Source: Planctomycetota bacterium | GTDB lineage: Bacteria > Planctomycetota > UBA8108 > SXIK01 | DNA length: 64,000 nt | NCBI GenBank assembly: GCA_965223845.1 | Contig: CBDCXR010000004.1 | Span: 1,408,001-1,472,000, forward strand | Reading direction: 5' to 3' | Part shown: piece by piece, positions 1-64,000 of the stretch | How positions within the stretch are numbered: position 1 is the stretch's first letter | Layout: every line of letters begins with the position of its first letter | The notes under the pieces: model-generated | What the model was told of the DNA's origin: nothing | Databases searched by the model: none | The model's input: the letters and a program-made list of their open reading frames with translations, nothing else | Made by a program: the position numbers and the translations under genes

Positions 1-651
1 GACGTCTGGAATACCTTCCGCAACAACTGGAACAACCCCTCGTACGGCGGCGGCCGCGCGCAGCCGGGTTGCTACTTCGACTTCGAGATCGGCGACGTGC
101 ACTTCATCCTGCTCGACTGCCGGTACTACCGGACCGCACCGAACGCGCCGGGGCCGCGATCGATGCTCGGGGCGGCGCAGAAAAAGTGGCTCTTCGATCG
201 GCTGAAGTCGTCACGAGGGACGTTCAAGATCCTCACGAGCTCGGTTCCGTTTTCCCAGGGCACGAAGCCCGGCAGCAAGGACACGTGGGACGGTTACGCG
301 GAGGAGCGCGAGGAGATCTTCTCGTTCATCGCCGAGAACCGCGTCGACGGAGTCGTGCTCGTAGCGGCGGATCGCCACCGCTCAGACGCCTGGCGAACCG
401 AGCGACCGAGCGCGTATCCCCTGTACGAGTTCATGTCGTCGCGACTTACGAACTCGCACGTTCACCGCGTGTTTCCGCAGTCACTCTTTGGCTACAACGA
501 GAAGTGCTCGTTCGGGATGCTTGCGTTCGATACGACGATCGACGATCCCGAAGTGCGCTACACGATCGTCGATCTCGACGGGCGGGACATCTACTCGCTC
601 ACTCTGCGGCGGAGCCAGCTCGCGGTGCCCGAGGATTCGGGGGCGCAGTAG
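1..651 (+). CDS. Alkaline phosphatase D (PhoD)-family metallophosphatase, C-terminal part (5' truncated by window)
   Basis: Frame open from base 1; motifs FILLDCRYYR, SMLGAAQKKWL, DTWDGY, ADRHRS typical of the PhoD family. Confidence 0.85.
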   Translation, partial: DVWNTFRNNWNNPSYGGGRAQPGCYFDFEIGDVHFILLDCRYYRTAPNAPGPRSMLGAAQKKWLFDRLKSSRGTFKILTSSVPFSQGTKPGSKDTWDGYAEEREEIFSFIAENRVDGVVLVAADRHRSDAWRTERPSAYPLYEFMSSRLTNSHVHRVFPQSLFGYNEKCSFGMLAFDTTIDDPEVRYTIVDLDGRDIYSLTLRRSQLAVPEDSGAQ

Positions 652-670
652 CAATCGGTCGAGGGGCGGA

Positions 671-922
671 TCAGGCGCGGCCGGGCCGCTCTCGCGCGAG
701 ATCGACGCGCAGGGTGCGGCCTTCGAACTCGGCGCCGTTGAGAGCTTCCATCGCGGAAGACGCGTCCGCCATCTCTACGAATCCAAATCCGCGTGAACGG
801 CCGGTCTCGCGGTCCGACATGACCGTGACCGACTCGACCTCACCGTACTGCGAGAACAGCTCGCGGAGGCTGTCTTCGTTCGTCGAGTAGGAAAGGTTTC
901 CGACGTAGAGTCGCTGACCCAT
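671..922 (-). CDS. RRM (RNP-1) RNA-binding protein
   Basis: RNP2 LYVGNL and RNP1 RGFGFVEM motifs; GAAGGAG RBS upstream. Confidence 0.95.
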   Translation of the reverse strand: MGQRLYVGNLSYSTNEDSLRELFSQYGEVESVTVMSDRETGRSRGFGFVEMADASSAMEALNGAEFEGRTLRVDLARERPGRA

Positions 923-1425
923 GAGGCTAAGAACTCCTTCGGAGCTCCGCCCGATCGCAGAGGAGCGGAGCTTCGGCCTGGGCCGTCCCGGCCGCCGCCG
1001 CCGGAAGGCGGCGAATGCCGGCGAGGCCCTCGAACGGGGGGCGGCGCGCTAGTAGTGTCGTCCCCGGGAGGAACGGCGCAGTGTCGCGGCGGGACCGGGC
1101 GGGGCGTCGCCGGATCCGCGTCATCGATTGCGCCACGCATCGAGTTCAGCACAACGTTAGGGTGGGAGCAAGTCGTATGTGGGCTCGAGGCGGTGTTGGG
1201 GCGGGGCGCACGATCTCGGGCGATGTGTTCCCTGAGGTCGGCCACGAGCGGGTCCGCCGCTCGATTCTCTCCGTCGACCGCGAGCCTCGCGTAGTCCGAA
1301 CCGTGTCCCCGGCACCGAGCGCTGGGGGCGCTCAGTCCTCGCCGGTCCTCGAGCGCAAAGCACCCTCCCGGGGGCGAAAGCAGCCACTCGAGAGGCGCGT
1401 CCCGGTTCGGATTTCGGCGCGGGGA

Positions 1426-1453
1426 ATGTTAAGAAAAGGGCGCTTGCTCGCAA
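1426..1453 (-). promoter_or_regulatory. Possible sigma70 promoter for the RRM gene
   Basis: Minus strand TTGCGA-N16-TAACAT in an AT-richer patch. Confidence 0.3.
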
Positions 1454-1512
1454 TCCGGGCGGAATCCGCGCCGCACCCGCCATGATGATTCGGCCATTCG
1501 GAGGAGCGCGAA

Positions 1513-1863
1513 TTGGGGAACGACGCGTCGAACAACCCGAAGCGGGCGACGCTAGGAGAGTGGATGAGCGCGGTCATCGGCGTCGCGGTCTCCTCGTTCG
1601 GTCTGATCCTAGCGTTTGCTGGACTGACACTCCGCCTCGACTACGCAGGGGAATCGCGGGACCTCGTGCCGGCCGACCTGTTCGTCGGACTCGTTTGCGC
1701 GACGGGGACGTTTTTCGTAATTCTCGCCGTGGACGATCTGCGTGGGCCGTGGCGTCGCCCCATGATCGCGCTTGTGCTGGCGGGAGTCGTGTTCGCGCTC
1801 GTGAGCGCGGGGCTGATCAAGCTTCACCATTCGCAAGACGTGGCGCGAGGGTGGACGGGGTGA
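1513..1863 (+). CDS. Small hypothetical membrane protein (about 3 TM)
   Basis: GGAGG RBS before TTG; three hydrophobic stretches. Confidence 0.55.
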   Translation: MGNDASNNPKRATLGEWMSAVIGVAVSSFGLILAFAGLTLRLDYAGESRDLVPADLFVGLVCATGTFFVILAVDDLRGPWRRPMIALVLAGVVFALVSAGLIKLHHSQDVARGWTG

Positions 1864-1941
1864 CCACCTCCGACGAGACGAGTGACCATGCAAGGAACAA
1901 ACGGACTCACGGTGGAGGCAGTGGGTCGTTTGGCACTCGTC

Positions 1942-1980
1942 TGCAAGTGGGGGGATTCGAACCCTCGACGTTCGGTTCGC
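1942..1980 (-). pseudogene. tRNA 3'-half remnant (tRNA-Arg-like)
   Basis: Minus strand GCGAACCGAACGTCGAGGGTTCGAATCCCCCCACTTGCA has a T-arm (GGTTCGAATCC) and acceptor 3' strand; no D-arm or 5' acceptor strand and no CCA. Confidence 0.55.
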
Positions 1981-1998
1981 CCGCGCTGGTCTGACCGC

Positions 1999-4197
1999 CT
2001 ACGGGCAGCCGGCGGATCGTTCGCAGATCATCAGATCGACGGTGGGGTCGACGCCGCAGACGTGAGTCCCGGGGAGTGGGATCGCATCGCTCCCGAGAAA
2101 GAGAACACGCAGAGTGGTGACCGCGTCGGCAAGCGTGATCCAACCGTCGTCGTCGGCATCGGACGCGTCGGCGCAAACAGGGTCGCGCGCACGAAGGAAC
2201 AAGAAGTCGATTGTAAAGAGAGCGTCGGCGATATCGACCGCGCCATCCGCGTTGGCATCGCCGCGGCGGAATTCGACGCCTTGGTACGATCCCGCACCGC
2301 CCGAAGATCCCGCGCACCGCCCATTCGGCCGGCAGTTCGCGGAGCAACAATCCTCGTCGATCGCGCACGGATCGTTCTTTTCGCCGCACGGAGGCGCCTG
2401 ACAGCCTGGATCGGACGAGCAGACGGCCTCATCGCAGTCGACGAGCCCGTTGCAGTCGTTGTCCACGCCGTCGCCACAAACTTCCCCCGGACCGGGAATC
2501 GACGGATCTCCGTCGTCGCAGTCTCCGCCACAGGGCGCCGCGTCGACTCCGTCCCCGTCGGCGTCGACCGCGCAGTCGGGGTCCGCGCAGTCGGCCAGTC
2601 CGTCGCCGTCGTCGTCGACGCCGTTCGTACAATTCTCGGCGGGCGGTCCGGCGACGAACCGATACGACGCGACGAAGGCGTCGTCCGACCCACCACCGAA
2701 GGTCGCCTGGATCGCATCCGGCGTCACGGGAAAGGTGGACGAGCTCGTCGATCCCGCCACCCGGACTCGGGTCGTCCCTGCCGGGTCCCCAGCGAGCGTC
2801 GATAGCGCGATGCCTCCGCCACGCTCGCCGGACGCGCCGCCAAGAAACGTCGCATGCACGACGGCGCCCGCGTCATTTAACCGGGCTACGAACGCGTCCC
2901 CTTGTCCGTTGTGGGAACCGTCCTCCGCGTCCGACGTCACAGAAAAATCGGTCGAATTCGTCGTACCGAGAGCGAACACTCCGCCCGACGAATCGACGGC
3001 GAGATCCTCGACGCTCTCCGCGTTTGACCCGGCGAGCGCGGTCGTGTGAAGGATTGCCCAGCCAGCGTCCGGATCTAGCCTCGACACGAACACGTCGTCC
3101 TGCCCCAGATTCGGCCCCGCTGCTCCCGGAAAATCGTCCGAGTCGGTCCTGCCGCCGAGCCAAACGTCGCTTCCCTCTACTGCGATCGCCGAGGCGCGAT
3201 CCGACTTGGACCCTCCGATGTATTTCGCCGTCGCCACGTTCGTCGCGCCCGCAGCGAGCAGCTCGACGACGACGAGGACGCCGTCCTCCCTTCCCCCGAC
3301 CGTCGACCCGTCCGTTACGGGAAAGTCGTCCGACGTCGAATAGCCGGCGATGTACGCCCGCCCCGCGTCGTCCACGGCGAGGCCATGGCTCCCGTCGTCT
3401 TGGTCGTCGATACCAAATCCACCGATCACAGTTGCATGCTCGAGTACGAGATCGGGCGAAAACACGCAGAGAAAGAGATCCACATTACATTTCCCGTTGG
3501 ATCCGCAGCTCACCGTGCTGCCGTCGGTCGTCGGAAACGGACAGTCGTCGTTCGGACGAGTGTTCGTGCGACCGCTAACGTAGACCCGCCCACTCCCGTC
3601 ATGGATGGCAAGCGAACCCACTCGTTCGAGCGTTCCGCTCGCCCGAACGCGAGCTCCAGCCTCGACCGACCCGGTGGCGGCGTTCAGCCGGATGACGAAC
3701 GGGTCGCGACTCGTCCCGGCAGCATCGGGGTCCGGACACGCCGCGAAGGATTGGAGTCCGGCGACGTTCGCACCTGTCCAACCGGCCACGTAAACGCCAT
3801 TCAAACCGACGGCGATCGCAGCGGGAATCTCGACGGCGCTGCTGTCGAACATGGTCACCCAGTCCACGGCGGGGGGAGTCGCTTCCAGGTCGAGCTTGAC
3901 GACGTAGGTGGCGACGTTCATCGCTGCCGGCTCGCCGAGAAACGAGCTCGATCTGGTCATTCCCGTCAAGTAGAGAAACCCGCTCGCGTCCGTCGCCGCA
4001 CCGGTGCATTGGTCCTCCGCGTCGCCGCCGAGGAAGGACGAAACATCGCGCGTCACTTGGTCGGCGACAGCCGCTCGCGAAGCGAATCCGAGCCCCGAGC
4101 AGATCAGCATCAGAGCGACGAGTTGCGTCTCGCGAACGATCGAGTTCGGTCGATGAGCTAGCACGGTAGTCCGACCTCCCATTCTTGAATACCCCAT
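1999..4197 (-). CDS. Secreted SBBP-like beta-propeller protein with Asp/Cys-rich repeats, a Cys-knot-like motif and a C-terminal dockerin-like domain
   Basis: Signal-peptide-like N-terminus; repeats such as AVDDAGRAYIAGYSTSDDFPVT; ENCTNGVDDDGDGLADCADPDC and EVCGDGVDNDCNGLVD; tail FRRGDANADGAVDIAD. Confidence 0.8.
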   Translation of the reverse strand: MGYSRMGGRTTVLAHRPNSIVRETQLVALMLICSGLGFASRAAVADQVTRDVSSFLGGDAEDQCTGAATDASGFLYLTGMTRSSSFLGEPAAMNVATYVVKLDLEATPPAVDWVTMFDSSAVEIPAAIAVGLNGVYVAGWTGANVAGLQSFAACPDPDAAGTSRDPFVIRLNAATGSVEAGARVRASGTLERVGSLAIHDGSGRVYVSGRTNTRPNDDCPFPTTDGSTVSCGSNGKCNVDLFLCVFSPDLVLEHATVIGGFGIDDQDDGSHGLAVDDAGRAYIAGYSTSDDFPVTDGSTVGGREDGVLVVVELLAAGATNVATAKYIGGSKSDRASAIAVEGSDVWLGGRTDSDDFPGAAGPNLGQDDVFVSRLDPDAGWAILHTTALAGSNAESVEDLAVDSSGGVFALGTTNSTDFSVTSDAEDGSHNGQGDAFVARLNDAGAVVHATFLGGASGERGGGIALSTLAGDPAGTTRVRVAGSTSSSTFPVTPDAIQATFGGGSDDAFVASYRFVAGPPAENCTNGVDDDGDGLADCADPDCAVDADGDGVDAAPCGGDCDDGDPSIPGPGEVCGDGVDNDCNGLVDCDEAVCSSDPGCQAPPCGEKNDPCAIDEDCCSANCRPNGRCAGSSGGAGSYQGVEFRRGDANADGAVDIADALFTIDFLFLRARDPVCADASDADDDGWITLADAVTTLRVLFLGSDAIPLPGTHVCGVDPTVDLMICERSAGCP

Positions 4198-4280
4198 CGA
4201 GGCGTCTCACCAGGTAGCGGCCTCTGCGCTACGTCTTCTAGCGAGCTCTCGAGTTCTTCGGTCCACAACGGCGGCGAGTC

Positions 4281-6560
4281 TCACGCGCAGGCGGCGTGCT
4301 CTTCGCAAACGAGGTCGTCCGGAGTGGGATCCTCGCCACACTCCGTCGACGGAGGCGGCAGCGCCGGTCCGTCCCCGAAGAGGAAGTTGAAGATGTAGAG
4401 CGCGTCCGCGATGTTCGTGGCCCCGTCGTCGTTGGCATCGGCGCTCTTCGAACAGCCGAACTGCCCAGACGTCCCAAACAGAATCTCGAGGACCGCGACG
4501 CCATCGGCGATGTTGAGCGTGCCGTCCGCGTTCGGATCACCGCGGCGAAACGTAGGCTCGTTCATTTGCGCCGGCGAGAGCTCGATGTTCGAAACTCGCG
4601 CCCGAACGCTCGAGAACGACTGGTCTCGTTCGTCGCCGGACCCACCCGCCGCGACTCCGACCAAGATCGTGTCGGGGAAGTCGAGGGAGACCCGATCGAT
4701 CTCCGCCCACCGCTCTCCGTCGAACGAACTGAGTCCGATGAACTCATTCCCCTCCCGCCGGATTTGGACCCACGTGTCGGGCAGCCGCGCGAAGTCCCCT
4801 TTCGTCCTGGTCGATTCCCCGCTCGTTTCCTCGCGACGGAGGAATCGAAATCCGCCCACGATCCTGCGGGGGTCGAGAAGAACGCCGACGAAGCGAGCAC
4901 CCGAGTCGAGATTCTCGCGCAGAATCACCCCTGCCGTCGCTTCCACGGATCCGCCCTCGACGGCCCGAACCCGGGCGGTGAGAGCCACATCTCCCGAAAG
5001 CTCTCGATAGACGAAGTGAAATCCGTCCGATACCTCCGAGCGTGAGAGTCCGGCGCCCCCCGCGCAGAGGACGAGTTCCCGCGAGTCGTCGGCTTCCTCG
5101 AAATTCGACGATCCCGCGATCAAGGGAGCTCCCACGTCCCCGGAGGTCCACGGCGCGACCCCGTGTGACGTCGGCGGGCACCCGACAATTGCCCACGCGA
5201 ACGCCGACGAACACCGGTCGTTCGCGTCCGTCGCAGAGAGTGACACCAAGTGTCGGCCGGCCTCGTCGAAGCTGCGAGTGATCGTAGCCGCGCCCTTTTC
5301 GAGACCGTCGCCGAAATCCCACTGGTACTCGACGATCGGGGCGTCGTTGTCGGGATCGATGCCCGTGGCCTCGAACGTGACCTCCTCGCCCACCAAGGGG
5401 CGCTCCGGGCTCATCGTGATCTCGATGCTAGCTCCCGGACGCAGGACGTACGCGGCCTCCGCTCTCCTGGATCCCGCGACGATCGTCCCTCCAGCGACGG
5501 CGACCGTGCGCGCGAAATCGTCGTTCTGATTCTGGTCGGTCGGTGTGTGCTTTCCGACGAGCCTCCATTCGTCTCCGAGGTAGTGGTAGCTATACACCGT
5601 GCCGAACCCGCTCCCGGACTCGAACTCCGAGTGAGCCATCTCGCCGATCGCAATACGGTTCCCCTGCACAGATACACTCCCACCGAACCGGTTTGCAGAT
5701 ACGATTTCGGGAGCGGTCAAGGTCTGCTCCTCGACCCACTCTTCCGCGTTCGGGTCGAAACGAAAGACGTACGCACGTCGGCACGGCGAAGACGGGCGGG
5801 CGAAATCGGGCGCGCTTCCGACGACAATGACGTCGCCGTCGATAGCGAGGCCGGCTCCGAACACTTCACACTCGTCCGAGGGGCGGAGTGCGTCTTCGAC
5901 GACCCAGCTCGCCGTATCGTTCTCCACTCGGCGACGCATCACCACCGCCGTTCCCGGGCTCCACGCTCCCGTGACCGCTCGATCGCCGTCGAGGACGACG
6001 TTCCATCCGAACAAGGTGGGAACCCATCCGCGGATTTCGGGGAGCTGGATCTCGTCTTCCTTGATCCACCCACCTTCGGCACGACGAAAGAAATGGACGG
6101 TATCAGTTTCGAGCTCGGTCACGGCCGCGAGCTCTCCGCTGAGCGCGGAGTACTGCCCGTAGCTCGGCTGCGTGCCTCCGGCCAGTGTCCCTTCCACGGA
6201 CCAGTCGTCACTCATCTCGCTCCGGCGCCAAACGACCGGACGGGTTTCCCTCCCCCCGACGAGGATGCGATCACCGCTCAGGGAAATGGGCCCCGTAAAG
6301 TTGTTGTCTCGCGGAAGACTTGCGGACTCGATCCACTCTTCGCCACGGCGGTCGAACACGAACGTGGCAAAATCGCTGAGAACGACGAGCGTGTCATCGT
6401 CGATCGCCACGTGCGTACCGAAATCTCGCGACGCGCCGGCCGGGCTCACGCGGTCGAAGCACTCGAGTTGTCCGTACCCGGGCGCGCTGAGGAGGACACT
6501 CCCTAGCAGCGTAGCGCCCACGATCAGGTGACCCGACGTTCGTGAATCTTTTGCTCGCAT
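4281..6560 (-). CDS. Secreted FG-GAP propeller + PKD + beta-sandwich (DUF1349-like) + dockerin-like protein
   Basis: FG-GAP-like repeats (FGAGLAIDGDVIVVGS, FGGSVSVQG); PKD signature YQWDFGDG; tail FRRGDPNADGTLNIADG; start chosen at ATG 6560 before the signal peptide. Confidence 0.8.
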   Translation of the reverse strand: MRAKDSRTSGHLIVGATLLGSVLLSAPGYGQLECFDRVSPAGASRDFGTHVAIDDDTLVVLSDFATFVFDRRGEEWIESASLPRDNNFTGPISLSGDRILVGGRETRPVVWRRSEMSDDWSVEGTLAGGTQPSYGQYSALSGELAAVTELETDTVHFFRRAEGGWIKEDEIQLPEIRGWVPTLFGWNVVLDGDRAVTGAWSPGTAVVMRRRVENDTASWVVEDALRPSDECEVFGAGLAIDGDVIVVGSAPDFARPSSPCRRAYVFRFDPNAEEWVEEQTLTAPEIVSANRFGGSVSVQGNRIAIGEMAHSEFESGSGFGTVYSYHYLGDEWRLVGKHTPTDQNQNDDFARTVAVAGGTIVAGSRRAEAAYVLRPGASIEITMSPERPLVGEEVTFEATGIDPDNDAPIVEYQWDFGDGLEKGAATITRSFDEAGRHLVSLSATDANDRCSSAFAWAIVGCPPTSHGVAPWTSGDVGAPLIAGSSNFEEADDSRELVLCAGGAGLSRSEVSDGFHFVYRELSGDVALTARVRAVEGGSVEATAGVILRENLDSGARFVGVLLDPRRIVGGFRFLRREETSGESTRTKGDFARLPDTWVQIRREGNEFIGLSSFDGERWAEIDRVSLDFPDTILVGVAAGGSGDERDQSFSSVRARVSNIELSPAQMNEPTFRRGDPNADGTLNIADGVAVLEILFGTSGQFGCSKSADANDDGATNIADALYIFNFLFGDGPALPPPSTECGEDPTPDDLVCEEHAACA

Positions 6561-6773
6561 GCGCGTCCTCCCGTTCTCCCTTGTCTCCGAAGCGGTGCGC
6601 TCCTCTATCCCCAACGAAATGCGCAATTCGACCGATCTGTGACGAGAAATCTCAAACTCTCGCCCCCCTCGGATCGAACGAGAGCCCGATCTCCCCTCGA
6701 GAGGCCGATCTCGCTGTCACACTTCGGCGGATTTCGGCATCATCGACGGAGGTTGCACTGAATCGAGGTCAAC

Positions 6774-7397
6774 ATGACGGACGCGAGGGAGACCTTGAGC
6801 CTGATCGAGGCAGCTCGGCGAGGCGACACTCGTGCCTACGAAAACCTCATCGAGCGCTACCGCGATCGGCTCGAGCGATCGGTGCGCTCGCGGCTCGCGA
6901 AGTTCGGTGCTAGCGCGATCCAGGCCGACGACGTTGTTCAGGAGACACTCGTCCGCGGATTCCAGGCTCTCGAGCGCTTTCGCTGGGAGGGCGACGACTC
7001 GCTCTTTCGCTGGCTGGCCGGGATCTCTCGGCGCGTCGTTCTCGCGGCTCAGCGAGAGCGCCTCCCGACATCCGATCTCGATCGAGCGAGCCAAGTCCCC
7101 GCTCGAGACGTTTCCCCGAGTCGAGCGCTTCGCCGGGAAGAGCGCTTTCTTCGTCTCAAGGCCGCTCTCCGCGGACTGAACGATCGAGACCGTGAGGTGA
7201 TCCTTCTCACGCGCATCGAGGGACTCACCACGCGGGAGGTTGCAGAGCGAACCGGCCGATCGCACGACGCGGTCCGGCAACTCCTCTCGCGAGCGCTCCG
7301 GAAGCTCCGGAGCTCGTTCGGTGACACGGAGAGTCTCGCGTTTCCGAATCGCTCGCTCGACGTCGAAGGCTGCGACTCTGAGACTGGAGCTCGATGA
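6774..7397 (+). CDS. ECF RNA polymerase sigma-70 factor (kinase-associated type)
   Basis: Region 2 ADDVVQET...FRWLAGI; region 4 REVILLTRIEGLTTREVAERTGRS...LSRALRKLR; ATGA overlap with the kinase. Confidence 0.92.
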   Translation: MTDARETLSLIEAARRGDTRAYENLIERYRDRLERSVRSRLAKFGASAIQADDVVQETLVRGFQALERFRWEGDDSLFRWLAGISRRVVLAAQRERLPTSDLDRASQVPARDVSPSRALRREERFLRLKAALRGLNDRDREVILLTRIEGLTTREVAERTGRSHDAVRQLLSRALRKLRSSFGDTESLAFPNRSLDVEGCDSETGAR

Positions 7398-10300
7398 CCG
7401 ATCATCCCACGGAGTTCTACCCGGAAGACGAGGACGAGATCGATCGACTCGTCGCGGACTACGTCGACCGATTCAATCTCGGCGAGACGCTGACCGCGGA
7501 CCAAATCGTTGAGGAACACCCTCGCCTCGCGCCCGCGGTGATCACCCAACTCGCGACCTTTCTCGGCATCGACGGCGCAAACGAGTCGACCCATCTGCTG
7601 CGCGAAGTCGGCGACTTCAAACTGATCCGCCGCGTCGGAAGCGGCGGCATGGGAGTCGTCTACGAAGCGTGGGAAGAGTCTCTCGAGCGTAAAGTCGCCG
7701 TCAAATTGCTCCCGCCCGGCGCCGCGGCCAATGGGACGGTGTTCCGGCGCTTTCGCCGCGAAGCCCGAGCCGCCGGCCGACTCCACCACCAGAACATCGT
7801 TTCGGTCTACGCGATGGGGATCTCGCAAGGAACTCCCTACTATTCCATGGAGTTCGTGGAAGGCGAGACGCTCGCGGGGATTCTCACTCGACTCGGCGTT
7901 CCGGGCGATGCGCCACAAAGTTCGCCACCGAATCGGAGCGCAATGCTTGAAATCGTCGACTCTTTCCCACGGACGGCGGAGACCGCGCCCGCAGATCTCG
8001 ATTCGGCCAGCGATGCTGCCATCCGCGCCCATTTCGGACGCACCGTCGCGTCGGCGTTCGCCGAGGTGGCACGCGGGCTCCAGCACGCGCACGAATTCGG
8101 CATCGTTCACCGCGACATCAAGCCTTCCAACCTGATCCTCGAACGAAAAGTGTCTGCGGGTGACTCTCAGGGCGGACTGCGCATTCTCGACTTCGGTCTC
8201 GCGAGACTCGAGGGCGACGAAAGCCTAACCGTCGATGGTGCGTTTCTCGGGACGCCTCGGTACATGAGTCCCGAGCAGGCCCGAGCCGCAACCGGGCACG
8301 AAGTCGAGGTCGATCGACGCTCGGACGTGTACTCCCTCGGACTCTGCCTCTACGAGATGCTCTCGTTTCGCCACCCGTTTGGTCGGAGCGCGGGCCCGCG
8401 ACTCTACCGAGACGCGATCGAACGCGAGCCACCGTCTCTGGGTGCCGTCGTGCATCGCGACCTCGACGCGATCGTGGCTAAGTGTCTGCGCAAGGACCCT
8501 CGAGATCGCTACGCTTCCGCGGAGGCCCTCGCCCAAGACCTCGATCGATTCGTCCGGTGTCAGCCGATCGAGGCGAAGCCGCTACCGAAATGGCGACGCG
8601 GGATCCGCCGATTGTGGGTGGCCCGTCGGCGCCTCGCCGGCGTTGTCACGCTCATCGTCCTCGCTGCGGTCGGAGGCGCGGGCGTTATCCAGCTCCTTCA
8701 GCCCGCGGGAACGGTACGCACGCGTGTTTGGGAAGGAGACTCCCTCACCGGGTCCACCGAGATTTCGCACGACGGGCGGCGACTCGTCGCCGTCGACTGG
8801 ACCGATGGAAATCTCGTTGTTCGCGATCTCGAAACCGGATCCGATTGGACCGCGGTGACGGACAACGAGAACTGGGCGACTCTCACTCATTACGCCAACA
8901 GTCCGATCATCTCGCCCGACGGCACTCGGATTTGCTTTTGGTGGGAGCCGGTCCGTGACGGGCCGGGAGAGCTTCGAGTGGTTGACCTGGACGGCGAAGC
9001 TGAGAACGACGCCGCGCCGCGACGGATCGATCCGGGCGACGCGGTGTATTACCCGCGCGACTGGTCGGCGGACGGATCTCAAGTCTTACTCGAGCGGCAC
9101 GTCGTACCGGAGAACCGCGCCGGGGAGTCGACACTCTCGTTCGGTTTGTACTCGGCGTCTGAAGAATGGCGGTGCGACTTTGAGTGGAGAGCCACCGCTC
9201 ACACCTACGTGGGTGCCGCCCGACTCTCGCCCGACGGTGCCTGGGTCTTTCTTACGCGCGAGGAAGAAGCATCGCCCGGGCGACGCGACCTGGTCGCAGT
9301 CCACGTTCCGACGAAAGAGGTAGTTCCGGTTCTCGAAGGACGCAGCGACGACCGTTTGTCTGACATATCTCAGGATGGCCGGCACATCGTTTTCATCAGC
9401 GATCGCGGCGGGCAGAGCGGTCTTTGGACCGCGGAGTTCGAAGCCGGACAGCTCGTCGGCGAACCCCGGTGCGTCGAAGCGACATTCTTAGGGCGAAGCG
9501 TCGGCGTCACCGCTGACGGCGCTCTCTACTACTCGGAGAGCCTAGGCGGTTCCGACCTTCTCTTTGGCGAACTCGATGCGAGTTTCGAACTCCGAATGAC
9601 GGGCGTGAGACCGGGTTCTCATCGGTTCCGACGCCGCGTTTTTCAGCCGGCGTGGTCGCCCGACGGAGGGCGAGTCGCGTACCGAGTGGGTCAAATCGGG
9701 CGACTTGGACCCTGGAGTCGAGGCCCCTGGGAATTCATGTTGCTCGACGTGAAGACTCAGGTCGAAGAGTCGGTCCAGCCGATTCCTCCGTTTCCCCCGG
9801 TGTTTCGCGCGTCCGGCCCGCGTTGGTTAGACGATCAAACTCTAGTTTACTTGGACTTCCCGCAAACAGGTTCCGCTAGCCGCTTCTACGAAATCGACCT
9901 GGAGTCCCGGAAGCGACGCGTTGTCGCGGAGGTCGATTTGCGCATCCGCATGCACAATTTCTGTGTCGACCCCGTCCGCCGCTCGATCTGGTACTCGCAC
10001 CCAGCTATCGGGACCTTTTGTCTACCGACGGTCGAAGACTCGATTCAGAATCCCACGCTGGACCCCATCGCGATCTCGAAGCGCGCCGGAAAGTACCCTC
10101 GGCTCTCTCCGAATGGCGAGTGGCTCGCGCTCCAATCTGACGGATCCGTCCTTGTCTTTGCGGCCGACGGCAGCGACGACGAGCCGCGCGACACGTGGTC
10201 ACTCGGCGACGGTGACAATTCGAGCCATCGGATCTTTTCGTGGTGGGGGAACGAGCATCTCGTTCTTTTGACGGAAGATGAGTCCGTCTCCGCGCTCAAC

Positions 10301-10450
10301 ACGATCACGGGCGAGCGCATGAAGATCCGCGAGACCGGTACCGGAGTGAGACACTTTCTCGAGGTATCACCGGTCGACTTCAGCAAGATCGCGTTTTGCC
10401 GAGAGTTGACTCGCTTTCGTATCTCGAGACTGCACGGATTCCTGCCGTAA
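7394..10450 (+). CDS. Hanks-type Ser/Thr protein kinase with a TM helix and extracytoplasmic PD40/TolB-like propeller
   Basis: GSGGMGVVY, VAVK, HRDIKPSN, DFGLA, GTPRYMSPEQ, DVYSLG; TM LAGVVTLIVLAAVGGAGVI; repeated SPDG/SHDG motifs. Confidence 0.93.
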   Translation: MTDHPTEFYPEDEDEIDRLVADYVDRFNLGETLTADQIVEEHPRLAPAVITQLATFLGIDGANESTHLLREVGDFKLIRRVGSGGMGVVYEAWEESLERKVAVKLLPPGAAANGTVFRRFRREARAAGRLHHQNIVSVYAMGISQGTPYYSMEFVEGETLAGILTRLGVPGDAPQSSPPNRSAMLEIVDSFPRTAETAPADLDSASDAAIRAHFGRTVASAFAEVARGLQHAHEFGIVHRDIKPSNLILERKVSAGDSQGGLRILDFGLARLEGDESLTVDGAFLGTPRYMSPEQARAATGHEVEVDRRSDVYSLGLCLYEMLSFRHPFGRSAGPRLYRDAIEREPPSLGAVVHRDLDAIVAKCLRKDPRDRYASAEALAQDLDRFVRCQPIEAKPLPKWRRGIRRLWVARRRLAGVVTLIVLAAVGGAGVIQLLQPAGTVRTRVWEGDSLTGSTEISHDGRRLVAVDWTDGNLVVRDLETGSDWTAVTDNENWATLTHYANSPIISPDGTRICFWWEPVRDGPGELRVVDLDGEAENDAAPRRIDPGDAVYYPRDWSADGSQVLLERHVVPENRAGESTLSFGLYSASEEWRCDFEWRATAHTYVGAARLSPDGAWVFLTREEEASPGRRDLVAVHVPTKEVVPVLEGRSDDRLSDISQDGRHIVFISDRGGQSGLWTAEFEAGQLVGEPRCVEATFLGRSVGVTADGALYYSESLGGSDLLFGELDASFELRMTGVRPGSHRFRRRVFQPAWSPDGGRVAYRVGQIGRLGPWSRGPWEFMLLDVKTQVEESVQPIPPFPPVFRASGPRWLDDQTLVYLDFPQTGSASRFYEIDLESRKRRVVAEVDLRIRMHNFCVDPVRRSIWYSHPAIGTFCLPTVEDSIQNPTLDPIAISKRAGKYPRLSPNGEWLALQSDGSVLVFAADGSDDEPRDTWSLGDGDNSSHRIFSWWGNEHLVLLTEDESVSALNTITGERMKIRETGTGVRHFLEVSPVDFSKIAFCRELTRFRISRLHGFLP

Positions 10451-10470
10451 ATGGGACCGCGCGGCGGCCG

Positions 10471-11289
10471 CTACGAAGAGGTCTTCTCTTCTTCCTCCGC
10501 GGCGCCCTCGAGCTTGCGCAGGGCCAACGGTGACATTTGCCCGGCTGGCAGCAGCACGCCGGCGCTCATCGTGAAGCGCAGCGCCTCGTCGACGGAAAGG
10601 TCGAGGGGGATGATGTCCGCCTTGGGGACGACGATCGTGTAGCCGGTCACCGGCGTCGGGCTCGACGGAATGAAGATCGCGACGACAGGCGAGCCAGCCT
10701 GATTCTCGATGTCGTTGAAGCCCTCGTTCGTGACGAAGCCCACGCTGTAGACGCCGTGCCGCGGGTACTCAATGGCGACGGCCTTCCCGTAGTCCATGGG
10801 GCGGCGGCCCTCGAAGAAGAACTCCGTGACTTGTTTGGCGTAGGGGTAGATCACTTTGATGATCGGGATCCGTTGGATCCACGACTCCAGGAGCCGCAGG
10901 ATCTGCCGGCCCACGTACCCCTTGAAGATGAAGCCGATGATCAGGATCAGAACGACCGCGATAACCAGCCCGAGCCAGAAGGGCACGTGGGCCTCGACGC
11001 GAACGCTGAAGGCCAGCATGTCTTCGGGGGTCGCGGGGTACCCCGGCGGAGCGATCGGGTCCTCCGACAGCTGCCACTCCGGCAAGTTCCAGAGACCCTG
11101 CCAGTAGTACTCCTGCGCGAGCTCGGTGCGCAGGACGAAGCGGAGTCCCTCGTTGATGCGGCCCGCCACGTACTCGTTGAGCACGTTCCAGCAAAAGACG
11201 AGCACGCCGATCGTGAGGATCGTCGGGAGGAGGGCGGCCAGTCCGGCGAAGAACGCCCGCTTGTATTTTTGGCGGAGGGTTTGGGCCAT
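10471..11289 (-). CDS. DUF502-family membrane protein
   Basis: FFAGLAALLPTILT, RIPIIKVIY, VAIEYPRHG, FIPSSPTPVTGY, MSAG motifs. Confidence 0.88.
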   Translation of the reverse strand: MAQTLRQKYKRAFFAGLAALLPTILTIGVLVFCWNVLNEYVAGRINEGLRFVLRTELAQEYYWQGLWNLPEWQLSEDPIAPPGYPATPEDMLAFSVRVEAHVPFWLGLVIAVVLILIIGFIFKGYVGRQILRLLESWIQRIPIIKVIYPYAKQVTEFFFEGRRPMDYGKAVAIEYPRHGVYSVGFVTNEGFNDIENQAGSPVVAIFIPSSPTPVTGYTIVVPKADIIPLDLSVDEALRFTMSAGVLLPAGQMSPLALRKLEGAAEEEEKTSS

Positions 11290-11458
11290 TGCCTTCGTCC
11301 CGGTAGATTCGCGGATCCGGATTGTCCGAGGCGTCGCGCCTCAGGTAAAGAGAGCCGTTCCGCCAGCCCAATCATCGGTGAGGCGGGCGGGACACTGCAC
11401 GTCTAACAGCGCCCGACGGGCCGCCGGAGGCGCCCACTGTCACGAAAGTAGACGTCCG

Positions 11459-11832
11459 ATGCGTATCCTCTCCGGTCTGACAACCTTGGGATCCCTCCAC
11501 CGCGGCAACGATTACGGTGCCGTGAGGCAGCGGATCGAGATGCAGACCGAGGGCGAGAGCTATTACTTTACCGCCAGTTTCCACGCGCTCACGACCGTCC
11601 GCGAGAAGGACCAGATGCGGGGAACGTCGCCGACGTCGCCCGCGACTACCTGGCGCTCGGGCTCGACCCGGAGCAGGCGATCCGGTGGAGTAGGAACGAC
11701 GTGCCGGAGGTGTGCGAGCTGGTGTCCCGTGGGCCTCGACGGTCCGACGAGCGGGCGATCCGGTGGCTCGAGGCGAAGAGCGACGACGTCGATGCGGACA
11801 AAGCGAACGAGCTGCTCGATCGCGCCAAATCC
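11459..11832 (+). pseudogene. trpS: Degenerate tryptophanyl-tRNA synthetase fragment
   Basis: MRILSG..LGSLHRGNDYGA (decayed HIGH), ASFHALTT, then frameshift near 11620 to DYLALGLDPEQA...DVPEVCEL; most of the gene is missing. Confidence 0.75.
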
Positions 11833-11891
11833 CTTCGCGTGTATCTGCGGCGAAGCGGATTCAACGTCCAGTCACGGTTCAGTAGCAAGAA

Positions 11892-11925
11892 AAACGGACT
11901 TACGACCATGGTCGTAAGTCCGTTT
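11892..11925 (-). terminator. Perfect 34-bp palindrome, probable intrinsic terminator of tRNA-Met
   Basis: AAACGGACTTACGACCATGGTCGTAAGTCCGTTT ending in a U-rich run on the minus strand, 6 nt past the tRNA CCA. Confidence 0.75.
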
Positions 11926-11931
11926 CGTACT

Positions 11932-12008
<77 letters not shown>

Positions 12009-12199
12009 GCAGGTGTCGCACTGGCTAGTGCGAACGTCGTATCATACGCGGTTCCCGCCGCGGGTCAAGGACTCGCGCGCCGGGAACGAGCGCCGCTGGT
12101 ATCCCGCTCGGTTTATCGGTCGCGGCGCGTCGTCCCAACGTGTATGCCGGCGTTCGTCGTCCGACGACGCGGCCGTCTTCTCGTGACGCAGCGCCTCGA

Positions 12200-13090
12200 A
12201 TGACCACCGTTGCCCTCGTTCAGAAACCGGGAACGGAGCATCCCGACGTCGCGGTCGAGAGCGCCGTCCACGCGGTCCGATCGGCGGCCGAGCGCGAGGC
12301 GCAGGTCGTCGTCCTCCCCGAGCTCTTCCGCTCCCTCTACTTCCCGCAGCGCGAAGATCCTGCGCTCTTCGATCTCGCCGAGACGATTCCCGGTCCGACG
12401 ACGGAGACCCTCGGCGCGCTCGCGCGCGAGCTCGAGATCGTCATCGTCGGCTCGGTGTTCGAGCGCCGCACGGCCGGTCTCTATCACAACACGGCGGTCG
12501 TCTTCGACGCCGATGGACGGCTCGCGGGAGTCTATCGCAAGGCGCACATACCGCACGACCCCGGGTTCTACGAGAAGTACTACTTCACGCCGGGCGACAC
12601 ACCGATCCGCGCGATCGAGACGCGGTATCTCCGCATCGCGCCGCTCGTGTGCTGGGATCAATGGTTTCCGGAGGCCGCTCGGCTTGCCGCGCTCGACGGT
12701 GCCGAGCTCATCGCCTATCCGACCGCCATCGGCTGGGATTGCGACGCTCCCGAGTCGCTTCGGCGCGCGGAACGCGACGCGTGGCGCACCGTGCAGCGCG
12801 CGCACGCGATTACGAGCGGGGTCTTCGTCGCCGCCGTCAATCGCGTGGGGCGCGAACAGTCGCTCGAGTTTTGGGGGAGCTCTTTCGTCGCGGATCCCTT
12901 CGGCCGAGTGATCGCCGAGGCGGGCACGGACGCTGAGACGATCCTGATCGCGAACTGCGACCGAAGAGAGATCGAGGCGACACGGCGGACGTGGCCGTTT
13001 CTGCGCGATCGTCGCCCCGATCTCTACGGCTCGCTCACGCTACGATTCGGCGCGGACGAGTCGGAGGCTCGCAACGACACCGATGCCTGA
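12200..13090 (+). CDS. aguB: N-carbamoylputrescine amidase (carbon-nitrogen hydrolase)
   Basis: Nitrilase triad motifs LPELF, YRKAHIP..PGFYEKYYF, CWDQWFPE; adjacent to agmatine deiminase. Confidence 0.88.
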   Translation: MTTVALVQKPGTEHPDVAVESAVHAVRSAAEREAQVVVLPELFRSLYFPQREDPALFDLAETIPGPTTETLGALARELEIVIVGSVFERRTAGLYHNTAVVFDADGRLAGVYRKAHIPHDPGFYEKYYFTPGDTPIRAIETRYLRIAPLVCWDQWFPEAARLAALDGAELIAYPTAIGWDCDAPESLRRAERDAWRTVQRAHAITSGVFVAAVNRVGREQSLEFWGSSFVADPFGRVIAEAGTDAETILIANCDRREIEATRRTWPFLRDRRPDLYGSLTLRFGADESEARNDTDA

Positions 13091-14177
13091 AGTCCAACCG
13101 CTGTCCGCGGCCGAGTGGGGGCGAGGATCGGTTCGCATGCCCGCGGAGTGGGAGCCCCACGACGCGACTTGGCTCGCATGGCCTCACTCGTCGGAGACTT
13201 GGCAGCACCTGCTCCCTCGCGTCACCCGGGTGTGGGTGGAGATCGCCCGCGAGCTTCGCGCCGGTGAGCTCGTCCGTCTCCTCGTTCCGGACGAACCGAC
13301 CGCCGAGTCGGTCTCCGGTGCATTCGGCGGGGACCTCGACGGAATCGAGCTGGTGAAGATTCCGACGAACGACACTTGGATCCGCGACTACGGGCCGACG
13401 TTTGTCGCGTGGACAGAGAACGGCACGCGGGCTCCTCGGCTCGCAGGGTCGAGGTGGAACTACAACTGCTGGGGTGAGAAGTACCCTCCGTGGGAGGACG
13501 ACGCTCGCGCCGCCGGAGCCATCTGCGCTCTGATCGGTGCGCCCTCCGTCCGCGCGCGCCGAACTCTCGAAGGCGGTGCCTTGGAGGTCGACGGCGAAGG
13601 AACTCTCCTCACGACGCGCAGCTGCGCGCTCCACTTGAATCGCAATCCGAGCTCGACGGCGAGCGATCTCGAAGCCGAGTTCGAACGCCTCCTCGGGGTC
13701 GAACGAACGATCTGGCTCGGCGGCGAGCTCGAGGGAGACGACACCGACGGACACGTCGACAACCTCGCGCGCTTCGTTCGTCCCGGAACGGCCGTCTTCG
13801 TCGCGGGCGGCGGCGCTTCCGCGGAGGATCGAGCCCGACTCCTCCCACTCGAGGAAGATCTTCGCTGCGCGCGCGACGCGCGAGGCCGGGTCATCGACCT
13901 CGTTCCGCTCCCGCTCCCGCGTCCGGTCGTACACGGCGCGCTTCGAGCTCCTGCGAGCTACGCCAATTTCTACATCGGAAACGAGGTCGTCCTCGTTCCG
14001 ACGTACCGATCGCCCGCGGATGACCGCGCTCTCGGGATCCTCTGCGACCTCTTCCCGGACCGCCGCGTCGTCGGTATCGACGCCTTCGATCTCGTGTTCG
14101 GTCAGGGGTCGATCCACTGCATCACACAGCAGCAGCCCCGGATGGCGCCGCACTCGCCCGCCGGATCCGACTCCTAG
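13083..14177 (+). CDS. aguA: Agmatine deiminase / peptidylarginine deiminase family
   Basis: MPAEWEPH, WIRDYGP, EGGA, DDTDGHVDN, ASYANFY, GSIHCITQQQP. Confidence 0.92.
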   Translation: MPEVQPLSAAEWGRGSVRMPAEWEPHDATWLAWPHSSETWQHLLPRVTRVWVEIARELRAGELVRLLVPDEPTAESVSGAFGGDLDGIELVKIPTNDTWIRDYGPTFVAWTENGTRAPRLAGSRWNYNCWGEKYPPWEDDARAAGAICALIGAPSVRARRTLEGGALEVDGEGTLLTTRSCALHLNRNPSSTASDLEAEFERLLGVERTIWLGGELEGDDTDGHVDNLARFVRPGTAVFVAGGGASAEDRARLLPLEEDLRCARDARGRVIDLVPLPLPRPVVHGALRAPASYANFYIGNEVVLVPTYRSPADDRALGILCDLFPDRRVVGIDAFDLVFGQGSIHCITQQQPRMAPHSPAGSDS

Positions 14178-14382
14178 CCCGAAGGAGCGAACCGCCGGGA
14201 GGCGCCTGCGGCGAACGGTCGCAGTCTCCGCTCGGGCGTCCGCCGTCGGCGGACTGCCCGTGACTCGAAAAGGGACTTTTCGGGCTGCGCGAGAGTCCCT
14301 ATACTCGCGCTCTTTCTCGGACGGGCGCGCGTCGCGCGATCGGGCGCGCCGTGCCAACGACGCAGATCAGGAAGGCGACCGG

Positions 14383-14589
14383 ATGGCCGGAGACACGAAA
14401 GCTCCCGAACGCTACGAGCTCGAAGAGCTCTTTCCCGAAGAAGCACCCGAGACGCTCCACTTCCTCAAGGTCGGCGGAGGCGTAGTCGTGGTGCTTCTCA
14501 TCGTGCTCGCGCTCGGCTACTCGCTCCTCTGGGTCGACTGGGGGACTGGAGAGGCGGCGGAAGAAACGGCGGCGAGCGCGACCGAGTAG
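14383..14589 (+). CDS. Small single-pass membrane protein (68 aa)
   Basis: GAAGG RBS; TM VGGGVVVVLLIVLALGYSLLW; genome-typical codon usage. Confidence 0.6.
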   Translation: MAGDTKAPERYELEELFPEEAPETLHFLKVGGGVVVVLLIVLALGYSLLWVDWGTGEAAEETAASATE

Positions 14590-14635
14590 CGCGGGAGGGC
14601 ACCCGCGAGAACGACCGATCCGACGGAGGACAAGC

Positions 14636-14767
14636 GTGTCGAGTCAGTACAAGGAATTCGCGAAGGGTACCGGGATTATCGTGGGCGTCATCATTCTGTG
14701 GCTCGCGTGGTTCGTCCTCTTCATCGTCGGCAAGAGCTTCTTCGGCGACGGCGGGGCCGACATCTAA
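14636..14767 (+). CDS. Small single-pass membrane protein (43 aa, below the ORF-track cutoff)
   Basis: GGAGGA RBS, GTG start, MSSQYKEFAKGTGIIVGVIILWLAWFVLFIVGKSFFGDGGADI*. Confidence 0.65.
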   Translation: MSSQYKEFAKGTGIIVGVIILWLAWFVLFIVGKSFFGDGGADI

Positions 14768-14793
14768 AGTCGATTCCTCGGGTGGCTCCGAAC

Positions 14794-15198
14794 ATGTCCA
14801 TTCGCGAGCTCGTCTTCCTCGGCGCGGCGCCCGGCGCGGCGGCCGAGGTGATCGTCTGCGAAGGCACGCCACTCAAGCCCGGTGACCGGCAGCAGCTCGT
14901 CCAGCGGCGATCGGCGTGGCCGGAGACTCGCGATCACGTGCGCATCATCGTCGGCACGCACCGCGAACGCGCCGATCTCCTCCTCGGCGGGCCGGGTCTC
15001 CGAGCGGAAAACCTCCGCTTCTACATTCCCCGCGAAGGTTCGGGTCCGACCGACCTCAAGGTGATCCACGAGGAGTCGACCCGAGTCGACGGGAAGCGGA
15101 TCGCCCCCGACGAGTGGGTCACGCTCGAAGGCGGCGAGGAGATCGAGCTCGCCGGCTGGCGGTGGCGGTTCGAAATGAGTGATCGCGGGGAGCGATAG
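14794..15198 (+). CDS. Degenerate FHA-like domain protein
   Basis: IIVGT...DLLLGGPGL...TRVDGKRI...LEGGEEIELAGWRWRFE matches the FHA beta-sandwich pattern. Confidence 0.55.
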   Translation: MSIRELVFLGAAPGAAAEVIVCEGTPLKPGDRQQLVQRRSAWPETRDHVRIIVGTHRERADLLLGGPGLRAENLRFYIPREGSGPTDLKVIHEESTRVDGKRIAPDEWVTLEGGEEIELAGWRWRFEMSDRGER

Positions 15199-15252
15199 TT
15201 CATACTCGCAAACCGTCCCCGGGAAGGTCGAAGCCTGCTTGGGGCGTCCGGC

Positions 15253-15395
15253 CCGTCCCCGATCCCGAGTCCCGTTCCCGACGACGGAGTCGGAAGCCTC
15301 CGGCCGTTCGTCCATCGACACCCGGCGACCGAAGTCGACGCGCGGCGGTGAGAAGAACGATGAGGAAGCTGGTCGGGATCGGGGGCGGGGTCCGG
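15253..15395. repeat. Intergenic element with inverted CCCGxx / xxCGGG hexamer runs
   Basis: CCCGTCCCCGATCCCGAGTCCCGTTCCCGA at left, TCGGGATCGGGGGCGGGG at right, between convergent genes. Confidence 0.45.
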
Positions 15396-15412
15396 AAAGC
15401 GTCGTCCGATCC

Positions 15413-15820
15413 TCAGTGCGTGATGACGCGCGGCAACTCCTTCGCCTGCGCCACCCAATCGGAGACTTGACTCTCCGACGGTAGGCTGCGGACGAGGTTC
15501 TTCTCCGCGTTCACCTCGGTCATCTTCGCGTGAAGGTTCTCCGGCTTCCGCTGCGCGAGTTCGGGAACCGTGTCGACGCCGGCGCACTCGAGGAGATCGG
15601 CGTACTCTTCACCGATTCCCTTGACGCGCGCGAGGTCCGCGCGATTGACCCAGCCGAGGATTCGCTTCTCGCTGAGTCCGGACGCCTCCGCCATCTCGGT
15701 TCGGCCCTTCTTCGTCGAGCCTTTGTCGAGCAATTCGGACTGATTTCCGATGCCGCACTCGCGCAACTTCCCGGCGTAGGTTGCGCCGATTCCTTCGATC
15801 TCTTCTAGCTTTTTGCTCAT
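15413..15820 (-). CDS. DUF4332-family helix-hairpin-helix protein
   Basis: IEGIG, WVNRADLARVKGIGEEYADLLE.AGVDTVPELAQR. Confidence 0.88.
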   Translation of the reverse strand: MSKKLEEIEGIGATYAGKLRECGIGNQSELLDKGSTKKGRTEMAEASGLSEKRILGWVNRADLARVKGIGEEYADLLECAGVDTVPELAQRKPENLHAKMTEVNAEKNLVRSLPSESQVSDWVAQAKELPRVITH

Positions 15821-16012
15821 CCGCGGATCCTTTCTCTAATCCGTACCCGCCCCTCGAATCCGGACGGACTGGGCGAGGGGTGAACTCAGCGCGCGTGAGA
15901 CGGGCCGAGTCCGATCAAACGCTCCGATCGATACACGAACTCGATCGTTCGTGAACGATAGCGAGGATTGCTCACGGGTTCTATCGGGAATCCCCCGAGC
16001 GGACGCCGCGCG

Positions 16013-18259
16013 TCAGGACTTCGCGCGCTTCAGCATCAACGCGCTGAGCGGCGGAATGTTGAGCGAGAGCGACTGCGGTCGCTCGTGACTGGGCACGTCC
16101 TCGGAGTGTACGCCGCCGGAGTTCCCTTGATTGCTCCCGCCGTAATGCTCGGAGTCGCTGTTGATCAGCTCGCGGTAGAATCCCGGCGTCGGCACACCGA
16201 GGCGGTAGTCGCGCCAGAATTCGGGCGTGAAGTTGAGGACGACAACGACCTCGTCCTCGGGGCGGCGGCCCTTTCGCACGAACGCGATCACGCTCTTCTC
16301 CCAGTCGCGGAAGTCGAGCCACTCGAAGCCGTCCCATTCGAAGTCGATGGCGTGAAGCGCGGGTTCTTCACAGTAGACCCGATTGAGATCGCGCAGGAAC
16401 TGCTGGACGCCGCGGTGCCAGCCGGTCTCGAGGAGATGCCAGTCGAGCGCCTGATCGCACGTCCACTCCCGCCCCTGGCCGAACTCGGAACCCATGAAGA
16501 GCAGTTTCTTTCCGGGAAAGGCGTACTGAAACCCGTAGAGCGCTCGCAGGTTCGAGAACTTTTGCCACGCGTCGCCCGGCATCTTATCGAGGAGCGAACA
16601 CTTCCCGTGCACGACTTCGTCGTGGGACAGCGGGAGGAGAAAGTTCTCCGTGTACGCGTAGAGCATCCCGAACGTGAGGTTGTTGTGATGCCACTTCCGA
16701 TAGACGGGATCGCGCGAGAAGTAGTAGAGGATGTCGTTCATCCACCCCATGTTCCACTTGAGGCTGAACCCCAGCCCGCCGACGTAGGTCGGGCGTGAGA
16801 CGCCCGTCCAGGCGGTCGACTCTTCCGCGATCGTGAGCACGCCGGGATGCTCGCGGTGGCAAATCTCGTTGAAGCGACGAAGAAAATCGATCGCGGCGAG
16901 ATTCTCGCGGCCGCCGTGCTCGTTCGGAATCCAGTCATCCTCTTCGCGCGAGTAGTCGAGGTAGAGCATCGACGCGACGGCGTCGACGCGGATCCCGTCG
17001 AGGTGGTACTTCTCGAGCCAGAAGAGAGCATTTCCGATGAGGAAATTGCGCACCTCGTTTCGCCCGTAGTTGAAGATCAGCGTTCCCCAATCCCGATGCT
17101 CGCCTTGCCTCGGATCTTCGTGCTCGTAGAGGCACGTGCCGTCGAACTGCCGGAGGCCGTGGTCGTCGCGCGGGAAGTGGGCGGGAACCCAGTCGAGGAG
17201 AACACCGATCTCCGCTCGGTGACAGGCATCGACGAAGGCCGCGAACTCGGCCGGCGTTCCGAACCGGCTCGTCGGCGCGAAGTACCCGAGCGGCTGGTAT
17301 CCCCAGGAACCGTCGAAGGGATGCTCTTGGATGGGAAGGAGCTCGATGTGCGTGAAGCCCATCTCCTTCACGTACGGAATCAGTCCTTCGGCGAGCTCGG
17401 CGTAAGTGAGATAGCGACCATCCTCGCCGCGCTGCCACGAGCCGAGGTGCACTTCATAGATCGAGATCGGGGCGTCGAGCGCCTGACGGCGCGCGCGCGT
17501 CTCCCCCATCCACTCGTCATCCGTCCACTGAAAGTGGTCTGTGTCGCGGACGACGCTCGCCGTCTCGGGCCGAAGCTGGCTGCCGAATGCGTAGGGATCG
17601 CTCTTCAGGAACACGCGTTCACCGACGCGTGAGCGGATCTCGAACTTGTAGAGCTGTCCTTCACCGATCTCCGGAACGAAGATCTCCCAGATTCCCGACG
17701 CGCCGAGAGCGCGCATGGGATGGCGCCGTCCGTCCCATTGATTGAACTCGCCGACGACGCTGACTCGCTCGGCGTTCGGAGCCCAGACCGCGAAGTGAAC
17801 GCCGCTCACGCCATCGAGCTCGATCGTGTGCGCACCGAGCTTGTCGAAGCTCCGGTGATGCTCCCCTTCGCCGAGTAGATGGAGGTCGAAGTCCGTGAGG
17901 ACGCGGCCGAAGCGAAACGCGTCCTCGCCATCCCACGCGTGGCCGCTCTCGTCCTCTACTCGCAGGCGGTACCGAAAGTCCGTGCCGACCGGCCCGATCG
18001 TGGCCTCGAAGAATCCGGCGTCGTGGCGGCGTTTCAGCTCTTCAACGCCCTTCGGATCGGATGTGGGGAAGATCCACACGCGCTTCGCGCTCGGAACGAA
18101 GACTCGAATCGAGAGTCGCGTTTCGCCGTCGCTTTCGACGGGATGAGGACCGAGGATCCCGAAGGGGTCGTGACTGCGTCCCTCGACGAGAGCGCGGATC
18201 GCGTCCTCGTCGACGCCCGTGCGCTGCGAAGGGACGATCTTTTCGGATGAGTGGCTCAT
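16013..18259 (-). CDS. glgB: 1,4-alpha-glucan branching enzyme
   Basis: FAVWAPNA, IYEVHLGSW, SWGYQ, DGIRVDAVASM, AEEST, LSHDEVVHGK. Confidence 0.98.
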   Translation of the reverse strand: MSHSSEKIVPSQRTGVDEDAIRALVEGRSHDPFGILGPHPVESDGETRLSIRVFVPSAKRVWIFPTSDPKGVEELKRRHDAGFFEATIGPVGTDFRYRLRVEDESGHAWDGEDAFRFGRVLTDFDLHLLGEGEHHRSFDKLGAHTIELDGVSGVHFAVWAPNAERVSVVGEFNQWDGRRHPMRALGASGIWEIFVPEIGEGQLYKFEIRSRVGERVFLKSDPYAFGSQLRPETASVVRDTDHFQWTDDEWMGETRARRQALDAPISIYEVHLGSWQRGEDGRYLTYAELAEGLIPYVKEMGFTHIELLPIQEHPFDGSWGYQPLGYFAPTSRFGTPAEFAAFVDACHRAEIGVLLDWVPAHFPRDDHGLRQFDGTCLYEHEDPRQGEHRDWGTLIFNYGRNEVRNFLIGNALFWLEKYHLDGIRVDAVASMLYLDYSREEDDWIPNEHGGRENLAAIDFLRRFNEICHREHPGVLTIAEESTAWTGVSRPTYVGGLGFSLKWNMGWMNDILYYFSRDPVYRKWHHNNLTFGMLYAYTENFLLPLSHDEVVHGKCSLLDKMPGDAWQKFSNLRALYGFQYAFPGKKLLFMGSEFGQGREWTCDQALDWHLLETGWHRGVQQFLRDLNRVYCEEPALHAIDFEWDGFEWLDFRDWEKSVIAFVRKGRRPEDEVVVVLNFTPEFWRDYRLGVPTPGFYRELINSDSEHYGGSNQGNSGGVHSEDVPSHERPQSLSLNIPPLSALMLKRAKS

Positions 18260-18488
18260 AAAGGAAAAACCGGCGTGCGGGCAAACTTCTTGCGAGAAGA
18301 ACGAGCATTATATCGGAAGCGCCTCCGCACATCTTTGACGGGATTCGCCTTCGCCGGGCGAACTCGCATTCTCGGCCCTTGACCGGTACTGCTCGACCGG
18401 CCGCGAGAGCGCGACTGGGGTATTCTTCGATGGTTCGTACTCACTTCCGCGCCATCGATCCGCCGCGTCCGCTCTGGAGCTCTGACCC

Positions 18489-19109
18489 ATGCCGCTCGGA
18501 TCCGTGCTCACTGCGACCCCGAAAATGTGGACGATCGGCGGTCGCTTCCACACTCGCGCACACGTTCTCCTCCGCGCCGCGACGCTGTTCTCCTACGATC
18601 GGACGGTGACCGTCGATCGAGCCGCGCGCACCGTCACCCTCCGCACCCAGCAGCTTTGGGCTTGGAAGAACGAGCGCGAGGTCTCGTTTCGCGACGTGTC
18701 CCACGTCGATCTCAGGCATCGGAGTCTCGAGCTCGGGGGGAGGCACGACACGTTCGAGTGCTACGAACAGTTCACCGTGTCGCTCGTCATCAAGCCCTGC
18801 ACGAACGTCCCTCTGTTCTCGTTCCGCTCGGATCTTCTTCTCACCCGCGAGATCGGGATGCTCGACCTCGCGGTTTCCTTCGGCGACGACCGCCACGAAG
18901 ATGCGGCGCAGGCATTCGCGGCACGCCTCGCGGAGTGGATCGGAGTCTCTCTCGGCCCCCCGGTGAAGCACTACGCGACCGACGACGGGACGCGCTACTT
19001 CTGCGCGGACTGCGGCCGAGCCTCGGGGCCCGGTCGAGCGAACTGTCTCTACTGCGGCGGCGAGCTCGAGGCCGTCGTCGCCGTTCCCGAGACTGCGCGC
19101 GACGGCTGA
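18489..19109 (+). CDS. Hypothetical protein with C-terminal zinc ribbon
   Basis: CADC-x10-CLYC at the C-terminus; good codon usage; start uncertain. Confidence 0.6.
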   Translation: MPLGSVLTATPKMWTIGGRFHTRAHVLLRAATLFSYDRTVTVDRAARTVTLRTQQLWAWKNEREVSFRDVSHVDLRHRSLELGGRHDTFECYEQFTVSLVIKPCTNVPLFSFRSDLLLTREIGMLDLAVSFGDDRHEDAAQAFAARLAEWIGVSLGPPVKHYATDDGTRYFCADCGRASGPGRANCLYCGGELEAVVAVPETARDG

Positions 19110-19258
19110 GGGCGTTCGGACGCCCCGAGGCGCTCTTGCGACCCGGGCGACGATTTGGAGGATAGGGCGCGAGGGGTGGCTCGCCGCGTGACGCTCGCGA
19201 GCCAGCCCCGCCGGCTTGCTTCGCCCGCTCTCGACTCCTCTCTCCGGAACTCACCGCG

Positions 19259-19999
19259 ATGAGTCTCGTTCGCATCTCCCGCGCTCTTTCGCGCGCGCTC
19301 GCCGATCTCAGCTTCGGCGCACCGATTACCCACGTCTACAATCCACTCGAGTACGCGCGGAAACCGCACGAGCGCTATCTCCGGCGCTACTCGCGGCGCG
19401 GCATTCCCGCGGTGCTGCTCGGAATGAATCCCGGGCCCTTTGGCATGGCGCAGACCGGCGTGCCGTTCGGAGACGTCGGTTTCGTCCGCGACTGGCTCGG
19501 GATCGAGGCACCCGTCGGGAAGCCGGATCCGGAGCACCCGAAACGACCGATCCACGGGTTCGACTGCGCGCGAAGCGAGGTCAGCGGAACGCGTCTCTGG
19601 GGCTGGGCGCGCGATGCGTACGGAACTCCGGACGCGTTCTTCGAGGAGTTCTTCATTCTCAACTACTGCCCGCTCGTCTTCATGGAGGAGTCGGGCAAGA
19701 ACCGGACGCCGGACAAGTGCGCGCGGAGCGAGCGCGAGCCGCTCTTCGCCGCTTGCGATGTCGCGCTCCGCCGCTCGATCGAGTTTCTCGCGCCGCGGAT
19801 TGTCATCGGTGTCGGCGCGTTCGCCGAAGCGCGTGCCCGCGATGTGCTCGGAGACGTGGACGTCGAGATCGGTCGCGTTCTCCATCCGAGCCCGCAGAGC
19901 CCCGCCGCCAATCGCGGCTGGGCTACGGCGGCGCGAAAGGATTTGCGACGGTGCGGGATCGAAGTTCCCTCGACCGGGCGGCGAGCGGCCGTGCGTTGA
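19259..19999 (+). CDS. SMUG1-type (family 3) uracil-DNA glycosylase
   Basis: GMNPGPFGMAQTGVPFG, SEVSG.RLW, NYCPL, HPSP motifs. Confidence 0.93.
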   Translation: MSLVRISRALSRALADLSFGAPITHVYNPLEYARKPHERYLRRYSRRGIPAVLLGMNPGPFGMAQTGVPFGDVGFVRDWLGIEAPVGKPDPEHPKRPIHGFDCARSEVSGTRLWGWARDAYGTPDAFFEEFFILNYCPLVFMEESGKNRTPDKCARSEREPLFAACDVALRRSIEFLAPRIVIGVGAFAEARARDVLGDVDVEIGRVLHPSPQSPAANRGWATAARKDLRRCGIEVPSTGRRAAVR

Positions 20000-20096
20000 C
20001 CGAGACCGAGTGGCCCGGCGAACGATCGCTCGCTACGATGGCGCTCCCGCCCTCTGGTCGACTCACCGAGTACATCCGACGAGGAGTATCCGAATC

Positions 20097-21260
20097 ATGA
20101 CGAAGCTCAGCTTCGCGCTCACTGCGTGGATCGGCCTCGCCGCAATCGTCCGTGCCGAGGAACCCGCGAACTTCGACGCGATCGACATCGACACCAACGT
20201 GGGGATCGGCTACGGCGTCGCGGTCGCCGACATGAATGCCGATGGGCGGCTCGATGTCGTTCTCGTCGACAAGGAGAACGTCGCGTGGTACCGAAACCCC
20301 GATTGGGCGAAGTTCGAGATCGTCGGGAAGCTCACGCCGCGCGACCACGTCTGCGTCGCCGCTCGCGATATCGACGGCGACGGCCGCGCCGAGGTGGCCG
20401 TAGGCGCCGAGTGGAACCCGGGCGACACCGTGAAGAGCGGCTCCGTCCACTACATGATCCCGACCTCCGATCGCCGCGGTTCGTGGCATCCCGTCGCGCT
20501 TCCGCACGAGCCGACCGTGCATCGGATGCGCTGGGTGCGGACCGGAACCAGCGCGTGGGGGATTCTCGTCGTCCCGCTCCACGGCCGGGGCAATCGTGGG
20601 GGCGAAGGCGTCGGCGTTAGAACCTGGATCTACCATCCGCCCGCGAACGGCTCGCCGCGGGCGCCGTGGCGCCAAGAGCTCGTCTCGTGGCAGCTCCACA
20701 TGACCCACAACGCGGATCCGGTCCAGTGGGACGGCGATCCGGAAGACGAGATCCTGATCGCGAGTCGCGAGGGAGTGTTCCTCTTCGACGCGACGGGCGA
20801 CCGCTGGTCCCGCCGGCAGCTCAGCGCCGGCGCCGCGAGCGAGGTGCGGGCCGGTCGACTCGCCGACGGTCGACGGATGCTCGTGACCATCGAGCCGTTC
20901 CACGGGAACCGCGTCGTCGCCTACGTGCCGAGCGCGACCGACGCGAACGGTCTCTGGAGCGAACGGGAACTCGACGCGACCCTCAAGGGCGGCCACGCCG
21001 TCGCCTGCGGAGACCTCCTCGGAACCGGGGGCGATCAAGTCGCGGTCGGCTGGCGGCAGTCCGACGCGAAGGGTGAGGTGGGAGTTCGTCTCTACGTCCC
21101 GAATCGGGATGGCAGCGAGTGGAGAGTCCTTCGCGTCGATCGGAACGAGATGGCCTGCGAAGACCTTCGCCTCGCCGATTTCGACGGCGACGGACGGCTC
21201 GACATCGTGGCGGCCGGGCGGGCGACCAAGAATCTGCGGATCTACTACAACCGGCCGTGA
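20097..21260 (+). CDS. Secreted FG-GAP/VCBS beta-propeller protein (aldos-2-ulose dehydratase propeller-like)
   Basis: GAGGAG RBS; signal peptide; ADMNADGRLDVV, DIDGDG, EPFHGN, GHAVACGD, DFDGDGRLDIV. Confidence 0.8.
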   Translation: MTKLSFALTAWIGLAAIVRAEEPANFDAIDIDTNVGIGYGVAVADMNADGRLDVVLVDKENVAWYRNPDWAKFEIVGKLTPRDHVCVAARDIDGDGRAEVAVGAEWNPGDTVKSGSVHYMIPTSDRRGSWHPVALPHEPTVHRMRWVRTGTSAWGILVVPLHGRGNRGGEGVGVRTWIYHPPANGSPRAPWRQELVSWQLHMTHNADPVQWDGDPEDEILIASREGVFLFDATGDRWSRRQLSAGAASEVRAGRLADGRRMLVTIEPFHGNRVVAYVPSATDANGLWSERELDATLKGGHAVACGDLLGTGGDQVAVGWRQSDAKGEVGVRLYVPNRDGSEWRVLRVDRNEMACEDLRLADFDGDGRLDIVAAGRATKNLRIYYNRP

Positions 21261-21273
21261 TGGTCCGTTGCCG

Positions 21274-22290
21274 CTACTTGGTCGTGAGTTCCTTCAGCTT
21301 CGCGTAGAGGGCGGGATCGTCCTTCGCGCCTTCGAACGCAAACGGGGCGTGTTGATTCTTCCCGACGTTCGAGTAGCCCCACGAGCAGAGCGAATCGACC
21401 GCGGCTTGCGCGGAGGCGATCGCGTTGTCGCCGGTCTTCTCGTCGGCGTTGCAGACGATGGCTTTCACGTACTTGCTCGCTGAGGTCACCCGCGCTTGAA
21501 TCTGGCCCGCGGGGATTTTGGAAAACTGTAGCAGAATGAAATCGGACGCGTTCCCGACCTGGTGCGACGTCCGGCCGTTTCCCACTCCGCTTGCGGCGAC
21601 GAGGAGCCCCGGACAGGCCTTCTTGACCGATGCGATCACATCGGCGAGGGCGACGGGGTCGCGGAGGGCATCGTGGTCGTAGCCCGGATCGAGGAAGCCG
21701 CTCGCCACGTCGACGATGACGTTCGTGCAGCCCTTCTCTTTGATCCAGCCCGCGACGGCGGTCGCTCCACGCACGATGGCCGTGCCGTCCTCGAGGATCT
21801 CGTCCTGCTTGGGATCGAAGAAGCTGAGGATAACGGCGACGCCCTGCGCGTCACACGCGTCGATCACGCGTGCGACTCTCTTCATATAGTCCGGGCGGAG
21901 ACTGCCGTCGGGAGCGAAGGCCGAGGTCTTCGCGCCTTCGTACCCGGGGTCGCCTCCTTGGAGGCCGATCGTAAACGCGTTCACGCCGTGACGAACGTAT
22001 TCCGGAATCGCCGCGATGAACGCCGCGGTGTTCGCGTCGGCGTCGAATCCCTTCGGGGACGTCTTCGGATTCGCGTCCTCGAAGGTCGCGTTCAGCATTC
22101 GGACGTTGACGAGGAGCCCCTCCGCAGAGCTTCCGGCGTGGGTGGCTTCGCCGTTGATCTCCCAGAAACCGTCGACGATCGCGATGCGTGTTTTCGGCTT
22201 GTCGTCAGCGTCGAGGCGCGACGAAGACGGCGCGATGGCGGCGAGGACGAGGACACAAGCAGGAACGAACTTAGCGGCGGAAAATCTCAT
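21274..22290 (-). CDS. Secreted glycoside-hydrolase-like (TIM barrel) hypothetical protein
   Basis: Signal peptide; GLLVNVRMLNATFED, GVNAFTIGLQGG, RVIDACDAQG.AVILSFF pattern. Confidence 0.6.
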   Translation of the reverse strand: MRFSAAKFVPACVLVLAAIAPSSSRLDADDKPKTRIAIVDGFWEINGEATHAGSSAEGLLVNVRMLNATFEDANPKTSPKGFDADANTAAFIAAIPEYVRHGVNAFTIGLQGGDPGYEGAKTSAFAPDGSLRPDYMKRVARVIDACDAQGVAVILSFFDPKQDEILEDGTAIVRGATAVAGWIKEKGCTNVIVDVASGFLDPGYDHDALRDPVALADVIASVKKACPGLLVAASGVGNGRTSHQVGNASDFILLQFSKIPAGQIQARVTSASKYVKAIVCNADEKTGDNAIASAQAAVDSLCSWGYSNVGKNQHAPFAFEGAKDDPALYAKLKELTTK

Positions 22291-22477
22291 GGAGTAGGCC
22301 GGACGTGAGGGGCAGGGGCGAGTAGGGCACAAGTAAGATGACGAGCCGCCGACGGTCGAAGGTTCGACGCGTCGGCGGCGCGCTCTCTTCACTCGATTCT
22401 CGGATTCCACAATCGCGGACGACGGGCGAGCGAGGCCGCTTTGGGCTCCGGAGCTCGCCGTCGTTCGCGGTCGAGGT

Positions 22478-23776
22478 TCACATCGGCTTACCCGGGGCGG
22501 GAACCGGCGGCATCGGAATGTCACCGAATTCGTACTTCTCGGGTCCGAGCCGCTCCTCGCTCGACATGAGCTGATCCCAAGTGACGTCTCGTCCCGTGTA
22601 GCAAGAGGTGCGGGCGAGGATGGCACTCGCGGTGCTCTTCGCGACGTTCTCCGCCTCGTTGAGCGCGCCCTTCCCGCCCTTGATGCTCGCCTGGAGGTTG
22701 ATGTGCTCCTGGACGTACGGATTCACCTGATTCCCGCGCCAGTGCCAGTCGTTTGCGTCCCAGGGCCCTTGACCCCAGATGCGACTCCGGCAGTTGGTGC
22801 TCCCCTTCGTCCCGACGAGGTACTCGGACACGTCGTTCCAGCACCCGTCGATCTGACGGCACATGCTGGTGACGCGGATGTCCGGATGGCCCTTTCCCTT
22901 CGGGTTCGCGTAGATGAGCTCCGTCGCGAAATGGTCGAAGATATTGCCGTACTTCTTCTTTCCCTTTCGCACTTGCCGGCCACCCATGCCGCGCGCGCGG
23001 ACGGGATAGCTGCCGATGAACCAGTTCATGACATCGATGTTGTGAACGTGCTGCTCGACGATGTGGTCACCGGACAGCCACGTGAAGTAGAGCCAGTCGC
23101 GGATCTGCCACTCCATCGCGCTCCACTCGTCGCGCGGCTCGACGCTCCAGAGGCCGCCCATGTTCCAGTAGCAGCGACCGTTGACGATGTCGCCGATCGC
23201 TCCGTGGGCGATGCGTCGCTGACATTCGATGTACTGCTTCTGATGCCGGCGCTGAGTTCCGGCCGCGACGCTCAGCCCCTTCTCCTTGGCACTCTCGCCC
23301 GCGGCGAGAAAGCGGCGGATGCCAGGTCCGTCGACGGCGACGGGCTTCTCGGTGAAGACGTGCTTCCCGGCTTTGATCGCCGCTTCGAAGTGCTCGGGGC
23401 GGAAGTGGGGCGGGGTCGCGAGAATCACGTAGTCGATGCCCGAGTCGATCACTTTCTGAAACGCGTCGAAGCCGACGAAGGCGCGCGATTCGTCGACCTT
23501 GAACGAACGCTGCGCCCGCTTGGCCTTGTCGGCGAAGGTGTCGCCCACCGCGTGAATGACAACCGAGTCGCCTTTCATCTTCGCGGCTTCAAGCGCGTTC
23601 CGGGCGGCGCCGGTGCCGCGGCCGCCGCAGCCGATGAGGCCGACTTTGAACTCGTGCTTCGATGCGCCGAGAACACTCGGCGCGCTCAGCGTCGAGCCGG
23701 CCGCGACGGCGGAGCCAGCGGCCGCGTGCAGGAATCTCCGTCGGGACACCGAGCGGGAATCGGTGGGTCGTTTCAA
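22478..23776 (-). CDS. Tat-exported Gfo/Idh/MocA oxidoreductase
   Basis: SRRRFL Tat motif; GLIGCGGRG; EKP; GDHIVEQHVHNID. Confidence 0.92.
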   Translation of the reverse strand: MKRPTDSRSVSRRRFLHAAAGSAVAAGSTLSAPSVLGASKHEFKVGLIGCGGRGTGAARNALEAAKMKGDSVVIHAVGDTFADKAKRAQRSFKVDESRAFVGFDAFQKVIDSGIDYVILATPPHFRPEHFEAAIKAGKHVFTEKPVAVDGPGIRRFLAAGESAKEKGLSVAAGTQRRHQKQYIECQRRIAHGAIGDIVNGRCYWNMGGLWSVEPRDEWSAMEWQIRDWLYFTWLSGDHIVEQHVHNIDVMNWFIGSYPVRARGMGGRQVRKGKKKYGNIFDHFATELIYANPKGKGHPDIRVTSMCRQIDGCWNDVSEYLVGTKGSTNCRSRIWGQGPWDANDWHWRGNQVNPYVQEHINLQASIKGGKGALNEAENVAKSTASAILARTSCYTGRDVTWDQLMSSEERLGPEKYEFGDIPMPPVPAPGKPM

Positions 23777-24244
23777 GGCTATCCTCCATCGTGATTCAGC
23801 GTTGCCGGGAACGGACGTTCCGGCACTGGGGATCTACGCCCGCGCTTGCCGTGGCGAGCATGCCACGCGGGTCCGGTTTCGACACTAGGCCTCGCGAGCA
23901 CCCCATTCAGAGAATTCACTCGGCCGAGAGCGGAGGCCTTCGCGCTCCTTCTCGCCGCGTCAATTCCCGAAACCTCGGCGACCGCTTGCGTCTATCGCTG
24001 TCGCTAGACCGCAAACGCGCCGGTTCTCGACGCGAAGCACGTTTCCGCGGGCAGCTAGGCTATCGGGCCATCGCCGGGGCGGTCAAGCCTCGCCCACGCT
24101 TCTCCCGAGAATGAGAGGGCGAGCGGACGCTGAGCGAGGTGCGCGCCGGGCATCCGGAGGTCGAGGAAAGCGACCCCTCGCGTTATCCTAACGGTCGACT
24201 GACGGTGGCGATTCCAGAACGAAAGTACGACGATCGGGCGACTC

Positions 24245-25417
24245 ATGAGACCAACACGACGCAAACGTTTGGCCCCGGCATTCGCGATCGCCGCGTTTTG
24301 CAGCGGTCTCGCCGCCTGCGATGGCGGGCGGGCTCAGACGGCGACGGAAACTACCCCGGAGCTCGATCGCGCGGAAGATCCCACCGCCGGTGTGGACTCC
24401 TCGGGCGACTCCGCCCAGAACGGGAAGGCACCGTCGTATCTCCGATTCGAGGGGCAGAACTCCGGCGAAGGGGCGCTCTACACCGCGCTCGTCACCATGG
24501 CGGGGGAGGACGGCGTCCGCGTCGACCTCATCGGGGCGGTCCACGTCGGCGACGCAGCGTACTACGACGATCTCGAGCGCCGATTCGCGAGCTACGAGAG
24601 CCTCCTCTACGAGATGGTGCGGCCGGAGGGAGCAGCGCCGGACGATGTCCCGAAGACATCTTCGGGCATCAGCATGTTTCAGCGCGCCCTCAAGGACGCG
24701 CTCGATCTCGAGTTCCAGCTCGATGCCATCGATTACTCGAAAGCGAACTTCGTCCACGCCGATCTCGACTGGGAGTCCTTTCAGAAGCTTCAGAAGAAGA
24801 AGGGAGAGAGCATCGCCGGGCTTCTCCTCAAGGCGACGGCGGTCGAGCTCGAACGGCGGAAGAAGGGCGGCGAGGCCCACGAAATCACGCCGGTGCAGTT
24901 GCTCATCGCGCTTTCGAGCGAGGACAGCGCTCGGACGCTCAAGTACCTTCTCGCCCAGCAGATGCAAGAGGCCGAGCACGTGCTCGCCGGAATCGAAGAC
25001 CCCGACGCCGGGCCGGACGGTGGGTCGGTCCTCGTCGTCGAGAGAAACCGGAAGGCTCTCGCCGTCCTGCGGGAGCGAATCGCGGAAGGGGATCGGCGCC
25101 TCGGGATTTTCTACGGCGCCGGACATCTGCCGGACCTAGAGCGCCGTCTGATCGACGAGTTCGGCATGCGGCGAACGGGATTCGAGTGGATCCCAGCGTG
25201 GCGGATCGAAAAGAAGAAGGAGACGCCGCCGCCGGCCGGTGGGATCTTCGAGCGCCTGTGGGGCCCGGTCAAGAAGGACGCGAAACGTGCCGAAGAACCG
25301 GGCGGATCTGAGGGCGATTCCACGCCCGGCGCCAACCCAGATCCCGTGAGCGCGAGTGCGCCCGCGCCGATCGACGTCTCGCCGGGCGATGCGGACGCGG
25401 ACGATCGGAGACCTTGA
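24245..25417 (+). CDS. Lipoprotein, TraB/GumN-like
   Basis: LAAC lipobox; DLIGAVHVGD, ERN, IFYGAGHLPDL. Confidence 0.65.
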   Translation: MRPTRRKRLAPAFAIAAFCSGLAACDGGRAQTATETTPELDRAEDPTAGVDSSGDSAQNGKAPSYLRFEGQNSGEGALYTALVTMAGEDGVRVDLIGAVHVGDAAYYDDLERRFASYESLLYEMVRPEGAAPDDVPKTSSGISMFQRALKDALDLEFQLDAIDYSKANFVHADLDWESFQKLQKKKGESIAGLLLKATAVELERRKKGGEAHEITPVQLLIALSSEDSARTLKYLLAQQMQEAEHVLAGIEDPDAGPDGGSVLVVERNRKALAVLRERIAEGDRRLGIFYGAGHLPDLERRLIDEFGMRRTGFEWIPAWRIEKKKETPPPAGGIFERLWGPVKKDAKRAEEPGGSEGDSTPGANPDPVSASAPAPIDVSPGDADADDRRP

Positions 25418-25451
25418 GCCGAGGCGATCGGCGGAGAAGAGGAGGTGAGGG

Positions 25452-26282
25452 ATGAACGAGCGCGTTCCGGCGGAGACTCGCGGTCGATCGCGCGCCTGGT
25501 GGGCCATCGCGGCGATCCTCTTCGGGTGCGACGGAGCGGCGCCGACCCCCGACCCCGTCGCCCAGTTTCAGGAGGTCGTCGAGGCGGTGCAGTCGAGTGA
25601 CCTCGCGGCCGCGTACTCGCGTTGGCTCCCGGCCGCCTATCGCGAGGACGTGGACGGACTCATTTCGGGCTTCACCGCTCTCGTAGACGAAAAGGACCAC
25701 GAGCGGCTCGCGGGCGCCATCGATCGCATCGGTGGGCGGATCGCGGCGCTCCGCGCGCAGTTCGGCTCGGACGATCCGATCTGGGACGTGATCGCGGAGC
25801 GCGTCCCGAAGCTGAGCTCGCTCCTCGGCGCCGAAACCTACGCCAAGTTTCGCGCGCTCGACGCCGAGACGCTCCTCCGAACATTCTCCGACGGAATCGC
25901 GCGAGAGTTGATGTCTCATCCGGTCGTCGCGGCTCGATTCCGCGATCTGCGTCTCGAGCTCGTCGAGCGCCGGAACGACTGGGCGCGACTGCGCCTCACC
26001 GTCATTCCGGAGGAAGGGCCCGCGGCGAGCGACGAATTCGAGCTCATCCGGGTCGATTCGAAGTGGGTGATCGACGACTGGGTCGTCGACTGGCCGAAGG
26101 CGATCGGCTCGCTCCGCCAGGAGCTCGACGCGCTCGGACAGTTGAAGGCTGAGGATCCGAGCGCGTTCGCCCAGAAGCTCGACGCCTGGATCGCGCGGAT
26201 GAAAGCGCCGGGCTTTCTCTACGAGGACATCCTCCCGAAAATCGCGCACCTCGCACCGGGTGACGCCGGAACGGACGGTTGA
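25452..26282 (+). CDS. Hypothetical lipoprotein
   Basis: GGAGG RBS; LFGC lipobox; helical content. Confidence 0.65.
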   Translation: MNERVPAETRGRSRAWWAIAAILFGCDGAAPTPDPVAQFQEVVEAVQSSDLAAAYSRWLPAAYREDVDGLISGFTALVDEKDHERLAGAIDRIGGRIAALRAQFGSDDPIWDVIAERVPKLSSLLGAETYAKFRALDAETLLRTFSDGIARELMSHPVVAARFRDLRLELVERRNDWARLRLTVIPEEGPAASDEFELIRVDSKWVIDDWVVDWPKAIGSLRQELDALGQLKAEDPSAFAQKLDAWIARMKAPGFLYEDILPKIAHLAPGDAGTDG

Positions 26283-26375
26283 CTCCGCCTGGTTTCGTCG
26301 CTTAGGTCGAGGCGCCCGTCCCCGGCGGCGGTCGTCCACGGTGGACGCCGTCCCCTCTGACCGTACGGAGATCTC

Positions 26376-26612
26376 ATGGATCAGCCCCACATCGCGAGCA
26401 AGAGTCCGGCCGTCATCGAGCTCGAGCCCGGAACGTATTGGTGGTGTCGCTGCGGCCTCTCGAAGAATCAGCCGTTCTGCGACGGAGCGCACGCGACGAC
26501 GTCGTTTACGCCTCAGGAGATCAAGCTCTCGGAGGCGAGGCGGGTCGCGCTCTGCAATTGCAAGCACAGCGAAAACGGCCCGATGTGTGACGGGACGCAC
26601 GCGCGACTCTGA
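26376..26612 (+). CDS. CDGSH iron-sulfur domain protein (two motifs)
   Basis: WCRCGLSKNQPFCDGAH and LCNCKHSENGPMCDGTH. Confidence 0.93.
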   Translation: MDQPHIASKSPAVIELEPGTYWWCRCGLSKNQPFCDGAHATTSFTPQEIKLSEARRVALCNCKHSENGPMCDGTHARL

Positions 26613-26647
26613 ACGCTCGCGGCGTGAGAGGATGCCCGAAATCGGGG

Positions 26648-26676
26648 TTCACGCGCGTTCCGCCGCGCGGTACGAT
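26648..26676 (+). promoter_or_regulatory. Putative sigma70 promoter of the his leader
   Basis: TTCACG-N17-TACGAT upstream of the leader ORF. Confidence 0.5.
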
Positions 26677-26727
26677 AGCCCGCTGTAGTTTCCCCGCTCC
26701 GGCCCGATCCCGGCCGAGCGAAGCGCG

Positions 26728-26976
26728 ATGCGCGCAAAGACATCCGAACCGATGCGACAGCTCACCAGCGACTCAACCCGACGCGATTCGTCCCGCAGCG
26801 CGCCCCGACGGGAGCGCGACGGACGTGTCATTCGGCGGGACCATCTCTACGGTCTTCACGGCCTCTTCGGTCTGCACGGCGCGCGGGCGCATCATTCGCG
26901 CGTGCACCATCGTCGCTGCTCGAGCACGGCGCATCCCGGCGCCACGCGAGGGAGCTCACCCGACGGATCACTCTGA
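26728..26976 (+). CDS. Putative his operon leader peptide (8 His codons); alternative start at 26752
   Basis: DHLYGLHGLFGLHGARAHHSRVHHRRCSSTAH cluster directly upstream of a terminator and hisG. Confidence 0.7.
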   Translation: MRAKTSEPMRQLTSDSTRRDSSRSAPRRERDGRVIRRDHLYGLHGLFGLHGARAHHSRVHHRRCSSTAHPGATRGSSPDGSL

Positions 26977-27004
26977 TCGCATCCGCGGGTATTTCCGAGA
27001 GAAC

Positions 27005-27039
27005 GAGCCCCTCGCGAAAAACGGCGCGAGGGGTTTTTT
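27005..27039 (+). terminator. Attenuator terminator upstream of hisG
   Basis: GAGCCCCTCGCG-AAAAACGG-CGCGAGGGG followed by TTTTTT. Confidence 0.85.
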
Positions 27040-27106
27040 GTTCCCCCCGGAACTCTCCTCGCCCTCGTGAGAGCGCTCACGGTCGATTGTTTCGTGGAGA
27101 ACACCT

Positions 27107-27976
27107 ATGAAGCTGCGTTTCGGGCTTCCGAAGGGAAGCCTACAGGAGTCGACATTCAGCCTATTTCGACTCGCCGGTTACAACTTTAGCGTGTCGTCGC
27201 GATCCTACTTCCCGTCGACGGACGACGACGAGATCGAGGCGATGCTCGTTCGCGCGCAGGAGATGGCGCGCTACGTGCAGGACGGCACGTTCGACGTCGG
27301 GCTCACCGGGAAGGACTGGATTCTCGAGGCGGGTGCCGATGTCGAAGAGGTGATGGAGCTCTGTTATTCGAAACAGTCGATGCGTCCTTGCCGCTGGGTC
27401 GTCGCAGCGCCGGAGGCGTCGGAGATCCGCACGGCTGCCGACCTCGAGGGCAAGAAGATCGCGACCGAGGCCGTCGGCCTCACCAAACGGTATCTCGTCG
27501 AGAAGGGCGTCGACGCCGAGGTCGAGTTCTCCTGGGGCGCGACGGAGGCGAAGACTCCGGACCTCGTGGACGCCATCGTCGAGATCACCGAAACCGGGTC
27601 GTCGCTGCGGGCGAATAAGCTTCGGATTGTCGACACGATCCTGACGACGACGCCTCGGCTCATCGCCAATCGTGACGCCTGGGCCGACGATTGGAAGCGG
27701 AAGAAGATCGAGAGCATCGCGCTGCTTCTGCGCGGGGCACTCGAAGCGGAAGGGCGTGTCGGTCTCAAGCTCAACTGTCCGGAGGACTGCGTCGACTCGA
27801 TTCTCGACGTTCTCCCCGCGATGAAGAATCCCACCGTAGCGCCGCTCAGCCGATCCGGGTGGGTCGCCCTCGAGACCATTCTCCTCGAGTCGGAAGTGCG
27901 GACGATGATTCCCTCGCTCAAGGCGGCGGGCGCGGTCGACATCATTGAGTATCCGCTCAACAAGGTGATTTACTGA
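27107..27976 (+). CDS. hisG: ATP phosphoribosyltransferase (long form)
   Basis: [30 protein letters not shown]; C-terminal regulatory domain. Confidence 0.97.
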
Positions 27977-28141
27977 GGCCGGCCGGAGCCGCAATCCCGT
28001 TCCGTTTCCCGACGAGTTCAGCTTTTCGTGCTCTTCGATTGCGGCCGCGATCTTCGCGCCGACTGCCGGTGGGCGACCTCGGCATCGCCGATTCGGAATC
28101 GCGACCGGTGACTAGGATCGGGAACGGGGGAAAAGATCGAT

Positions 28142-30472
28142 ATGGAACCCCACGAAATCGAAAGTGCCGTCAAGGCCGTCGTCGCGGCCGTCAGGGAGCG
28201 AGGCGACGCCGCGCTCCTCGAGTTCACGGCGCGATGGGACCGCGCCGACCTCACACCGGAGACTCTCCGCGTTCCACCCGAAACCATCGCGGCGGCCCCG
28301 GTGGATTCGCCGTTCGCGCACGCGTTCGAACGTGCGGTGGGGCGTATCCGTCGCTTCCACGAAGCGATGAAGCCGCGTTCGTCCTTCGTCGAGGATGACT
28401 ACGGCGTGCGGATGGGGCTCCGCTGGACGGCGGTTGAGGCCGCGGGCCTCTACGTACCCGGGGGAAAGGCGAGCTACCCGTCGACGCTCGCCATGACGGC
28501 GATTCCCGCGCAGATCGCGGGGGTTCGGCGGATCGCGGTCGTTTCGCCGCCCGGCCCATCGGGTGAAGTCAGCGAGTCCGTGCTCATGGCGGCGAAGATA
28601 CTCGGGCTCGACGAGATCTACCGGGTCGGCGGCGCTCAGGCGGTCGCCGCTCTCGCACTCGGAACGAAGTCGGTCCCGCGTGTCGACAAGATCTTCGGTC
28701 CCGGAAACGCGTTCGTCGCCGAGGCGAAGAAGCAGCTCTTCGGTGAGGTTGGAATCGACATGCTCGCCGGTCCGAGCGAGGTCGTCGTTTACGCCGATCA
28801 CACCGCCGAACCCGATTGGGTCGCGTCGGATCTTATCGCACAGGCGGAGCACGACGAGGCGACGCGAGTCACCGTGCTCGCTTCGAGCGCGGCGGTCCTT
28901 CGCGCGATCGAGAGCGCATTCGAACGCCTGGCGAACGCCGAACCGCGTCGAGAGATCATCCTCGCGGCGTGGAGGAACGGCGGACGGGCGGAGATCGCCC
29001 CCGACGCCGACGCTGCGGCGCGACGCATCGACGCGATCGCCCCGGAGCACCTTTCGATTCAAGTCGCCGAGCCGTGGGCGGCGCTCGCGCGAGTGCGAAA
29101 TGCGGGCGCCATCTTCCTCGGGAGGTTCAGTCCGGTCGCGGTGGGGGATTACTACGCCGGTCCGAACCACGTCCTCCCGACCGGAACCACGGCGCGCTTT
29201 TCGTCCTGCCTCTCGGTCGAGGATTTCATGAAGCGATCGAACGTCTGCGAAATGCCGCGCGAATTCATCGTGGAGCGCGGAGAAGACGTCGAGATCCTCG
29301 CCGCCGGCGAGCAGCTCCCGGGACACGCGAACAGCGTGCGCCTGCGGCGGGAAGGCAGCGCGGAGGTCCGGGCTCGCCCGGGAGTGCGGGGAGTCACGCC
29401 GTACCTCCTCGTCGAGGAGAGCGCCGACGTCAAGCTGAACCAGAACGAATCGCCCTGGGATGTGCCGAACGAGATCAAGGACGCCGTCGCCGAGCGGCTC
29501 CGCGACGTCGAGTGGAATCGCTACCACCAAACGCTCCCCGGAGAGCTCGCCGCGCGGATCGCAGAGGACGCCGGCGTCGACGCGTCGAGCGTGATCCTGG
29601 GTTCCGGTTCGAATCTCATCCTCCAGTGGATCTTCGAAGCCTTCGCGGAGCCGGGCGACGCCGTCGTTCTCCCCGAGCCGTCGTTTTCGCTCTATCCGCT
29701 CTGGGCGGACATCTGCTCGCTGCGAAGAGTCGACGTCGAGCTCGACGCGGAGTTTCGGATCGACGCGGACGCCTGGGTCGCGGCCATCGAGCGCGCTCGC
29801 CCGGCGCTCACGGTTCTCTGCCTCCCGAACAATCCGACGGGGACCGAGCTTCCGTTCGCGGCGGTGTCGCGCATCGCGGATGCCGCCGAGGCGGCGGGAA
29901 GCCTGCTCGTCATCGACGAGGCGTATCGGGAGTTCAGCGACGCGAAGTTCGATCGCACGGCACTCGTCCGCGAGCGGGATGGGGTGATCCTCGTGCGGAC
30001 GTTTTCGAAGGCCTTCGCCTCGGCGGGCATGCGTCTCGGCTACGCGCTCGCCTCTCCGGCGATCGCGCGCGAGCTGCACAAGATCGTTCCTCCGTTTCAC
30101 TTGAATCTCTTCGCCGCCGTGATGGGGCTCACGGTGCTCGAGAGCCGAGTCGTTTTCGACGAGCGTGTCGCGACGCTGGTCAAGGAGCGCGAGCGTCTCG
30201 CGGTCGAGCTCGGCCGGGTGCCGGGAGTGCGCGTCGTCCCGTCGCAGGCAAACTTCTTCCTGGCCGAAGTCGAGTCTCCGGGCGAGGTATTCGCTGCGCT
30301 TTGCTCTCGCGGGGTCGTCGTCCGCCGCTTGAGTGGCGAACGTCTGACGCGCTTTTTGCGCGTGAGTGTCGGTACCCCGGAGGAGAACGACCGGCTCTTG
30401 AGCGCATGGACTGAAGTCCAGCAGGGAAAACGGCCGATATCTCGAACGTCCGAGCGCGGAGCGAAGTCATGA
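28142..30472 (+). CDS. hisD: Histidinol dehydrogenase - histidinol-phosphate aminotransferase fusion (HisD-HisC)
   Basis: HisD: DMLAGPSE, QAEHD, APEHL, GDYYAGPNHVLPT; HisC: KLNQNESP, PNNPTG, DEAY, RTFSKAF..AGMRLGY, all in one frame. Confidence 0.93.
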   Translation: MEPHEIESAVKAVVAAVRERGDAALLEFTARWDRADLTPETLRVPPETIAAAPVDSPFAHAFERAVGRIRRFHEAMKPRSSFVEDDYGVRMGLRWTAVEAAGLYVPGGKASYPSTLAMTAIPAQIAGVRRIAVVSPPGPSGEVSESVLMAAKILGLDEIYRVGGAQAVAALALGTKSVPRVDKIFGPGNAFVAEAKKQLFGEVGIDMLAGPSEVVVYADHTAEPDWVASDLIAQAEHDEATRVTVLASSAAVLRAIESAFERLANAEPRREIILAAWRNGGRAEIAPDADAAARRIDAIAPEHLSIQVAEPWAALARVRNAGAIFLGRFSPVAVGDYYAGPNHVLPTGTTARFSSCLSVEDFMKRSNVCEMPREFIVERGEDVEILAAGEQLPGHANSVRLRREGSAEVRARPGVRGVTPYLLVEESADVKLNQNESPWDVPNEIKDAVAERLRDVEWNRYHQTLPGELAARIAEDAGVDASSVILGSGSNLILQWIFEAFAEPGDAVVLPEPSFSLYPLWADICSLRRVDVELDAEFRIDADAWVAAIERARPALTVLCLPNNPTGTELPFAAVSRIADAAEAAGSLLVIDEAYREFSDAKFDRTALVRERDGVILVRTFSKAFASAGMRLGYALASPAIARELHKIVPPFHLNLFAAVMGLTVLESRVVFDERVATLVKERERLAVELGRVPGVRVVPSQANFFLAEVESPGEVFAALCSRGVVVRRLSGERLTRFLRVSVGTPEENDRLLSAWTEVQQGKRPISRTSERGAKS

Positions 30473-31095
30473 GTCGAGAGAGAGAAGCGGAGATCCGGCG
30501 GCGGACCGGCGAGACAGACGTGCGCGTACGCGTCCGCCTCGATCGGGCCGATCCACCCGACGTCACGACGGGTGTCGGGTTCTTCGACCACATGCTGACG
30601 GCGCTCGCGAAGCACGGGCGTTTCGGGCTCGTCGTTCGGGCCAAGGGCGACCTAGAGGTGGATCAGCACCACCTCGTGGAAGACGTAGGAATCGGTCTCG
30701 GCCAAGCGATCGACACCGCACTCGGTGAGGATCGGCGGATCGCTCGCTTCGCTTCGGCGTACGCTCCCCTCGATGAGGCCCTCGCCCGCGCCGTGATCGA
30801 TATCAGCGGAAGATCCTATCTTCGCTACGGGGTTGCGATCTCCCGGGCGCGCGTCGGCGAGTTCGACACGGATCTCGTGCTCGAGTTCTTTCAGGCGCTT
30901 ACGTCGAACGCGAAGCTCAATCTACACCTCGATCTTCTGAGTGGAGCGAACGCGCACCACCAGATCGAAGCGATCTTCAAAGCGACGGCACTCGCGCTCC
31001 GAGACGCGGTGGCGCGCGACGTTGAGCTGCGAGACGTTCCTTCGACCAAGGGAACGCTCACGGAGAGTGCGGCGCGGGCGCCGGAGGAGAGCTGA
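30469..31095 (+). CDS. hisB: Imidazoleglycerol-phosphate dehydratase
   Basis: FFDHML, DQHHLVEDVG, NAHHQIEAIFKA, PSTKG. Confidence 0.97.
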   Translation: MSREREAEIRRRTGETDVRVRVRLDRADPPDVTTGVGFFDHMLTALAKHGRFGLVVRAKGDLEVDQHHLVEDVGIGLGQAIDTALGEDRRIARFASAYAPLDEALARAVIDISGRSYLRYGVAISRARVGEFDTDLVLEFFQALTSNAKLNLHLDLLSGANAHHQIEAIFKATALALRDAVARDVELRDVPSTKGTLTESAARAPEES

Positions 31096-31098
31096 GCC

Positions 31099-31860
31099 GT
31101 GTCGTTTCCGACCTTCGATTCGACACGCATCTTTCCCGCGATCGACATCCGCGGCCGGCGCTGCGTCCGTCTCGTGCGCGGTGAGCGCGACGCGGAGATG
31201 CAGTACGACGCGAACCCGCTCGAAGCGGCTGCGCGCTGGCGTGACGACGGCGCGGAGTGCCTCCACGTCATCGATCTCGGCGCTGCGTTCGGCGAGCCGG
31301 ACTCGAGTGACGTCGTGCTCGAGATCGCTCGCTCGGTCGGCCTGCCGGTTCAGACGGGGGGCGGCATTCGGGACGAGTCGCGCGTGGCGCGCTTCCTCGA
31401 CGGGGGAGTCGGGCGCGTCATTCTCGGAACTCGCGGACTCCGCGACGCCGACTTTCTTCAGCGGATGGTCGACACGTACGGCCCTGAGCGCGTCGTTGTC
31501 GCCATCGACTGTGAAAACGATCGCGTCAAGATCGCCGGGTGGGAGGAAGAGAGCCCACTCACGATCGACGAGGCGATCACCGCCACGCAGGCGGCCGGTG
31601 CGAACCGCTTTCTCGTCACGGCGACGGACCGCGACGGGACTTTCGGTGGACTCCGCGTCGACCTGGTCGAACGGGTCCTCGCCGGCTCGACGTCACGAGT
31701 CGTCGCGGCCGGCGGAGTTGGAACCCTCGCCCACGTGGAAGCCGCGCTCGCGCTCGCTCACCCGCGCCTCGAGGGCGTCGTGATCGGGCGCGCTCTCTAC
31801 GAGGGCGGAGTCGATCTCAAGAGAGCCATCGCGCTCACGCAGCGGCCGGAGGAGACGTAG
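31099..31860 (+). CDS. hisA: ProFAR isomerase
   Basis: IFPAIDIRG.CVRL, LHVIDL, GGGIR, DRDGT, VIGRALYEG. Confidence 0.95.
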   Translation: MSFPTFDSTRIFPAIDIRGRRCVRLVRGERDAEMQYDANPLEAAARWRDDGAECLHVIDLGAAFGEPDSSDVVLEIARSVGLPVQTGGGIRDESRVARFLDGGVGRVILGTRGLRDADFLQRMVDTYGPERVVVAIDCENDRVKIAGWEEESPLTIDEAITATQAAGANRFLVTATDRDGTFGGLRVDLVERVLAGSTSRVVAAGGVGTLAHVEAALALAHPRLEGVVIGRALYEGGVDLKRAIALTQRPEET

Positions 31861-31865
31861 AACGG

Positions 31866-32270
31866 ATGAACGAAACGACGACGAATCTCGATGGCCTTCT
31901 CGACGGCGTGAAGTTCGACGACCGCGGGCTCGTTCCCGCGGTGGTTCAGGACGCAACGAACGGCCAAGTCTTGATGGTCGCCTACATGAACCGAGAGTCG
32001 CTCCGGCGAACGCTCGTCGACGGACTCTCGTGCTTTTGGAGTCGGTCGCGCCAGGAGTTCTGGGTCAAGGGGCTCACGTCGGGGAACACGCAGAAGGTCG
32101 TCGGCGTCTACGTCGATTGCGACCAGGACTGTCTGCTCGTTCTCGTCGAGCAGCAGGGGGCGGCCGTGGCTTGCCACACGGGGAAGCGAACGTGCTTCTT
32201 CCGGCGACTGGACGAGAAGGCGGCCGATCTCGCGGATGTCGACGCCGATCGGCCGCACTTCCAAAGCTGA
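31866..32270 (+). CDS. hisI: Phosphoribosyl-AMP cyclohydrolase
   Basis: GLVPAVVQD, WSRSRQE.W.KG.TSGN, DCDQD, ACHTG..TCF; no HisE domain. Confidence 0.95.
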   Translation: MNETTTNLDGLLDGVKFDDRGLVPAVVQDATNGQVLMVAYMNRESLRRTLVDGLSCFWSRSRQEFWVKGLTSGNTQKVVGVYVDCDQDCLLVLVEQQGAAVACHTGKRTCFFRRLDEKAADLADVDADRPHFQS

Positions 32271-32285
32271 GGCGCTGCGAGCGCC

Positions 32286-33809
32286 TCAGCCTCGCAGTTC
32301 CTTCCGCAGAATCTTGCCCGTCGATCCCTTCGGCAGATCGTCCAGGATCTCGAAGAGCCGCGGATACTTCGTCGCCCCGAGGTTCGCCTTGCAGTGCGCG
32401 AGAAGCTCCTCCTCCGTCACCTCACCCTTCAGCGAGACGAACGCTTTCACCTCTTCGCCGTACTGGTCGTCCGGGACGCCCACGACGGCCGCCTCGCGCA
32501 CTGCTCCGTGCGCATAAAGGACTTCCTCGACTTCCCGCGGGTACACGTTGAACCCGCCGCGGATGATCATGTCCTTCTTCCGGTCGACGATATAGAAGTA
32601 GCCGTCTTCGTCCATCTTTCCCACGTCGCCGCTGTGAAACCAGCCGCTGCGGAAGGCTTCCGCCGTCGCGTCCGAACGTTTGTAGTACCCCTTCATGATG
32701 TTGAAGCCGCGGATGACGACTTCGCCGACTTCGTTCGGGCCGAGTTCGCGATCGTCGGCGTCGAAGATCTTCACCTCGCACCCGTAGATCGCCTGGCCGA
32801 TCGAACCCGGCTTCCGGGGTTTGTACGTAACGTTGAACGTAGCGACGGGCGAGGTTTCCGAGAGTCCGTAACCCTCGAGGATCACCACCCCGTACTTCTT
32901 CTCGAATTCCTTCATCACCTCGACCGGCATCGCGGCTCCGCCCGAAAAGCAGTAGCGGAGACTCGAGAGGTCGTAGCGGTCTGCATCCGCGAAGTTGAGG
33001 AGCTGAAAGTACATCGTCGGAACGCCGCTGAAAACCGACACGCGATCGCGCTCCATGACGTGGAGGACGCGCTCGGGGTCGAAGCGCTCGACGTACGTGA
33101 GGCGGGATCCGCCGAACACCGAGCTGTTCTGATTCGCGGTCTGTCCGAACGAGTGAAAGAGAGGAAGTGTCGCGAGGATGGTCTCTCCCGGCCCGAGGCT
33201 CACCGGCTTCTCAGGCGACGAGAGCAGCGACTGATTCGAGAGCTGCGCATTCGAGTACATGTTGAAGTGCGTTAGCTCGGCGCCCTTCGGTTGTCCCGTC
33301 GTTCCGGATGTGTAGAGGATGACGGCCGTCTCCTCCGCAGTAGTACGGGCGATGTCGAGGCGCCTAGTCCAATCGACGGGGTCACCGCCGTTCAAAGTGA
33401 GCGGCCCGTCGCTCTCGTCGAAGACGAAGAGGCGGCGACAAGTGTCGACCTCCTCGAAGCCCTCCTTCGCCGCGGCGTGGTAGTCGTGCCACGCAACGAG
33501 TCCGACGGAGTCGGAGTCTTCGAGAAGATAGGCGATCTCGCGCCCGACGGAGAGGAAACTGATGGGGACGACGGTGCAGCCGGCGTGCAGGATGCCGAAA
33601 TAGGCGATGGTGAAGCTGATGCGATTCGGCGACAGCAGCGCGACCTTCTCTCCGGGACGGATGCCCGTCTCGAGGAGGTGGGCAGCGAAGGCCTGGACGC
33701 GGCCTTCGAACTCGCGATACGAAAGTTGCAGGTCGTCGTGAAGGAGGGCGCAGTGATCCGCGTAGCGGAGCGAGGATTGGCGGACGATTTCCGCGAGATT
33801 GAGGCTCAT
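32286..33809 (-). CDS. Long-chain fatty acid-CoA ligase (AMP-binding)
   Basis: YTSGTTGQPKG, EGYGLSET, SGD, DRKKDMIIRGG, PKGSTGKILR. Confidence 0.93.
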   Translation of the reverse strand: MSLNLAEIVRQSSLRYADHCALLHDDLQLSYREFEGRVQAFAAHLLETGIRPGEKVALLSPNRISFTIAYFGILHAGCTVVPISFLSVGREIAYLLEDSDSVGLVAWHDYHAAAKEGFEEVDTCRRLFVFDESDGPLTLNGGDPVDWTRRLDIARTTAEETAVILYTSGTTGQPKGAELTHFNMYSNAQLSNQSLLSSPEKPVSLGPGETILATLPLFHSFGQTANQNSSVFGGSRLTYVERFDPERVLHVMERDRVSVFSGVPTMYFQLLNFADADRYDLSSLRYCFSGGAAMPVEVMKEFEKKYGVVILEGYGLSETSPVATFNVTYKPRKPGSIGQAIYGCEVKIFDADDRELGPNEVGEVVIRGFNIMKGYYKRSDATAEAFRSGWFHSGDVGKMDEDGYFYIVDRKKDMIIRGGFNVYPREVEEVLYAHGAVREAAVVGVPDDQYGEEVKAFVSLKGEVTEEELLAHCKANLGATKYPRLFEILDDLPKGSTGKILRKELRG

Positions 33810-34115
33810 CGAGACTCCGTTCGGGGTGATCTCACGTGTTTGAGGGAGATGACTCGGCGGTCATTCGGTCCGCTCAAACCACGACCTCGTCTCGCTTCTC
33901 GCCGCTAGGAGTCGATGCCTCGCGATTCTCTGGCCAGCCGTGATGCCGCCCGGTTGCGAGACTCTTCGACTCCGCGAGAGAGTGCGCGCGCAGAGCGTGC
34001 GCGCGTCGAGACGGACTCCACGAATGGTCGATGAGAGAGCCGTATCGTGTCAAGAACCGGCCGCTGCCGGCCTGCGGCGATGTCCGTCATCGGGGAGGCG
34101 CGGGGGTTCTCGAGC

Positions 34116-35039
34116 TCAGCGGTCCTCGACGGGCGGCGGACCGTCTTCCGGAAGCACGGGACCCACCGGCTCGCTGTTCGCCGCTGCGTTCGCATCCGCC
34201 CCGTCGACGCGATCGACGAGCTCGAGCGAGCGAATGCTCTCGGCGAACGCCTCTTCGTAGCGGCCGAATGCATTCTCAGGAGACGAGTACGTGAGGACGA
34301 ACACCCACTCGTCGCGCCGCGTAAATACCTGGATCTGACGCACGCTCGAGCCCGCGATGCGATTCCTGACTTCGAAGATCCAGCCGGCGAGCGTTTCTCC
34401 GCCGAACGGCTCGTCGCGGACGACGTGAATGTTCTGCGCCTGTTCCGCGTACGACTCCGCGGCGCGGGTCTTGATCGCGCGGATCTTCTCGTCGGAGCGA
34501 TAGGAGAGGACCGTCAGGTTGGCACTCGTCACCGGATGCTCGAAGTAGCCGACGACACTCGAGGAGAGAGCGCCGTCCTTGCGGAGGAACCCCTTCGGCG
34601 GGGCGACGCGGTAACCCGCCTCGGCATGTTTGATCACATCGTCGACGAGATCGTACCGCGGGGGACGAGGAGATCCGTCGCGCATCCGAACTTCTGGAAG
34701 CGCCGGGCCGACGCCCGTCCGGCGATCGACGTCCGTCTCGTCGTCGGATTCCGGCAGCGTCACGTAGTTCGAGGGCGCGCTCGGCTCCGGCGTGCGGACG
34801 TGGGTCTCCAGCTTCCAATCGTTGCCGTCGCGAATGTCCTTTCGGTAGCTGCGAACCTGCGCGACCCGGAAGGAGAGGATCCCGCCACCGTGAAGTCGGA
34901 TCGAGACCTCGCGTTCGTTCGCCCGCAGGATGTCACCGAAGAACACCTCCCCGGTTCGCAGCTCGATCTTGTCGGCACGGCACGGAACCGCAGCGAGGAG
35001 CGTGAAGGAAACGATGCCGAAGACGGTGCGAGCGTTCAT
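34116..35039 (-). CDS. Secreted hypothetical protein, possible PsbP/DcrB-like C-terminal domain
   Basis: Signal peptide ending RA-D; N-terminal DKIELRTGEVFFG small domain; C-terminal FVLTYS...FAESIRSL. Confidence 0.55.
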   Translation of the reverse strand: MNARTVFGIVSFTLLAAVPCRADKIELRTGEVFFGDILRANEREVSIRLHGGGILSFRVAQVRSYRKDIRDGNDWKLETHVRTPEPSAPSNYVTLPESDDETDVDRRTGVGPALPEVRMRDGSPRPPRYDLVDDVIKHAEAGYRVAPPKGFLRKDGALSSSVVGYFEHPVTSANLTVLSYRSDEKIRAIKTRAAESYAEQAQNIHVVRDEPFGGETLAGWIFEVRNRIAGSSVRQIQVFTRRDEWVFVLTYSSPENAFGRYEEAFAESIRSLELVDRVDGADANAAANSEPVGPVLPEDGPPPVEDR

Positions 35040-35427
35040 GGGCGCAGCTCTCGAGCGGCTGAGTTTCGGACCGGGGCGAAGACGGGAACGCGATCTGAGG
35101 ACGCGGCGGACGGGCCGAGAACCCGCAACCGGCTGTGGACGGTCGGGAGTTCACAGGATCGGACCGGCCGCCACCATCCCCCGAAAAGCTTAGGATGCGG
35201 AGTCGAGATCGCCCAGCGAGAGCACCTCCGCGCGACGCAACTCTATCGGACGAAGACAGATAGACGCTGTCGCAACGCCGAGAGCGCGAGTTCTCGGGCG
35301 AAGGATCAGCGGTTCGATCGGTTTGGCACGCGCAAACCGAGATCGGGTCAAGATCGAGGTTTCGATCGACGCGCGCGCTCCGCCTACAGTCGGGCTTCGT
35401 GCCGTTCGTCCCGCCGGACGGAATCGG

Positions 35428-36786
35428 TCAGTGCGCGAGATCTCCCGTCCACCACTTCTGCCAGTCCTCGACCTCGGTTCCGCGCTCTCGCTGCCCGCCG
35501 GATTCCCAGAACGCAGGATTGGTGATCGTGGGCTTGCCCGTTAGCGACACGAGACTCTCCGCGGCGGCGCGGCGGAGGCGTCCGCTCTGGCTTTCGAGAA
35601 GATCGATGAGGAGCGGGATCCATTGCGATCGGTAGACGACGCTCTCTCCGACGAGTCCGACCACCTCGATGCGAAACTCTTCCGGCTCTCTCGCGTCGAG
35701 CACACGCCCCCGCAGCTCGCGCAATGCCTCCTGGATCCAAGGCTCGCCGAAGACGAATGAGAACGGTGTCGACTCGAGGCGCCGGAGAAACGCCGTGTAC
35801 GCCGCGTGCCGTCGCTCACGGCGTGGGTCGTCGAAGAGCGCGCGGAGTCCCCGTAGGATGCGCCGGTCGTCGCGTCCCCGAGGAGAGCCGAGCTCCCTCA
35901 GCGCCCACGCGCCGGTCAATCGGAGCTCGGGAGCGGCCGACCGCGCGAGCTCGAGGAGGTGTCCGGTTCGGTCGAAGCCGCGGAGAAACACGTTCCAACC
36001 GGCTTCGAGCTCGACGAGCTCGTCGTGGCTGAGCCGGAGAAGGTGGCGAATCCGCTCGTCCAGCGGACGCTCGGGGGAGAAGTGGTGCGTGAGGACGTAG
36101 TAGACGAGCGACCACGAGAGCGCGTAGTTGCGCTCCTTCGCGTCGCTCGCGTGAAACTCGCTCCAGCGTTTTTCGACGAGCTCTCTCACGCGGAGTGGCG
36201 ACTCGTTGGCGAACGCTGCACGCGATGCGACCTGGAAGAGCACGGGGTGGAAGAGCGGATACTCGAAGTGGCGCTCGTCGAAGAGCGTCACCTCTAGAGT
36301 TCCCGCGAGTCCTTCGTTCAGCCAGCAGCTACGTCCGGCCTCCGGGTGCACCATCGCGATGAAGTGATGGGCGATCTCGTGAAGAAGAATCTGACCGAGA
36401 ACGCGATCGAGCTCGGGCCAAACGGGATTCGTATCGATGCAGACGTAGTCGAGGAGAGGAACGTAGTACCCGAGAACGTCCGGGGAGTAGCGGTAGTCGA
36501 GAACGTCGGAGTCCGCTCCTTCGAGAACGATCGTCAGGTGATCATAGTCATCGCGCGATAGCGCGAACACGTCGAAATACGCGTTGACGATGTGCTCTAC
36601 ATCGCGTCCGACCGAAGAAACGAACTCCCGGTCGCGATCCGAGTAGATCACGAAACCGTCCGAGCGGTAGCTCTGATCGTAGACGAGCTCGCAGCTCGTA
36701 CCGCCGAACGCGCTCAAGGCGATCGTCGCCAGGGACAAGGCCGCACGCCGATAGCGATGGTCGCGAGACCGACTCCAAACACTCAC
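35428..36786 (-). CDS. Lipoprotein zinc metallopeptidase (DUF1570/peptidase MA-like) with HEAT-like C-terminus
   Basis: GTSC lipobox-like; HEIAH plus WLNEGLA gluzincin motif; YALSWSLVYY. Confidence 0.7.
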   Translation of the reverse strand: MSVWSRSRDHRYRRAALSLATIALSAFGGTSCELVYDQSYRSDGFVIYSDRDREFVSSVGRDVEHIVNAYFDVFALSRDDYDHLTIVLEGADSDVLDYRYSPDVLGYYVPLLDYVCIDTNPVWPELDRVLGQILLHEIAHHFIAMVHPEAGRSCWLNEGLAGTLEVTLFDERHFEYPLFHPVLFQVASRAAFANESPLRVRELVEKRWSEFHASDAKERNYALSWSLVYYVLTHHFSPERPLDERIRHLLRLSHDELVELEAGWNVFLRGFDRTGHLLELARSAAPELRLTGAWALRELGSPRGRDDRRILRGLRALFDDPRRERRHAAYTAFLRRLESTPFSFVFGEPWIQEALRELRGRVLDAREPEEFRIEVVGLVGESVVYRSQWIPLLIDLLESQSGRLRRAAAESLVSLTGKPTITNPAFWESGGQRERGTEVEDWQKWWTGDLAH

Positions 36787-37214
36787 TGACGAATCCCGCC
36801 CGTCTTGGGATGGAGGATGACCCGAGTCGACGGCTCGTCGCTCAGACCGTCGAAGCGGTAGCGAACGGTGGCGGACTTCGTCCAGTGATCGCTCGGATCG
36901 ACGCTAACGAAGAACTCGAAGCGAACTTCGTAGAGCGGAACGCTCGCGCTGTCGTGTTCCGAGCGTAAGATGCGCTCGATCTCTCGGCGGGCGATTTCGC
37001 GGTAGCCGGCGACGTCGAGCTCGTCCTCGATGTGAACGACGCACTCGAGCACATCTTTGTGGGGGCGCGCGGGCGACGTCTGATAGGACGGAGCTCCGGC
37101 GCAGCCGACGAGCGCGAGCGACCAAAGGGCGGACGCGGTCGCCGCGGCGAATGCGACGCGGTGAAGCGCGTCGGCAACAGAGAGGTGGTTGAAGACGGAG
37201 CGGTGGCGGGACAT
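36783..37214 (-). CDS. Hypothetical lipoprotein
   Basis: LVGC lipobox; 4-bp overlap with the downstream gene. Confidence 0.6.
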   Translation of the reverse strand: MSRHRSVFNHLSVADALHRVAFAAATASALWSLALVGCAGAPSYQTSPARPHKDVLECVVHIEDELDVAGYREIARREIERILRSEHDSASVPLYEVRFEFFVSVDPSDHWTKSATVRYRFDGLSDEPSTRVILHPKTGGIRQ

Positions 37215-37343
37215 CGGCGCGGGGAGAGCGGGGGGCGGGAGGCCGGGCGACCGGCCGGGGACTCACGCGGACGCATCGCTGAAGTGCAGAACCCGTGCCC
37301 AAGCCCGATCGACGCCGTGTCGGAGAGCGAGAGCGACGACGCG

Positions 37344-37802
37344 CTACGGTGAGAGGAGACGGCGAACCTCGGCCGGCGCGGTGGCAATCGCCGTCCGGGC
37401 GCGGTCGTGCGCTTCGAGCCACTCGGCCAGCGATTCCGCGGGCCGCGGACCGTTCTGAATGAGGACGGTGACGAATCCCTCCGGCGCGGCGCCCCGCGCG
37501 ACGTCGAGCGTCCAGTCTTTGGACCATCGGACGATCCCGGCCCCCGCGGGGACGATCGCTTCGCGCCCGGCGGAGCGTGCGGTGACGACGCCGCGCCAGG
37601 GGTCGAAGGACGACTCCGGACTGAGGAGAACGACGACGCGAAGTCGCTCGGAGGACGCGAAGACATCGATGCGTCGGTCGGCAAACTGCGCGGAAACGAG
37701 GAGACGCGCCGGGGGGCGCTCCCAGCGGTCGAGCGAGACCAGGCCCCACCCGAGCGCGGCGAGAAGAGCGAGGACCGTTCCAGCACGAAGCCTACGCGAC
37801 AC
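37344..37802 (-). CDS. Hypothetical exported protein
   Basis: N-terminal TM/signal; same strand as the queE cluster. Confidence 0.5.
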   Translation of the reverse strand: MSRRLRAGTVLALLAALGWGLVSLDRWERPPARLLVSAQFADRRIDVFASSERLRVVVLLSPESSFDPWRGVVTARSAGREAIVPAGAGIVRWSKDWTLDVARGAAPEGFVTVLIQNGPRPAESLAEWLEAHDRARTAIATAPAEVRRLLSP

Positions 37803-37889
37803 GCCCGTTCTCTCCGATCGATTCGTTCAAGGCCGGTCTCCCTTCGTTCCTCTCTCGACGCTTCTCGTCGATCGAGGACCGGGCCGCGA

Positions 37890-38582
37890 TCAGACCCCGC
37901 GTGCGTCTGGATCCCAGACGAGCTTGTGGAGCTGTAGGTTGAGGCGCACCGGCAGCGCATCCGCGAGGATCCACTCCGCCAGATCGCGCGGCGATAGTTC
38001 GCCGAAGGACGGCGAGAGGTGAACGGGGATCTCCGCCGGCCAGCGATCCCGATTCGCCCGCAGCCACTCCCGCGCCCATTCGTAGTCCGCGCGATCTCGA
38101 ACGACGAGCTTGAGCTCGTCGCCGCCGCGCAGCTCGTCGGGTACGGTCCGGCGGTTGTGCCGCTCCATGCCGCTCCCCGGAGTCTTCCAGTCCACGATCC
38201 GCTTCACGCGCGGGTCGACCGCATCGATCGCCACGGCACCGCTCGTTTCGAGGAGAACCTCGTAGCCAGCGTCTGCGAGGCCGGTCATGAGGGGATGCAC
38301 GGCGCGCTGGAGAAGCGGCTCGCCGCCGGTGACCTCGACGAGATCGCAGCCGGCGCGCTCGACTTCGCCGAGGACGTGGCCGACGGTCATCCGCCGACCG
38401 TCGAAGAAGGAGTACTCGGTGTCGCACCAGACGCACCGCAGGTGACAGCCGGTGAGCCGGACGAAGAAACACGGCCTTCCGGCGTGAGTCGATTCCCCCT
38501 GCACACTGAGAAAGAGCTCGCTCACGAAAAGCTCGTCGGGCGCGAGATCCGCGAGCTCACGCGGAAGGAGCGATGCCTTCAC
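37890..38582 (-). CDS. queE: 7-carboxy-7-deazaguanine synthase (radical SAM)
   Basis: SVQGES..GRPC.FVRLTGCHLRCVWCDT, TGGEPL, ETSG, QLHK. Confidence 0.9.
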   Translation of the reverse strand: MKASLLPRELADLAPDELFVSELFLSVQGESTHAGRPCFFVRLTGCHLRCVWCDTEYSFFDGRRMTVGHVLGEVERAGCDLVEVTGGEPLLQRAVHPLMTGLADAGYEVLLETSGAVAIDAVDPRVKRIVDWKTPGSGMERHNRRTVPDELRGGDELKLVVRDRADYEWAREWLRANRDRWPAEIPVHLSPSFGELSPRDLAEWILADALPVRLNLQLHKLVWDPDARGV

Positions 38583-39139
38583 GAGGCGACCAACATCCCC
38601 GCTCGCAGCTCGGCAGCGGTGTCCGCGCCGCAGAGCTCCTCGACGAGCGCCAGCGAAAAGTCGAGGGCCGTACCCGGCCCCCGGCTCGTCACGACGTTGC
38701 CGTCGCGGACGACGCGGTCCTCGACGCAGTCTGCGCCGGTGAGCTCACCTTCGAATCCGGGGTAGCTCGTCGCGCGCTTCCCAGTGAGAACTCCCGCCGC
38801 CCCGAGCGCGATCGGGGCCGCGCAGATCGCGGCGACGCGACGCCCGGACGAGTGTTGAGCGCGAAGGAGTCGCTGCACGCCGGCGTCGTCGCGCAGATGG
38901 TGCGCGCCGGGAAGCCCGCCGGGGAGCACGACCAAGTCCCACGTCGATTCTGCGGCCGCAGCGAGCGGCGCGTCCGCCGTGACGACGACCCCGTGACTTC
39001 CGGTCACTCCGAGATCGCCAGCGGAGTCGCCGACGCGAGCGACACAGACCTCGACGCCGGCGCGCCGGAGGACGTCGACAATCGTGATCGCCTCGATCTC
39101 TTCGAATCCATCGGCGAGCGGAACGCAGGCGCGCGGCAT
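38579..39139 (-). CDS. DJ-1/YajL (ThiJ/PfpI) family protein
   Basis: GFEEIEA, LPGG, AAICAAP, TSRGPGT. Confidence 0.92.
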   Translation of the reverse strand: MPRACVPLADGFEEIEAITIVDVLRRAGVEVCVARVGDSAGDLGVTGSHGVVVTADAPLAAAAESTWDLVVLPGGLPGAHHLRDDAGVQRLLRAQHSSGRRVAAICAAPIALGAAGVLTGKRATSYPGFEGELTGADCVEDRVVRDGNVVTSRGPGTALDFSLALVEELCGADTAAELRAGMLVAS

Positions 39140-39228
39140 GGGTTGATCCTCTTTTTGACGCAAAATCGCTTCGGTCGGACGGACTCGCGAGTGTAGCTCT
39201 CCGCGAGAGGTGGATCCACGAAAACCGA

Positions 39229-40467
39229 CTACTCCCCCGCGGGGCGCGTCGACTCGTTCCGTTCGTCTCCGACGGGTTCGACTTCCGCGGCCGACACGAG
39301 CGCGGTCACTTCCGTCTCGATGTCGAACTCGGATTCCGCCTCCTCCAACTGCGCGACGGTCGTCCTCGTTGCGGGATTCGACGGCATCAAGAACGAACAG
39401 CAGTCGTCGTGCGGCTCGATCGATGTTTCGAAGGTACCGATGCGCTTTGCTTCGTTCACGATGTCGACCTTGTCCCACCCGATGAGGGGCCGGAGGATCG
39501 GCCGGTCGCTCGCGGCGTCGATCGAGCGGATATTCTCGAGAGTCTGACTCGCGACTTGCCCGAGGCTCTCCCCGGTAACGAGCGCGTGGGCCCGTTCCTT
39601 CCGCGCGATCGCCGCGCTCGCGCGGACCATGAAGCGGCGGTAGAGGACGACGCGAAGAGGGGGTGGGCAGTCGCTCACGATGCGACGTTGGAGCTCCGCG
39701 AACGGGATCATATAGAGGCGACTGTTCGCACCGGCCGGATGGATGCAGCGGACGAGGTCGCGAACCTTATCCTGACTCTCGATTCCGGTGTGCGGATAGC
39801 TGTGGAAGTGGACGTACACCGGGACCGCGCCACGCTGAAGGAGCCGGTACGCGGCGACGGGTGAGTCGATGCCGCCCGATTGGAGGCAGACCACGCGACC
39901 CGAGACCCCCGTGGGAAGCCCGCCGGGGCCTTCGACGCGTCCGAGCGCGACGAACGCCGTCCGGCCGACGAGATCGATGCGGATGGCGAGCTCCGGCGTC
40001 GCGAGATCGACCGGCCAGCCGGTGAGCTCCTGGACGTGCGCACCGACCGCGCGCTGCACGTCGACGGAGGTGTAGGGCAGATCCTTCGCGCCGCGTTTGC
40101 ACCGTATCGCAAAGCGGAGCGGTCCGTCGATTCCGCTGACGAGCTCTCCAACCGTCGCGTTGATCGCCGGCAGATCGCTGCCGCAGGAGACCGCGGGGAG
40201 GACGTAGGCGACACCGAAGACGCGCGCGAGACGATCCGTAGCATCGCGCCATGCGCTGGGTGAGCCGGGCTCCACTTCGAGTCGTCCGTGGAGACGGCGG
40301 ACTCGCGCTCCGCCGACGGGACGAAGGGCCGCGCGAATGTTCTCGACGAGGCGGTTCTCGAACTGGCCGCGATTCTTGCCCTTGAGACCGATCTCGCCGT
40401 AGTGAACGACGATGCGCGACGGCGGCCGGCGATCGAGGACTGCGGGGAGAGTGGACGGCGAGATCAT
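39229..40467 (-). CDS. thiI: tRNA 4-thiouridine synthase (THUMP + PP-loop, no rhodanese domain)
   Basis: HYGEIGLKGKNR, SGGIDSPVA, TGESLGQVASQTLEN, RPL, DDCC. Confidence 0.95.
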   Translation of the reverse strand: MISPSTLPAVLDRRPPSRIVVHYGEIGLKGKNRGQFENRLVENIRAALRPVGGARVRRLHGRLEVEPGSPSAWRDATDRLARVFGVAYVLPAVSCGSDLPAINATVGELVSGIDGPLRFAIRCKRGAKDLPYTSVDVQRAVGAHVQELTGWPVDLATPELAIRIDLVGRTAFVALGRVEGPGGLPTGVSGRVVCLQSGGIDSPVAAYRLLQRGAVPVYVHFHSYPHTGIESQDKVRDLVRCIHPAGANSRLYMIPFAELQRRIVSDCPPPLRVVLYRRFMVRASAAIARKERAHALVTGESLGQVASQTLENIRSIDAASDRPILRPLIGWDKVDIVNEAKRIGTFETSIEPHDDCCSFLMPSNPATRTTVAQLEEAESEFDIETEVTALVSAAEVEPVGDERNESTRPAGE

Positions 40468-40811
40468 TGCGTGCGAGTGGTGGTTTCGACGGATTCGAAG
40501 CGACGCGGAAGGGAGGCGCGCCACCTTCTTCTCGCCCTACGATCGAGCCGTTGGGCGCCGACAACCCGACGAGTATCGTTCGCGGGCGAGCACGTGTAAA
40601 CCCCCGCGAAGCTCACGGGTTCGAGCAGCAGAGTGGGTGTCCGAGTTCGCGCCGGAATTCGGTGGGGATTCCCCGCATCGCCCCGCATGATTGCTGGAGT
40701 CGGAAGCGCCGCTCGCGCGCGCTCGACGATTCGGGGCGGGGCTCGATCCTCGTGGATCGTGTGGCGGTCCAGGAAACGAATGATCTCGACTGAGAATGAA
40801 AGGACGGTGAC

Positions 40812-41321
40812 ATGGGAATGGTCGATGCGATGGTCGAGGAGCTGAAGCACGAGGCGACCAGTACTCGACGTCTCCTCGAGAGGGTCCCGGAGGAGCACTT
40901 CGACTGGCAGCCGCACGAGAAGTCGATGTCGCTGCAGGCGTTGGCGTCGCACGTGGTCGACGGAATCTCGTGGGCGCTCCCGACTCTCGCTCAGGACGAG
41001 ATGACGATCGACCCCGAAACGTTTACTCCGTGGATTGGCGGGAGCGTCGCCGAACTGCTGAGCAAGTTCGACGAGAACGTCGAAGCCGCCGTGGAGGCTA
41101 TGAGCGCTGCGAGCGACGAGCGGCTTCTCCAGCCGTGGACGATGAAGGTGGGGGATCAGGTCGCGTTCAGCATGCCCCGAGTGGTGGTCCTTCGATCGTT
41201 CGTCCTCAATCACACGATTCATCATCGCGGACAGCTCGACGTGTACCTGCGATTGAAGGACGTGCCGCTACCGCAGATCTACGGCCCGACGGCGGACGAA
41301 CCGGATATGGTCATGGGCTGA
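40812..41321 (+). CDS. DinB/DUF664-family protein
   Basis: WQPHEKSMSL..LASH, NHTIHHRGQL.VYLR, YGP. Confidence 0.9.
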   Translation: MGMVDAMVEELKHEATSTRRLLERVPEEHFDWQPHEKSMSLQALASHVVDGISWALPTLAQDEMTIDPETFTPWIGGSVAELLSKFDENVEAAVEAMSAASDERLLQPWTMKVGDQVAFSMPRVVVLRSFVLNHTIHHRGQLDVYLRLKDVPLPQIYGPTADEPDMVMG

Positions 41322-41373
41322 GACGGCTCGTCGGTCCGCGACCCGCGAAGCGGCGTCGATGGAAGCCCCGACC

Positions 41374-42993
41374 CTACGATCCCGCGCCACTCGAAGCCGG
41401 CGCCGGCTCCTCGCGTAGTCGATGCTCGCGTTCGATAGCGCCGAAGTACCGTTCGCGCGCCGCGGCGAGGTCGCTCGGCACGGACGCGGAGTGCTCTCGA
41501 ATGAGCTCCTCGACGGCGTCGTAGGCGTCGCGTCCGCCATCGGGCGTGAAGCGAAGCGTCGTCCGGCGCGCGAGGAAATCCTCGGGATAGATCACGTGTT
41601 CGGACGCGATCCCGTAGACGACTTCGGCGCGCTGCTCGGCGGTTCCATCCGAGAGCGGCGCGGCGAGCTCGGGTTCGGCGCGCGCGAGTTCGCGGACGCG
41701 TTCGAGCCGGCAGCCGTAGCGCGAGAAGAGCCGCTCGAGCTCGGTGTCGGTCAGGTCGGCGAGCGACGCCTCGCGGCCTCGTCGGTAACGTTCGAGCGGG
41801 CCCGCTTCTCCCCCGGGGAGCGGTGCGGTTCGCGTCGACGATTTCGTTCCGGGGAAGAGGCGATTGCCGACCTCTTCCGCGACCGCTCGGTACGTCGTGT
41901 ACTTGCCGCCGAAAACTGTGAGTAGGCCCGCGTCCTCGACGATGCGGTGGACGCGCGAGACTTGCCCGGTGGCTTTGCTTCGAGACGACTCCGAGCGGGC
42001 GAGGGGGCGGATTCCGGCGAACGTTCCGCGGATGTCGCTTGCGGACACACCGGCGCCCGGGAGTACACGGCGCACTTCGTCGATGAGGTAGCGGACCTCG
42101 TCCGCCTCCACACGGAGCGAGTCGGGGGAATCGTCGAAGACGGTCTCGGTCGTTCCAACGAGCGCGCCGGCGAGCCACGGGATCACGAAAAAGACGCGCT
42201 GGTCGCTCCCGTGCGTGAGGAGGAGGCCGTCCGTCGACGAAAACCGCGGAAGGAGGATGTGAATCCCCTTCGAGCGGACGAGGAGATCGGGATCCGTCCA
42301 CGGCCCGAGCGCGCGCACGACGCGGTGAGCGAAGATGCGCTGCTTCTCGTCCGTGAGTCGGTCGCGCGTGTGGACGACGTTGGGAGTGCCGGGTTCGACT
42401 CCCGTGACTTCGGTGTAGGAGAGTGCCGTGACTCGGCCGTCTCCGGCCTCGACCGCCCCGATGGCGTTTGCGAGAACGATCCGCGCGTCGTCCATGACGA
42501 CGTCGTGGTAGACGCCCGCGCCCCGGAGTCCGTTCGCAGCGAGCTCGGGAAATCGGGCGCGCGCGTCGTCGGGTCCGAGGAAGCGGCTTCGCCCGACCCC
42601 GCGCCCGAGGGCGAGGAGGTCGTAGAGCCAGAGACCGAGTCGGATCCAGAACGGACCGCGACTCGCGCCGGCGTAGACTGGAATCAGGAACGACTGCGGG
42701 CGGGCGAGGTGGGGGGCGAGCTCGAGGACCGTCCGCCGCTCGCGGAGCGATTCGTAGACGAGCCCGAGCCGGAGCTGCTCTAGGTAACGGATTCCACCGT
42801 GGAGCATCTTCGACGATGCGCTGGAGGTCCCGCTGCCGAAGTCGCCCTTTTCGACGAGGACGACCGATCGGCCCCGCTGCGCGACGTCGCGAGCGATGCC
42901 CGCACCGTTGATCCCGCCGCCGATGACGATCACATCGACGGGACCTTCCGGGAGAGGAGCTCGGGGTGACGTTTTCACGATCGAATCGACCAT
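41374..42993 (-). CDS. glpD: FAD-dependent glycerol-3-phosphate dehydrogenase/oxidase
   Basis: GGGINGAG, GTSSASSKMLHGGIRYLE, AGIRPL, GGKYTTYR, RRT. Confidence 0.9.
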   Translation of the reverse strand: MVDSIVKTSPRAPLPEGPVDVIVIGGGINGAGIARDVAQRGRSVVLVEKGDFGSGTSSASSKMLHGGIRYLEQLRLGLVYESLRERRTVLELAPHLARPQSFLIPVYAGASRGPFWIRLGLWLYDLLALGRGVGRSRFLGPDDARARFPELAANGLRGAGVYHDVVMDDARIVLANAIGAVEAGDGRVTALSYTEVTGVEPGTPNVVHTRDRLTDEKQRIFAHRVVRALGPWTDPDLLVRSKGIHILLPRFSSTDGLLLTHGSDQRVFFVIPWLAGALVGTTETVFDDSPDSLRVEADEVRYLIDEVRRVLPGAGVSASDIRGTFAGIRPLARSESSRSKATGQVSRVHRIVEDAGLLTVFGGKYTTYRAVAEEVGNRLFPGTKSSTRTAPLPGGEAGPLERYRRGREASLADLTDTELERLFSRYGCRLERVRELARAEPELAAPLSDGTAEQRAEVVYGIASEHVIYPEDFLARRTTLRFTPDGGRDAYDAVEELIREHSASVPSDLAAARERYFGAIEREHRLREEPAPASSGAGS

Positions 42994-43202
42994 CGCGGTG
43001 AATCTCTGTGGCGCCGCGAACCGTCCACACTTTGATTCTCGACGTGAGATGCGAAGATCTCCACTGTCGCCGTCGAGGAAACGAGCGCGGTGCGCTAGGC
43101 GAGCGAGAATCGCGCGAATCCGTTACCGGTCGTGTCCGCCGCCGTGAGTGCGACGGGAATCGACCGCTCGCGTCGATCTACCTTAAGAAGAGGCCCATCC
43201 CG

Positions 43203-43218
43203 TGCAGTTGGCGTGCCA
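43203..43218 (-). promoter_or_regulatory. Putative sigma54 (-24/-12) promoter facing glpD
   Basis: Minus strand TGGCACGCCAACTGCA with GG-N10-GC spacing. Confidence 0.5.
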
Positions 43219-43266
43219 GAAAGGGCACCCGGAGTGCTTTCTTCCGGCCCGGTGGCGCGGGTTTTT

Positions 43267-43282
43267 TTAGCGGAACCGCTAA
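43267..43282. promoter_or_regulatory. Palindromic operator-like site
   Basis: TTAGCGG-AA-CCGCTAA in the divergent glpD / DUF4139 intergenic region. Confidence 0.45.
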
Positions 43283-43363
43283 GTCTCCATCGGGGCCAAT
43301 CGTCTAGGTAGCTGAAGCTTCGACTAAATGCGTCCGTCTACCGAGTCTTTCCTGGAGCTCGCT

Positions 43364-44713
43364 ATGAAACGACCGTCCTTCACCCTCGAGGTTGCCGCGG
43401 CGGCGGTCGCGATCTTCGCGTACGCCGCCCCCCTCACCGCCGACGACGGCATCGACCTCGTCACCCTTCCGGAACGCGCGAGCGTTCAACTGACGATCTA
43501 CAACTCCGCCGATTTGACCCTCGTTCGTGACGTGCGTCGGCTCACGCTTCGGCGGGGACTCAATCGACTGTCGTTCGAGTGGGCCGGGACACTCATCGAC
43601 CCGACATCGCTACAACTGCGCGCCGTCAGCGACCCGACCGCCGTGGAGCTCGTCGAGGTCGCCTATCCTCCCGGTCTCAACACGAAGGCAGTCTGGACCG
43701 TCCAGTCGGAGGTCGAGGGCGAAGTCCCGGTCGAGATTACTTTCTTTACCTCCGGTGTGAGCTGGCGGGCGTTCTACATGGGAACGCTCTCGCCGGACGA
43801 GCGAACGATGCGCCTTCAAAACTACGTGCGGGTACAGAATCAGTCCGGCGAGGAGTACGCCGACGCCGTAACGCGGCTCATCGTCGGAAAGATCCATCTC
43901 CTCGACGAAATCGCTGCTCTCGCTCGGCGGAACGAACCGTACGGTCGACCCGGCGTTCCGGGTGCGCCGCAATCGGGTGTCGACGGTAAGCGGCGCGTCA
44001 TGATGCAGCGTGCCTCCAGATCCCTCGATCTCGCGTCGGCCAAGGCCAAGCAGATCGTGAAGGAGGGCCTCTCCGAGTACTTCCTCTACACGATCGAAGG
44101 AACGGAGACGATTCCGAACGGATGGGCCAAGCGACTGCCCTCGTTCGCCGTCGACGAGGTTCCCGTTGTCAATCTCTACCGCTACGAAGAGGAACGCTTC
44201 GGCCAGAGCGTCGTACGTTTCATTCTGTTCGCGAACGACGACGCGCACCGTCTGGGTGAGACGCCCCTCCCGGGAGGCAACGTCTCGATGTACCGGGCGG
44301 TCGACGACGCGGGGCACCTCTCGTATGTCGGTGCGACGACGATCCAGTACATCCCGGTCGAGCAAAAAGCCGAGCTCGGCTTCGGTGCCGCCCAGGACGT
44401 CCTCGTCACGCCGAAGCAGATCTCGATCGAGTACGAAAACTTCGAGTTTCATTCGAACGGTAACATCCGCGGCTTTGACGAAGAGCAAACCTGGGAGGTT
44501 ACGGTAAAGAATCGCCGGGCGATCCCGATTCGCGTCGAAGTGACGCGAAACTTCCGTCACCAGTCTCACACGCTCACGAATACGGATGTCGCCGCGGGCG
44601 AGTTCGAGAAGATTGATCTCGATACCGCCCGCTACACGTTCGAGATCGCGCCGGGCGCCGAACGGCGATTTGGTTACACCGTGCGGTATCGCGAAGGATC
44701 TCGCGCGAACTGA
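43364..44713 (+). CDS. Secreted DUF4139-like protein (paralogue A)
   Basis: Signal peptide; QLTIYN.DLTLVRD.R, IDPTSL, SGVSWRAFY, NQSGE.Y, PLPGG. Confidence 0.75.
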   Translation: MKRPSFTLEVAAAAVAIFAYAAPLTADDGIDLVTLPERASVQLTIYNSADLTLVRDVRRLTLRRGLNRLSFEWAGTLIDPTSLQLRAVSDPTAVELVEVAYPPGLNTKAVWTVQSEVEGEVPVEITFFTSGVSWRAFYMGTLSPDERTMRLQNYVRVQNQSGEEYADAVTRLIVGKIHLLDEIAALARRNEPYGRPGVPGAPQSGVDGKRRVMMQRASRSLDLASAKAKQIVKEGLSEYFLYTIEGTETIPNGWAKRLPSFAVDEVPVVNLYRYEEERFGQSVVRFILFANDDAHRLGETPLPGGNVSMYRAVDDAGHLSYVGATTIQYIPVEQKAELGFGAAQDVLVTPKQISIEYENFEFHSNGNIRGFDEEQTWEVTVKNRRAIPIRVEVTRNFRHQSHTLTNTDVAAGEFEKIDLDTARYTFEIAPGAERRFGYTVRYREGSRAN

Positions 44714-44777
44714 GTTTCGCACCCACTACGGTGCGGCTGAACCCTTCCTCTGACTCCCTGACTCGAGAGACTTTCCG

Positions 44778-45920
44778 ATGAAACCGAGACTCCTCAACCG
44801 ACCCGGGTGGCTCCTTCTTCTTCTCGTCGCCGTTTTCGTCCTTCCCCGCACTGCGTCTGCGCGCATCAAGCTCGTCGCTCTTCCCGATCGTGACGCAACC
44901 ATCGTTCGCCTCGATCACCCTTATGCGACGCTCGTCGAGGAAGAGCGAAAGCTCACCCTGCAGAAGGGAATCAACCGCATCGACTTTTCGTGGAAGGGCG
45001 TCTCGATTCTCCCCGATTCGATCCGTCTGCGAATCCTCGGCCACCCGGGAGAGGTCAAGCTTCTCAATGTGAGCTACCCACCGGGCGAGCCCGCGCTCGT
45101 GTGGCAGGTCAGCTCCCCCGAGGCGTACGAGGAAGACGTCCGGATCTCCTATCTCCTCTCCGGGATCGATCGACTCGTGACGTACACGGCGGTCGCCGAG
45201 AAAGACGAATCGAAGCTCCTTCTGAAGAGTCACGTCGTCCTCCGGAATTTCTCGGGCGAGAGCTTCGGCGCCGCGCGCGTTCAGCTCGACTACGGCGAGG
45301 CGTTCGAGCGGTCGATCCGAAATCAAGAGACGAAGCGGCTCCTGTTCTTCTCGAAAGGGGATGTGCCGATCGAAAAGACCTTCACCTGGGACGACCAGCA
45401 GATGCCCTGGGACCCCGAGAAGGAGAGCTCGAACGTCGGGATCCCGGTCTTTTATGCGGTGAAGAACACGACCGCGGGCGGACTGGGCGCGAACGGTCTC
45501 TGGGGCGGGAAGGCCCGCGTCTACCAGAAGGACGGCCACGGCTCGACGATCTTCCTCGGCGAGGACGGCCTTAGGTTTACGCCAGTCGGAGAAGACGCGC
45601 GGGTCCGGATCGGTGACAGCCGCGATATCGTCGTCACGCAGCGAAAGCTCCGCGACGAGAAGATCAACGTAAGAAAGAACCGCGCCGGGAACATCGTCCT
45701 CTACGACACAGACGAAATCCTCGAGGCGAAGATCGAAAACTTCAAGGACAAGCCCGCCGTCCTCTTCGTGACGGAGCACATCCCCGGGCAGTGGGAGATG
45801 GAAGAGGCGAGTCACGAGTTCGTGAAGAAGGACTTCCAGACGCTCGAGTTCCGCATCGAGCTGAAGCCGAAGGAGAAGATCACTCTTCGCCTCCACTATC
45901 ACCGCCGGAACGTGCGTTGA
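44778..45920 (+). CDS. Secreted DUF4139-like protein (paralogue B, shorter)
   Basis: Signal peptide; TLVEEER.LTL.KG.N.IDFSW, NFSGE, GKARVYQ, FLGED...TPVGE. Confidence 0.75.
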   Translation: MKPRLLNRPGWLLLLLVAVFVLPRTASARIKLVALPDRDATIVRLDHPYATLVEEERKLTLQKGINRIDFSWKGVSILPDSIRLRILGHPGEVKLLNVSYPPGEPALVWQVSSPEAYEEDVRISYLLSGIDRLVTYTAVAEKDESKLLLKSHVVLRNFSGESFGAARVQLDYGEAFERSIRNQETKRLLFFSKGDVPIEKTFTWDDQQMPWDPEKESSNVGIPVFYAVKNTTAGGLGANGLWGGKARVYQKDGHGSTIFLGEDGLRFTPVGEDARVRIGDSRDIVVTQRKLRDEKINVRKNRAGNIVLYDTDEILEAKIENFKDKPAVLFVTEHIPGQWEMEEASHEFVKKDFQTLEFRIELKPKEKITLRLHYHRRNVR

Positions 45921-45930
45921 GGGGGCTGCG

Positions 45931-47295
45931 ATGACCACGCAGACGCGAAGTCCGCTTCGACCCGCTTCGCTCGCGGTGCTGACGGCAGTCACGTTGCTCG
46001 CGGCGAGCCCGATGCTCGCTGACGGAATCGATCTCGTCACGCTTCCCGAGCGGGAACGGGTGCAGGTCACGGTCTACAACTCAGATGATCTCACCCTCGT
46101 GCGCGACGTGAGGCGGCTCACCTTGCGAAAGGGCACCAATCGACTCTCGTTCGACTGGTCGGGCACTCTGATCGATCCGACGTCGCTCCACCTCGAGGCG
46201 GTCGATCGTCCCGATGCGGTCGAGCTCCTCGACGTGAGCTACCCGCCCGGCGTGCGAGCGAAGGCGGTGTGGACGGTCGAATCGGAGATCGAGGGCGAGG
46301 TTCCCGTGGCGATTTCGTTCTTCACGTCGGGACTCTCGTGGCGGGCGTTCTACGGGGTCACGCTCGCCGCCGACGAGCGCACGATGCGCCTCGACGGCTA
46401 CGTACGGATCGAGAATCAGTCGGGCGAGAACTACGAGAACGCGACGACTCGCGTCCTCGTCGGCAAGGTGAATCTCATCGACCGCATCGCCATGCTCGCC
46501 CAGCGCCAGTTCCCCTACGGTTCACCGATCCCGCGTCCTCGCGTGACGACTGCGACCAGGTTCGCATTGGAAGCCCCGGAAAAAGAGGAAAGCGACGCGT
46601 TCGGGGGCGAGCTCCGAGACCTCAAGGAGATCGCGAAGGAAGCGCTCTCCGAATACGTTCTCTACACGATCGAAGGAACGGAGACGCTCGAGCACGGCTG
46701 GGCGAAGCGCCTCCCCTCGTTTTCCGCGGCAGAGGTTCCTGTCGTCCACCTCTACCGCTTCGAGGAGGAACGCTTCGGGCGGGCCGTGGTGCGCTTCCTC
46801 CGGTTCGCGAACGACGAGGCGAGTGGACTCGGAGAATCTCCGATTCCCGCCGGGAACGCGTCGATCTACCGAACGGTCGACGACGGCGGTCGCCTCGGCT
46901 ACGTCGGCGCCGCTGCGCTCAAGTACATCCCCGTCGGCCAGCGGGCGGAGCTCGAGATCGGGCCGGCGGCGGATGTTCTCGTCGAGCCGATCCTCGCGAA
47001 CCTCGAGATGGAGAACTTCGCGTTCGATCGTCGCGGAAACGTCGCCGGCTTCGAGGAGATCCAGACGTATCGCCTCGAGGTGAGCAACCGAAAGCAGATC
47101 CCCGTCCGCGTCGAGATCCGCCGCAACCTCCGGCATCAGTACCACCGCGCGACGGCGCTCGCGGGAAGCGAGGGCGCCATGGCGACCGAGGATCTCGACA
47201 CGCTCAAGTTCGAGCTCGATCTCGCGCCCGGTGAGACCCGCGAGCTCCGCTACCGCGTGCGGTACCTCGAAGGCGCAAGACGGCGAGCCGACTGA
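45931..47295 (+). CDS. Secreted DUF4139-like protein (paralogue C)
   Basis: Closely similar to A along its whole length (DGIDLVTLPER, LYTIEGTET, YRFEEERFG). Confidence 0.75.
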   Translation: MTTQTRSPLRPASLAVLTAVTLLAASPMLADGIDLVTLPERERVQVTVYNSDDLTLVRDVRRLTLRKGTNRLSFDWSGTLIDPTSLHLEAVDRPDAVELLDVSYPPGVRAKAVWTVESEIEGEVPVAISFFTSGLSWRAFYGVTLAADERTMRLDGYVRIENQSGENYENATTRVLVGKVNLIDRIAMLAQRQFPYGSPIPRPRVTTATRFALEAPEKEESDAFGGELRDLKEIAKEALSEYVLYTIEGTETLEHGWAKRLPSFSAAEVPVVHLYRFEEERFGRAVVRFLRFANDEASGLGESPIPAGNASIYRTVDDGGRLGYVGAAALKYIPVGQRAELEIGPAADVLVEPILANLEMENFAFDRRGNVAGFEEIQTYRLEVSNRKQIPVRVEIRRNLRHQYHRATALAGSEGAMATEDLDTLKFELDLAPGETRELRYRVRYLEGARRRAD

Positions 47296-47500
47296 CCGCA
47301 GAACGGCTATCCTGTGAGGGGACGTGAGCGAAGCCCCCTCCTCGGTCACGGTCTTCGGCTCGTCTGAGCCCGAGGATTCGACGGACTCGCCCCGGGAGAA
47401 GCGCGGCGCCGACCCTCGGCGGGGAAGCGAAGCGCGAGCTCCGAATCATTCGAGGCAAGGCGGCGATCCTGCCGATAAGACGGGGAGAAGGAGAGCTGCG

Positions 47501-48436
47501 ATGGAAGAGGCACAGCGCGTAGCCACCGATCCCGACATGTTCCGGCGTCTCTACGGGACGGGAGAAAACTTTCCGCCGGACCGTGCCTCGGTGATGCGAG
47601 CGGCGTTCGTCGTCGATCCGACGGGGTTTCGGGTAAACGAAGACTCGGCGACGGACAATCACTACATGGAGTGCGGCGTCCGGGTGGATCTCGAGCGCGC
47701 GCACGCCCAGCACGCGGAAGTCGTCGCGACGCTGACTCGAATCGGAGTTCCGGCCATCGTCTTTCCCGGACGCGAGGGGCTCGACGACGGCGTCTACCCG
47801 AACAACGTGTTCGGGACGATCCCGCGCCGATTCATCGTCGGCCGCATGTTGCACCCGGTCCGTCAGCGCGAGGCGGAACGGGCGGACGTGCGTGAACTCT
47901 TCACGACGACGTTCGGCTACGAGCTCTGGGATCTCTCGGCGCAGTCGCTTGTCGCCGAGCTCACCGGCCCCCTCGTCATCGATCGAGCGCGCGGAATCGG
48001 GTGGTGCGGCCGGACGCGTCGCGTCGACGACGCCGGCGTCCGTGCGCTTCACCAAGCCTTCGACCTGCGCATCACGCTCTCGTTCGACCTCGTCCCGACC
48101 GAGTACCACACGAATCTCGTCCTCAGCGTCCTCGCCGGCCGCGGTTGCGTCGCGCATCGAGCCTCGTTCGGGGATCCCGAAGTCGTCGACGCGCTCCGCA
48201 CGGTCTACCCCGATCACACGCTGCTTCTCTCCGACGAAGAAAAGGACGCGTTCGCAGGGAACTGCCTCGCGGTGACGGAGAGCGATCTCGTCTTCAGCGA
48301 ATCCGCCGCGCGTGCCCTGAGACCGGCGTCGCGCCGGACGCTCGAATCCTGGGGCTTTCGCCTCCATCCGGTGGCCGTCGACGAGCTCGAGAAAGGCGGC
48401 GGCAGTCTTCGCTGTCTGATCGCGGAGGTCTTCTGA
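47501..48436 (+). CDS. Amidinotransferase-fold hydrolase (citrulline-utilisation CtlX-like)
   Basis: A.DNHYM, YPNN, RQRE, YHTN, FAGN, GGGSLRCLIAEVF; AAGGAG RBS. Confidence 0.8.
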   Translation: MEEAQRVATDPDMFRRLYGTGENFPPDRASVMRAAFVVDPTGFRVNEDSATDNHYMECGVRVDLERAHAQHAEVVATLTRIGVPAIVFPGREGLDDGVYPNNVFGTIPRRFIVGRMLHPVRQREAERADVRELFTTTFGYELWDLSAQSLVAELTGPLVIDRARGIGWCGRTRRVDDAGVRALHQAFDLRITLSFDLVPTEYHTNLVLSVLAGRGCVAHRASFGDPEVVDALRTVYPDHTLLLSDEEKDAFAGNCLAVTESDLVFSESAARALRPASRRTLESWGFRLHPVAVDELEKGGGSLRCLIAEVF

Positions 48437-48437
48437 C

Positions 48438-49718
48438 GTGACGCTCCACGTCGACTCGGAGATCGGTACGCTGCGCGAGGTGCTCGTCCATCTTCCGGGC
48501 CCCGAGGTCGATTCGATGCCGCCGGAACTCATGGGCGAGTTTCTCTTCGATGACATTCTCTACGGACCGGGAGCGCGGAGCGAGCACGCGCGCTTCACCG
48601 CCGTGTTGCGCTGCCTTGGGGCGAAGGTGACGGATTTCTCCGATTTGCTCGTCGGCGCGCTCGAGCACGCCGGCGACGCTCGGCGCGAGCTCCTCGATAC
48701 GGTCGCTCGCTTCGAGGAGCTTCCGCGGAGCACCTCCGCCGAGCTCGCCGCGCTCGGCCCCTCCGAGCTCGCCGAAGTCCTCATCGCAGGGCAGCGCGTA
48801 GATCGACGGGATCTCTCGCCCGAGAATCTCTTCCGTATCCTTCCCGTGCCCAATCTTCTCTTCTCGCGCGACGCTCAGGTCGTCCTCGGCGACGGGGTCG
48901 TCATCAGCGGGATGAGTCGCCGCGCGCGCCAGCGCGAGGCCCTCCTGAGCCGCTTCGTCTTTACTCATCACCCGCGCTTCGGCCCCGAGACGATCCGGGC
49001 CGACTTCGCCGCACCGCTTCGGCGTGCGTCATCGCGGACGCCGGCCCTGCCGACGCTTGAGGGCGGAGACATCCTCGTCTTTCGCGAGGGTGTCGTCGTC
49101 GCCGGAGTGAGCGAGCGGACGATGGAGCGCGGCGTCGACCGCTTGACCGAGACTCTTCGCTCGCTCGACCGGTTTCGGGCGCTCGTCATGGTGCCGCTCC
49201 CGCGACAGCGGAGCGCGATGCACCTCGATACGATCTTCACGCGCACCTCCGAGGACGACTGTCTCGTCTACGCGCCGCTGATCCTTCCCGGTGGTCCGGA
49301 GACGTTGAGCGTCATCACGATCGACCTCGCCCGAGCGGGCGACTGGGGGCGACGGCGCCCGTCCCTCCTCGAGGCGCTGCGTGAGCTCGGCGTCGATCTC
49401 CGTCCGATCTCCTGCGGCGGCGAGGACGACTACATCCAGCAGGCCCGCGAGCAGTGGACGGACGGCGCGAACTCGTTCGCGCAGCGACCGGGCCTCGTCT
49501 ACCTCTACGCTCGCAACACCAGAACGGCCGAAGAACTGGAGAAGCGCGGGTACCACGTGCTTTCCGTCGACGAGATGGACTTCGGCCCCGACGGCGAGTG
49601 CCGGTACGCGTTCACCGAAGGGACGCGCTACGCGATCCTCGTCGCCGGCCACGAGCTCTCGCGGGCGCGCGGCGGTCCGCGCTGCATGACGATGCCGCTC
49701 GTTCGCGCGCCCGCGTGA
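48438..49718 (+). CDS. arcA: Arginine deiminase
   Basis: V.SEIG.LREVLVH.PG.E, LFDD, NLLFSRD, EGGD, MHLDT, ELSRARGGPRCMTMP. Confidence 0.92.
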   Translation: MTLHVDSEIGTLREVLVHLPGPEVDSMPPELMGEFLFDDILYGPGARSEHARFTAVLRCLGAKVTDFSDLLVGALEHAGDARRELLDTVARFEELPRSTSAELAALGPSELAEVLIAGQRVDRRDLSPENLFRILPVPNLLFSRDAQVVLGDGVVISGMSRRARQREALLSRFVFTHHPRFGPETIRADFAAPLRRASSRTPALPTLEGGDILVFREGVVVAGVSERTMERGVDRLTETLRSLDRFRALVMVPLPRQRSAMHLDTIFTRTSEDDCLVYAPLILPGGPETLSVITIDLARAGDWGRRRPSLLEALRELGVDLRPISCGGEDDYIQQAREQWTDGANSFAQRPGLVYLYARNTRTAEELEKRGYHVLSVDEMDFGPDGECRYAFTEGTRYAILVAGHELSRARGGPRCMTMPLVRAPA

Positions 49719-49775
49719 TCGCCGTTTCGGCCGCGGGAGAACGTCGCGCTCCTCACTGGTCGCCGGCCGATCGGG

Positions 49776-49784
49776 TGGTACAAT
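49776..49784 (+). promoter_or_regulatory. Extended -10 promoter of typA
   Basis: TGGTACAAT about 50-70 nt upstream of typA. Confidence 0.5.
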
Positions 49785-49832
49785 CCCCGGCTCCGCTTTT
49801 CTGGCCCCGGACGCACTGAGACCGACTTCGAC

Positions 49833-51689
49833 GTGACCACGACCCCTACCTCGAGCATGCAGCAGACTGGCACTCAGGCGATCCGCAACGTCGCCATCAT
49901 CGCCCACGTCGATCACGGGAAGACGACGCTCGTCGACCGCTTCCTCGCCGCCACCGGATCGATCCCGTCTCACCAGGATCTCGGCGAACGGATTCTCGAT
50001 TCGAACGACCTCGAGCGCGAGCGCGGGATCACGATCCTCGCGAAGAACATCTCGCTTTACTACCGGGACGCCAAGATCAACATCATCGATACGCCCGGGC
50101 ACGCGGACTTCGGCGGGGAAGTCGAACGCGTGCTCCAGATGGCCGACGGGGCGATCGTCCTCGTCGACGCGGCCGAGGGGCCGATGCCGCAGACGCGCTT
50201 CGTCCTGCGAAAGGCGTTCGAGCAAAAGCTCGTGCCGGTCGTCGTCGTGAACAAGATCGACCGGAAGGACGCGCGTGCGGACGAAGTCGTCCACGAGATC
50301 GGCGATCTCTTTCTCGAACTCGCCGAAGAGGTGGACGTCGGCGACGAGCTCGACGTCCTCGACTTCCCGGTCGTCTACGCTTCGGCGCGCGAAGGTTACG
50401 CGGCATCGGAGCCGAACGGCGAGAGAGCGGGTGTCGAGCTCATCCTCGACCTCGTTCTCGATCGCGTACCCGCGCCGACCGATTCGGCGGACGGTCCGCT
50501 CGCGTTTCAGGTGACGACGCTCGACTACAGCGACTACGTCGGTCGGATCGGGATCGGTCGCGTCTACGGCGGCCGGCTCGAGAACGGGGCGCGCGTCCTC
50601 GTCTGCGGGCGAGACGGTGACCGGTCGGCGCGAGTCAAGGAGCTCTATCTCTTCGACAAGCTCGGCAAGATCGGGATTCCGTCGGTCGCCGCCGGCGACA
50701 TCTGTGCCGTGACGGGGATCGACGACCTCCAGATCGGCGAGACGCTCACCGATCCCGAGCATCCGGTTCGCCGCCCGTTCACCGAGGTCGATCGCCCGAC
50801 CGTTTCGATGCTGTTTTGCGTGAACGACAGTCCGTTCGCGGGGCAGGACGGGCGCTTCGTGACCTCGCGTCAGCTTCGCGCGCGGCTCTTCAAGGAGCTC
50901 GAGGCGAACGTCGCGCTCCGTGTCGAGGACACGTCCGACGCGGGCGTGTTCGAGGTCTCCGGGCGCGGAACTCTTCACCTCGGCATCCTCATCGAGACGA
51001 TGCGCCGCGAAGGCTACGAATTCCAGGTCGGCAAGCCGACGGTGATTCTCCGCGAAGAGCAGGGCGTTCGCCTCGAACCGGTCGAGCACCTCGTCGTTCA
51101 GACTCCGGAGAGCTCCGCCGGGAAAGTGATCGAGCTCATCGGTGCACGGCGAGGCGAGATGACTCGCTACGAGCCGCAGGGAGAACGGATGCTCATCGAG
51201 TTCCGGGTGCCTGCGCGCGGCCTCATCGGAATCGGGTCTCGCCTGATGACTCTCACCGCGGGCGAGGCCGTCGTGTTTCACAGCTTCTCGGGCTACGAGC
51301 CGTACAAGGGCTCGGTGCCGGGGCGGACGCAGGGAGTGATGGTCTCGAGTGAAAGTGGAGCGGCGATTCCGTACGCACTCTTCAGTCTGCGGGACCGCGG
51401 CCCGTTTTTCATCGAGCCCAATCAGCCCGTCTACAAGGGCATGGTCGTCGGCGAGCACTGTAAGGAAGACGACATCACGGTGAATGTCTGCCGTACGAAG
51501 AAGCTGACGAACATCCGCGCCGCGGGCTCCGACAAGAATGTGATCCTCTCGCCTCCGCGGCAGATGTCGATCGAGGAGGCGCTCGAGTACATCGAGGAAG
51601 ATGAGCTTCTCGAAGTGACGCCCAAGATCTACCGCCTCCGGAAGAAAGCCCTCGACCCGAAGGCGCGTCGGCGCGAATCGCGGCGCTGA
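49833..51689 (+). CDS. typA: Translational GTPase TypA/BipA (start may be ATG 49857)
   Basis: [54 protein letters not shown]. Confidence 0.98.
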
Positions 51690-52147
51690 GGTGCCGCTAA
51701 GGCCTTCGGATTCGCCGAGGTCCGCGGGCGGAGAGGTCGAGGCGACCTCGGCGTCCGGGTCGTCGCGCGACTAGCTGGCGGGGGTGGACTCTGGTCGTCG
51801 ACCGTCGGCGCCGGGGACGCCGACGTTACGCGCGGGCGTTCATCTTGAACGTCTCACCTCTAGCCGCGGTACTCCCCCCGCGTCGGATCGGCGTTCGAGA
51901 CCGGCTCCCAAGCGGCTCTGCGAACGGTTGTCGCTCGTCATTCTCGTCCCGACGCGGGCGCGCCGGTCGTGTCGAGCTCTGCGCGAGGAGAGGACTTACG
52001 ACTCGAGGCGGCAACGGGAGCGCTTCGCTCTATAATGATCCAGCGCGCGAGCGGCAAAGGGTGACATCGCCGGGACCGGTGGGTTCCGCCGATGGGGAGT
52101 GCTAGAGCTCGTCCCTTCTCGGGTTCGAGCCAGAGAAGGAGAGGGTC

Positions 52148-55100
52148 ATGGCATCACGCTGCATGCGGAGCCGATGTCGTGCGCGCGGAGTCCGTGTGCG
52201 CACGTCTCGGGTGCGACGATCGATCCCCGTACGGGGGAGACGGGGGCCATCCCGCGGGGAAGTCGCGAAGCTTGTTTTCGCGGGTCTTGTCGCCGGTTGC
52301 TTCGTGCTCGCTCCCGAGCGCGAAGTGCGTGCGCAGGACCGCGAGGCGACGCTTCGCTTCAACACCGCCGGCCGGCTCTACCGGCAGGAGAACTGGGCGG
52401 AAGCGCGGGTCGCGTTCGACGAGTTTCTCACCAAGTTCGGCCGTCACGAGAAGGCCGGAGAAGCGCGATTCGCTCGCGGCTACTGTCATCTCCGCCTCGA
52501 GCGGTACGCCGACGCCGTGCGCGACTTCGATTCGGCGGTGCGGGCACCGAACGCGTCGGGGTCGGCTTGGTTCGCGGACGCGTACTTCTACGCGGGGGAG
52601 GCCCGGGACGCGCTCGCTGCGAGCGGAGACGCCGATTCGGCCCGGCGCGCAGCGTTGCTGCGGGCGGCGGCGAAGAGCTATGGCGAGGCCGCCGCCGTTT
52701 GGGATCGGGTGAATTCGTCCGACTCGCGCGAGCGAGCTCGGGTGACGAGCCGGCGCGCGAGCGCGCTCGCCGCGCAGGGGGAGGCGCTCTATCACGCCGG
52801 CGACATCGCGCGGGCCCGGGAGACTCTGAAACCGTTTCTCGACGACGTCCGTGCGGGCGGTCGCCCCGCGCGATCGGCGGTTGGAGACGCGCAGGGGCGC
52901 GCTCTCTACTTCTTGGCCCTCGCCGAGTACTCGGGCGCGCGCGGGACGGAGCGGCCGAATTACACCGTCGCTCTTGCGGCGCTGAGTGTGCTGACCGAGG
53001 CCGGTCGCGAGCGGACGCCACTTTGGGAGGAGGCGGCCTTTCTCGCGGCGCAGATTCACGCGCTTGCGGGCGATCGTGACCGCGCACTCGCACTCTACGG
53101 CCGTGTTGTCGAGCGCAGGGGGCCGCGAGCCGAAGAGGCTGGCTATCGCCTCGCTCTCACTCGCTACGACTCGGGCACGCGAACGGATCTCCAGGCGGCG
53201 GCGAAGAGACTCTCCGAGTTTCGGCAGCGCTCGCCGGACCATCCGCTCGCGATCGAGGCACTCCACTTCGAAGGCTTGGCGCTGTTTCGTCTTCAGCGGT
53301 TCGAGGAAGCGGCCGAGCGTCTTTCCGATCTCGTCTCCGACGGGGCGACTCCGAAGGCGATCCGCGCGTCGGCGGGCTTGACACTCGGGCAGGCGCTTCT
53401 CCTCGCGCGGAAGGCGGATCCCGCGCGGGCGGAAAAAGTGCTCGATCGAGCGGCTCGGGACGCTCCGCCCGGCTCGAAAGAGCACGCTCAGATTTCCTTC
53501 TGGCGCGGGGAAGCACTGCTCGCCGTGAACGACGTCGATTCGGCGCGAGCCGCAGCGAGGGTGCTCGGTGCCGTCGCTGCTTCGGCTCGAACGGTCTCGC
53601 CCCGCATCGCCGAGGAGGCCTTGTTCAAGCAGGCGGAAGCGGCGTACCGCGCGGGCGAACACGCCGAGTGCGCGGCGCTAGGAGAGCGCTACCGGCGTGC
53701 GTATCCGCGCGCTCGCGCGCGGTTCTACGTCGAGTCGCTGAAGCTGTCTGGCCAGAACGCACTCTACGCGCCAGAGGATGCACTCGCCGATTCTGTCCGC
53801 GCCGTCGCCGCCGAGCATTACGAGGAGGCCGCGGCGCTCATCGACGATCCGGCCCAGGCGGCCGAGCTCCGGTATTTCGCGGGCATAGCACACTACCGCG
53901 CCGGAAAGTTCACTCAGGCGGCCGAGACGTTGGCCGGCGTCGATCGCGCGCGCGCGGATCTCGAACGAGAACCGGCAGCGTTCGCTGAGCTCGGCTTCTA
54001 CCTCGCGGATTCGCTCGCTCAAATCCCGCGCCGGTCGCCGCCGAGTCCGGAGGACGTCGCGCGTGCGGAAACCGCCGCGAAGCGATTCGAGGATTACCTT
54101 CGCGTGCCGAATCGGCAGCATGCCGAAACCGCACGGGTGCAGCAGGGCCTCCTCTACGAAGAGCTCGGGCAGATCGATCGGGCGCGCGATGCGTATCGGC
54201 GATTTCTCGCCGACCACCCGCGCAGCGAACGGGCGGCGACGATCCGCTTCGCTCTCGCCGACGCGCACCTAGCGCTCGAGGAGTTCGAGCGCGCTGCGGA
54301 AGCCTACCGCGTCGCCGCCGAGAGCGGCGGCGAGCCGGCGCTGCGCGCCCGCGCGTATCTCCAAGCCGCGACTCTCGAGCGGCGTCTTTCGCGCGGAACC
54401 GAGGCGCTCGCGCTGATCGAGCGGGCGTCGGCGCTCGCGCGCGACCTCGGACGAGTCGCGGGGGACGGACTGCGCGCTCGGATCGCGTTCGACCGAGCAT
54501 CGACGCTGCTCGACCTCGGACGCGACGCCGACGCAAAGACCGCCTACGCGCGCTACTTGAAAGAGTACGCCGGCGGCGAGCACGAATCCGAGTGCCGCGT
54601 GCAGCTCGGCTATCTCCACGTCGAGGCCGGCGACGGAGACGAGGCGATGCGCGTTGTCGAGCCGCTCGTGCGCGGACCTAAATCGGATGAACGCCGCCCC
54701 GACGCTCTCTATGTTCGTGCCTGGGCACTGAGTGACGCTGCGGCGGCGAGCGGCGACCCAAAGGTCGCGACCGCACTCGATCGACGCCGGGAGGCGGACT
54801 ATCAAACGATTCTTCGCGATCATCCCAGAGCGAAGATCGCGAGCGAGGCGCGGCTCGAGCTGGCTCAGCTCTTCTTCAACCGCGGCGAGTGGGACGTCGC
54901 GAAGCGCGAGTTTGGCCGCGTTGTCGAAGCGTTCGAGTCGGAGGACGCGACGCCGCGCCCCGATCTCCACCTTCAGGGCCAGCTCGGCCTCGCGTTCGTT
55001 CACTTTCAGACCGAGGACTATTCTTCGGCGCGTTCGCTGTTCGATCGCGTCGCCGGAGCGGCCGAAGACGACGCGGAGCTGCTCGTCCGCGCGACGTTCT

Positions 55101-55690
55101 ACGCGGGCCGCTCGTGGATGCTCAGCCGCGGGGTCCGGCAGGCGCGGCGCCGCTTCGAGCGTGTCGTCGGGGAGCTCAAGGAGAGCGCCGGCGAGCTCCT
55201 CGAGGAAGCGCTCCTCCGGCTCGGCGAGTGCTGTCACCGCGTCGAGGACTACACGGCGGCGGCCAAAACGTACCGGCGGCAGCTCGACGAGATCCCGGAC
55301 GGCCGGCGACGCCACGAAGCGCGCTTCGGGCTCGGACTCGCGTACCAGTTCCTCGATCGCCCGGATGATGCCGTCGAGCTCTTCACGGAAGTCACCCGCG
55401 CGACCACCGCGCCGATCGCCGCGCGGGCGCAGTATCACATCGGTGAGTGCTACATGGACGGCGAGAAGCACCGCGAAGCTGCGCGGGCGTTTCTGGCGGT
55501 AGTAGCGAGTTTCGACTTCGAAGGCGACTACCGTCCGTGGCTCCGCCGCGCACTTCTCGCCGCCGGAATCGCCTACGCCGCGGCGGGTGACTCCGCCGCG
55601 GCGGAAACACAGTGGAAGGAACTCGTCGCGCGCTTCCCGGGCTCGGACGAAGCAGCGGCGGCTAAGACAAGACTGGAGGAGGTGAAGTGA
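52148..55690 (+). CDS. Large exported tetratricopeptide-repeat protein
   Basis: GAAGGAG RBS; signal-like segment ending VRAQ; continuous TPR-like repeats (e.g. YRRFLADHPRS, ARFPGS..A..A..RL). Confidence 0.88.
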   Translation: MASRCMRSRCRARGVRVRTSRVRRSIPVRGRRGPSRGEVAKLVFAGLVAGCFVLAPEREVRAQDREATLRFNTAGRLYRQENWAEARVAFDEFLTKFGRHEKAGEARFARGYCHLRLERYADAVRDFDSAVRAPNASGSAWFADAYFYAGEARDALAASGDADSARRAALLRAAAKSYGEAAAVWDRVNSSDSRERARVTSRRASALAAQGEALYHAGDIARARETLKPFLDDVRAGGRPARSAVGDAQGRALYFLALAEYSGARGTERPNYTVALAALSVLTEAGRERTPLWEEAAFLAAQIHALAGDRDRALALYGRVVERRGPRAEEAGYRLALTRYDSGTRTDLQAAAKRLSEFRQRSPDHPLAIEALHFEGLALFRLQRFEEAAERLSDLVSDGATPKAIRASAGLTLGQALLLARKADPARAEKVLDRAARDAPPGSKEHAQISFWRGEALLAVNDVDSARAAARVLGAVAASARTVSPRIAEEALFKQAEAAYRAGEHAECAALGERYRRAYPRARARFYVESLKLSGQNALYAPEDALADSVRAVAAEHYEEAAALIDDPAQAAELRYFAGIAHYRAGKFTQAAETLAGVDRARADLEREPAAFAELGFYLADSLAQIPRRSPPSPEDVARAETAAKRFEDYLRVPNRQHAETARVQQGLLYEELGQIDRARDAYRRFLADHPRSERAATIRFALADAHLALEEFERAAEAYRVAAESGGEPALRARAYLQAATLERRLSRGTEALALIERASALARDLGRVAGDGLRARIAFDRASTLLDLGRDADAKTAYARYLKEYAGGEHESECRVQLGYLHVEAGDGDEAMRVVEPLVRGPKSDERRPDALYVRAWALSDAAAASGDPKVATALDRRREADYQTILRDHPRAKIASEARLELAQLFFNRGEWDVAKREFGRVVEAFESEDATPRPDLHLQGQLGLAFVHFQTEDYSSARSLFDRVAGAAEDDAELLVRATFYAGRSWMLSRGVRQARRRFERVVGELKESAGELLEEALLRLGECCHRVEDYTAAAKTYRRQLDEIPDGRRRHEARFGLGLAYQFLDRPDDAVELFTEVTRATTAPIAARAQYHIGECYMDGEKHREAARAFLAVVASFDFEGDYRPWLRRALLAAGIAYAAAGDSAAAETQWKELVARFPGSDEAAAAKTRLEEVK

Positions 55691-56523
55691 TGATTCGATC
55701 CCAGAAGCAGTCGAAGCGAATGTCGAGCGGTGCGCGAACGGCCATCGTCGCCACCTCACTCGTTCTCGTCGCGGCGCTCGGGCTGCAGGTCCGCGCCCAA
55801 GTCGAGACTGAATCGGCACCGGCCGAGAGCGCCGCTTCTGCCACTCGAGTTCCTCCGCCTCCGCCAGCGGGAACAATCCTCCCGACCGAGGAACACCCCG
55901 AGTCGTATCTCGAATTCGCACTCGCGGGCGGCTACCTGATGATTCCGATCGCGCTCCTCAGCGTCGTATGGCTGACGTTTCTGATCGAGCGGCTCACGGC
56001 GCTCCGCCGCGCGCGGGTGTTTCCGCGGGCGCTCGCGTCCGATCTCTCGATGCTCCAGCCGGGCAAGACGGACGGAGACGCGGTCGAGCGCATCCTCACC
56101 GAGCGGGATTCGAGTTGCGCGCGGATCGTTCGGACGGCAGCGAAGCACCTCGGTTCCGATCGCGAGAACATCGAGTTCTACGTCAACGATGCCGCGCAGC
56201 GCGAGGTCCACAAGCTGCGCCGATTCATCGGCGTCTTCGCCGTGATCGCCTCGGTGGCGCCGCTACTCGGACTCCTCGGGACGGTGACGGGAATGATTCA
56301 GGCGTTCCGCGAGGTGGCGCTCGAAGGACTCGGCTCCGGTCAAGCGCTCGCGCCGGGAATCTACCAGGCACTCGTCACGACCGCCGCGGGACTCATCGTC
56401 GCGATTCCTGCGCTCGTGACCTACCACTGGCTTCACTCGCGCATCGATAACTACCTTCATTCGATCAACGCGCTCGTCGTCGATTTCGTCGAAGCCCGCG
56501 GGCTCAGAGGAGCGGCGTCATGA
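55687..56523 (+). CDS. exbB: MotA/TolQ/ExbB proton channel protein with N-terminal signal
   Basis: GGYLMIPI; APLLGLLGTVTGMIQAF; GIYQALVTTAAGLIVAIPA. Confidence 0.93.
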   Translation: MMIRSQKQSKRMSSGARTAIVATSLVLVAALGLQVRAQVETESAPAESAASATRVPPPPPAGTILPTEEHPESYLEFALAGGYLMIPIALLSVVWLTFLIERLTALRRARVFPRALASDLSMLQPGKTDGDAVERILTERDSSCARIVRTAAKHLGSDRENIEFYVNDAAQREVHKLRRFIGVFAVIASVAPLLGLLGTVTGMIQAFREVALEGLGSGQALAPGIYQALVTTAAGLIVAIPALVTYHWLHSRIDNYLHSINALVVDFVEARGLRGAAS

Positions 56524-56942
56524 TTCACATCGAATCGCAGCGCGAGCGACTTCAGCTCAATATGGCGCCGATGGTCGACATGATTTTCCTCCTCGTGATC
56601 TTCTTCCTCACGACGACGTCCTTCACGGACAAGGAGCGTGAGCAGGACGTCTTGCTGCCGGCGAATCGAACGCCGGGGAGTCTCAGCCGGAACGCCGACA
56701 ATCACCTCATCGTCAACGTCCTCGCTGAAGGCGGCGTACGAGTCTACGGCGACGACGTCGACCGAACCGAGCTCGCGGCGATCATTCGCGAGCGACGCGA
56801 GCGTGCGCGGCGCCCGCTGAAGGTGCAGGTGCGCGCTGATCGCCGCGCGGCTTACGGTCACGTCGCTCTCGCGCTCGAGTCGATCGAGCGGGGCGGTGTC
56901 GCCCGGCCGTACATCGTGACGAAGCTCGTCGAGCTCGAATGA
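56520..56942 (+). CDS. exbD: ExbD/TolR protein
   Basis: NMAPMVDMIFLLVIFF with the essential Asp; VRAD. Confidence 0.93.
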   Translation: MIHIESQRERLQLNMAPMVDMIFLLVIFFLTTTSFTDKEREQDVLLPANRTPGSLSRNADNHLIVNVLAEGGVRVYGDDVDRTELAAIIRERRERARRPLKVQVRADRRAAYGHVALALESIERGGVARPYIVTKLVELE

Positions 56943-57035
56943 GCGGCGAGCGCGGCCGCGTGGAGCGCCGCGGTCGCCGTAGTGCACTCCGTCGGGCGAA
57001 CGGGAAGACGTCGAGCGAGAAGACGAGGGACGAAC

Positions 57036-60000
57036 ATGGGCTCAGATCGAAAAAGTACGCAGCGAAGCAGGAACGGGTCGCGAATTCGGTGGGGGTGGCT
57101 CGGCATCGCCGCGATCGCCGTCGCGGTGGCGCTCCCGTTTATCGTCCACCGAACGATGTCGTACTACACCGATGGTGACCGACTGCGGGAGGACGCGGAC
57201 CTCGCCGAAGATGCACTGCGATCGATCCTCTGGGAACCGTCGCGTCCCCTCGAGCCGCTCCTCAGCTCACCCCAATCCGACGAGTACGAACCGCGGGTGA
57301 GTCCATTCGGCGACGAGTTGATCTTCACTCGCCGGCGTCCGGGCCAGAACGCCGATCTTTGGTCGAGCGTGCGGCGACGCGGACGCTGGATGGAGCCGCG
57401 TCCAGTCGACGGCGTGAACACCGATGCGGACGAGCTCGGCGCCGCGTTTAGCGCCGACGGCGAACGCCTCTACTTCTACTCGAACCGCGAGGGTGGACTC
57501 GGCGGCTACGACATCTGGTCCAGCCGGCGAGAAGATGACGGAAGCTGGGGGCCTGCGACCAATCTCGGTCCCGCGGTCAACTCACCGTGGAACGAGATGA
57601 GCCCGGCTCCCGATGATCGCCGCCGGCGTCTCTTCTTTACGAGCGACCGCCGTGCGGGCGCCGAAACCTCGCCGCCGTGGACCGCGACGATTCGCGCGCG
57701 CCTGAACGCCGCGGAATACGACATCTACGTCGCCAGGCGTCCGAACGAGTCGACAGCGGACGGCGGAGGTGGAAACTCCGCCGATGAAACGGATGCGAGC
57801 GAACTCGCGTTCGCGCCGGCCGAGCCGTTCTCCGCGCTCAACCGTCCCGGCTCCGCCGAAGGCGCCGTCGCCGTGTCGCCGCTCGACGATTTTCTCTACT
57901 TCTCGAGCAATCGACACGGCGGAGAGGGCGGATTCGACCTCTACCGCGTGCGGATCAACCGCGAAGAGCCCGGTCCGATCGAGTCTCTGGGGCCGCAGGT
58001 GAACACGACGTCGGACGAGATCGATCCCGCGCTCGCCACCGGCGGCTACGAGCTCTACTTCGCGCGGGCCGTCGACGGTCAGGAGGATCTCTTCGTCTCG
58101 CTCTCCCGCGAGGTCTACATGGACCGAGAGAGCGGAGATCCGTACTGGAGCATCGGTGCGGTGCTGCGATTCCTCTCTGAGCTCTTGCGTCTAATTCCTT
58201 TCGATGTTCTCGCGTTTCTCGTTTGTCTCCTCCTCGCCGCGCTACTCTACGCGCTCGTTCGAAAGCTCCTCCGGCGACCGAGTCTTCTTCTGCGTGCGCT
58301 CTTGGTTGCGGTCCTTCTGCACCTGTGCACGGCGCTTTGGATGCACCGACACGATGTCGAGCGCATGCTCTTCGACGGTGTCGCCGATGAGGAAGAGTTC
58401 GACGCGTTCGAGGTCACGGTCGAGGGGCTGCCCGAAGAGTCGGTCGGAGTCGCGATCCGCGAAGCGACGGCGAGTCCTCTCGAATCGGAGGAGCACGTCG
58501 CGCTCGCACTCTCTCGCGAACGTCCGGAGGAAGCGGACCGTGAAGCGGCCGAAGGAAGCACTCCGGAACCGCTCGCTCCGGAGTTCACCGCAGGCGAAGT
58601 GCGAGATCTTCCCCCGCCCGAATTCGCGGCGACTGCGCTCGCGGACGCCGAGCTTCCCGACGCGCCGCTTCGCGGTTCCGAACCTCGGAGTGACATCGCC
58701 GCCGCGGCCGAAGACGACGCGGCGCCCGAGATCGCGGCGCAATCGGTCACGCCAGAAGAGTCGGCGGCGCCGGCGTCTGTCACTCGACTCGAGTCGCCGA
58801 GCCGCCGGTCGGTACGGGATCGAACGTCGGGTGAGGGGGTGGGGGAAGAGTTCGCGCCCCTTGCGGTCGAAGTGAACATCGCCGCTCGTTCGGCCCCCGA
58901 AGGCGCGCCGCGCGCTACCGTTCCGCGTGCCTCGCCGTCCGTAGCTACCCGGGCGACCGCTCCGCCCGACGTGTCCACCGCAACCGCACCGCCTCGCCGA
59001 AGCCGAAGCGAAGCTCCGTCGCCGCCTTCCCCGATCGCGAGCGTCGCCCCCCGGCCGGGCCCCGCTCCGACAGCGAGCGCGCCGCGACTCGAGTCCCGTC
59101 GACGCGGCGTCCGGCGAGACGCGGAGGACGAGCGACCGCGGGCGCTCGATTCGCTGGCTCCCCGCCTCGAGCGCCGCGAGGACGCGCGACAGCGCTTGCC
59201 CCGGGCCGCGGACTTGCCGCGCGTCGCGCGAAGGCTCGACGAACGGTCGAGAGCGGAAGCCGCGTCGCAGGCTGCCTCCGCGCTCGAGCGCGCGCCTTCG
59301 AGGCGCGATCGCGTAGAGCTCGCGGTGCCCTCTTCGCCGAGCACGGTTCGCACGGAGCCCGCACCGACGCTCACCCGCGAAACCCTCGCTCGTACGGAAG
59401 AAGACACGCTTCCCAGCACCCCGAAGGGGAGTGAGGTCGCCGCTCGCGACGAGGGAGCGACCGTCGCCAGCGCGAGAGCGGCGGAGTCGAATCCGTCAAG
59501 TCAGGTGAAACTTCGGCGTGATCGTCGACGCCGGGCCTCGCGGGACCCGCACCGGGAACTGCGCAGCCTCGGTGTGCGCGCGCGAACGGCCACCGCCCCT
59601 CTCGATCGGTCGAAGCCGGCACCGGCGACGTCCCGCGAAGAGCTCGCGGCCAAGGTGGAGCTGCCGAAGCCGAGTGCGAGCGTCGCGACTCCGATCGTCA
59701 CTCGCATCCGACCCGCCGAACCGGAGCGAGAGCGTCCGCAGATCTACGAGCTGAGAGCGAAGGATCGGCGCGAAACGGCACTCGCTCGCGGGGGTGGGAG
59801 TGAACGGACCGAGCGCGCAGTGGAGGACGGGCTCGATTGGCTCGTTCGACACCAATCGCCCGATGGCCGGTGGCGACTCGATCGCTACACCGATCATCTG
59901 CCTTCGACGTCTCTCCGCGATCTTCAGCACCCCGGATGGAACGGCCGCGGGCGGACGTCGAGTCGCGGCGGGCGCGGAAAGGCTGCGAAGGGCGACGCCG

Positions 60001-60887
60001 CAGCGACCGGACTCGCTCTCCTCGCCTTTCTCGGTCACGGCGATTCGCACCTCGAAGTCGGGCCGCGTCGAGAGGCCGTCGCACGCGGACTAGCATGGCT
60101 GCTCCGCGTCCAGCGCCCGAACGGCGACCTCCGCGGCGGCGGCAACCTCTACGTCCACGGAATCGCCGCGTTCGCGCTCTGCGAGGCGTACGCATTCACG
60201 CGCGACCCGAATCTTCGCGATCCGGCGCAGCGAGCGATTGACTTTACGGTTGCGAGTCAGCATCCCGGGAAGGGAGGGTGGCGTTACGAGCCACACCCCC
60301 GGAGCGGAGAGGTCGACACGAGCGTCTTCGGTTGGATGCTGATGGCACTGAAGAGCGGACGGCTCGGTGGCCTCGACGTCGATGACGACTGCTTGCGCCG
60401 AGGGGCGGCGTATCTCGACAGTGTGCGCTTTGGGCGCGCGGGAGGACGCTATCGCTATCAACCGGGAAGGACGCGATCATCCCTCGCGATGACGGCTCAG
60501 GGGTATTTCTCGCATCTCATGCTCGCCGACACGCTGCTCGAGGGCGAGAGCCGATCGGCCGAAGCGATCCTTCGCGCCGAGAGGGAATCCGCCGAATTTC
60601 TCGTCCAGAACCTGCCGCGCGCAGAGGACATGGAAGGCGTCAACTTCTACTACTGGTACTACGCGACGCTCGCGATGTTCCAAACCGGCGGTGAACCGTG
60701 GCGCGTTTGGAACGAAAACCTGACGCGCGTACTCCTCGAGCACCAGGTTGGGGACGAGCACGGGTCGGCGCACGGGAGTTGGGATCCTCGCGGCTACCGC
60801 GCGGAGATCGGCGGGCGCGTGTACTCGACGGCGCTCAGTATTCTCTGTCTGGAGGTCTACTACCGGTACGCTCGACTCGAGCGCTGA
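57036..60887 (+). CDS. Multidomain membrane protein: TM + PD40 propeller + 2 TM + long low-complexity linker + prenyltransferase/squalene-cyclase-like toroid
   Basis: PD40 repeats (FSADGERLYFYSNREGGLGGYDIW, NLGPAVNS); TM AVLLH; Ala/Pro/Glu/Arg-rich linker; GLDWLVRHQSPDGRW, GGWRY, YYWYY, GGRVYSTALSILCLEVYYRY. Confidence 0.85.
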   Translation: MGSDRKSTQRSRNGSRIRWGWLGIAAIAVAVALPFIVHRTMSYYTDGDRLREDADLAEDALRSILWEPSRPLEPLLSSPQSDEYEPRVSPFGDELIFTRRRPGQNADLWSSVRRRGRWMEPRPVDGVNTDADELGAAFSADGERLYFYSNREGGLGGYDIWSSRREDDGSWGPATNLGPAVNSPWNEMSPAPDDRRRRLFFTSDRRAGAETSPPWTATIRARLNAAEYDIYVARRPNESTADGGGGNSADETDASELAFAPAEPFSALNRPGSAEGAVAVSPLDDFLYFSSNRHGGEGGFDLYRVRINREEPGPIESLGPQVNTTSDEIDPALATGGYELYFARAVDGQEDLFVSLSREVYMDRESGDPYWSIGAVLRFLSELLRLIPFDVLAFLVCLLLAALLYALVRKLLRRPSLLLRALLVAVLLHLCTALWMHRHDVERMLFDGVADEEEFDAFEVTVEGLPEESVGVAIREATASPLESEEHVALALSRERPEEADREAAEGSTPEPLAPEFTAGEVRDLPPPEFAATALADAELPDAPLRGSEPRSDIAAAAEDDAAPEIAAQSVTPEESAAPASVTRLESPSRRSVRDRTSGEGVGEEFAPLAVEVNIAARSAPEGAPRATVPRASPSVATRATAPPDVSTATAPPRRSRSEAPSPPSPIASVAPRPGPAPTASAPRLESRRRGVRRDAEDERPRALDSLAPRLERREDARQRLPRAADLPRVARRLDERSRAEAASQAASALERAPSRRDRVELAVPSSPSTVRTEPAPTLTRETLARTEEDTLPSTPKGSEVAARDEGATVASARAAESNPSSQVKLRRDRRRRASRDPHRELRSLGVRARTATAPLDRSKPAPATSREELAAKVELPKPSASVATPIVTRIRPAEPERERPQIYELRAKDRRETALARGGGSERTERAVEDGLDWLVRHQSPDGRWRLDRYTDHLPSTSLRDLQHPGWNGRGRTSSRGGRGKAAKGDAAATGLALLAFLGHGDSHLEVGPRREAVARGLAWLLRVQRPNGDLRGGGNLYVHGIAAFALCEAYAFTRDPNLRDPAQRAIDFTVASQHPGKGGWRYEPHPRSGEVDTSVFGWMLMALKSGRLGGLDVDDDCLRRGAAYLDSVRFGRAGGRYRYQPGRTRSSLAMTAQGYFSHLMLADTLLEGESRSAEAILRAERESAEFLVQNLPRAEDMEGVNFYYWYYATLAMFQTGGEPWRVWNENLTRVLLEHQVGDEHGSAHGSWDPRGYRAEIGGRVYSTALSILCLEVYYRYARLER

Positions 60888-61053
60888 CCGAGTCTCGTTT
60901 TTGGCCGCGCCCGAGTTCTCGACTCCGAACCCGGACCCGCGGCTCGACTCGAATCCGAACGCCGACGACCTCGGCAGAGCGAGTCGAAATCGCGACCGAG
61001 CGGATCGCGCCCTCTCGCGGCCGAGCCGGAATCGCCGGAAGGCCCGCGCTCGC

Positions 61054-62958
61054 CTAGAAGCGCCGGCGCCGCGGTGCGCGCGAACCGAGCCAGCCTTCGC
61101 GCCGCTCCGCTGCGTCGGCATCGAGAACCTTGCCGCGGGCTTCGAAGGTCACGAGTTCGAGGCGGGGATCTTCGGCGAGAACGATCTCCCCCGAGCGGCG
61201 CTCGCCGCGCTGAACGAACTCTATGGGGATGCGATCTCCCGGTGAGCGCTCGGCGACGAGGTCACGGAGCGCGTCGGGATCCTTCACGGAAGTCCCGCCG
61301 GCGCGGACGATCGTGTCTCCTCGTTCGACGCCCGCACGATAGAGAGGAGACCCGACGCGAGTTGCGCTGAGGACGCGGAGTCCGTCATCCGCGGCGTCGA
61401 GCCGGGCGAAACCGATGAATGCGCGTCCGGCGTGTCGTCTCCCGAGCTCGAGCCCGAAGGCCGCGAGGAGAGGAGTGTAGTCGATCACTTCACGGCCGTA
61501 CACGAAGCGCGCGAAGAATCGTTTGGCAAAGGTCGAATCGCCCGTCAGCTCGCCGAGGATCCGTTCGAGGTCTTCGTTTCGGTACGGGATCTCCTCGACG
61601 CCGTGCTTCCGCCACACCGCGCGCAGATAGGCGTCGAGCGTCGCCGGGGCGTGCTCCGTTCGAAGGAGGAGATCGAGTCCCAGCGCGATCGCCGCGCCGT
61701 GCGTGTAGTACGAAAGAAACGTGTTCACAAAATTGTGCCGATCGATCGAAGTCGCAGCATCGACCAGCGGCGCCTGGAGACTCATTTCGACGGCGGAATG
61801 GTAGCGCGTCGCGGGGGAGAGGAGGACTCGCTCGATGGTCCGTCCGAAGCTCGCTGCGAGCGCGTCGAGCGACAGTTGGCCGGCGCGGTGTGCGGTCAGT
61901 CGATCGAAGTAGCTCGTGAATCCCTCGGCGAACCAGAGCTCTCCGCAGGGGTTGGCGCGCTCGAAGCGAAAGGGCTCGATCGAGGCCGGACGGATGCGCT
62001 CGACGTTCCACGCATGAAAGAATTCGTGAGAGAGCGTGAGGAGAAGCTGCGCCGCGTTTCCTTCGAGCGGTCGGCTGCTCGTGAGGATCGTCGAGTTGCG
62101 ATGCTCCATGCCGTCGCCGCTCGCGTAGGGATGGTAGTCGGCGATGAAGGTGTACCGCCCTCCCTCGAAGCGCGGGAGCTCGCCGAAGATCGCGATCTGC
62201 TCACGGACGACGGCCTCTGCCGCGCGAGCGTAGTCGACGACCGCCTGCGGTGTGCCGGGATGGTGCACGGCGAGACGGATTTCCTGTCGGTTGTCGCCCT
62301 CTCCTGCGTGAAACGAGTGCACATGGTGCGCACTCACTTCGGTGGGGCTATCGAGAAAGTAGTCGAGGTCGGGGGCCGTGAAGACTTCCGGATCGCCGGT
62401 GGGGAGAAGCTGCGTGGCGACTCGCCACTCGGGAACCGGACGGCGAAAGCGAATCCGTATCGCGCGCTCTTCCGTGCCTCCGATCCATGCGAACGTGGCG
62501 GGCATGTTGAGATGCGCGTGATTCGAGTCGATCGCGGCGTACGTGCCGTCGCAGCGATCGCCGAAGAGCGTGTAGCGAACCGTTAGCGTGCCGTCATGAC
62601 CGCCGGCTATCGTCCAGCGGTAAGTTCCGTCGCGCGTGACGGCGAGCGGTCGATCGTTGCCGTCGGTCGCCCTCACCGAGTACACGTTCTTCACGAATTC
62701 GTGGAGCGCGTAGCGTCCGGGTGAGCTTCGGCTCATGTGAAGCTTTGCCGGCCCCTCCGGAAGCGCGCTCACGCGAATCGCGACCTCTGCTTCGTGGTGG
62801 GCGCGATTCGGAAAGGCGATCGAGTATTCGATCGGCTCCGAGGCGAGCAGCGAGGGAGCGATCAGTGCCGCCAGCGCAGTCGCCCATCGCACGACCGCTC
62901 GGGGCCGATGGGGGCGCCTCTCGCACGGAGGCTGGAGTCGATTCGGTAGGCGAGACAT
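61054..62958 (-). CDS. M61 family glycyl aminopeptidase with C-terminal PDZ
   Basis: SPGRY, LDSP, GMEHRNST, HEFFHAWN, WFAEGFTSY, SYY, PDZ GSP..AGV..GD. Confidence 0.92.
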   Translation of the reverse strand: MSRLPNRLQPPCERRPHRPRAVVRWATALAALIAPSLLASEPIEYSIAFPNRAHHEAEVAIRVSALPEGPAKLHMSRSSPGRYALHEFVKNVYSVRATDGNDRPLAVTRDGTYRWTIAGGHDGTLTVRYTLFGDRCDGTYAAIDSNHAHLNMPATFAWIGGTEERAIRIRFRRPVPEWRVATQLLPTGDPEVFTAPDLDYFLDSPTEVSAHHVHSFHAGEGDNRQEIRLAVHHPGTPQAVVDYARAAEAVVREQIAIFGELPRFEGGRYTFIADYHPYASGDGMEHRNSTILTSSRPLEGNAAQLLLTLSHEFFHAWNVERIRPASIEPFRFERANPCGELWFAEGFTSYFDRLTAHRAGQLSLDALAASFGRTIERVLLSPATRYHSAVEMSLQAPLVDAATSIDRHNFVNTFLSYYTHGAAIALGLDLLLRTEHAPATLDAYLRAVWRKHGVEEIPYRNEDLERILGELTGDSTFAKRFFARFVYGREVIDYTPLLAAFGLELGRRHAGRAFIGFARLDAADDGLRVLSATRVGSPLYRAGVERGDTIVRAGGTSVKDPDALRDLVAERSPGDRIPIEFVQRGERRSGEIVLAEDPRLELVTFEARGKVLDADAAERREGWLGSRAPRRRRF

Positions 62959-63142
62959 AGCGAAGAACTCTCAACGAAGTCCGAACTCTACCACGAGCGA
63001 ATCGATCCTGCGCCTCGACTTTTTCGGCCCCTGCTCGCGGGAGGTGGAGACTGAAAGTTGAAGGTCGACGCGGCGCGATTCCGAGAATACCGGTGATCAG
63101 GATCTCGCCCGCGTGACCTACGACCGAGAGGAACCAAGAATC

Positions 63143-63565
63143 ATGCCGAAGCGAACCAAACCCCACTCCCCGAAATCCGCCGCGACCCTTGCGGCGTCCG
63201 ATCCGCCCGCTAGCACCCGCGGCGAATCGCGCGAGCGTCTTCAGATCCACTACGAGAAGAGCTCACAGTTCCGCACGGTCTACATGACCGGTGCGATTGG
63301 CGGCGTCACGCCGGACGGAACGATCCGAGCCGCGCTGTACAACCAGCGCCTCCCGCTTCCGCGGCGAACACTGAGCGAAATGAGCGACGGCCGCGCGTTC
63401 GAGATTCCCGAGGAACGTGAAGTCGATTCAGGTTTCGTGCGCGAGATCGAAGCCGACGTCGTCATGGACCTCACGACGGCGAAGTCGTTTCGCGACTGGC
63501 TGAGCCACCGGATCCACCAGCTCGAAAACGCGATCGCGACACCGAGCGGACCGGATCGGCAGTAG
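63143..63565 (+). CDS. Hypothetical protein (DUF3467-like)
   Basis: GAGGA RBS; FRTVY..GA.GG.TP.G, REIEADVVM...AKSF.DWL. Confidence 0.6.
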   Translation: MPKRTKPHSPKSAATLAASDPPASTRGESRERLQIHYEKSSQFRTVYMTGAIGGVTPDGTIRAALYNQRLPLPRRTLSEMSDGRAFEIPEEREVDSGFVREIEADVVMDLTTAKSFRDWLSHRIHQLENAIATPSGPDRQ

Positions 63566-63919
63566 ATCGCACCCGGACAGGCGCTCTCGCGGCAATCGCC
63601 AGCCGCGATGCCCGTACGAAACGGTCCATCTTCTGGACACCTATCCGTTGCGGGTCGATCGGCCGCGTTGAACGGCGGACGACGCTCGGTCCGCGTTCGG
63701 ACCGCGCGGTGATGGAGGGATTCGACCGCACCCGAGTCTCGTCGGCGACGGCCGGCGGCTCAGGTGGAGCTCGAACTTTGACCGTCGAGCTCCACCGCGC
63801 CCGTTGGGATCGTCCGGCGATCTCGTAGAATGACCGTCGATCCGCCGCCCTGCGGGCGCGTCGCAGCGACGGGACGCGATCGCAACGCTCAGCGAAAACG
63901 ACGAGGAATCACGCGAACG

Positions 63920-64000
63920 ATGATGGATCTTGCTATCGAACTCCGGGCTCGGCGGATCGAAGTCGTGCGCCTCGGACTCTTCTGCGGGCTCACTTTCGCG
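63920..64000 (+). CDS. Possible start of a gene running off the window
   Basis: GAGGA upstream; MMDLAIELRARRIEVVRLGLFCGLTFA resembles a signal peptide. Confidence 0.3.
   Translation, partial: MMDLAIELRARRIEVVRLGLFCGLTFA

Follow-up and report, generated by a model that had tools for sequence, protein, structure and literature searches.

What does an ExbB/ExbD-type motor drive when the protein encoded next to it carries an (alpha/alpha)6 toroid instead of TonB_C or TolA domain III? This question is raised by a compact cluster of four ORFs on one strand in a Planctomycetota bacterium (UBA8108; SXIK01; assembly GCA_965223845.1). Coordinates refer to the window, i.e., the whole stretch of 64,000 nucleotides analyzed (contig CBDCXR010000004.1, positions 1408001-1472000). 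We propose, with a probability of about 70%, that the cluster codes for a trans-periplasmic force-transduction machine of the Ton/Tol type with a noncanonical transducer.

Gene content of the cluster

The cluster is composed of the following genes.

52148-55690, + strand: giant TPR protein of 1180 aa, Sec-type signal peptide at the N terminus (ORF; Pfam TPR_16; NCBIfam TIGR02795)
55687-56523, + strand: ExbB/TolQ-like motor subunit, 278 aa (GTG 55687) or 277 aa (ATG 55690) (PF01618)
56520-56942, + strand: ExbD/TolR-like motor subunit, 140 aa (PF02472)
56982-60887, + strand: transducer gene, 1301 aa (GTG 56982) or 1283 aa (ATG 57036) (ORF; database form)

The transducer likely starts at ATG 57036, yielding the 1283-aa form present in the database with 100% identity; a preliminary description of the locus had given about 1280 aa. 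The same description had reported 4-bp overlaps at the first two gene junctions. That of exbB with exbD was confirmed (ATGA, 56520-56523), but that of the TPR gene with exbB depends on starting exbB at GTG 55687; an ATG at 55690, which follows a GGAGG by 9 nt, reduces it to 1 bp. From the sequence, the overlaps suggest translational coupling of the TPR, exbB, and exbD genes.

The ExbB-like protein matches PF01618 MotA_ExbB (1.7e-32, Pfam). Its score with the NCBIfam TolQ model (89.8 bits) is higher than that with the ExbB model (71.9 bits), both being far under the equivalog cutoffs. Similarly, the ExbD-like protein matches PF02472 ExbD (8.3e-21, Pfam) and scores higher with the NCBIfam model of TolR (46.6 bits) than with that of ExbD_1 (24.6 bits). 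Its transmembrane (TM) residue Asp20 (codon 56577-56579) is kept in 34/34 syntenic ExbD sequences. The giant protein matches Pfam TPR_16 (1.8e-35) and other TPR families, as well as the NCBIfam model TIGR02795 tol_pal_ybgF over seven stretches (1.5e-56, 190 bits), and its repeats are similar to the CpoB/YbgF TPR unit. Signal-peptide-like N termini were found in the 36 long homologous ORFs examined, only one of which has a lipobox. We predict that the TPR protein is a periplasmic scaffold.

As initially described, the window contains no TonB_C, Pal, or TonB-dependent receptor gene; the three TonB_C, two weak Pal-like, and five Plug matches of the genome are all located elsewhere. No TolA model was matched at E ≤ 0.01 in the NCBIfam scan, and no TolB or Pal was detected in the genome above the curated cutoffs.

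Organization of the transducer

The preliminary description had recognized the His-containing helix, the linker, and the toroid of the fourth protein but missed its residues 1-433, which comprise two additional TM helices and a propeller. The features of the protein are listed below.

57090-57146, + strand: TM helix 1 (TM1), residues 37-55, predicted N-in (hydropathy scan)
57150-58190, + strand: predicted periplasmic PD40 beta-propeller, residues 57-403, five PD40-like repeats (Pfam PD40, 3.7e-16)
58191-58247, + strand: TM helix 2 (TM2), residues 404-422, predicted out-to-in (hydropathy scan)
58281-58337, + strand: TM helix 3 (TM3, His helix), residues 434-452, predicted in-to-out, A443-x3-H447 (hydropathy, charge counts)
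58407-58460, + strand: candidate motor box after TM3, FEVTV (476-480) and VGVAIR (488-493) (column counts)
58461-59693, + strand: low-complexity linker rich in Ala, Arg, Glu, Pro, and Ser (composition)
59694-60884, + strand: (alpha/alpha)6 toroid head with QW-like repeats (Pfam SQHop_cyclase_C, 5.5e-06; model; fold matches)

The topology was drawn from hydropathy and from counts of K+R versus D+E. There are 6 K+R versus 1 D+E before TM1 (residues 19-36), and 4 K+R and no D+E in the TM2-TM3 loop, YALVRKLLRRP, predicted to be cytoplasmic; acidic residues come after TM3. By these positive-inside counts, the propeller, linker, and toroid would be periplasmic, arguing against a cytoplasmic toroid, the location that the preliminary description had named as incompatible with its model. 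Shorter toroid paralogues of the same genome have N-terminal signal-peptide-like leaders.

The helix LLVAVLLHLCTAL corresponds to residues 440-452, and the His at 58320 is H447 (codon 58320-58322), with Ala rather than Ser at position -4, as first described. An alignment of full-length homologues with both PD40 and toroid regions showed that this His is invariant (45/45), with Ser (26) or Ala (19) at position -4. More broadly, 95 of 104 toroid-family matches have a His in a hydrophobic helix, position -4 being Ser in 61 and Ala in 23. By comparison, only 62 of 2500 hydrophobic 19-mers of this genome (2.5%) have a central His, and the genome's own TonB_C proteins bear S-x3-H helices. The Ala of the window's copy was counted against a force transducer.

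In the same alignment, the columns of the motor box follow a strand-like pattern, [VF][AE][VL][STA][LSV], and Arg493 is found in 36/45 sequences. Modeling of the ExbD periplasmic dimer with residues 436-505 (1283-aa form) gave an ipSAE of 0.57 versus 0.11 for the best of three controls, although this value may mirror likeness to TonB D-box/ExbD complexes, which have already been solved. Contact agreement between runs was at least 44%; confidence in the partner was low (pLDDT at least 41). In the benchmark, 58 of the 80 solved complexes passed the mark, as did 2 of the 110 mismatched pairs; both of these mismatches, and only 7 of the 80 solved complexes, passed it with a value of 0.60 or less. 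The models thus hint that the motor box may bind the ExbD dimer.

The Ala/Pro/Glu/Arg-rich linker, initially estimated at about 470 aa, was found to be 460 residues long (459-918; A 18%, R 14%, E 12%, P 12%). Among the 45 homologues, the His and the toroid are separated by 342-1239 residues (median, 532). The linkers of TonB and TolA are far shorter, which was also counted against a force transducer.

The propeller was modeled with a pLDDT of 83.9, and its region partially matches the NCBIfam models CHU_0125 (3e-34) and PorE (9.5e-31). In Foldseek searches, ranks 1-17 were all TolB chains (best, 1c5k; 2.3e-11, TM 0.47). VIA-align, in contrast, placed five-bladed glycosidase propellers first (Z 19-20), with TolB 1c5k at Z 16.9. 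The modeled geometry fits five-bladed glycosidase propellers better than six-bladed TolB, a point against our reading.

Conservation of the module and its possible role

Loci were found in Phycisphaerae, Planctomycetia, Pirellulales, Sumerlaeia, Akkermansiaceae, Victivallales, and Kiritimatiellia. Of the 66 loci from Planctomycetota, Verrucomicrobiota-group lineages, and Sumerlaeia that have 600 bp or more of upstream sequence, 52 carry ExbD directly upstream of the toroid gene. ExbD is also carried by all 21 PD40-type loci with upstream sequence. Where at least 5.5 kb was available, ExbD and ExbB were present in 43/54 loci and the full TPR-ExbB-ExbD set in 37/54. Linkage to exbBD is thus conserved, and the core of the preliminary description, i.e., an ExbBD/TolQR-type motor acting through a His helix and a long periplasmic linker on a toroid head alongside a TPR partner, is supported on the three points that it had named as decisive: the His, the predicted toroid location, and this linkage. 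In the remaining 14 of 66 testable loci the toroid gene has no adjacent ExbD, indicating that the family is not strictly motor-bound; this was counted against a force transducer. The genome also harbors a second complete paralogous module, three toroid paralogues that have S-x3-H helices but no motor genes, and, separate from the module, two canonical ExbBD-TonB_C loci.

In the mechanism that we propose, the proton-driven motor in the inner membrane would engage TM3 via its Ala/Ser-x3-His face, and the strand-like segment beyond the membrane might touch the ExbD periplasmic domains. Motor work would travel along the very long disordered tether to the C-terminal toroid. The ligand bound by the toroid would lie at, or close to, the cell wall or the outer membrane and would probably be a glycan or a lipid-linked molecule. 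Two periplasmic partners would complete the machine: the secreted TPR protein and the five-repeat propeller, which TM1 and TM2 on either side would keep at the surface of the inner membrane. We read the protein as a PMF-driven transducer of the Ton/Tol type, with a head domain that is new and a site of action that is probably the envelope. The recurrence of this gene set across related phyla points to an undescribed route of energy to the outer cell envelope.

Alternatively, the module might serve the uptake of nutrients or, as the preliminary description had considered, of macromolecules; the toroid would then take the place of TonB_C and exert force on a channel of the outer membrane or on a captured polymer. 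The motor, helix, and linker follow the logic of TonB, many carbohydrate-active enzymes and binders share the toroid fold, and the motor-less paralogues recall the multiple TonB paralogues that share motors. Nevertheless, uptake is unlikely: neighbor clustering revealed no conserved outer-membrane protein or TonB-dependent receptor family beside 56 module loci, the genome already has its canonical TonB loci and five Plug-domain receptors elsewhere, and the CpoB-like TPR protein and PD40 propeller are Tol-like, not Ton-like. Because the parts are Tol-Pal-like, the canonical ExbBD-TonB loci are separate, and no TolB or Pal exceeds the cutoffs, we favor a role of the force transducer in envelope maintenance or tethering over nutrient import.

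Fold and conservation of the toroid

The C-terminal 397 residues were modeled as an (alpha/alpha)6 barrel (pLDDT 87, pTM 0.88), in agreement with the QW-like toroid first proposed. This fold could point to a membrane-tethered periplasmic enzyme that acts on polymers of the cell wall or envelope and that the motor positions or gates instead of passing force to a partner. Examples would be a glycan hydrolase, a lyase, an epimerase, or an enzyme that modifies terpenoids or lipids. The closest structures are indeed enzymes: the squalene-hopene cyclase (SHC)-like 8paj_A (Z 24.8, rmsd 3.2, 288 aligned residues), SHC 1gsz_A (Z 24.4), cellobiose 2-epimerase (Z 23.1), and AprG, GH76, and others (Z 21-22). 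Moreover, E1068, D1112, E1291, and several W/Y are invariant in 40/40 toroids, some of them being altered in more distant soluble paralogues. That the fold is common to so many enzymes, including terpene cyclases, was counted against a force transducer, but no single enzyme family stands out. A profile of the 40 sequences matched SHC chains (7.3e-16) only over chain residues 397-563, in QW-repeat regions. The DxDD cyclase motif is not conserved, as first noted, even though a literal DVDD occurs at residues 1132-1135 (60375-60386); its third position is Pro in 30/40 sequences and Asp in only 5/40. Finally, toroids are fused to an M56 BlaR1-like protein (P0092) and to a Ser/Thr kinase (P0087), and such sensor-type fusions suit a binding module. 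We consider an enzymatic role even less likely than uptake.

Directly upstream of 14 of the 56 module loci, all of them Phycisphaerae-type, we found same-strand genes for a BlaI-like repressor (Penicillinase_R, ~1e-31) and a BlaR1-like M56 protein of ~1000 aa. Together with the M56 and kinase fusions, they could suggest an envelope-stress signaling device, in which the toroid would be the sensor of a ligand in the envelope and the motor-coupled protein would pass the signal on with no mechanical work. This is very improbable, as the pair is missing beside the window's module and its in-genome paralogue and is more simply explained as an operon regulator. Moreover, the transducer lacks any output domain in the cytoplasm, where it would have just an 18-36-residue N terminus and an 11-residue loop.

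Comparison with known systems

The force transducer proposed here resembles TonB and TolA by its adjacent motor genes, its in-to-out TM helix, in which the His is invariant and the residue at -4 is small (Ser/Ala), and its long Pro-rich low-complexity periplasmic linker followed by a globular C-terminal head. It differs from them by the nature of the head, the longer linker, and the Ala of the window's copy. In addition, its coupling helix is the third TM segment, after a membrane-anchored propeller, and not a single N-terminal anchor, which was counted against our reading.

The module matches Tol-Pal in its set of folds: TPR repeats like those of CpoB, motor subunits like TolQ and TolR, a helix plus linker like those of TolA, and a PD40 propeller. 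However, it lacks Pal and TolA domain III, and its propeller is fused to the transducer, with apparently five repeats and no TolB N-terminal domain. All equivalog cutoffs were missed except by the repeat-summed ybgF score; that the TolQ, TolR, TolB, and PorE matches are well under curated cutoffs was counted against a force transducer. Compared with SHC and other (alpha/alpha)6 barrels, fold and QW-like repeats are the same, but the toroid has one barrel instead of two, is predicted to lie in the periplasm, and is carried by a TonB-like tether.

Transducers with a vWA head, an SHLS helix, and a disordered linker, of unknown function, are encoded downstream of TPR and tolQ/tolR-like genes in PVC bacteria (Williams-Jones et al. 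2025, PMC12204202). As presented in the main text of that article, they share with our transducer a non-TonB head, an SHLS-type helix, a disordered linker, and the TPR-tolQ-tolR gene setting. In contrast, ours has a toroid head, an extra fused propeller, and one tolR-like gene instead of a heterologous pair; that main text makes no mention of prenyltransferase, squalene, toroid, or PD40. The distinct class inferred in the preliminary description thus has a published conceptual precedent, to which the toroid adds a further type of head.

Lastly, PorE and CHU_0125 are Bacteroidota envelope proteins with TPR, PD40, CarboxypepD_reg, and OmpA_C domains. The likeness consists of the PD40 region matches, the TPR partner, and CarboxypepD_reg in some homologues, with scores far below the cutoffs (CHU_0125, 118.5 versus 620 bits; PorE, 106.7 versus 600 bits). 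The transducer lacks the peptidoglycan-binding OmpA_C domain, and it would be anchored in the inner membrane and linked to a motor, unlike an outer-membrane lipoprotein. The CarboxypepD_reg-containing homologues include P0021 and P0025.

Organization of the module

Four genes on the forward strand make up the module. The unit is limited to these four, since typA/bipA precedes them on that strand and an M61 peptidase gene converges on them from downstream.

Features of the locus (window coordinates)
49833-51689, + strand: typA/bipA, upstream of the module
52148-55690, + strand: TPR gene, 1180 aa; many TPR families in Pfam (TPR_16, 1.8e-35)
55687-56523, + strand: ExbB/TolQ-like gene, 278 aa; PF01618 MotA_ExbB, 1.7e-32, 112.3 bits (cut-off 22.9)
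56520-56942, + strand: ExbD/TolR-like gene, 140 aa; PF02472 ExbD, 8.3e-21, 74.8 bits (cut-off 25.4)
56982-60887, + strand: transducer gene, 1301 aa; PD40, 3.7e-16, and borderline SQHop_cyclase_C, 5.5e-06 (Pfam)
61054-62958, convergent: M61 glycyl aminopeptidase with PDZ domain, downstream, without evident tie to the module

The preliminary description reported overlaps of 4 bp at the first two junctions. That between exbB and exbD is indeed 4 bp long (ATGA). The overlap between the TPR gene and exbB has this length if translation starts at the GTG at 55687, but is 1 bp for the ATG at 55690, which is better placed behind GGAGG. A database protein identical to the transducer ORF begins at the ATG at 57036 and is 1283 aa long; residues are numbered here in the 1301-aa form. 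A scan of 51500-61300 returned no promoter-like site (0.4 in shuffles) and 4 terminator-like sites (6.1 in shuffles). Upstream on the same strand, an arginine deiminase gene together with typA/bipA (window 48438-51689) has no evident tie to the module.

The ExbB and ExbD genes have the features of the MotA/ExbB/TolQ-ExbD/TolR family of 5:2 motors, i.e., both domains side by side and the conserved Asp. The latter, D20 at the proton-binding position of the ExbD TM helix, is invariant in 34/34 aligned syntenic ExbD sequences, that of the window included. In NCBIfam, the TolQ model outscores the ExbB model and TolR outscores ExbD on these genes, with scores below equivalog level relative to the Tol-Pal proteins (TIGR02796, 89.8 bits for a cut-off of 221; TIGR02801, 46.6 bits for 127.3). 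The TPR protein scores 190.1 bits with TIGR02795 (ybgF TPR; cut-off 90.1), a sum over 7 stretches of its 1180 aa, as the protein is about ten times longer than the 119-position model. An L-V-A-G-C string near residue 50 suggested a lipoprotein; this was rejected, since among 36 long homologous ORFs, whose N-termini resemble Sec signal peptides, a single one has a lipobox-like string.

The putative transducer combines a propeller, a His-bearing helix and a toroid

The earlier reading of the transducer covered only its second half. A hydropathy scan places three TM helices at residues 37-55 (TM1), 404-422 (TM2) and 434-452 (TM3), with five PD40-like repeats between TM1 and TM2. Modelled with a 23-sequence alignment, this segment forms a beta-propeller (pLDDT 83.9, pTM 0.82). 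TolB chains fill ranks 1-17 of a Foldseek search with the model (best 1c5k, 2.3e-11, TM 0.47). By geometry only, using VIA-align, five-bladed glycosidase propellers come first (Z 19-20, about 235-260 residues aligned), and TolB 1c5k gives Z 16.9 over 215 residues at 19% identity. NCBIfam returned partial PorE and CHU_0125 matches confined to residues 105-362 and far below their cut-offs (118.5 bits for 620 and 106.7 for 600). Therefore, we label the domain a TolB/PorE-type PD40 propeller. TolB orthology was rejected, given the higher VIA-align ranks of the glycosidases and the lack of a listed TolB model for the transducer in NCBIfam.

The charges flanking the helices (K+R versus D+E: 6 versus 1 before TM1, 4 versus 0 in the TM2-TM3 loop, 2 versus 7 after TM3) fit an N-in orientation that would place both propeller and toroid in the periplasm. 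Shorter toroid paralogues of the same genome start with signal-peptide-like leaders.

TM3 contains the helix highlighted in the preliminary description, LLVAVLLHLCTAL (residues 440-452), with the codon of its His, H447, beginning at 58320 as reported. S-x3-H is part of the SHLS motor-binding motif of the TonB and TolA TM helices. The motif is quoted in the main text of PMC12204202. Conservation of the His, on which the motor interpretation had been staked, proved complete in an alignment of 45 full-length homologues with PD40 propeller and toroid (45/45); 26 sequences have Ser four residues before it and 19 have Ala, which is also the residue of the window copy (A443). More broadly, 95 of the 104 matches of the protein search have a His-centred hydrophobic helix, with S (61), A (23), C (6), G (2) or another residue (3) at position -4; the other 9 include short and differently built proteins. 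As a rough background, a central His occurs in 62 of 2500 hydrophobic 19-mers from the long ORFs of the genome. The genome's own TonB_C proteins also have S-x3-H helices.

Past TM3, a strand-like FEVTV (476-480) is conserved, followed by [LVI]xx[QA][IL]R with Arg in 36/45 homologues. A motor box, or D-box, is described for TonB (passages of PMC12204202; abstract of PMC10907165), and the position of the conserved segment suits a candidate motor box. Complex prediction of this segment with two ExbD periplasmic domains gave an ipSAE of 0.57, the best of 3 controls reaching 0.11. For comparison, 58 of 80 solved complexes attained that mark, as did 2 of 110 mismatched pairs; no more than 7 of the solved complexes attained it with values of 0.60 or below, and so did both of the mismatched pairs that passed. 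Contacts agreed between runs at 44% or more, with partner pLDDT of at least 41. The prediction weakly suggests that the ExbD periplasmic dimer contacts the candidate motor box, and the score may be driven by solved TonB/ExbD complexes.

The long linker rich in Ala, Pro, Glu and Arg was described correctly: residues 459-918 consist of 18% A, 14% R, 12% E, 12% P and 10% S. Across the 45 homologues, His and toroid lie 342 to 1239 residues apart (median 532).

The toroid model (last 397 residues, 40-sequence alignment; L007, one of the comparison loci, left out of the 41 planned sequences because of 2 stop codons in its translation) is an (alpha/alpha)6 barrel (pLDDT 87, pTM 0.88). Its closest folds are 8paj_A (Z 24.8, rmsd 3.2, 288 residues aligned) and SHC 1gsz_A (Z 24.4), followed by cellobiose 2-epimerase (Z 23.1) and by AprG, GH76 and others (Z 21-22). 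AprG is the best Foldseek match (2.7e-06), and the 40-sequence profile matches SHC chains (7.3e-16) through the QW-like repeats. TIGR01507 gives the transducer 24.2 bits for a cut-off of 431.1. An ESM Atlas search found Planctomycetota clusters only, without name or labelled SQHop_cyclase_C.

The toroid might, with low probability, be an enzymatic head. Thirty of its columns are invariant (n = 40), many of them aromatic, along with E1068, R1101, D1112, E1291 and R1295; several of the invariant residues are altered in more distant soluble paralogues. DxDD is the catalytic motif of squalene-hopene and class II terpene cyclases. It had been declared missing from the toroid; a literal DVDD, its sole D.DD string, is present at 1132-1135 (window 60375-60386), but no DxDD is conserved, those columns having Asp in 5/40 sequences and Pro at the third position in 30/40. 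We also considered whether D1112, in the conserved DTSVxGW, aligns with the cyclase catalytic acid. This is not supported: in the HMM alignment DTSVxGW falls at SHC residues about 553-560, and the aligned SHC span (397-563) leaves out the catalytic site.

Linkage to the motor genes is conserved

Scanning a single genome for each species gave at least 514 confirmed toroid-family stretches, and the best 80 of these 514 were used for synteny. Their six-frame ORFs were searched with the TPR, ExbB and ExbD sequences of the window, and again with profiles made from the first matches. ExbD lies directly upstream on the same strand in 52 of the 66 loci with at least 600 bp of upstream sequence. Where at least 5.5 kb was available (n = 54), ExbD and ExbB were found in 43 loci, and all three genes, in the order of the window, in 37. 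The 14 unlinked loci are mostly short toroid genes (about 520-690 aa), some of which keep the His helix; among loci of the PD40 type, all 21 for which upstream sequence was available show the ExbD linkage. As related genomes are not independent, these fractions describe the linkage rather than test it. Loci come from Phycisphaerae, Planctomycetia, Pirellulales, Kuenenia, Sumerlaeia, Akkermansiaceae, Victivallales and Kiritimatiellia, and toroid-family matches occur in 41/41 sampled relatives. The toroid-headed module is widespread in PVC bacteria.

Related loci in the genome

The source assembly (G000; 7.93 Mb, 91.7% complete) contains six MotA_ExbB matches in five loci, of which the window is one. 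Two of the others contain TonB_C genes.

Related loci on the window's contig, C4
C4:2010970-2019865 (comparison locus L084:2971-11865), minus strand: second complete module; TPR 1169 aa, ExbB 335 aa, ExbD 137 aa, PD40 and toroid protein 1310 aa
G000:C4:2740525-2746495 (comparison locus L085:4525-10495), minus strand: third motor locus; small TPR, ExbB, two ExbD, then a 906-aa TPR/STN/Secretin protein
C4:3402641-3404368 and 3404599-3406212 (comparison locus L086, tandem pair) and C4:1087719-1089518: motor-less toroid genes, 537-599 aa

In the second module both junctions overlap by 4 bp and the transducer helix is A-x3-H. The three motor-less toroid proteins have a single N-terminal TM helix with S-x3-H and no adjoining ExbBD; they look like motor-sharing paralogues, by analogy with multiple TonBs. 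In the third motor locus, the place of a motor beside a secretin is unusual, and a 1003-aa protein encoded upstream has no Pfam match.

The best TolB (TIGR02800) match in the genome, at other loci, has 79.9 bits for a cut-off of 343.15, and the best Pal (TIGR02802) match 42.8 bits for 125.35; with an assembly 91.7% complete, their absence is not certain. The genome's five Plug-domain receptors sit elsewhere, in agreement with the initial remark that the window has no TonB-dependent receptor.

Comparison with known systems and interpretation

Unlike TonB, the transducer has no TonB_C (PF03544) match at E ≤ 0.01 in Pfam, three other genes of the genome matching this family. TolA ends in domain III; the transducer ends in the (alpha/alpha)6 barrel instead, and no TolA model is listed for it in NCBIfam at E ≤ 0.01. 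With the squalene-hopene and class II terpene cyclases the toroid shares barrel and QW repeats but not their conserved DxDD. The OmpA-like envelope proteins PorE and CHU_0125 extend to an OmpA_C domain, whereas the transducer matches them partially and has no OmpA match in the Pfam scan. PorE has been proposed to be a fused CpoB-TolB-Pal (main text of PMC12204202).

The closest precedent is the vWA-headed transducers of Williams-Jones et al. 2025 (PMC12204202), which share with the module's fourth protein an SHLS-type TM helix, a disordered linker and a place downstream of TPR, tolQ-like and tolR-like genes in PVC bacteria. They differ in having a pair of tolR-like genes, where the module has one, and a vWA head; the transducer has no VWA family match in Pfam, and its head is the toroid. 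The main text of PMC12204202, as distinct from its supplements, never mentions prenyltransferase, squalene, toroid or PD40. The literature searched, including passages of PMC12505986 and PMC10632474, describes no transducer with a toroid head or a fused PD40 propeller. The main text of the latter, a paper on Planctopirus limnophila essential genes whose gene tables are supplementary, contains none of the terms Tol, MotA, biopolymer, prenyltransferase and tetratricopeptide.

By the logic of TonB and TolA, i.e., motor, His helix, long tether and globular head, we interpret the module as a probable motor-coupled force transducer (probability about 0.7). The first observation was largely right, if incomplete, and its interpretation stands after the tests it proposed on the His, the side of the toroid and the exbBD linkage. 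The claim of a distinct class applies to the new head and the fused propeller, but not to the kind of machine, which was already known. To our knowledge, the heads established for periplasmic force transducers of the motor-coupled kind are only TonB_C and TolA domain III. The vWA head is a proposal of 2025 (main text of PMC12204202). A third, unrelated head, here a terpene-cyclase-like toroid, would, if true, make the ExbBD/TolQR motor a general power source to which different periplasmic tools can be attached. For mutagenesis, the module offers ready targets in the conserved H447, in the Asp of ExbD and in those acidic and aromatic positions of the toroid that are invariant.

As to the task of such a transducer, we lean slightly towards an envelope role over uptake, because its parts resemble Tol-Pal (ybgF-like TPR repeats, the preference of the motor genes for TolQ and TolR models, the PD40 propeller), because canonical Ton loci are already present in the genome, and because neighbour clustering found no conserved outer-membrane receptor gene among the neighbours of 56 module loci. 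Planctomycetota and their relatives have, as far as we know, no recognisable Tol-Pal; many of them lack FtsZ, and their periplasms are enlarged. The module is a concrete, testable candidate for how these bacteria energise outer-envelope processes. It is conceivable, if unlikely in all its parts together, that it represents the PVC superphylum's own Tol-Pal counterpart. In this proton-driven machine, a fused TolB-like/TolA-like protein would span the unusually wide planctomycete periplasm on its several-hundred-residue tether, and the terpene-cyclase-derived ring would grip cell-wall or outer-membrane glycan. This would couple the outer to the inner membrane in growth and FtsZ-less division or budding, with the motor-less toroid paralogues serving as alternative heads that share these motors in the manner of TonB paralogues.

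Regulatory-type neighbours and fusions

The TPR gene is immediately preceded on its own strand, in 14 loci of Phycisphaerae type, by genes for a BlaI-like repressor (Penicillinase_R, about 1e-30) and a BlaR1-like M56 membrane protein of about 1000 aa (comparison loci L004:1858-5333, L008:1513-5129 and L040:1829-5196, plus 11 more). The small BlaI-like gene appeared in neighbour clustering for 9 of the 14. The pair is absent from the window and from the paralogous module of the same genome. Among the proteins matched with the transducer, P0092 (1837 aa) is a fusion of the toroid and a BlaR1-like M56 peptidase that also contains VWA_3 and five CarboxypepD_reg domains, and in P0087 (1031 aa) the toroid is joined to a Ser/Thr protein kinase. 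These neighbours and the M56 and kinase fusions suit a toroid acting as a ligand-binding module under envelope-linked control; the module might, with low probability, have a sensing role. In two further matched proteins, P0021 and P0025, a CarboxypepD_reg domain follows the toroid. Elsewhere in the window, a weak TolB-propeller-like match (22.7 bits) lies at 9203-9451 (G000:C4:1417203-1417451), within a 1022-aa open frame.
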